Positions 1 through 15,098 of a stretch of DNA of 15,098 nucleotides are shown piece after piece (the stretch's first letter is position 1; each line of letters opens with the position of its first letter). The position numbers and the translations under genes are program-made. The notes under the pieces were generated by a model. The model was not told where the DNA came from, made no database searches, and saw only the letters and a list, made by a program, of their open reading frames with translations. The DNA is from a virus, in IMG/VR virus record IMGVR_UViG_3300045988_068227, positions 1 through 15,098 of that record; one strand, written 5' to 3'.

Positions 1-129
1 GGCTTTCGTTATTCCCAATGAGAACACGACCCCCATTTGGTTAAAAAACCACGAAAAAATACTTGACAAATAATAAGCTGTGTGTTATTATAATTATAGG
101 AACAATGAAACCACATAAAAATAAGGAGG
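1..129. repeat. Left inverted terminal repeat (74 bp perfect, imperfect to about 129)
   Basis: Bases 1-74 are the exact reverse complement of 15025-15098. My manual alignment continues to the AAGGAG at about 129 / 14972 with 7 mismatches and one 1-nt indel. Long ITRs are typical of protein-primed linear phage genomes. Confidence 0.9.
63..91 (+). promoter_or_regulatory. Early promoter inside the left ITR (sigmaA type, extended -10)
   Basis: TTGACA at 63-68, a 17-bp spacer ending in TGt, and TATTAT at 86-91 (part of TGTTATTATAAT). The first SD and ATG follow at 123-140. Confidence 0.75.
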
Positions 130-137
130 AAATTAAA

Positions 138-314
138 ATGACAGAAGCAAGATTGTATAATTTAGCTTATGAACAATTACTTGAAAATTTTGTTGAGGTG
201 TGTGACTGTGTTCTGTCACATCCTAATGATGAAGTAAAGCAATATGAAAAGGAGATTTTATGGACTGAGTTAGTTCAGCTTAAGTCAGAAATGAGAGATA
301 AAAATATTAATTAA
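138..314 (+). CDS. Hypothetical early protein (58 aa)
   Basis: The ORF track starts at TTG 63, but that TTG is the -35 box. In-frame ATG 138 lies 8 nt after AAGGAGG (123-129). No motif recognised. Confidence 0.6.
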   Translation: MTEARLYNLAYEQLLENFVEVCDCVLSHPNDEVKQYEKEILWTELVQLKSEMRDKNIN

Positions 315-327
315 GGAGGAATAAAAA

Positions 328-744
328 ATGAAAAAAATAAAGGTAGTAAGTATTGATACGATAGTGAATATGAAAGGTGGCAAGCCTTATTATGAAAACA
401 AGTATAGAGAAGTGGGGGATAAATGTTATCACATTGGATATAGTTCTTATAGTTTGGAAACTGCTCTTGAATATAAAGATGAATTTTTTGAGTTAGTAGA
501 AATAGAAAGTGACTTAGTTCCATTTAATGTAAAATACAAAGTAGTATTCGAAATATTTAAACAAGATATAGAGCTAGGGCTATACGATAAATCTTTAGTA
601 GCAGTGGCTATGCAAATTGGCAGACTATCTGCCTTTTTAGAGCTATCAGATTTTACAGAGGACGAGAAAGATAATGAAGAAAATAAATTGCGTGAATTAT
701 GCAATTGTTGGGAAAAAAGATATTATTCAAAGGAGGAAAAATAA
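328..744 (+). CDS. Hypothetical early protein (138 aa)
   Basis: GGAGG at 315-319 lies 8 nt before ATG 328. The acidic C-terminal part is EDEKDNEENK. No family recognised. Confidence 0.7.
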   Translation: MKKIKVVSIDTIVNMKGGKPYYENKYREVGDKCYHIGYSSYSLETALEYKDEFFELVEIESDLVPFNVKYKVVFEIFKQDIELGLYDKSLVAVAMQIGRLSAFLELSDFTEDEKDNEENKLRELCNCWEKRYYSKEEK

Positions 745-1176
745 ATGATTCAATACAGACTACATAATATTACCGATTTTGGCGTAGAAATCCACGACTT
801 TTACACTGAAAACTCATTAAACAACTACATAGCCTTATTTGTAGACCCTCCGTATTGGGTTGAAAATTTAGAAGCACATGAAAATGTGTATATAGGTTTT
901 GACGGTCATACAAAAGTAGTTACCACCGATAAACTAGATGACTTAAATGTTTCACGTGAAACATCACACGAAACTGAAATAGACTGGATAAAAAGGCACA
1001 CACCTATAGAAGAAGAAAAAGAACCATACACTAAACTAGAAAAGATATCTTCTTTCTTAGGTATTTTATTCGTCATTATCATGACAACTTTTTTATTATA
1101 TCTTTTCTTATCTTCTGTATCATTTATAGCAGAACATTTTTCAGAGTTTACTTGGAAAATTTTTAACATTTTATAA
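745..1176 (+). CDS. Hypothetical early membrane protein (C-terminal transmembrane segment)
   Basis: GGAGG at 732-736; ATG 745 abuts the TAA of the previous gene. A hydrophobic stretch, ISSFLGILFVIIMTTFLLYLFLSSVSFI (about aa 101-128), suggests a membrane anchor. The gene contains one copy of the 18-bp palindrome in its coding sequence. Confidence 0.7.
   Translation: MIQYRLHNITDFGVEIHDFYTENSLNNYIALFVDPPYWVENLEAHENVYIGFDGHTKVVTTDKLDDLNVSRETSHETEIDWIKRHTPIEEEKEPYTKLEKISSFLGILFVIIMTTFLLYLFLSSVSFIAEHFSEFTWKIFNIL
947..964. promoter_or_regulatory. 18-bp perfect palindrome ATGTTTCACGTGAAACAT, copy 1 (intragenic)
   Basis: Exact match read directly from the sequence. It encodes NVSRET within the 745-1176 ORF. 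Confidence 0.85.
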
Positions 1177-1189
1177 AGGAGGAAAACAG

Positions 1190-1384
1190 ATGGCAAAATT
1201 AACAAATCAATTACTACGATACAAAGTAATGTTTACAAAAGGTGGAACGGGCGGTTACACTGCTCGCGTCATGATACCAAAAGAAGCGATACGCGATTTA
1301 GACATTCACCCAGGAGATAGTATTGAGTATACACGTGTACCACATGGATTACTATTAAGAAAAGTGCAAAAGGAGGGAGATTAA
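1190..1384 (+). CDS. AbrB/SpoVT/MazE-type DNA-binding protein (64 aa), candidate transcriptional regulator
   Basis: AAGGAGG lies upstream of ATG 1190. The sequence YTARVMIPKEAIRDLDIHPGDSIEY fits the SpoVT-AbrB swapped-hairpin signature (xxIPkeirxxLgixxGDxvef). The gene is immediately upstream of the putative TP and polymerase genes. Confidence 0.7.
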   Translation: MAKLTNQLLRYKVMFTKGGTGGYTARVMIPKEAIRDLDIHPGDSIEYTRVPHGLLLRKVQKEGD

Positions 1385-1387
1385 AAG

Positions 1388-2095
1388 ATGGCAAATAAGC
1401 GTAGAAAAAAGAAACAAACAAAAGCCGAGATTATTCAAAAAGAATATTCTCATGAATACACTAAATATCTAGCACGTGTTAGAAATCAGCAAAAACAAGG
1501 TGTACAAGTAAAGATAATTAAACGAGTAAAAAATCCAATGCAAGCTTCGATTGATAGAATTAAAAAACAGACCGCAAAAGAAATACGAAAAAATGCGACG
1601 GTTGTTGATATGATTACAGGTGAGAAAATAACTCCTAAAGAATATGGTCGTAAACATGCACTTGAAAGAAATAGAGTTTTCATTAAATTAACGCCACAAG
1701 AACAGGAATATGCTCGGCTTCACGGTTATGATTTAAAAGAGTTAAAAGCGATACTAAAAAAGGGAATTAGAGTCAATATAGCAACACCTGTGTTAGACTA
1801 TGAACTCATTATTGATTCTTGGTATGATTCATTAGACAGTTTCCATCCAAAAGTAGCAACATTGTTAAGAGAAAAAACCGATGCACTGTTGTCAAATGCT
1901 ACAGAAAGAGATAGAGCGCTATTTGCGTATACCTATTCAAAAGCATCAGAAGCATTTCCAACAGAGTACTACATGGACAAAGCAACGGTTGACGCGGTGT
2001 TTTGGAATATATTGAAAAAGATGGGCGTCCTTAGTGTAACAAAAGACTTTCAAGATTTTATTCAAATGCTAGATATTGCTATAGAAGAAGAGTAA
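1388..2095 (+). CDS. Putative terminal protein (replication primer)
   Basis: The gene is directly upstream of, and apparently co-transcribed with, the protein-primed DNA polymerase, as gene 3 precedes gene 2 in phi29. It has a highly basic N-terminus (MANKRRKKKQTK) and an acidic C-terminus. I could not see direct sequence similarity to the phi29 TP, so the call rests on synteny and composition. Confidence 0.5.
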   Translation: MANKRRKKKQTKAEIIQKEYSHEYTKYLARVRNQQKQGVQVKIIKRVKNPMQASIDRIKKQTAKEIRKNATVVDMITGEKITPKEYGRKHALERNRVFIKLTPQEQEYARLHGYDLKELKAILKKGIRVNIATPVLDYELIIDSWYDSLDSFHPKVATLLREKTDALLSNATERDRALFAYTYSKASEAFPTEYYMDKATVDAVFWNILKKMGVLSVTKDFQDFIQMLDIAIEEE

Positions 2096-2111
2096 AAAAT
2101 GAGGTGATATA

Positions 2112-3998
2112 ATGTCACGAAAAAAGAAAGTAACCTTTTGGGCATGCGATTTTGAGACGACCGTGTGGGGCGAAAAAGTAGAACAGGAAAAACGCAAAAA
2201 ACAAGACAGTACAGAAGTATGGAGCGGAGCTGATGTAGCGTTATATGACGATACTGAAACTGTAACGATAACGCACTCTATAAGAGATTTCTTAAATAGA
2301 TTTTTAACAATGAACGGCAATAATATTTTATATTTTCACAACCTTGCATTTGATGGTTCTTTCATAGTTGATTTTCTATTGAAAGAGGGTTGGGAGTGGG
2401 TGCACTGTAAAGATAAAGAAATGCGTTCAAAGCAATTTCAGACCTGTATTTCAGATATGGGAACGTGGTATTGGGTTAAATTAAAATGGAATAAGACCTT
2501 TTTAGAGATTAGGAACTCGTTGAAGCTTATGCCCTCTTCGTTGAAAAATATAGGTAAATCGTTTGGCACAAAGCACCAAAAATTAGATATGGAATACGAG
2601 GGCGAAAGATACGCTTATTGTAATATATCAGAAGACGAGAAGAAATATATTGAAAATGATGTATTAGTGCTAAAAGAAGCATTAGAAATGATGTTCAATG
2701 AAAAACATGATAAACTAACGATAGGGTCATGTTGCTTAGCAGAGTTTAAAAGTTTTTATGAAAAGAAACAATATGATAAGTTGTTTCCCGATATTAGAGA
2801 GGATTACTTAGACGAAACAATAACAGGCGTATGGAATCAGTGGGATTATGTTCACAAGTCGTATCATGGCGGCTGGTGCTATGTCAACCCCCAATATGCT
2901 CATACTGTAGTAGGTGACGGTCATGTATATGATGTAAACTCTCTCTATCCATCTATGATGCATAGTATCAGCGGAAATAAATACCCATTTGGGCACGGGG
3001 AATATCATAGGGGAGCGCCACCCTATGAACTTATAAGTTCTACTAATAAATATTTTTTTATCCGCTTCAATTGCCGTTTTCAGTTGAAAAAAGGCGCGTT
3101 CCCATGGTTACATATTAGGCAGAGTGCATTATATAAAGCCAATGAAAATCTATATAGCTCGAATGTTAGATATAAAAGTGAATATTATCGGTATTATCGT
3201 GATATCGATGGACAGATGCATGATACAAATATTACCCTCACTATGACCTGTACTGACTGGGAGTTGTTCCAAGAAACATATGATATCTATGATTTAGTTA
3301 TTTATGATTATATATGGTTTTATGCAAGAGAGGGGTTTTTTGATGAATATATTAATAAATATGGAGAAGAGAAAAGAACTTCAAAAGGTTTTAAAAGGCA
3401 GAAAGCGAAACTCTTTTTAAATAATCTCTATGGAAAATTTGCCATGTCGGATAATTCCTCGTATAAAGAGCCTTATCTTGACGAAGATGGAATTATTAGA
3501 TTTATCTTGCACGAGGAACATGAGAAGAAAGTCGGCTATATTCCTATAGGTAGTGCTATTACTTCATATGCCATGAATTTTACAATCCGTCATGCTATGG
3601 CAAATTATGACCGCTTTTGCTATGCAGATACAGACTCTATACACTTGATAGGACTTGACAAAGCGAACAAGGTAGTTGAGCATCCAACTAATTTTTGTTG
3701 CTGGAAATGTGAAAGTACGTTCGATTTTGCATATTATGAGCGTCAAAAGACTTATGCAGAACATATAGTTGAAGAGAATCACGAGCCTTGTGAGCCTTAT
3801 CTTGATATAAAAGCGTGTGGCATGAGTAGTCAAGCGAAACGAAAATTTATCGAAGAGGGTAAAGACATCTCAGAGTTATCTAAAGGTCTGAATATGGAAT
3901 CTTGTAACTTAAAAGCAGAGCGCGTAAAAGGTGGGATTATATTAAGGAGTAAAGACTTTAAAATTCATGAACAAAAAGATAAAAAAATTATGATATAA
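2112..3998 (+). CDS. Family-B DNA polymerase, protein-primed (phi29 gp2-like)
   Basis: Motifs appear in canonical order: Exo I DFET, Exo II NLAFDGSF, Exo III YIENDV, YHGG, motif A DVNSLYPS, motif B KLFLNNLYGKF, motif C YADTDS, and KxY (QKTYAE). The long A-to-B and B-to-C spacings are consistent with TPR1/TPR2 insertions. Confidence 0.95.
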   Translation: MSRKKKVTFWACDFETTVWGEKVEQEKRKKQDSTEVWSGADVALYDDTETVTITHSIRDFLNRFLTMNGNNILYFHNLAFDGSFIVDFLLKEGWEWVHCKDKEMRSKQFQTCISDMGTWYWVKLKWNKTFLEIRNSLKLMPSSLKNIGKSFGTKHQKLDMEYEGERYAYCNISEDEKKYIENDVLVLKEALEMMFNEKHDKLTIGSCCLAEFKSFYEKKQYDKLFPDIREDYLDETITGVWNQWDYVHKSYHGGWCYVNPQYAHTVVGDGHVYDVNSLYPSMMHSISGNKYPFGHGEYHRGAPPYELISSTNKYFFIRFNCRFQLKKGAFPWLHIRQSALYKANENLYSSNVRYKSEYYRYYRDIDGQMHDTNITLTMTCTDWELFQETYDIYDLVIYDYIWFYAREGFFDEYINKYGEEKRTSKGFKRQKAKLFLNNLYGKFAMSDNSSYKEPYLDEDGIIRFILHEEHEKKVGYIPIGSAITSYAMNFTIRHAMANYDRFCYADTDSIHLIGLDKANKVVEHPTNFCCWKCESTFDFAYYERQKTYAEHIVEENHEPCEPYLDIKACGMSSQAKRKFIEEGKDISELSKGLNMESCNLKAERVKGGIILRSKDFKIHEQKDKKIMI

Positions 3999-4001
3999 TC
4001 C

Positions 4002-4030
4002 TTGACTATATTTAGTTGTTATGTTATTAT
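4002..4030 (+). promoter_or_regulatory. SigmaA-type promoter for the p6-like/SSB-like operon
   Basis: TTGACT at 4002-4007, a 17-bp spacer ending in TGt, and TATTAT at 4025-4030 (TGTTATTATAAT, the same box as the ITR promoters). Confidence 0.7.
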
Positions 4031-4098
4031 AATGTAATAAATAAAACATATTACATTACATTCACACTCACAAAAACAGAAAAAAGGAGGAAAACAAG

Positions 4099-4398
4099 AT
4101 GTTTACAAGAACATTAGTATCAGCGGAGGTTTCTGTACAAAGAATCTACAAAGACAAGGAGACGGGCGAAATCATTAAAGATTACTTTGAGGAAACATTG
4201 CCAAACTGTAAGACAAGAGATAAAGCGGAAATCTTGCTTGAACGACAGTACAAAGGCGATATTCTTTCCATTTTGGATATTAAATTCAAATTAGAGAAAC
4301 GCGCTATGACAGACGAACAGTTCTTACTTAATTCAGATGTCAAGAGCGAAAAAATTGTTACCGAAGCCGAGTTGCAGGAAATGAAAAAGGAAGATTAA
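4099..4398 (+). CDS. Putative histone-like dsDNA-binding protein (phi29 p6-like)
   Basis: AAAGGAGG lies upstream. Size (99 aa), the acidic tail, and colinear resemblance to my recollection of phi29 p6 support the call: ERQYKGDILSILDIK vs KRKYKGEPVQVVSVE, and MTDEQFLLNSDV vs LPVEKFLEVATV. This needs alignment to confirm. Confidence 0.45.
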   Translation: MFTRTLVSAEVSVQRIYKDKETGEIIKDYFEETLPNCKTRDKAEILLERQYKGDILSILDIKFKLEKRAMTDEQFLLNSDVKSEKIVTEAELQEMKKED

Positions 4399-4423
4399 AG
4401 GAAAAAACAGGAGGTAAATAACT

Positions 4424-4774
4424 ATGGTAGAAATTAAAGAAATGAGTAGAGAGTTCACAAAGGTCGAAAAGTACCTTATGACAACAGCACCTGACATTGA
4501 GCCGTTAAAAAACATTGCTGATGGTGAATGTATCCCAATTGACGGTTTTCTTATTTTTGACGATATTAAGGATAGTGGAGAAGTACAGGAGATTGTGAGC
4601 ATTATCACACCAGACAAAAAAGTATACTCTGGACAGTCCGCAACCTTTAGGCAGTCTTTGAAAGATATTGAAAGTGTTATGGACGATGAAAAATTTTCTA
4701 TCATTAAAATTAGCGGAAAGACAAAAGCAGGTCGCGATTATATTAATTGCACCTTAGACGTATCAAATTTATAA
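4424..4774 (+). CDS. Putative ssDNA-binding protein (phi29 p5-like)
   Basis: GGAGGT lies upstream. The 116-aa protein resembles my recollection of phi29 p5: LKNIADGECI vs FKNLPDGTII, IITPDKKVYSGQS vs TIFAADGSLYSAIS, and GKTKAGRDYINCTL vs GTSSKGNVFFSLQL. Unverified. Confidence 0.45.
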   Translation: MVEIKEMSREFTKVEKYLMTTAPDIEPLKNIADGECIPIDGFLIFDDIKDSGEVQEIVSIITPDKKVYSGQSATFRQSLKDIESVMDDEKFSIIKISGKTKAGRDYINCTLDVSNL

Positions 4775-4818
4775 TATGATGCCGTGGGAATACCATTTTA
4801 ATTCTCTTCTTATAAAGA

Positions 4819-4841
4819 GGTGGCTATATGCCACCTTTTTT
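4819..4841 (+). terminator. Rho-independent terminator
   Basis: A GGTGGC (4819-4824) / GCCACC (4830-4835) stem with a 5-nt loop, followed by TTTTTT (4836-4841). Confidence 0.8.
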
Positions 4842-4850
4842 ATAAAATAA

Positions 4851-4868
4851 ATGTTTCACGTGAAACAT
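4851..4868. promoter_or_regulatory. 18-bp perfect palindrome, copy 2
   Basis: Exact ATGTTTCACGTGAAACAT. It ends 4 nt before the GGAGG (4873-4877) of the ATPase gene. Confidence 0.85.
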
Positions 4869-4884
4869 GAATGGAGGTGCTAAA

Positions 4885-5931
4885 ATGATGAATGATGATT
4901 ATTATCATTGCGAGAGATTGCTAACCATGAAAGATAAATACGGGAACACACCTGACATTTTTATTGTAGATGGCAACAGAACAGCAGGAAAAAGCTATTC
5001 TATCAAATGTCGACAAGTTTCTGATTTTTTAAAAGATAAATACAGACCGGAAAACCAGTTCATCTATTTATACAGAAATGTTGTTGACATGAAAAATTGT
5101 GCGGACACCTATTTTGGGGATATCGCGGAAAAATTTGACGGTTATGTCATGACAGAAAAAAGCTTGATGCGTGGTGCGTTGGTGCAGTTATTTATTAATG
5201 AAGAGACATGCGGTTATTGTTTAGCTTTGTCGGTTGCTAGAAAATATAAAAAAATGCGTGGGTTGTTCGTCAACATTCGTTCTGTATTTTTTGACGAATA
5301 CCAAGATGAAGATAATATATATTTACCTAATGAAGTAAATAAACTGCTATCGTTGCTTACAACTATCAGTTCGGGTCACGGTAAACAGCACAGGAGAGTA
5401 ATTCTATATATGGCATCCAATACGGTATCATTGCTAAATCCTTATTATAGCGTATTTGGAATCAATAAAATGTTAAAGAGAGATACCAAATTTTTACGGG
5501 GTGATGGTTGGGTATTTGAGCGAACATATAATGAAAGCGCATCAACAGCGTATAAGGAAAGTGCTATTGCGCGAGCTTTTCGAGGTGCTGACTATAACGA
5601 ATACGCGAGCGAAAATAAATATCTAAATGACAATGAATGTCTGATTGGGAAACCATCAGGGCAGTCACGTTATATTTGTACAATTAAGTACAATGATAAT
5701 CTGTATAATGTCAGAAAATATGATGTATGTCTATATGTATCAACAGGGGCAGATGATAGTTTTCCGACACGGATTTGTTTCACAAAAACTGATGTGATAG
5801 ATAACACAGCTATTCGTGTCAACTCGACCCATTATATCGTTACGATGTTACGGGAATATTTTAACAGAGGCTTACTATTATTTGAAAATTTGGAGTGTAA
5901 GAACATGATATTTGATGTCATATCTTTTTAA
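4885..5931 (+). CDS. DNA encapsidation (packaging) ATPase, phi29 gp16-like
   Basis: Walker A GNRTAGKS and Walker B VFFDEY. Colinear with remembered gp16 blocks (QFIYxxR, IPNEV/LPNEV, SNxVSxxNPY). ATG 4885 lies 7 nt after GGAGG and is preferred to ATG 4867, which sits inside the palindrome. Confidence 0.92.
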   Translation: MMNDDYYHCERLLTMKDKYGNTPDIFIVDGNRTAGKSYSIKCRQVSDFLKDKYRPENQFIYLYRNVVDMKNCADTYFGDIAEKFDGYVMTEKSLMRGALVQLFINEETCGYCLALSVARKYKKMRGLFVNIRSVFFDEYQDEDNIYLPNEVNKLLSLLTTISSGHGKQHRRVILYMASNTVSLLNPYYSVFGINKMLKRDTKFLRGDGWVFERTYNESASTAYKESAIARAFRGADYNEYASENKYLNDNECLIGKPSGQSRYICTIKYNDNLYNVRKYDVCLYVSTGADDSFPTRICFTKTDVIDNTAIRVNSTHYIVTMLREYFNRGLLLFENLECKNMIFDVISF

Positions 5932-5948
5932 TGTTTCACGTGAAACAT
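5931..5948. promoter_or_regulatory. 18-bp perfect palindrome, copy 3 (abuts a -35 box)
   Basis: Exact copy that starts at the last base of the ATPase stop codon. Its last T is the first T of TTGACA at 5948-5953. The 20-bp form AATGTTTCACGTGAAACATT spans 5930-5949. Confidence 0.85.
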
Positions 5949-5976
5949 TGACATTTTAAATAATCTGTGTTATTAT
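5948..5976 (+). promoter_or_regulatory. Consensus sigmaA promoter driving the non-coding island
   Basis: TTGACA at 5948-5953, a 17-bp spacer ending in TGt, and TATTAT at 5971-5976 (CTGTGTTATTATAAT, nearly identical to the ITR promoter). Confidence 0.75.
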
Positions 5977-5982
5977 AATATT

Positions 5983-6138
5983 GTACCCAAAATAATGCGA
6001 ACATTGTAATTGATATACACGCACATAGACAAGCAGTCTGATATCAATTTTTTGGCTTTGCGTTCCCTTTGATTCGATTATTTTGTAAAGTACAATATGT
6101 TTCACGTGGACAATGTTTCACGTGAAACATTTTTATTT
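5983..6138 (+). ncRNA. Candidate structured non-coding RNA (pRNA-like); core 5983-6096
   Basis: There is no ORF or SD between 5932 and 6170. The promoter lies directly upstream. The 5' and 3' ends pair (5981-6001 with 6073-6095), and there are internal helices plus complementary loops. The palindrome hairpin at 6113-6130 followed by TTTTATTT could terminate the transcript. See the finding for details. Confidence 0.45.
6097..6130. promoter_or_regulatory. Tandem palindromes: degenerate copy (6097-6114) plus perfect copy 4 (6113-6130)
   Basis: 6097-6114 reads ATGTTTCACGTGGACAAT (3 mismatches). 6113-6130 is exact. The two overlap by 2 nt and lie 5 nt upstream of the TTTACA -35 box. Confidence 0.85.
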
Positions 6139-6164
6139 ACAAACAAATCTATTTGTGTTATGAT
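6136..6164 (+). promoter_or_regulatory. Weaker sigmaA-like promoter upstream of the lysis genes
   Basis: TTTACA at 6136-6141, a 17-bp spacer ending in TGt, and TATGAT at 6159-6164. The predicted start at about 6171 would leave a very short leader before AAGGAGG, which lowers confidence. Confidence 0.4.
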
Positions 6165-6184
6165 AGAAAAAAGGAGGTGATATC

Positions 6185-6421
6185 ATGTCAAATGAAGTTA
6201 TCACATTAATTAATAGTTTAGGGCTTCCGACCGTGGTTGCATGTGCGTCCATGTGGTATGTAAAGTACAGAGAGGACAAAAATGACCAAAAAATTGAAAG
6301 AATGACGGAAGAACACAAGGAAGAAATGACAGATATTACGAACGCGCTGAACAATAACACATTAGCGTTACAACGTATCTGTGACATTTTTGATAGTAAG
6401 GAGGATATCAAACATGAGTAA
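6185..6421 (+). CDS. Holin-like protein (BhlA/UviB-like, single N-terminal TM)
   Basis: A 78-aa protein with an N-terminal hydrophobic helix (ITLINSLGLPTVVACASMWYV) followed by a charged coiled-coil-like tail. It overlaps the endolysin start by 8 nt. Confidence 0.6.
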   Translation: MSNEVITLINSLGLPTVVACASMWYVKYREDKNDQKIERMTEEHKEEMTDITNALNNNTLALQRICDIFDSKEDIKHE

Positions 6422-7400
6422 AAAAGCAGTTGACATTTCCTATCATAATGGGATTATTGATTTTGAACGATTAAAAAACGCTGTCGATTATGTGATTATT
6501 CGATGCGGATATGGACAGGATATGACATCACAAGACGATAAACAGTGGGCAAGAAATGTCAGTGAGTGCGAACGGTTGGGCATTCCATACGGAGTGTATT
6601 TTTATTCCTATGCAAAAACAACCGCTCGAATTGAGGGTGAAATTAATCACTGTCTTAGATTGTTACAAGGGCACACACCTAATCTACCTGTATTTTTCGA
6701 CAGCGAGGAAAAAGGAACACAGTCTGTAGCAAAGCATAACGCAAAGCGTTTTTGTGATGCTATGATTACACACGGGTATAAAGCTGGAATCTATGCTAGT
6801 AAATCATGGTACGAGAATTATATTGGTGAGACTTGGGGGTATGATTTATGGATTGCGCGGTATTCGAATGTGTTAGGTGTAGACAATGTAGACATTTGGC
6901 AGTATTCCAGTAATGGTCGAGTTAATGGCATTAATGGGAGATGTGATGTGAACCACGTTTATAAAGACTATGGAGCTTCAAATCCTGTACCCGATGTTCC
7001 ACAGAGTCCACCAACGCACGCAACCCCAAGAAATGAATTGATTGCCATGGGACAACAGCACGCCATTAATTTTACAGGGGTTCAAATTGCAGTTGACGGA
7101 ATTGTAGGAAGAAATACAAAAAGAATGGCAGTACGCGTGGTGCAACACGCTATGAACATGGATTACGGGCGCACAATAGCAGAGGACGGTCTTGTTGGTA
7201 AAAAGACAAGGGCGAAAGCTGGACGGCATTATGTAAGGCGAGGGGAAACACAGTACTTAGTCACAGCGCTTGAAATCTTATGTTTATTACAGGGAAAAAA
7301 TCCGAACGGTGTGGAACACCCGGGAACATTTGGAGGAGGACTGGCGCGCGCTTGTGGAATTGAAATCGTTTATGCGAAAGATATGTTATATATGATTTAG
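6414..7400 (+). CDS. Endolysin: GH25 muramidase with C-terminal peptidoglycan-binding repeats
   Basis: ATG 6414 lies 9 nt after GGAGG (6400-6404); the track's GTG 6381 start lacks an RBS. GH25 hallmarks: DISYHNG, YVIIRCGYG, GVYFYSYA, LWIARY, WQYSSNGRVNGI. The C-terminus has two DG(I/L)VG(R/K)xT units like PG_binding_1. Confidence 0.9.
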   Translation: MSKKAVDISYHNGIIDFERLKNAVDYVIIRCGYGQDMTSQDDKQWARNVSECERLGIPYGVYFYSYAKTTARIEGEINHCLRLLQGHTPNLPVFFDSEEKGTQSVAKHNAKRFCDAMITHGYKAGIYASKSWYENYIGETWGYDLWIARYSNVLGVDNVDIWQYSSNGRVNGINGRCDVNHVYKDYGASNPVPDVPQSPPTHATPRNELIAMGQQHAINFTGVQIAVDGIVGRNTKRMAVRVVQHAMNMDYGRTIAEDGLVGKKTRAKAGRHYVRRGETQYLVTALEILCLLQGKNPNGVEHPGTFGGGLARACGIEIVYAKDMLYMI

Positions 7401-7402
7401 TT

Positions 7403-7441
7403 ATTATTCACGTGGAACAAAAAATGTTTCACGTGAAACAT
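7403..7441. promoter_or_regulatory. Tandem palindromes: degenerate copy (7403-7420) plus perfect copy 5 (7424-7441)
   Basis: 7403-7420 reads ATTATTCACGTGGAACAA (4 mismatches, with the same TTCACGTGGA variant as 6097-6114). 7424-7441 is exact and ends 5 nt before GGAGG at 7447-7451. Confidence 0.85.
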
Positions 7442-7461
7442 TTTAAGGAGGTTAGTAAAAA

Positions 7462-8469
7462 ATGCCAAATATCAATGTAGCATATCAGTGGGCGGTCAAT
7501 GCGTGTAATGCACCCAATATTGGCTATTCACAGCAATATAGAAGAGGACAGACTGTGAACGGTATTACTTATTATGATTGTAGTTCTTTTATTTCGAAAG
7601 CATTAACGGAAGCGGGATTTTTCTCGGTGAACCCATGGTTCACCACAAGGACAGAAGAGGGATACTTATTACAAGCTGGATTCAAAGAAATTAACATTAA
7701 TGAAGCGTGGCAAGCTGGGGACATCGTGTGGCGTAGTGGACATACTGAGATGGTTTATCAAGGAGCTGGTGTGGGAAATGGAGGGGTTACCATGGGCGCG
7801 CATAGTGGACGTTATCCATTACCCGAACAAGTAAGCATCAACTCTCATGTGTCAAAACCGTCCGCATGGACAAAGATATACCGCTATGGTGATAGTGCTG
7901 GAATGACCCTCGAATGGATTCATGGAAACCGATATCTGACAGATGACGAAATGAAAAATAACGCATATGTATTTTATAGTACAATGTTTTTCAAAGATTT
8001 TACGCTCAATGCAATTGCTGGAATGTTAGGAAATATGGAGATAGAATCTAACATTAATCCCGAACTATGGCAGTCTCTAAAAGAGGGGAATTATAATGGG
8101 GGTTACGGTTTAGTTCAATGGACACCAGCCACAGTCTACACAGAATGGGCGAACGCTCACGGGTACGATATCACAGACGGCTACTATCAGTGTGTTTGGC
8201 TCGATGAAGAAACCGTAAGCAGTGGACAATGGATAGAGACTACGAAATATCCGATATCATGGGAAGAGTTCCGAAAGTCTACAAAAGAGCCAGATTATCT
8301 AGCGTCTGCATTTTTAAAGAATTTTGAGCGTGCAGGAGTGGAAAAAGAAGAGGAGCGTAAAAAGAACGCACTAAAATGGTATGCATATTTGCAGAAGTTA
8401 TCACCGTACCCAATCCACCCACATACACGAAAAACAAAAATGCCACTTTACTTTTTCTTGCCGTGGTGA
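7462..8469 (+). CDS. Virion (tail)-associated peptidoglycan hydrolase: NlpC/P60-like cysteine peptidase plus phage tail lysozyme domain
   Basis: The N-terminal half carries a papain-like signature (YYDCSSFIS ... GDIVWRSGHTEMVY). The C-terminal half has AGMLGNMEIESNINP ... GGYGLVQWTP, typical of the phage tail lysozyme family. This is a functional analogue of phi29 gp13. Confidence 0.8.
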   Translation: MPNINVAYQWAVNACNAPNIGYSQQYRRGQTVNGITYYDCSSFISKALTEAGFFSVNPWFTTRTEEGYLLQAGFKEININEAWQAGDIVWRSGHTEMVYQGAGVGNGGVTMGAHSGRYPLPEQVSINSHVSKPSAWTKIYRYGDSAGMTLEWIHGNRYLTDDEMKNNAYVFYSTMFFKDFTLNAIAGMLGNMEIESNINPELWQSLKEGNYNGGYGLVQWTPATVYTEWANAHGYDITDGYYQCVWLDEETVSSGQWIETTKYPISWEEFRKSTKEPDYLASAFLKNFERAGVEKEEERKKNALKWYAYLQKLSPYPIHPHTRKTKMPLYFFLPW

Positions 8470-8475
8470 TATAAT
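8447..8475 (+). promoter_or_regulatory. Possible promoter for the structural operon
   Basis: TTTACT at 8447-8452, a 17-bp spacer, and a perfect extended -10, TGaTATAAT, at 8467-8475. It overlaps the stop codon of the tail-lysin gene. Confidence 0.45.
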
Positions 8476-8520
8476 AAATTCTGTAAAAGGGTGACACTAA
8501 ATAAAGGAGGTAAATATTGT

Positions 8521-8802
8521 ATGAATTTTAAAGAAGCTTTAAACGAATTAATTGATGCCGTTGCAGACGTAGAGGAACATGGAGACGCTATTGAAGTTTT
8601 ACAAAACTACGAGAGCGAAAGAAGTGGAGAAACTGACAGCGAATGGAAAGATAAGTATACCAAACTCGAAGCCGAGTACAAAAAACGCTTTAAAGAGCGT
8701 ATGAAAGAGTCAGCCACTAACGCAGACAGCGAAGAAAAGAAAGATGAAAAAGAAGAAAAAATTACCGTCGAAGATTTAGACTTTGACGGTAAGACAGAAT
8801 AA
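8521..8802 (+). CDS. Scaffolding protein (phi29 gp7-like)
   Basis: ATG 8521 lies 10 nt after GGAGG (8506-8510); the track's GTG 8491 start is unlikely. A small, acidic, helical protein directly upstream of the capsid gene. Its C-terminal EKITVEDLDF resembles the ETITIEDLEAK I remember from gp7. Confidence 0.75.
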   Translation: MNFKEALNELIDAVADVEEHGDAIEVLQNYESERSGETDSEWKDKYTKLEAEYKKRFKERMKESATNADSEEKKDEKEEKITVEDLDFDGKTE

Positions 8803-8815
8803 GGAGGTATGAAAA

Positions 8816-10087
8816 ATGGCAGAAGCAACAAACGCGAATATATTAAAAGCGGTTACACAGGAACTTTCTTTTGAGGTTCAGAATCATTTACCAACAGAGG
8901 TATCAGACAATTTACAGGCAGTGTATGATAACATTTTAAATTATGCGCCTGTAAGAAATGAAATCGTGCCGTCATTAATCAATCGTATCGGTATGCAGAC
9001 GGTGGACAGTATCGCGTGGAGAAATCCGTTAGCACGATTTAAGAAAGAGCCAATGCGTTATGGCGAGACACACGAGGAAACTTATATAAATATGTGCAAG
9101 GGACGTGTATATGATTCACAAGCAGATTTTAAATTTGCTTTTCAGCAGTATCAGTCCTATATCATGAGCGTGTTCCACAATGTCAATCTTGAAATTCAGT
9201 ACCCAGTCACGGTTACATATGACAATCTGAGAAAAGCTTTTACCAGTGAGTATGGCATTCGTGACATGATTATGGCAAAAATGGAGAGCGCTATCACAGG
9301 GGCGAACTGGGACGAATACCTTGCTATGCGTGATTTGATTAATGTCGGGTATGAAAAAGAGGTGCTTCCGGCAGTGACTGTTGACGCGATTGTAGATGAA
9401 GCATCAGCGAAAAAGTTATTGATTGAGGTCAAAAGAGCTGTTAAAGAATTTGGCTTCCCATTACCAGAAAATAACCCAGCAGGCGCAACTTCTCATGCTA
9501 TGCCAGCAAGTCTGGTTTGGATTACTACGCCAGAAGTAAATGCTCAGATTAGTGTTGACGCTTTAGCTTACGCATTTCACATGGACAAAGCAGACGTGGA
9601 GGTTCAGACGGTCATTGTAGACAAATTTGCGAATAGCGCTATTCAAGGCGTACTATGTGACGTTCGTTTCTTCAACGTGCGCGACCAGTTCAAAGAAATG
9701 AGCGACCAAAGACTTGCGAATGTATTATCTTGGAATTATTTCTATACACAGGTGGAAATGATTAGTGCTAGTCCGTTCTATCCAATCCGTGTATTTACGA
9801 CCGACACAGTTGTTGAAGCACCGACACTGAGCGTCACAGCAGGGACTTACACAGCTGGACAGACACAGGAAGTAGAGGTTACTGTGACAGGTGGTACAGG
9901 CACATATCATCAGAATTTAGTCACTCTTGAAGTAGAAAGCGGTGCTACTTCCGCGAAAACATACGTCATTCCGGGAACGCATCTGTTACACACAGGAGCG
10001 GACGAGACAGGAACTATCGTATTAAAAGCAATTTACAGACCAAACGAGACTATCACAAAGACAGCAAGTTTCACAAAATCGTTGTAA
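8816..10087 (+). CDS. Major capsid protein (phi29 gp8-like) with C-terminal Ig-like domain
   Basis: Colinear with remembered gp8: SLINRIGMQTV..NPLARFKKEP vs SLVDRIGLVVI..NPLKKFKKGQ, VDALAYAFHMDKAD vs VDVLAKAFNMNRTD, and WNYFY vs WNYYY. The C-terminal T/G/V-rich beta segment (SVTAGTYTAGQTQEVEVTVTGG) is BIG2-like. Confidence 0.9.
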   Translation: MAEATNANILKAVTQELSFEVQNHLPTEVSDNLQAVYDNILNYAPVRNEIVPSLINRIGMQTVDSIAWRNPLARFKKEPMRYGETHEETYINMCKGRVYDSQADFKFAFQQYQSYIMSVFHNVNLEIQYPVTVTYDNLRKAFTSEYGIRDMIMAKMESAITGANWDEYLAMRDLINVGYEKEVLPAVTVDAIVDEASAKKLLIEVKRAVKEFGFPLPENNPAGATSHAMPASLVWITTPEVNAQISVDALAYAFHMDKADVEVQTVIVDKFANSAIQGVLCDVRFFNVRDQFKEMSDQRLANVLSWNYFYTQVEMISASPFYPIRVFTTDTVVEAPTLSVTAGTYTAGQTQEVEVTVTGGTGTYHQNLVTLEVESGATSAKTYVIPGTHLLHTGADETGTIVLKAIYRPNETITKTASFTKSL

Positions 10088-10106
10088 TTAACGGAGGTAG
10101 TTATCT

Positions 10107-11723
10107 ATGATAAATTTACCTGTTCAAGGAGGGGTTGCACCACGCGACCCCGAAACAAAATTGAGATTGTATAGTGGAGTACCATGGTCTGACGAGTATG
10201 AACACGTTAGATTATACCAGTCAAAAGAAGATTTGCTAAATCATTTAGAGTTATATCGTAAACATATCAATTGTGTTGACTTGTCACATCTTGCGCCTAT
10301 AAAGCTAGGGGATTATGATATTCGCGTACCATTCACAGAAATGAAAGCACTTAATCTCAATTATTTAGCTTTTCAGAATAGTGGTATTTCTAATGAGTGG
10401 GTGTTTTGCTTTATTAATTCGATTGAGTGGCTCTCTGAAAAAACAACTAGAATTAACTTTTCCTTAGACGTTTTTCAAAATAACTTTTACGATGCAAATA
10501 TCAAACCTTGCTTTGTAGAGTATCATCATATCCCTAGAAGTGCCGACGCAATAGGAGAAAATCTAACACCTGTCAACCTAGAAACAGGCGAAACGATTGT
10601 ATCACGTCACAAAAAATTAGACTTAACACCAACGGAGTGTTGCGCTTTTGTAACACGAGGAACAACAGAGCAAAGTTGGTTTGAGGGTCGCGTTGAAAAT
10701 GGCGTTTATTGTTGGGGTAGTATCGGACATTATGATGTAACTACAGAAGATGGTCTAAAAGGGATTAACACTTTGTTGGAAGATTATAACAATCAAGGTG
10801 CACAAGACGCTGTTATAGGATTATTCATGTCCCCAAAATTATGTACACTTGCTTTAGGTGGAAAAGAAATAAAGCCTAAAATAACAAGTATGCAGATATC
10901 TGACAATGTATTTGAGGGATATAAGCCAAAAAATAAAAAGTTATATTCTTATCCATGGTTATACTGTTTGGCTGACAACAATCAAGGCAATACACATATA
11001 TATAGATATGAGTACAGTTACAACCGTGATAAGTCTCTTGAGTTTGACAGCTACGGTACAATTGCAACGCTACCGCAAGTCTTGACAGCACCGAAAAATT
11101 ATAAGACTCGCGAAGAGTTAGGGCATGGACTAATGAGCGAAGCACTTATTAATGCCTCTTTTCCGATGTGTTCTTTTTCTTCCGATACTTATAGGGCGTG
11201 GCTTGCTCAAAATAAAAGTTCTATCGCTCTATCTCAAGTTCATACCGCTGTCGATGCCACTCTAGGAACAGGTACGGCAATAGCTGGATTGGCTGGTGGA
11301 AGTTTACAGGGAGGTCTTAACGGTCTAGGCAAAACGACGAACGCTTTTTGGGACGCTCTTGGAATGTTAGCTAATCAGACAGACAGGGCAAGAAATTCAG
11401 GAGTAACACATGGAAAAGCGTTATCAGAAAATGTATTGACAGGAATAAAAGAGTGTGGCGTTGATTTCTATGAAATGTCATGTAAAAGACAATTTGCAGA
11501 AATGGCTGATAGCTTTTTCGAGCAATTTGGATATCCGATAAACAAAATCACAACACCGTATTTGCGTTCTCGAAATTACTGGAACTATGTAAAAACTTCA
11601 CATTGTGGCTTCACAGGTACAATTGATTTAGACCAGTTAAAAAAATTGAGAAATATATTTGACAACGGTGTAACTTTGTGGCATACTGACGACATAGGGA
11701 ATTATGGTTTATCAAACGACTAA
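10107..11723 (+). CDS. Tail knob / distal tube protein (phi29 gp9-like)
   Basis: YLAFQNSGISNEWVFCFINSIEWLSEKTTRINFSLDVFQNNFYD aligns with the remembered gp9 block [44 protein letters not shown]. The position between the capsid and portal genes also fits. Confidence 0.85.
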   Translation: MINLPVQGGVAPRDPETKLRLYSGVPWSDEYEHVRLYQSKEDLLNHLELYRKHINCVDLSHLAPIKLGDYDIRVPFTEMKALNLNYLAFQNSGISNEWVFCFINSIEWLSEKTTRINFSLDVFQNNFYDANIKPCFVEYHHIPRSADAIGENLTPVNLETGETIVSRHKKLDLTPTECCAFVTRGTTEQSWFEGRVENGVYCWGSIGHYDVTTEDGLKGINTLLEDYNNQGAQDAVIGLFMSPKLCTLALGGKEIKPKITSMQISDNVFEGYKPKNKKLYSYPWLYCLADNNQGNTHIYRYEYSYNRDKSLEFDSYGTIATLPQVLTAPKNYKTREELGHGLMSEALINASFPMCSFSSDTYRAWLAQNKSSIALSQVHTAVDATLGTGTAIAGLAGGSLQGGLNGLGKTTNAFWDALGMLANQTDRARNSGVTHGKALSENVLTGIKECGVDFYEMSCKRQFAEMADSFFEQFGYPINKITTPYLRSRNYWNYVKTSHCGFTGTIDLDQLKKLRNIFDNGVTLWHTDDIGNYGLSND

Positions 11724-11736
11724 AGGAGGTGTATAA

Positions 11737-12636
11737 ATGCGAAACCCATTAAGAGTTTTTGAGAGAAATATCAATAAAAATAAAAAAGATGATTTTGAAA
11801 TCATTAAATCTATCTTTTTTTATGATATATTTGATATATTTGTAAACAGGTATCAATGGCATAATCTACCCAAAGAAATTTTACCGATGTATATAGAACA
11901 AACTCTATTTTGGCACGGTTTGGGTGTATTCATCAAAGATGATATCGCTGGGTACGCTTTTATGAAAGTCGTATTATCAGGTTTGCCCGATATTTACAAT
12001 ATACCTAAAGATAGAATTGCTTATACAGCAAATGGATATATTGAAGAGTACGGCAAAGAAAACAGCTGTATTTTATGGAATAACTACTCGACTATGCCGT
12101 ATTACTATAAAGCGTTAATGTATGCAGATGCTATGGCGAACACTTGGAAAACAAAAGACATTAATATGTATGCACAGCGTACACCTGTTGCACTTTCTTC
12201 ATCAGACAACGAAAAACTGAGCTTTGAAGTTGTAGGCGAAGAGTACGATAACTATTTACCTATTATAAAGCTGTCCGATTCATTAAACTTAAAAGATATT
12301 AAAGCTTTGAACATGGGCGCACCTTACATCGTTGATAAATGTGAACAAGAATTAAGAGATTTATGGTCACAGGTATTAACATCTTTAGGATATGAAAGCA
12401 ACCCTGTAGAAAAAGGTGAACGTCTCGTGACAGGTGAAACGGCTGGAAATAACGGACAGGTTGAAGCAAATCGAAATGTTGGTCTGACATTACGGAGAAG
12501 ATGTGCAAATGCTATAAATAAATTATGGGGTCTTAATGTAACGGTAGACTTCAATAGTGAACTGCCTACTATGCTAAATGGTTATGTACCCGACAAGTAT
12601 ATGCAAAAAGGGAAAGAGGGTGACGAGATTGAGTAA
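11737..12636 (+). CDS. Portal / upper collar (connector) protein (phi29 gp10-like)
   Basis: WHNLPKEI, AQRTPVAL, GAPYIVDK, EKGERLVTGE and INKLWGLNVTVDF match the gp10 blocks WENLPPTI, AQKTPVLI, DAPYVVDK, EKKERMVTDE and INELYGLNVKVKF. Confidence 0.9.
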   Translation: MRNPLRVFERNINKNKKDDFEIIKSIFFYDIFDIFVNRYQWHNLPKEILPMYIEQTLFWHGLGVFIKDDIAGYAFMKVVLSGLPDIYNIPKDRIAYTANGYIEEYGKENSCILWNNYSTMPYYYKALMYADAMANTWKTKDINMYAQRTPVALSSSDNEKLSFEVVGEEYDNYLPIIKLSDSLNLKDIKALNMGAPYIVDKCEQELRDLWSQVLTSLGYESNPVEKGERLVTGETAGNNGQVEANRNVGLTLRRRCANAINKLWGLNVTVDFNSELPTMLNGYVPDKYMQKGKEGDEIE

Positions 12637-13330
12637 ATACACAACAACAGTTAAAAAAATTTGTGAAAGCTTTATCCCATCCCAAGAATTATGGAGCATG
12701 GACTTATCCGTGCAAAGAACTATAGATAAAACACAAGACAAATTTTTTGACTTTGATTTTCCGTTTTATTCTGAGGACAGAAAAGATTTATATACTTTTA
12801 AGACATACTTTTTACTTAGGTATTGGAATAATTATATTGGCTTTGAAACTCTAGGAATGTGGAAAACTGCTTTCATGGCAAAAATGCATGAATTAATGCC
12901 ATATTATACTAAATTGTATGATGCAATTCAAAATGATAACCCTTTTACAAATGTAAATATAACAACCACAGAAGCAGAAAAAGGAAACGAAAAAACAACG
13001 ACTAAAGCAACAGATTCAGGAGACAGCGAGGTAAAAAACAATCAAAACTATGAAAATATTGACAGCGACAACCCACAAGTTACCGTAGCAACACAAGACT
13101 ATGCTAGCGCTATGAGCAGAGGCGAAACTGTCAATAACACGACTACAAATGCAAAAAATGAACACACAGGAAACGATAACAAAGACAGTAAAAGAGACAG
13201 AGACACGAAAGAGATAGGATTAAGAGGAAAATCAACGAGTGAAGCAATCGAAGAATACCGAGAGCAAATACAGAATATCAATCAAGAACTTGTAGAAGCT
13301 TGCCGAGATTTGTTTCTAAAAGTTTGGTGA
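12629..13330 (+). CDS. Lower collar protein (phi29 gp11-like position)
   Basis: The gene immediately follows the portal gene. The block FDFDFPFYSEDRKDLYTFKTYFLLRYWNNYIGFETLGMWK..LMPYYTKLY resembles lower-collar proteins of small podophages. Start is uncertain: TTG 12629 (GAGGG 8 nt upstream), GTG 12620, or ATG 12578 (59-nt overlap with the portal gene). Confidence 0.65.
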   Translation: MSKYTTTVKKICESFIPSQELWSMDLSVQRTIDKTQDKFFDFDFPFYSEDRKDLYTFKTYFLLRYWNNYIGFETLGMWKTAFMAKMHELMPYYTKLYDAIQNDNPFTNVNITTTEAEKGNEKTTTKATDSGDSEVKNNQNYENIDSDNPQVTVATQDYASAMSRGETVNNTTTNAKNEHTGNDNKDSKRDRDTKEIGLRGKSTSEAIEEYREQIQNINQELVEACRDLFLKVW

Positions 13331-13346
13331 TAAGGAGGTGAAATGC

Positions 13347-14186
13347 ATGACAGAAGAATTAAAGCCTGTAGTTCCTTTACTTTGTTGCGATATCCCTAGT
13401 GTATATAGTAATAAACAGAGTTATTATGAATGCTTGTGCTATATAGGATATAAAGTCAATGAATGTATTGACGCAATCAACGGGTTCACAGATGCATATA
13501 AACAGTACACCGACGAAAAAGTTTCAGAGTTGAAAACGTATATTGACGGACTTAACCGTGATATCTACAACCATATCACGGAAGTTGAAACAAATATCCG
13601 TCATGATATGGACACTAGGGATAATGAGCTTGACGAAAAAATCAATAAAGTACAGACAAATTTACTTGATAAAATCAGTACGTTAAACATTCTGATTTAT
13701 GACCTAAACGCTGAGACAAGAGCGCATATTGACACAGAGGTTAAAAAACTCTATGATTATATCAATGACTATGTGCCAAACAACATGGAGTTGTTAAACC
13801 CTGTAAGAGGATATCGAACGAGTCTGAACCAAGCACTAGCAGATATGTACGACAATCTACGCTATTATGCTTTGACTTGTAACGAGTTTGATTCATTAAA
13901 TTTAAGTTGTACAGAATTTGATGGGTTATCAATTAACTGTACAGAATTTGATTTGTACGGTGCAAAAAGATTCAGAGTAGATAGCAACTTATATATGCAT
14001 GACCCATTTACAGGAGAGTATGTTTTTTATCAAGATGTAATTTACAAACTTGCAGAGTTGCATTTCGATAACCCAATTACAGCTAGCGAGTTTGACGCTT
14101 TATTATTGACGGTAACAGCATTCCAGTCTAAAGCCTTAAGCGCTTACACATTTGACAGTAACGCAAAAACGGCGTTAAAATTATAA
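13347..14186 (+). CDS. Tail fibre / appendage protein with coiled coil and decapeptide xEFD repeats
   Basis: ATG 13347 lies 8 nt after GGAGG (13334-13338). The N-terminal SYYECLCYIGYKVNECIDAIN motif is common at the N-termini of Firmicute phage tail proteins. A central heptad-rich region is followed by repeated (T/S)(C/A)xEFD units. Confidence 0.6.
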   Translation: MTEELKPVVPLLCCDIPSVYSNKQSYYECLCYIGYKVNECIDAINGFTDAYKQYTDEKVSELKTYIDGLNRDIYNHITEVETNIRHDMDTRDNELDEKINKVQTNLLDKISTLNILIYDLNAETRAHIDTEVKKLYDYINDYVPNNMELLNPVRGYRTSLNQALADMYDNLRYYALTCNEFDSLNLSCTEFDGLSINCTEFDLYGAKRFRVDSNLYMHDPFTGEYVFYQDVIYKLAELHFDNPITASEFDALLLTVTAFQSKALSAYTFDSNAKTALKL

Positions 14187-14208
14187 ATTAAAGGAGGATT
14201 TAAAAACT

Positions 14209-14916
14209 ATGAGTTCAACAAACAAAACAACCTATTACGAATTAAGCCAGTATATCGGTACTGACAAGCCGACATATTTAGGTGATTACAATTCTGACAT
14301 GAGTAAAATTGATGCAGGAATTCACGGGGCAGACGATAAAGCCACCACAGCTTCACAAAATGCAGGAAGCGCCATCGCTAGAGTTGGCGAAGTTGAAAAA
14401 ACTCTGCAATCACATACAAGCGCTATTACAACGTTGCAGACAGATGTTACTGGTTTAAAAGAGAGTGTAAAAACAGCACAGAACACAGCCACCACAGCAG
14501 ATGGAAAAGCGGACAGTGCACAGCAGACAGCCAACAGTGCACTTTTAACCGCTAATAATGCCAGCGCTAAAGCCGATAATGTGAATAAAGATGTAACACT
14601 GTGGACAGGTAGTGTTAAAAACTCAAGTGTTGCACTTAGTGACAGCTTGACGAATTACAGATTTTTATATATTGAAACAAACGCAGGAATTAGCCCTTTG
14701 TTTGCTTATAGAAATGACAAGAAAAAATATGTAGGTTGTCAACAGGTTTTAAAAGATGGGGCGACAAACACTGTGTCAACAATATCAGTCAAACTAGATA
14801 TAGTTGATGATACGCACATCACGGTTAGCACTAATGTTATTGACCACGCATTTAGTAGTACGCACCCAGCACTTGATGCTGTGTACACATTAGGCATTTA
14901 TGGCATCCCGAGATAA
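14209..14916 (+). CDS. Receptor-binding / tail fibre protein
   Basis: The N-terminus (TYYELSQYIGTDKPTYLGDYNSDMSKIDAG) is the common phage fibre N-terminal motif. An A/T/Q-rich coiled-coil stalk is followed by a C-terminal globular domain of about 100 aa beginning VTLWTGS. Confidence 0.65.
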   Translation: MSSTNKTTYYELSQYIGTDKPTYLGDYNSDMSKIDAGIHGADDKATTASQNAGSAIARVGEVEKTLQSHTSAITTLQTDVTGLKESVKTAQNTATTADGKADSAQQTANSALLTANNASAKADNVNKDVTLWTGSVKNSSVALSDSLTNYRFLYIETNAGISPLFAYRNDKKKYVGCQQVLKDGATNTVSTISVKLDIVDDTHITVSTNVIDHAFSSTHPALDAVYTLGIYGIPR

Positions 14917-14927
14917 ACTGAGTATGA

Positions 14928-15001
14928 AAACTAAAATAACCTCACCAATTTGGTGAGGTTATTTTTTATTACTCCTTATTTTATGTGGTTTCCTTGTTTC
15001 T
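14928..15001 (-). ncRNA. Predicted short orphan transcript from the right-ITR promoter
   Basis: An intact promoter on the minus strand (15036 down to 15008) faces the bidirectional terminator about 40-70 nt away. The interval keeps an AAGGAG (plus-strand CTCCTT at 14972-14977), but no start codon follows. Existence is inferred only. Confidence 0.35.
14933..14968. terminator. Bidirectional rho-independent terminator
   Basis: AAAATAACCTCACC (14933-14946) pairs with GGTGAGGTTATTTT (14952-14965) around a 5-nt loop. T-runs follow on both strands. Confidence 0.85.
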
Positions 15002-15098
15002 ATAATTATAATACCACACGACCGATTATTTGTCAAGTATTTTTTCGTGGTTTTTTAACCAAATGGGGGTCGTGTTCTCATTGGGAATAACGAAAGCC
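14972..15098. repeat. Right inverted terminal repeat
   Basis: 15025-15098 is the exact reverse complement of 1-74. The imperfect continuation runs to about 14972. Confidence 0.9.
15008..15036 (-). promoter_or_regulatory. Promoter inside the right ITR (mirror of the left early promoter)
   Basis: On the minus strand: TTGACA (15036-15031), a 17-bp spacer ending in TGg, and TATTAT (15013-15008). Confidence 0.65.

Follow-up and report, generated by a model that had tools for sequence, protein, structure and literature searches.

Consensus chromosomal parS sites in the genome of an uncultured phi29-like phage that lacks a ParB gene

The genome and its palindrome copies

The window, i.e. the whole stretch of DNA that was analysed, is a complete linear phi29-like genome of 15,098 bp with a 74-bp inverted terminal repeat and with all of its genes on one strand. 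Scans against Pfam and PHROGs found no homologues of ParA, ParB or p4 among its 19 ORFs. A megablast of the whole window against isolated phages gave no match, the capsid protein was less than 34% identical to that of any isolated phage, and an exact look-up of this protein in an assembly index returned no record. The nearest match in the genome collections was a contig binned with an uncultured Clostridia genome. The host is known from such metagenomic binning at the class level and is probably an uncultured clostridial gut bacterium.

The 18-mer palindrome ATGTTTCACGTGAAACAT occurs in the window in five exact and two degenerate copies. In a scan permitting up to three mismatches, six sites were found versus 0.01 expected by chance, and none of 200 dinucleotide-preserving shuffles contained six. 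The exact copies are located at 947–964, 4851–4868, 5931–5948, 6113–6130 and 7424–7441 and are called parS-1 to parS-5 here, in view of the identity described below. Three of them (5931, 6113 and 7424) extend to the 20-bp form AATGTTTCACGTGAAACATT. The degenerate copy at 6097–6114 has three mismatches, while that at 7403–7420 has four, lies beyond the three-mismatch scan and was recognized by direct reading. Both contain TTCACGTGGA, and their centres are 16 and 21 bp, respectively, from those of their perfect neighbours. In all these respects the preliminary description, which had considered five identical 18-mers incompatible with chance and had noted the shared variant core, the centre distances and the three extended copies, was confirmed.

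The same description had also counted an excess of the hexamer CACGTG. There are indeed nine instances versus 2.1 expected, but seven of the nine form part of the palindrome copies; the excess, which depends on these, was rejected as a separate signal. A lone instance, placed at 1333–1338 before, does exist but lies one base further upstream at 1332–1337, within the palindrome TACACGTGTA spanning 1330–1339.

The first site, parS-1 (16-bp core at 948–963), lies within the ORF at 745–1176. The second, parS-2, is positioned between a terminator-like hairpin at 4810–4845, which has a folding energy of −23.7 kcal/mol when folded together with the site, and the ribosome-binding site of the DNA-packaging ATPase gene. 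This gene of the gp16 family (positions 4886–5931 on the plus strand; Pfam Podovirus_Gp16, E = 7e-34) has parS-2 and parS-3 on either side. The 16-bp core of parS-3 follows the TAA stop codon of the ATPase gene at a distance of 0 nt; its end is 1 nt ahead of TTGACA, the −35 box of a strong promoter at 5948–5976 (TTGACA-17-TATTAT with an upstream TG), the first T of which is the last base of the 18-mer.

This promoter and a candidate structured RNA together occupy positions 5948–6096 on the plus strand, bracketed by parS-3 and a tandem pair of sites. The RNA candidate at about 5983–6096 has a fold z-score of −3.7, its 5′ and 3′ ends are paired, and seven predicted pairs show compensatory changes in 18 relatives. 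An Rfam scan of the window yielded no packaging-RNA or other family; the sole match was a sub-threshold hit to Bacilli-1 inside the polymerase gene, which is probably due to chance. The candidate, which is non-coding, may be a packaging RNA.

The tandem pair consists of the degenerate site ATGTTTCACGTGGACAAT (6097–6114) and parS-4 (6113–6130), which overlap by 2 nt. The latter lies 6 nt ahead of a −35 box that belongs to the promoter at 6136–6164 (TTTACA-17-TATGAT with TG), which precedes the holin and endolysin genes. In the second tandem arrangement, the degenerate site ATTATTCACGTGGAACAA (7403–7420), whose right half CACGTGGAACA matches the B. subtilis/phi29 variant of the motif, is followed by parS-5, which is located past the endolysin gene and ahead of the ribosome-binding site for the tail lysin. 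GGAGG ribosome-binding sequences begin 4–5 nt past the ends of the copies at 4851 and 7424. The promoter scan at 5948 and 6136 and the GGAGG sequences bear out the placement at promoters and Shine-Dalgarno sequences that had been described before. All five perfect sites are located in the left 7.5 kb of the genome around the packaging and lysis module, at spacings of 0.2–3.9 kb, and none lies in the block of structural genes.

Identity and conservation of the palindrome

The inner 16 bp of the palindrome, TGTTTCACGTGAAACA, are letter for letter the consensus of the chromosomal parS site bound by ParB/Spo0J. This consensus has been used in ParB biochemistry, and the B. subtilis parS site has been given as TGTTNCACGTGAAACA (PMC7022226, 10.1101/724823). 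Measured against this 16-bp palindrome, the window contains five exact matches of TGTTTCACGTGAAACA. The bases distinguishing parS from the related Noc site, TATTTCCCGGGAAATA, are of the parS type, since the sites read TGTTTCAC and not TATTTCCC. The flanking AA/TT bases are conserved at 86–93% in the phage sites, yielding a 20-bp site. By its sequence, the palindrome is thus the canonical chromosomal centromere site parS and not a phage-specific operator. The preliminary description had proposed the latter, which does not agree with the universal bacterial consensus in the inner 16 bp; it was right in recognizing a functional, non-random palindrome of the type bound by dimeric DNA-binding proteins at gene and promoter junctions, and in choosing the phi29 family as the frame. 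Because the phage encodes neither ParA nor ParB, the host ParB (Spo0J) is the putative binder.

Conservation was analysed in 80 close relatives that were found via the capsid protein alone, without regard to the motif. Every one of the 80 possesses 2–6 exact sites at the same five slots, in agreement with the conservation in related phages that had been suggested as a check. At the parS-2 slot, 51 relatives have an exact site, 14 a site with one mismatch and four a site with two; the parS-4 slot is maintained, and the parS-5 slot holds an exact site in 75. The degenerate site at 6097–6114 is conserved in most close relatives as well. The intergenic alignment from gp16 to the holin gene was uninformative as a conservation test; because this entire region is conserved in close relatives, the divergent ORF at 745 and more distant clades were used instead. 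Within the fast-diverging ORF 745–1176, the parS-1 16-mer is an island of conservation, with 98.7% identity versus 79% in the rest of the ORF among 57 distinct relatives. Similarly, the parS-5 16-mer is 98.1% conserved versus 87% for its flanks.

parS sites in other phages and comparison with known systems

Among 120 viral contigs listed with the exact 18-mer, at least 42 are phi29-like. Among these matches, most of the phi29-like ones have polymerases with 21–51% identity to that of the window or of phi29, and four are close relatives of the window. The same sequence was also found in an inovirus and in isolated phages of Clostridium symbiosum and Hungatella, with a single site each in CS229P1 and CH17P1. 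Shuffled controls contained no sites. In 99 phi29-like genomes, no repeated palindrome of 14 bp or more was found other than parS and a symmetric variant of it. Phi29-like phages possess the site in a patchy manner, 4 of 18 phages having it in one clade and 29 of 80 in a broad sample; among relatives, its presence is all-or-none, with several copies each. Judging from this distribution, the family can do without parS. Distant relatives and phi29 often have their sites within genes or away from promoters.

As in the window, a site begins 0–1 nt past the gp16 stop codon in phi29, L018, L068, the L111 clade and the Clostridium phage CS229P1. A universal parS slot at this position was nevertheless rejected: although it is used in six lineages, it is missing from most parS-bearing genomes of the broad sample. 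In L205, the site after the gp16 stop codon sits in an insertion of about 23 nt that is lacking in its parS-less relatives, which argues for parS being an add-on module.

For phi29, five parS sites, an involvement of Spo0J in moving the genome into the prespore and a Spo0J-dependent trapping of the genome in spores are reported (Meijer et al. 2005, as summarised in PMC2731898). Our scan of phi29 found TGTTTCACGTGGAACA four times, at 10445, 15903, 17243 and 18760. Both phi29 and the window are linear genomes of the phi29 family that lack a ParB gene but carry several host-type parS copies, one of which begins 0 nt past the stop codon of the packaging ATPase gene. They differ in that the five sites of the window are perfect symmetric consensus sequences accompanied by two tandem degenerate partners, in that four of them are intergenic, compared with three of four copies inside genes in phi29, and in that two of them abut promoters. 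The hosts differ too, Bacillus for phi29 and the uncultured, probably clostridial gut bacterium here.

In phi29, the parS sites are combined with Spo0A boxes at the early and late promoters, by which the lytic cycle is shut off; this second half of its strategy is missing in the window. One exact Spo0A box (TGTCGAA/TTCGACA) was found versus 1.7 expected, with the reservation that the clostridial box may differ; it lies at 6696 inside the endolysin gene, and promoters have none. The full phi29 switch is therefore not claimed, as the boxes are not enriched, and because they are absent from promoters the sequence does not support spore entrapment specifically. The preliminary description had drawn an analogy to operators of the phi29 p4 type, which could not be upheld as the Pfam and PHROGs scans gave no match to the p4 family; moreover, there is no divergent early/late promoter region because all genes are on one strand.

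With the bacterial chromosomal parS/ParB (Spo0J) centromeres the window shares the 16-bp sequence and the presence of several clustered copies, as found around the replication origin. Unlike those, its sites are located on a 15-kb genome of the virulent type and not near oriC, and their partner protein would be supplied in trans by the host. Gut Clostridia possess ParABS and 1–10 such sites per chromosome, and together with the Clostridia bin this suggests that the machinery is present in plausible hosts.

The plasmid-prophages P1 and N15, like plasmids, possess their own ParA and ParB and their own parS sequences. Such partition cassettes resemble the window in having centromere-like repeats, which in the window too would serve to segregate an extrachromosomal element, but the window has no ParA and ParB genes beside its repeats, and its site is of the chromosomal type. 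KorB of plasmid RK2 is a plasmid-encoded global repressor of the ParB family with OB operators of different sequence. Like the sites of the window, these operators are palindromic sites of the ParB family that are found directly ahead of −35 boxes as well as at further fixed positions.

Possible functions of the sites

We consider it probable, from the identity and distribution of the sites, that the five host-type parS copies let the DNA of this ParB-less phi29-like phage ride the host's segregation machinery. The five perfect sites would each nucleate a host ParB dimer, as would the two degenerate ones, though probably less strongly; the dimer would then close into a CTP-bound clamp and slide onto the adjoining DNA. 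Given site spacings of 0.2–3.9 kb and a genome of 15 kb, a large part of this genome could become a ParB partition complex that the cell would treat like origin-proximal chromosome. The host ParA/SMC machinery would then move and position the phage DNA. The biological pay-off may be that the infecting genome is carried into the forespore when the host sporulates, as reported for phi29, or, more generally, that it is inherited by daughter cells while lysis is delayed. ParB clamps might slide off the ends of a short linear DNA unless the terminal protein blocks them. Five perfect sites, two beside −35 boxes and two before ribosome-binding sites, are more than a segregation tag seems to need, and their number and placement leave room for a regulatory or ParB-titrating role.

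One alternative, which we regard as unlikely, is that host ParB does bind but that the sites have been selected because they control phage transcription, and not for segregation. In this case, ParB sitting at or spreading beside the −35 boxes of the promoters at 5948 and 6136 and over the 5′ leaders of the ATPase and tail-lysin genes would silence or time the packaging, small-RNA and lysis genes, by analogy to RK2 KorB at its OB operators. The perfect 16-bp cores ending 1 and 7 nt before the two −35 hexamers, the two sites ending 4–5 nt before ribosome-binding sites and the restriction of all five to the left 7.5 kb at the packaging and lysis module, with none in the structural block, are consistent with this explanation. 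So is the report (PMC5521831) that ParB of P. aeruginosa represses promoters adjoining high-affinity parS sites. However, the site at 947 is inside an ORF, and sites in distant relatives and phi29 are often in genes or away from promoters. In so compact a genome, gene junctions would offer the available non-coding space for the sites, which often make use of the AA of a TAA stop codon, and this scarcity of space, with TAA stops as flanks, also explains the junction placement. Any transcriptional effect beside a −35 box would act via host ParB and not via a phage regulator.

That the sites are decoys appears improbable. Replicating genomes with 5–7 sites each would soak up host ParB and so interfere with chromosome segregation, with SMC loading or with the way in which Soj/Spo0J controls replication and sporulation, which would be of advantage to the phage. 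The perfect sites of one 15-kb genome do equal the number on a whole gut bacterial chromosome (1–10), and the all-or-none presence in several copies among relatives fits a sponge, for which the single-site phages CS229P1 and CH17P1 would be poorly suited. The decoy scenario is purely inferential, and in the one case studied, phi29, Spo0J is reported to serve the segregation of the phage's own genome.

We find it very improbable that an RNA hairpin is the selected entity (as a terminator, 3′-end stabiliser, processing site or translational operator) and that the parS match is incidental. All copies are on the transcribed strand of a one-strand genome, and the tandem pairs fold well: the hairpin of the pair at 6097–6130 has 14 bp and −18.2 kcal/mol, precedes TTTTTATTT and was flagged as terminator-like on account of a T run, and that of the pair at 7403–7441 has 13 bp and −17.2 kcal/mol, with a short and offset T run. 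Single copies yield a weak, A/U-rich stem of 7–9 bp (−5.7 to −6.9 kcal/mol) and do not fit an intrinsic terminator, a hairpin directly followed by a T run, whereas the pair at 6097–6130 fits and that at 7403–7441 does so less well. Among 476 distinct site contexts, 392 changes were one-sided, and complementarity was kept in 8 of the 17 two-sided changes. The central CA/TG bases are the most conserved positions, and the bases that would form the loop are among the most conserved ones. This lack of hairpin-preserving covariation argues for recognition as double-stranded DNA, and an RNA element could not explain the identical 16-mer in unrelated phages, an inovirus and bacterial chromosomes. Of the RNA-hairpin regulon proposed earlier, what stands is the folding of the tandem pairs, one with a T run. 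The two pairs may double as RNA hairpins in a secondary role, the pair at 6097–6130 likely as the terminator of the small structured RNA.

We give hardly any credence to the leading idea of the preliminary description, namely that a dimeric regulator made by the phage uses the sites as its operators. Their palindromic form and their position beside promoters would fit, and a 64-aa protein of the AbrB/MazE fold is encoded at 1190–1384 (Pfam E = 2.5e-07). Homologues of this protein, however, were detected only in near relatives of the window and in L028 and L077, and the site is also present in phi29, the inovirus and dozens of phi29-like lineages that lack the protein. It had been put forward earlier as the binder and was rejected as a general one for this reason. 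In addition, the Pfam and PHROGs scans gave no p4 homologue, and the exact identity to the host centromere would be a coincidence.

Returning to segregation by host ParB, phi29 is the textbook case, and nearly the sole one in the literature searched, of a virulent phage hiding in spores with the help of the host's centromere system, and a 2024 review of phi29-like phages makes no mention of parS, Spo0J or spores. The present results add to this example an abundant clade of phi29-like phages from the gut, uncultured and with 80 near-identical architectures in one collection, and suggest repeated acquisition of the same perfect site by small Clostridia phages and inoviruses. A further-reaching and rather doubtful idea is that perfect host-type parS sites, present in numerous independent phi29-like lineages and in filamentous phages, are a widespread but little-described device of small gut phages and that here ParB-CTP clamps of the host silence or time packaging and lysis genes according to the cell-cycle or sporulation state, so that mimicry of the centromere would provide a lysis-deferral switch and not just a tag for segregation. 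It draws on the sites that abut two −35 boxes and two ribosome-binding sites and that may supply a packaging-RNA-like gene with its terminator. Among isolated phages, those of Clostridium symbiosum and Hungatella with the same site offer tractable test systems. Should host ParB indeed handle such genomes, gut phages that are nominally lytic could be maintained via spores or dividing cells. If true, this would bear on gut phage persistence, spore-based therapeutics and faecal transplants, and also on host prediction, since a parS site in a phage genome points to a host whose ParB matches it.

The phi29-like genome and its palindromes

Scanning the 19 ORFs against Pfam and PHROGs identified a protein-primed family B DNA polymerase (2112-3998), a phi29-type single-stranded DNA-binding protein, a packaging ATPase of the gp16 family (4886-5931), a holin, a GH25 endolysin, a tail lysin (7462-8469) as well as a phi29-type capsid protein, tail knob, portal and lower collar, with every gene of the window located on the + strand. 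The termini carry an inverted repeat (1-118 and 14981-15098) that is perfect over 74 bp and continues with few mismatches to ~118 bp. Hence, based on the gene set and the terminal repeat, the window is a complete linear phi29-like genome of 15,098 bp. Both repeat arms contain an identical strong promoter (TTGACA-17-TATTAT with TG; 63-91 on the + strand and 15036-15008 on the - strand). Transcripts from the right-hand promoter would be very short, as this promoter points towards a bidirectional hairpin (14933-14965) that resembles a terminator. An Rfam match to Bacilli-1 within the DNA polymerase gene (2691-2756) stayed below threshold (26 bits vs. a gathering score of 55.6, E = 0.019) and is probably due to chance.

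No match to isolated phages was obtained by megablast of the window, and capsid identity to them was <34% throughout. A scan of one viral-contig collection with the capsid protein recovered at least 80 close relatives (84 confirmed), with identities of 88-96% and above 88% in all but one, an outlier at 63%. Among bacterial genomes, the capsid protein matched a single record, a contig of 13 kb assigned by binning to an uncultured Clostridia genome.

The five exact copies of the 18-mer ATGTTTCACGTGAAACAT listed in the preliminary description were all recovered by pattern search (starts 947, 4851, 5931, 6113 and 7424), and 200 dinucleotide-preserving shuffles of the window gave an expectation of 0.01 for sites with up to 3 mismatches. 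The extension to a 20-bp palindrome was present at three copies, and the degenerate copies lie upstream of perfect ones at the distances previously claimed, 16 and 21 bp. One of these starts at 6097, has 3 mismatches to the 18-mer and was found by pattern search, while the other, ATTATTCACGTGGAACAA, starts at 7403, has 4 mismatches and was read directly from the sequence. The sites are spread over 0.9, 4.9, 5.9, 6.1 and 7.4 kb, the whole set in the left genome half, and bracket the genes for the packaging ATPase and for lysis as well as a small non-coding unit. The excess of CACGTG noted earlier was reproduced (9 vs. 2.1 expected); it is not a separate signal because seven of the nine instances fall within palindrome copies. 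The solitary CACGTG in the AbrB-like gene does exist, at 1332-1337, one base off the coordinates initially assigned. A separate 10-bp palindrome, TACACGTGTA, is located at 1330-1339 inside this AbrB/MazE-like gene.

The inner 16 bp, TGTTTCACGTGAAACA, are identical to consensus parS, the centromere-like site bound by chromosomal ParB (Spo0J), and the phage-specific regulon originally suggested thus dissolves into a known host site. Among the full-text literature matches listed for the 16-mer, most concerned ParB-parS, while two addressed replication-origin finding and a chromosomal inversion. The B. subtilis site is listed as TGTTNCACGTGAAACA in a review table, where other species have the exact 16-mer, and a study of ParB/Noc specificity defines consensus parS as TGTTTCAC-GTGAAACA and the Noc site as TATTTCCC-GGGAAATA (PMC7022226; 10.1101/724823). 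The window sites are of the parS type, as opposed to the Noc type. PMC2731898 credits phi29 with five parS sites and describes Spo0J as taking part in the transfer of its genome to the prespore. In the phi29 record, TGTTTCACGTGGAACA was found at 10445, 15903, 17243 and 18760; the variant core TTCACGTGGA that had been pointed out in both degenerate copies is the half-site form of phi29 and B. subtilis.

Conservation and distribution of the sites

The close relatives were selected independently of the motif. Each of the 80 genomes examined carries 2-6 exact sites (3-7 if 2 mismatches are allowed), in the same five slots. The site inside ORF 745 is 98.7% conserved vs. 79% around it, and two other slots are 96-98% conserved vs. 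a background of 87%; the gp16-to-holin spacer is uninformative in this respect, since close relatives keep the whole spacer. The motif search in related phages that the preliminary description had recommended thus found the palindrome and its slots maintained in the near clade and patchy farther out. In two further samples, seeded with polymerases from other clades, sites occurred in 4 of 18 genomes of one clade (5-6 each, at most 1 mismatch) and in 29 of 80 genomes of a broad sample, while the shuffled controls of both contained 0 sites.

The exact 18-mer was present in at least 120 contigs of the viral collection. Among the 120 matches listed, 42 were phi29-like (G+C 29 to 54%, 1-6 sites each), four of them close relatives of the window, and in most of the 42 the polymerase was only 21-51% identical to that of the window or phi29. 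De novo searching of 99 phi29-like genomes returned the parS core as the sole repeated palindrome of at least 14 bp, with one exception. This is GTTCCACGTGGAAC, a symmetric parS variant that replaces the consensus core with three copies each in the contigs L245 and L249, which suggests a host ParB of slightly different preference. In another phi29-like contig, L205, the parS site after the gp16 stop resides in an insertion of ~23 nt (4836-4860; AATATAA + site + T). Neither this insertion nor any parS is present in the relatives that share 62-76% polymerase identity (L209-L219), indicating that sites were gained as short insertions and not by point mutation.

Sites were also observed beyond this family. 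Bajarodino virus 6 (PQ006135.1), a rodent-faeces inovirus with a circular genome of 5.9 kb, contains six perfect parS sites (635, 662, 1414, 2857, 4096 and 5628), of which three follow a stop codon at a distance of 0-1 nt. A blastn search with a parS dimer matched 340 isolated-phage records, including inovirus and microvirus records, 30 phages of Clostridium sporogenes and others from Microbacterium, Gordonia and Listeria.

Binding factor, placement and mode of recognition

Neither ParB, ParA nor p4 family proteins were detected among the 19 ORFs by Pfam and PHROGs scans. The window encodes a 64-aa protein of the AbrB/MazE fold (1190-1384, Pfam E = 2.5e-07), perhaps the transcription regulator of the phage. 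Its earlier candidacy as the binder of the palindrome is contradicted by the wide occurrence of the site where the protein is undetected: homologues were detectable only in the near clade and two mid-distance contigs, whereas phi29, an inovirus and many lineages without this protein carry the site. No link between the protein and the parS sites was found. Host ParB is the sole factor common to all settings carrying the site. Gut Clostridia possess ParABS systems with 1-10 such sites per chromosome, so that the 15-kb phage genome about matches a whole host chromosome in perfect sites. Judged from the sequence, host ParB likely binds the window sites.

Following established ParB biology, ParB dimers would nucleate at each site, and CTP-bound clamps would close and then slide for kilobases. 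Much of the phage genome would thereby form a partition complex, to be positioned like origin DNA by the ParA/SMC machinery of the host. By analogy with phi29, the benefit may be that the infecting genome is carried into the forespore or daughter cells. Spo0A boxes, which complete the phi29 strategy, were not enriched in the window.

Only 0-1 nt separate the TAA of the packaging ATPase gene from the start of the parS core in the window (5929-5947), phi29 (17240-17258), Clostridium phage CS229P1 (10525-10543), the phi29-like contigs L018 (5952-5971) and L068 (9082-9100), and the L111 clade (4843-4862), the stop codon thereby providing the conserved AA flank. This slot recurs in six separate phi29-like lineages, yet is missing from most parS-bearing genomes of the broad sample, and we rejected it as a universal feature. 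The placement at gene junctions is largely explained by the compact genome together with the flank requirement. Next to this site lies a candidate packaging-RNA gene (5948-6135), consisting of a strong promoter (5948-5976) and ~113 nt of non-coding sequence (5983-6096) with pairing 5′ and 3′ ends (fold z-score -3.7) and compensatory changes at seven predicted pairs among 18 relatives. The hairpin of a tandem parS pair, with the T run behind it, closes the unit; the candidate RNA has no Rfam match.

A ParB-dependent role in transcription is compatible with all observations on the sites, two of which adjoin -35 boxes and two of which precede ribosome-binding sites; we consider it unlikely. That the phage sites act by titrating ParB appears improbable.

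An RNA hairpin as the primary function would draw on the tandem pairs, which fold as 14- and 13-bp hairpins (-18.2 and -17.2 kcal/mol); a promoter/terminator scan flagged the pair at 6097-6130, which has a T run behind it, as terminator-like. A single copy forms a weak hairpin (-5.7 to -6.9 kcal/mol). When 476 distinct site contexts were pooled, 392 changes were one-sided vs. 17 two-sided, and 8 of the latter stay complementary. The most conserved positions are the central CA/TG, at the loop edge of a would-be RNA hairpin, and exact sites are flanked by A at -1 in 93% and at -2 in 86% of cases, so that the site spans 20 bp. As a pattern of sequence variants, this fits sequence-specific recognition of double-stranded DNA and does not fit an RNA stem. 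Together with the breadth of the motif it makes the hairpin function very improbable. The same two lines of evidence leave an operator for a phage-encoded regulator scarcely credible.

Relation to phi29 and to other phages

With host ParB as the likely binder, the window sites are best filed with the parS sites of phi29, the direct precedent (summarised in PMC2731898), as working in the same way. They differ from these in being perfect consensus copies, in having tandem partners and in their intergenic, promoter-adjacent placement; moreover, the window lacks a Spo0A-box signal and its host is an uncultured gut bacterium.

In the searched literature, phage-borne host-type parS was essentially restricted to phi29 and its close relatives, and a 2024 review of phi29-like phages mentions neither parS, Spo0J nor spores. 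The breadth seen in our samples may therefore be under-reported, and host-type parS on phage genomes may extend much wider than the phi29 family. These results cleanly extend an elegant phage strategy to gut phages; the extension is strongly supported and its consequences can be tested.

Follow-up and report, generated by a model that had tools for sequence, protein, structure and literature searches.

A pRNA-like RNA gene next to the packaging ATPase gene of phi29-like gut phages: a candidate packaging RNA family beyond the Bacillus phages

Several lineages of phi29-like phages of Clostridia-type gut bacteria carry, downstream of their DNA-packaging ATPase gene, a non-coding RNA gene whose predicted product folds like the packaging RNA (pRNA) of phi29. 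The window, the whole 15,098-nt stretch of viral DNA analyzed here (IMG/VR record IMGVR_UViG_3300045988_068227, positions 1 to 15,098), derives from a small phi29-like gut phage with hosts among Clostridia-type gut bacteria, not Bacillus. At the level of sequence, RNA-gene signals, helices, a co-evolving loop pairing and linkage to the ATPase gene recur across lineages. It is probable that these RNAs represent a divergent, previously unrecognised prohead or packaging RNA family in Clostridia-type phi29-like phages, and we lean towards the broader view that they are true prohead RNAs constituting a large pRNA superfamily, hitherto unrecognised, of phi29-like phages that infect Clostridia or come from the gut. 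Such a superfamily would comprise the window clade, the L080, L192 and L194-198 clades, CS229P1-like and HM2-like phages and several fecal-virome lineages. For decades, and to our knowledge, no RNA other than pRNA has been known to form an essential structural component of a viral DNA-packaging motor. In the phi29 family, an A helix formed by both RNA ends docks the ATPase gp16, a three-way junction follows, and complementary sequences in the CE bulge and D loop link monomers into a ring on the portal, this pairing being intermolecular. Reviews up to 2024 restrict pRNA to phi29 and its Bacillus relatives (PMC11476376, PMC5066667), in agreement with the original prediction, which had placed all established pRNAs there.

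The RNA gene is predicted to be transcribed from its own promoter and to end at its own terminator. An ORF-free RNA of about 155 nt is predicted between these two signals (5948-6138). All parts of the near-consensus promoter that had been proposed (TTGACA, 17-nt spacer, TGtTATTAT) were found, and with 11 of 12 matches plus an extended -10 it is the best promoter-like (sigma-70-like) site in 4700-7600; its -35 and -10 boxes are kept in relatives while the spacer varies, and transcription is predicted to start at about G5983. The hairpin and T-run (6113-6138) originally proposed as the 3' end proved to be part of the best terminator-like site in the same interval (6097-6130 followed by TTTTATTT), in which a half-site at 6098-6110 is able to pair with a palindrome at 6112-6131. 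Sister clades carry unrelated terminator hairpins at the equivalent place. The holin gene (RBS GGAGGTG, ATG at 6185) and the endolysin gene are served by a second promoter, so the RNA appears to be a separate transcription unit. The palindrome, AATGTTTCACGTGAAACATT, occurs in five exact and two degenerate copies in the window versus 0.13 expected, and the copy at 5930-5949, with a column identity of 0.994 in 78 genomes, is a candidate operator or weak terminator outside the RNA domain. The gap had been described as lacking a Shine-Dalgarno sequence and holding only a 4-codon ORF; ATG 6097 in fact opens 27 codons, spanning the terminator and the second promoter, and is indeed without a Shine-Dalgarno sequence. 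No ORF is conserved among the 78 homologues, the longest measuring 8 to 43 aa on either strand, and a coding explanation was rejected on this ground.

The predicted RNA adopts a pRNA-like three-way-junction fold. RNAfold analysis of 5981-6138 reproduced the helices that had been paired by hand, with a minimum free energy of -39.7 kcal/mol, a z-score of -3.64 and none of 200 shuffles folding equally well. The A helix is present in both the minimum free energy and the centroid fold. Of the outer helix drawn as UUGUAC/GUACAA, the GUAC/GUAC portion covaries in relatives; the UU/AA pairs (5981-82 with 6094-95) are not conserved, and these bases probably lie upstream of the transcript start at about G5983. 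The GG/CC pairs proposed to close the U-rich arm are likewise present, and these two G-C pairs make up the whole D stem; their invariance in the window clade renders them uninformative there. G-U pairs are numerous on the + strand, indicating that the paired molecule is the + strand RNA. The positions of all elements are given in Table 1.

Table 1. Features of the RNA gene and its surroundings in the window, and bulge/D-loop sequences by lineage
Feature	Coordinates	Strand	Details
DNA-packaging ATPase gene (gp16 type)	4867..5931	+	PHROG 2150 terminase 5e-52; Pfam PF05894 Podovirus_Gp16 7e-34
Perfect 20-bp palindrome	5930..5949	.	AATGTTTCACGTGAAACATT; overlaps ATPase stop codon and RNA promoter -35 box
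RNA-gene promoter (predicted)	5948..5976	+	-35 TTGACA 5948-5953, 17-nt spacer, TG 5968-5969, -10 TATTAT 5971-5976
RNA domain I	5983..6093	+	111 nt, pRNA-like three-way-junction fold; folding, conservation, covariation
A helix, 5' strand	5983..6003	+	GUAC 5983-5986, CAAAAUAAU 5988-5996, CGAA(CA) 5998-6003
C helix, 5' strand	6008..6016	+	AAUUGAUAU; pairs with 6041-6049; in minimum free energy and centroid folds
5'-side bulge	6017..6025	+	equivalent of phi29 CE bulge; ACGCA 6019-6023 pairs with D loop
E hairpin	6026..6040	+	stem UAGAC/GUCUG, loop AAGCA
C helix, 3' strand	6041..6049	+	AUAUCAAUU; folding and comparative alignment
U-rich C-D linker	6050..6053	+	column identity 0.99; phi29 has UUU there
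D hairpin	6054..6066	+	stem GG/CC, 9-nt loop CUUUGCGUU; UGCGU 6059-6063 pairs with bulge
Junction motif	6065..6074	+	CCCUUUGAUU; conserved in L080 clade too
A helix, 3' strand	6070..6093	+	(UG)AUUCG, AUUAUUUUG, bulge UAAA, GUAC
Intrinsic terminator (predicted)	6097..6138	+	3' hairpin and U-tract; contains second palindrome copy 6112-6131
Second promoter (predicted), holin/endolysin genes	6136..6164	+	TTTACA, 17 nt, TGnTATGAT
Portal / upper collar gene (gp10 type)	11737..12636	+	presumed docking partner; Pfam PF05352 Phage_connector (GP10) 1.9e-48; basic N-terminus MRNPLRVFERNINKNKK
Loop pair, window clade			ACGCA/UGCGU
Loop pair, L080 clade			GCGUUA/UAACGC
Loop pair, L192			GAAUCAA/UUGAUUC
Loop pair, L194			CCCA/UGGG
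Loop pair, L197			UCCA/UGGA
Loop pair, L198			GGAUA/UAUCC
Loop pair, L196			GUACA/UGUAC
Loop pair, HM2			GUAGU/ACUAC
Loop pair, MT836152			UGCUAA/UUAGCA

The RNA is under strong purifying selection and its helices covary. The element is retained in 78 related genomes, where the mean column identity of the RNA domain (0.952) matches that of ATPase codon positions 1 and 2 (0.944 and 0.956), compared with 0.746 at third positions and 0.83 in promoter spacers. Compensatory changes in relatives, proposed at the outset as a check of the helices, were found both within the window clade and across sister clades. In the window clade, 98.2% of helix cells are paired and eight pairs show compensatory change, as against 0/500 shuffles and at most two compensatory pairs in slid controls. 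The alignment of the wider lineage (A3) is paired in 93.1% of cells with compensatory change in 22 pairs; again 0/500 shuffles did as well, and slid controls pair at 36-43%. Changes in the A helix of the window clade include GUAC/GUAC to GCAC/GUGC, A-U to G-C and, in 19 sequences, G-C to A-U, and across clades 13 of its 17 pairs have changed in compensation. The E stem covaries in the window clade (three of five pairs, for example AGAC/GUCU to GAAC/GUUC), in alignment A3 and in the CS229P1 clade, and its loop, AAG(U/C)A, is common to the window, L080 and L192 clades. The C helix is nearly invariant in the window clade; its equivalents covary in the L080 clade and, with 31 strand combinations, in the CS229P1 clade. 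In the window lineage the D stem is GG/CC without variation; that of the CS229P1 clade covaries as well. The core measures 111-115 nt in sister-clade homologues.

The complementarity between the 5'-side bulge and the D loop is maintained by covariation across clades. The original prediction had noted that ACGCA in the bulge is exactly complementary to UGCGU in the loop, and RNAalifold, unprompted, picked the same columns (41-45/81-85, window 6019-6023/6059-6063). In the lineage alignment 96.8% of the cells in these columns are paired, all five pairs have changed on both sides, and the covariation score is 0.789 versus 0.272 in shuffles, with slid controls 22-48% paired. CGCAC in the bulge is invariant in the 78 genomes and UUGCG in the D loop is invariant in window-clade genomes; the pair does not vary within the window clade except for a single wobble and a single break (L063), so that the evidence for loop covariation comes only from comparison between clades. 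The predicted duplex energy of the window pair is -6.3 kcal/mol (RNAduplex). Among 62 distinct sequences of the CS229P1 clade, bulge and D loop are paired in 88.4% of cells with all five pairs covarying, and three loop positions are paired in every sequence, through the types AU/UA/CG, GC/AU and CG/UA/GC. A composition-preserving permutation test of loop complementarity over eight lineages yielded a Fisher p of 2.5e-7. Complementarity is weak or unclear in some lineages, namely MT835854 and several CS229P1-clade members with three Watson-Crick pairs and one G-U pair. The RNA of the MT835904 clade is invariant across 17 loci and thus uninformative for covariation. The D region of MT835854 (L081) is longer, and reading it by hand gave no resolved loop complementarity.

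Linkage to the ATPase gene is shared by phages whose proteins have diverged widely. In all lineages examined the RNA is encoded 3' of the ATPase gene and shares its strand; the two are immediate neighbours except in L196, where a gene has been inserted between them. ATPase identity among the lineages sharing this linkage is only 37-60%, and it is about 27% between phages carrying the pRNA-like RNA and Bacillus phages; megablast found no match to window 4800-7500 among GenBank phages. The gene 3' of the RNA varies, being the holin gene in the window and L080 and convergent genes in CS229P1 and MT835854. Promoters and terminators predicted for the RNA alone are found in the window, L080, L196 and HM2, and in the CS229P1 clade the RNA start and the ATPase stop codon are only a few bases apart. 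A covariance model built from the window lineage (R2) recovered the L196 RNA (35 bits) and matched CS229P1-clade RNAs at their exact coordinates, marginally (18.3 bits, E 0.013; 15.2 bits, E 0.087); it gave no match in HM2, MT835904, MT836152 or the phi29 pRNA, or anywhere in phiCPV4. A model from the CS229P1 clade (R1) recovered the MT835854 RNA (48 bits), scored the window RNA at a non-significant 12.1 bits (E = 4) and found none of HM2, L080 and the phi29 pRNA. Since the models miss the phi29 pRNA, HM2, MT835904 and MT836152, common descent with the phi29 pRNA, or among all lineages, is not demonstrated. Single-sequence folding of the L080 RNA did not return the consensus topology as its minimum free energy structure and gave a diffuse ensemble; the L080 topology rests on comparative evidence.

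The window RNA shares the architecture of phi29 pRNA and differs in sequence and gene position. The closest known system is the phi29-family pRNA (Rfam RF00044, Phage_pRNA) of the Bacillus phages phi29, PZA, B103, Nf/M2, SF5 and GA-1 and of Goe4-like phages. The scan with the Rfam pRNA model that the original prediction had suggested gave no match to the window RNA, either on the window at the gathering threshold (100 bits) or locally in 5850-6250 at E <= 10, and 13 loci representing all lineages gave none at E <= 1; at gathering and relaxed thresholds Rfam as a whole returned only noise on the window RNA, mostly miRNA models. In the positive control, RF00044 finds the phi29 pRNA at phi29 201-318(-) with 145.4 bits, so the window RNA is not a detectable sequence homologue of pRNA. 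As in phi29, the phage encoding the RNA is a small podovirus, protein-primed and equipped with a gp16-type ATPase as well as a gp10-type connector; the RNA has a functional core of about 111-120 nt and joins its 5' and 3' ends in a long bulged A helix. The elements follow in the order A, C, 9-nt 5' bulge, E, C', U-linker, D and A' (RF00044 aligned to phi29), with a 9-bp C helix, a 5'-side bulge of about 9 nt, an E hairpin, a U-rich linker and a D hairpin. Bulge and D-loop sequences differ among relatives while complementarity is kept (AACC/GGUU in phi29), a 3' terminator hairpin takes a position analogous to the dispensable domain II, and evolution is fast, relatives having the structure and hardly any sequence in common.

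Several properties set the RNA apart from its phi29 counterpart. The window gene is located mid-genome, on the strand of the ATPase gene and immediately 3' of it, whereas the phi29 gene (147-320 of 19,282 bp, gene 16 being at 16244-17242) sits at the left genome end and reads outward. A left-end location with an early promoter is typical of Bacillus phages and probably not essential to the pRNA class. The D stem has 2-4 bp and the loop 7-9 nt, compared with 6 bp and 5 nt in phi29, and the loop pairing of 4-7 bp is predicted to be stronger (-3.6 to -7.9 kcal/mol) than AACC/GGUU (-2.1 kcal/mol). The hosts, unlike those of the phi29 family, are Clostridia-type gut bacteria, and the packaging role is proposed by analogy. 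An earlier proposal concerns the Streptococcus phage Cp-1; the pRNA put forward by Martin et al. 1996 (J Virol 70:3678) reportedly rests on a single-sequence fold. As cited in PMC6266182, this phi29-like podovirus has a putative pRNA outside the Bacillus phages that covariance models from Bacillus pRNAs do not recover. The RNAs described here are likewise proposed pRNAs outside Bacillus phages missed by Bacillus-based models; in contrast to the single-sequence proposal for Cp-1, the present case draws on hundreds of homologues in which both the helices and the loop-loop pair covary. Lactococcus phage asccphi28 resembles the window phage in having a compact packaging motor of the gp16/gp10 type and a genome that is protein-primed (PMC7823558); no pRNA evidence is reported for it and its ATPase forms rings alone, which distinguishes it from the window phage with its pRNA-like RNA gene. 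In the phi29-like Clostridium perfringens phage phiCPV4 only 31 nt follow the ATPase gene, which leaves no room there for such an RNA. These two cases indicate that the RNA is lineage-specific and not universal in phi29-like phages, at least at the ATPase-adjacent position.

The partner proteins of a phi29-type motor are encoded by the window phage. Pfam and PHROG annotations identify the gp16-type ATPase, the gp10-type connector and a protein-primed type-B DNA polymerase (Pfam PF03175, 2.7e-50), and translation returned the basic portal N-terminus that had been quoted together with the first two. The ATPase more likely starts at ATG 4885 than at 4867, given an RBS at 4874-4880 (GGAGGTG). We rejected the basic N-terminus as a marker of pRNA use: the phiCPV4 portal also begins MSKRKS in a phage without an RNA gene 3' of its ATPase, and the trait is therefore no discriminator.

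The reading of the RNA as a packaging RNA, put forward in the original prediction, is supported by the fold, by helix and loop covariation, by its recurrence in an independent lineage and by the gp16 and gp10 genes, the RF00044 match being absent. In a mechanism modeled on phi29, window 5983-6138 would be an independently transcribed non-coding RNA gene whose 111-nt core folds like pRNA, the A helix being the long bulged pairing of its ends and the three-way junction holding the C helix, with its 9-nt 5' bulge and capping E hairpin, and the short D hairpin arm. Bulge ACGCA and D loop UGCGU would pair between neighboring molecules to form a ring on the prohead portal vertex, the protruding A helices would dock the gp16-type ATPase encoded just upstream, and the ATPase would then pump the protein-primed linear genome into the head. 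By analogy we infer that the RNA is produced, that its loops pair between molecules, that it binds portal and ATPase, and that packaging requires it. The linkage to the ATPase gene seen in all lineages and the basic portal N-terminus are circumstantial signs of such binding and of a packaging role.

Covariation proves pairing and does not distinguish cis from trans, and the short D stem is joined by a flexible U-linker; the bulge and D loop could accordingly form an intramolecular pseudoknot in a self-folding small RNA with a job other than packaging, which we consider unlikely. Candidate jobs are those of a regulatory sRNA, a 3'-UTR element stabilising or regulating the ATPase mRNA, or an anti-host-defence decoy. 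The lack of homology to RF00044 is compatible with this, and the CS229P1-clade RNA, starting a few bases from the ATPase stop codon, may belong to the ATPase transcript. However, topology, element sizes and the positions of the complementary loops copy phi29 pRNA, whose pairing is intermolecular, and the phages that carry the RNA have motors of the gp16/gp10 type and keep it linked to their ATPase gene. The RNA's own promoter and terminator in four lineages point the same way, and the inserted gene of L196 argues against a 3'-UTR role.

The arrangement of promoter, structured RNA and terminator upstream of late and lysis genes, together with flanking palindromes that could bind a regulator, also recalls a cis-acting leader or attenuator, in which transcription from 5948 would either stop at 6097-6138 or continue past it, thereby controlling the holin, endolysin and structural genes. 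This is improbable: the holin gene has its separate extended -10 promoter, sister clades keep the 111-115-nt core and swap the terminator, and loop-loop covariation would have no role in a simple attenuator. We rejected it on account of the second promoter and of the context in CS229P1 and MT835854, where the convergent genes leave nothing downstream to regulate. A DNA-level element (a signal for replication or packaging, or clustered protein-binding sites) or chance structure in an AT-rich spacer is very unlikely. The window is AT-rich and palindromic sites resembling protein-binding sites flank the region, but the frequent G-U pairs are allowed as pairs only on the + strand, compensatory changes affect over 20 pairs, the fold z-score is strongly negative and conservation equals that of coding positions 1-2.

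If the superfamily view is correct, the RNA component of the motor would date back to the ancestor of phi29-like phages, or at the least be common in them, instead of being a Bacillus peculiarity, and its gene would originally have been coupled to the ATPase gene. Whether pRNA is an RNA-world relic, took the place of a protein domain that was lost or was captured from among cellular RNAs becomes testable with a second, very divergent set of pRNA-like RNAs. phi29 pRNA is a main building block of RNA nanotechnology, a field that could make direct use of a naturally occurring set of related scaffolds whose loop pairs differ and are stronger; the lineages would supply dozens of natural orthogonal kissing-loop 'addresses' of 4-7 bp from which RNA rings could assemble themselves. 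Only one other RNA in the PDB forms assemblies of more than two protomers (PMC12191101). Cultured relatives, CS229P1-3 on Clostridium symbiosum and HM2 on C. saccharoperbutylacetonicum, permit direct experiments. The pRNA-like gene is missing from the annotations of hundreds of gut-virome genomes, deposited isolates included.

A structured RNA gene lies downstream of the packaging ATPase gene in the window, which represents nearly the whole ~15 kb genome of a phi29-like podovirus and carries all its genes on the + strand. The gp16-like ATPase and gp10-like portal genes recognized in the original prediction are confirmed by Pfam matches (Table). No close DNA-level match to the window was found among GenBank phages. 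The nearest ATPases (37-40% identity) belong to four fecal-virome contigs and to Clostridium phages HM2 and CS229P1-3, the latter infecting Clostridium symbiosum, while identity to those of Bacillus phi29-like phages is ~27%. IMG/VR holds 79 close relatives (87-99% ATPase identity) and sister clades besides. The ATPase ORF is listed from ATG 4867, with ATG 4885 the likelier start because of the RBS GGAGGTG at 4874-4880.

The RNA lies in a 253-bp gap that separates the ATPase stop (5929-5931) from the holin start (6185). Both the near-consensus promoter and the terminal hairpin plus T-tract proposed for it are borne out as top-ranked sites. Among 78 homologues no conserved ORF was found in the element, the longest ORF spanning 8-43 aa on either strand. 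The claim that the gap held merely a 4-codon ATG ORF overlooked one of 27 codons (6097-6180), which lacks an SD, crosses the terminator and second promoter and reaches the holin RBS. This ORF is almost certainly non-coding, since relatives show 1-3-nt indels across the region.

Table. Genes, signals, RNA elements (named after those of phi29 pRNA) and palindromes of the window
Feature	Position	Strand	Remark
Type-B DNA polymerase	2112-3998	+	PF03175
Packaging ATPase	4867/4885-5931	+	PF05894 Podovirus_Gp16
Promoter of RNA gene	TTGACA 5948-5953, 17-nt spacer, TG, TATTAT 5971-5976	+	best sigma-70-like in 4700-7600
A helix, 5' strand	5983-6003	+	
C helix, 5' strand	6008-6016	+	9 bp
Bulge	6017-6025	+	9 nt, contains ACGCA
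E hairpin	6026-6040	+	
C helix, 3' strand	6041-6049	+	
Linker	6050-6053	+	UUUU
D hairpin	6054-6066	+	loop contains UGCGU
A helix, 3' strand	6070-6093	+	
3' hairpin	6097-6138	+	terminator, like phi29 pRNA domain II
Intrinsic-terminator-like site	hairpin 6097-6130 + TTTTATTT	+	best such site in 4700-7600
Second promoter, for holin gene	6136-6164	+	promoter scan
Holin	6185-6421	+	PHROG
Endolysin	6381-7400	+	PHROG
Major head protein	8816-10087	+	PHROG
Tail protein	10107-11723	+	PHROG
Upper collar / portal	11737-12636	+	PF05352 Phage_connector
Lower collar	12578-13330	+	PHROG
Palindrome, exact copies	948-963, 4852-4867, 5932-5947, 6114-6129, 7425-7440		
Palindrome, degenerate half-sites	6098-6113, 7404-7419		

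Judging from its fold and conservation, the window RNA is structured and under selection. RNAfold of 5981-6138 gives a minimum free energy of -39.7 kcal/mol (z = -3.64; 0/200 shuffles fold equally well) and recovers the originally hand-paired helices. Across 78 genomes of the window clade, mean column identity in the domain at 5983-6093 is 0.952 (56% of columns invariant), compared with 0.944 and 0.956 at ATPase codon positions 1 and 2 (45% and 50%), 0.746 at third positions (11%) and 0.83 in promoter spacers (12-29%). Scored on the original structure, 98.2% of cells in the clade alignment (A1) are paired, and the proposed check for compensatory changes in related phages finds 8 pairs changed on both sides (0/500 shuffles, ≤2 in slid controls), including G-C to A-U in 19 sequences and AGAC/GUCU to GAAC/GUUC in the E stem. 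The first helix, UUGUAC/GUACAA, stands in part: it covaries (GUAC/GUAC to GCAC/GUGC), but its outer UU/AA pairs are unconserved and, given the predicted start at G5983, lie outside the RNA. Since G-U pairs are frequent, the paired molecule is the + strand RNA. The C helix, GG/CC D stem and ACGCA/UGCGU pair are essentially invariant and therefore uninformative within this clade.

The bulge and D loop co-evolve across sister clades. In every relative examined, an ORF-free RNA lies downstream of the ATPase gene on the same strand, and its core measures 111-115 nt throughout the window's own lineage. We aligned 25 representatives (A3) of the window clade, the L080 clade (58% ATPase identity), L192, L194, L197 and L198, L-numbers denoting relatives' loci. 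RNAalifold, which cannot draw pseudoknots, picked columns 41-45/81-85 as a helix, exactly window 6019-6023/6059-6063. This helix alone is paired in 96.8% of cells with 5/5 pairs changed on both sides, extending to relatives the loop complementarity first noticed in the window. Its covariation score is 0.789 versus 0.272 in shuffles (0/500), and sliding it leaves 22-48% paired; for the structure as a whole, pairing reaches 93.1% and 22 pairs show compensatory change. Inspection of the sequences themselves shows a distinct complementary pair in each clade: ACGCA/UGCGU (window clade), GCGUUA/UAACGC (L080 clade), GAAUCAA/UUGAUUC (L192), CCCA/UGGG (L194), UCCA/UGGA (L197) and GGAUA/UAUCC (L198). 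In L196, where an extra ORF of ~190 codons (2247-3060) is inserted between the ATPase and RNA genes, the RNA retains its own promoter (TTGACT...TATATT) and terminator and carries a new pair, GUACA/UGUAC. In the L194-L198 and MT835904 clades (MT-numbers denote relatives' accessions) the ATPase stop TGA doubles as the TG of an extended -10 element (TGATATAAT), which places the promoter within the last part of the ATPase gene. The motifs common to the window's lineage are CCCUUUGAUU at the junction (6065-6074) and the E-loop AAG(U/C)A (6031-6035). Both are kept between the window and L080/L192 clades, in which nearly all helices differ in sequence, and are candidate contact sites for a protein (portal, capsid or ATPase).

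Similar RNAs are present in more distant lineages. The CS229P1 clade (80 IMG/VR loci and the isolate; ATPase identity 66-97%) has an RNA of 117 nt with conserved ends GUAUCU...AGAUAUAAA. Among 62 distinct sequences, 17/23 RNAalifold pairs show compensatory change and the structure including bulge/D-loop pairs is 93.9% paired. Taken by itself, the loop helix shows 88.4% pairing and covariation in 5/5 pairs, three positions being paired in 62/62 sequences (types AU/UA/CG, GC/AU and CG/UA/GC), and the C helix exists in 31 different complementary versions. In this clade (L085, L088-L167) the RNA starts 0-60 nt after the ATPase stop, often directly after it (GUAUCU), and may be transcribed together with the ATPase mRNA and then processed, as there is no promoter room where it abuts the stop. 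The loop pairs are GUAGU/ACUAC in HM2, whose A and E helices show compensatory changes relative to its one relative, and UGCUAA/UUAGCA in MT836152. A composition-preserving permutation test over eight lineages, with loops delimited by hand, yields Fisher p = 2.5e-7. The window-lineage covariance model (CM) matches CS229P1-clade RNAs at exact coordinates with marginal E-values (0.013 and 0.087), and the CS229P1-clade CM gives window 5981-6098 a score of 12 bits, which is not significant.

The window RNA is pRNA-like on every feature that can be assessed in silico, yet not demonstrably a homologue of phi29 pRNA, because the Rfam model RF00044 does not match it while all structural features of the family are present. 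The CM scan suggested originally came back negative: no Rfam match was found even at E ≤ 10, with the phi29 pRNA control at 145 bits, and neither the window-lineage nor the CS229P1-clade CM recovers phi29 pRNA. The RF00044 consensus runs from the A helix through a 9-bp C helix, a 9-nt 5' bulge with AACC and the E hairpin to the C return strand, UUU, a D hairpin with loop UGGUU and the A return strand, and the window RNA has the identical element order. In contrast, the two share no sequence or CM similarity, and the D stem here is much shorter and the D loop longer. Loop duplexes here exceed that of phi29 in length and in predicted stability (-3.6 to -7.9 versus -2.1 kcal/mol). In phi29 the pRNA gene is found at the left genome end (147-320), some 16 kb away from gene 16, whereas the window RNA gene follows the ATPase gene.

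The best-supported reading is that the window RNA is probably a prohead/packaging RNA. By analogy with phi29, it would be expressed, bind and be required for packaging, with the A helix presenting the ATPase and bulge/D-loop pairing in trans closing a ring of monomers on the portal. The same fold could instead form an intramolecular pseudoknot with another function; the sequence data are compatible with this main rival, particularly given the very short D stem, but we consider it rather improbable. A leader or attenuator role is unlikely, as the holin gene is driven by a promoter of its own, the genes after the RNA are convergent in the CS229P1 and MT835854 lineages, and in L196 the inserted gene parts an independently promoted and terminated RNA from the ATPase gene. 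G-U pairs and covariation make a DNA-level element or chance structure very unlikely.

Published descriptions confine pRNA to phi29 and its Bacillus relatives (PMC11476376, PMC5066667, PMC6266182), and a 2024 review counts CS229P1 and HM2 as phi29-like (PMC11476376). The gap holding the RNA is unannotated in the CS229P1 record, and our literature search found no paper describing an RNA of the window type. For Cp-1 a pRNA was put forward in 1996, and CMs reportedly fail to recover it (PMC6266182); asccphi28 was reported to have no pRNA. Judged at the post-ATPase position, the window-type RNA is not universal. In phiCPV4 (L265; C. perfringens, Guelinviridae) just 31 nt follow the ATPase gene (5916-5948), too short for such an RNA. 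The phiCPV4 portal begins MSKRKS (within 11400-11546), equally basic as MARKRS of phi29. Either one of the ORF-free gaps of ~170-215 nt near the ends of this genome (e.g. 16130-16344, 16924-17107 and 17775-17945) contains a pRNA-like gene, or the basic portal N-terminus has another role.

A perfect 16-nt palindrome, TGTTTCACGTGAAACA, extended as (AA)TGTTTCACGTGAAACA(TT), occurs 5 times in the window versus 0.13 expected. Copies flank the RNA gene, and most are intergenic, lying immediately 5' of an RBS or across a -35 box. One follows a strong terminator (GAGGTGGCTATATGCCACC plus T-run, 4818-4842) ahead of the ATPase start, and no obvious promoter was found between this terminator and that start. 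We know of no operator that fits the palindrome. Phi29, HM2 and the MT835904 clade lack the exact 16-mer. It is present in the distant phi29-like phages of the L080 clade, MT835854, CS229P1, L196 and phiCPV4, and probably serves Clostridia phi29-like phages as a conserved operator or terminator module. In phiCPV4, which has three exact copies, the palindromes are single or tandem-paired in four intergenic regions, and a copy lies just 5' of the ATPase RBS in both phiCPV4 and the window.
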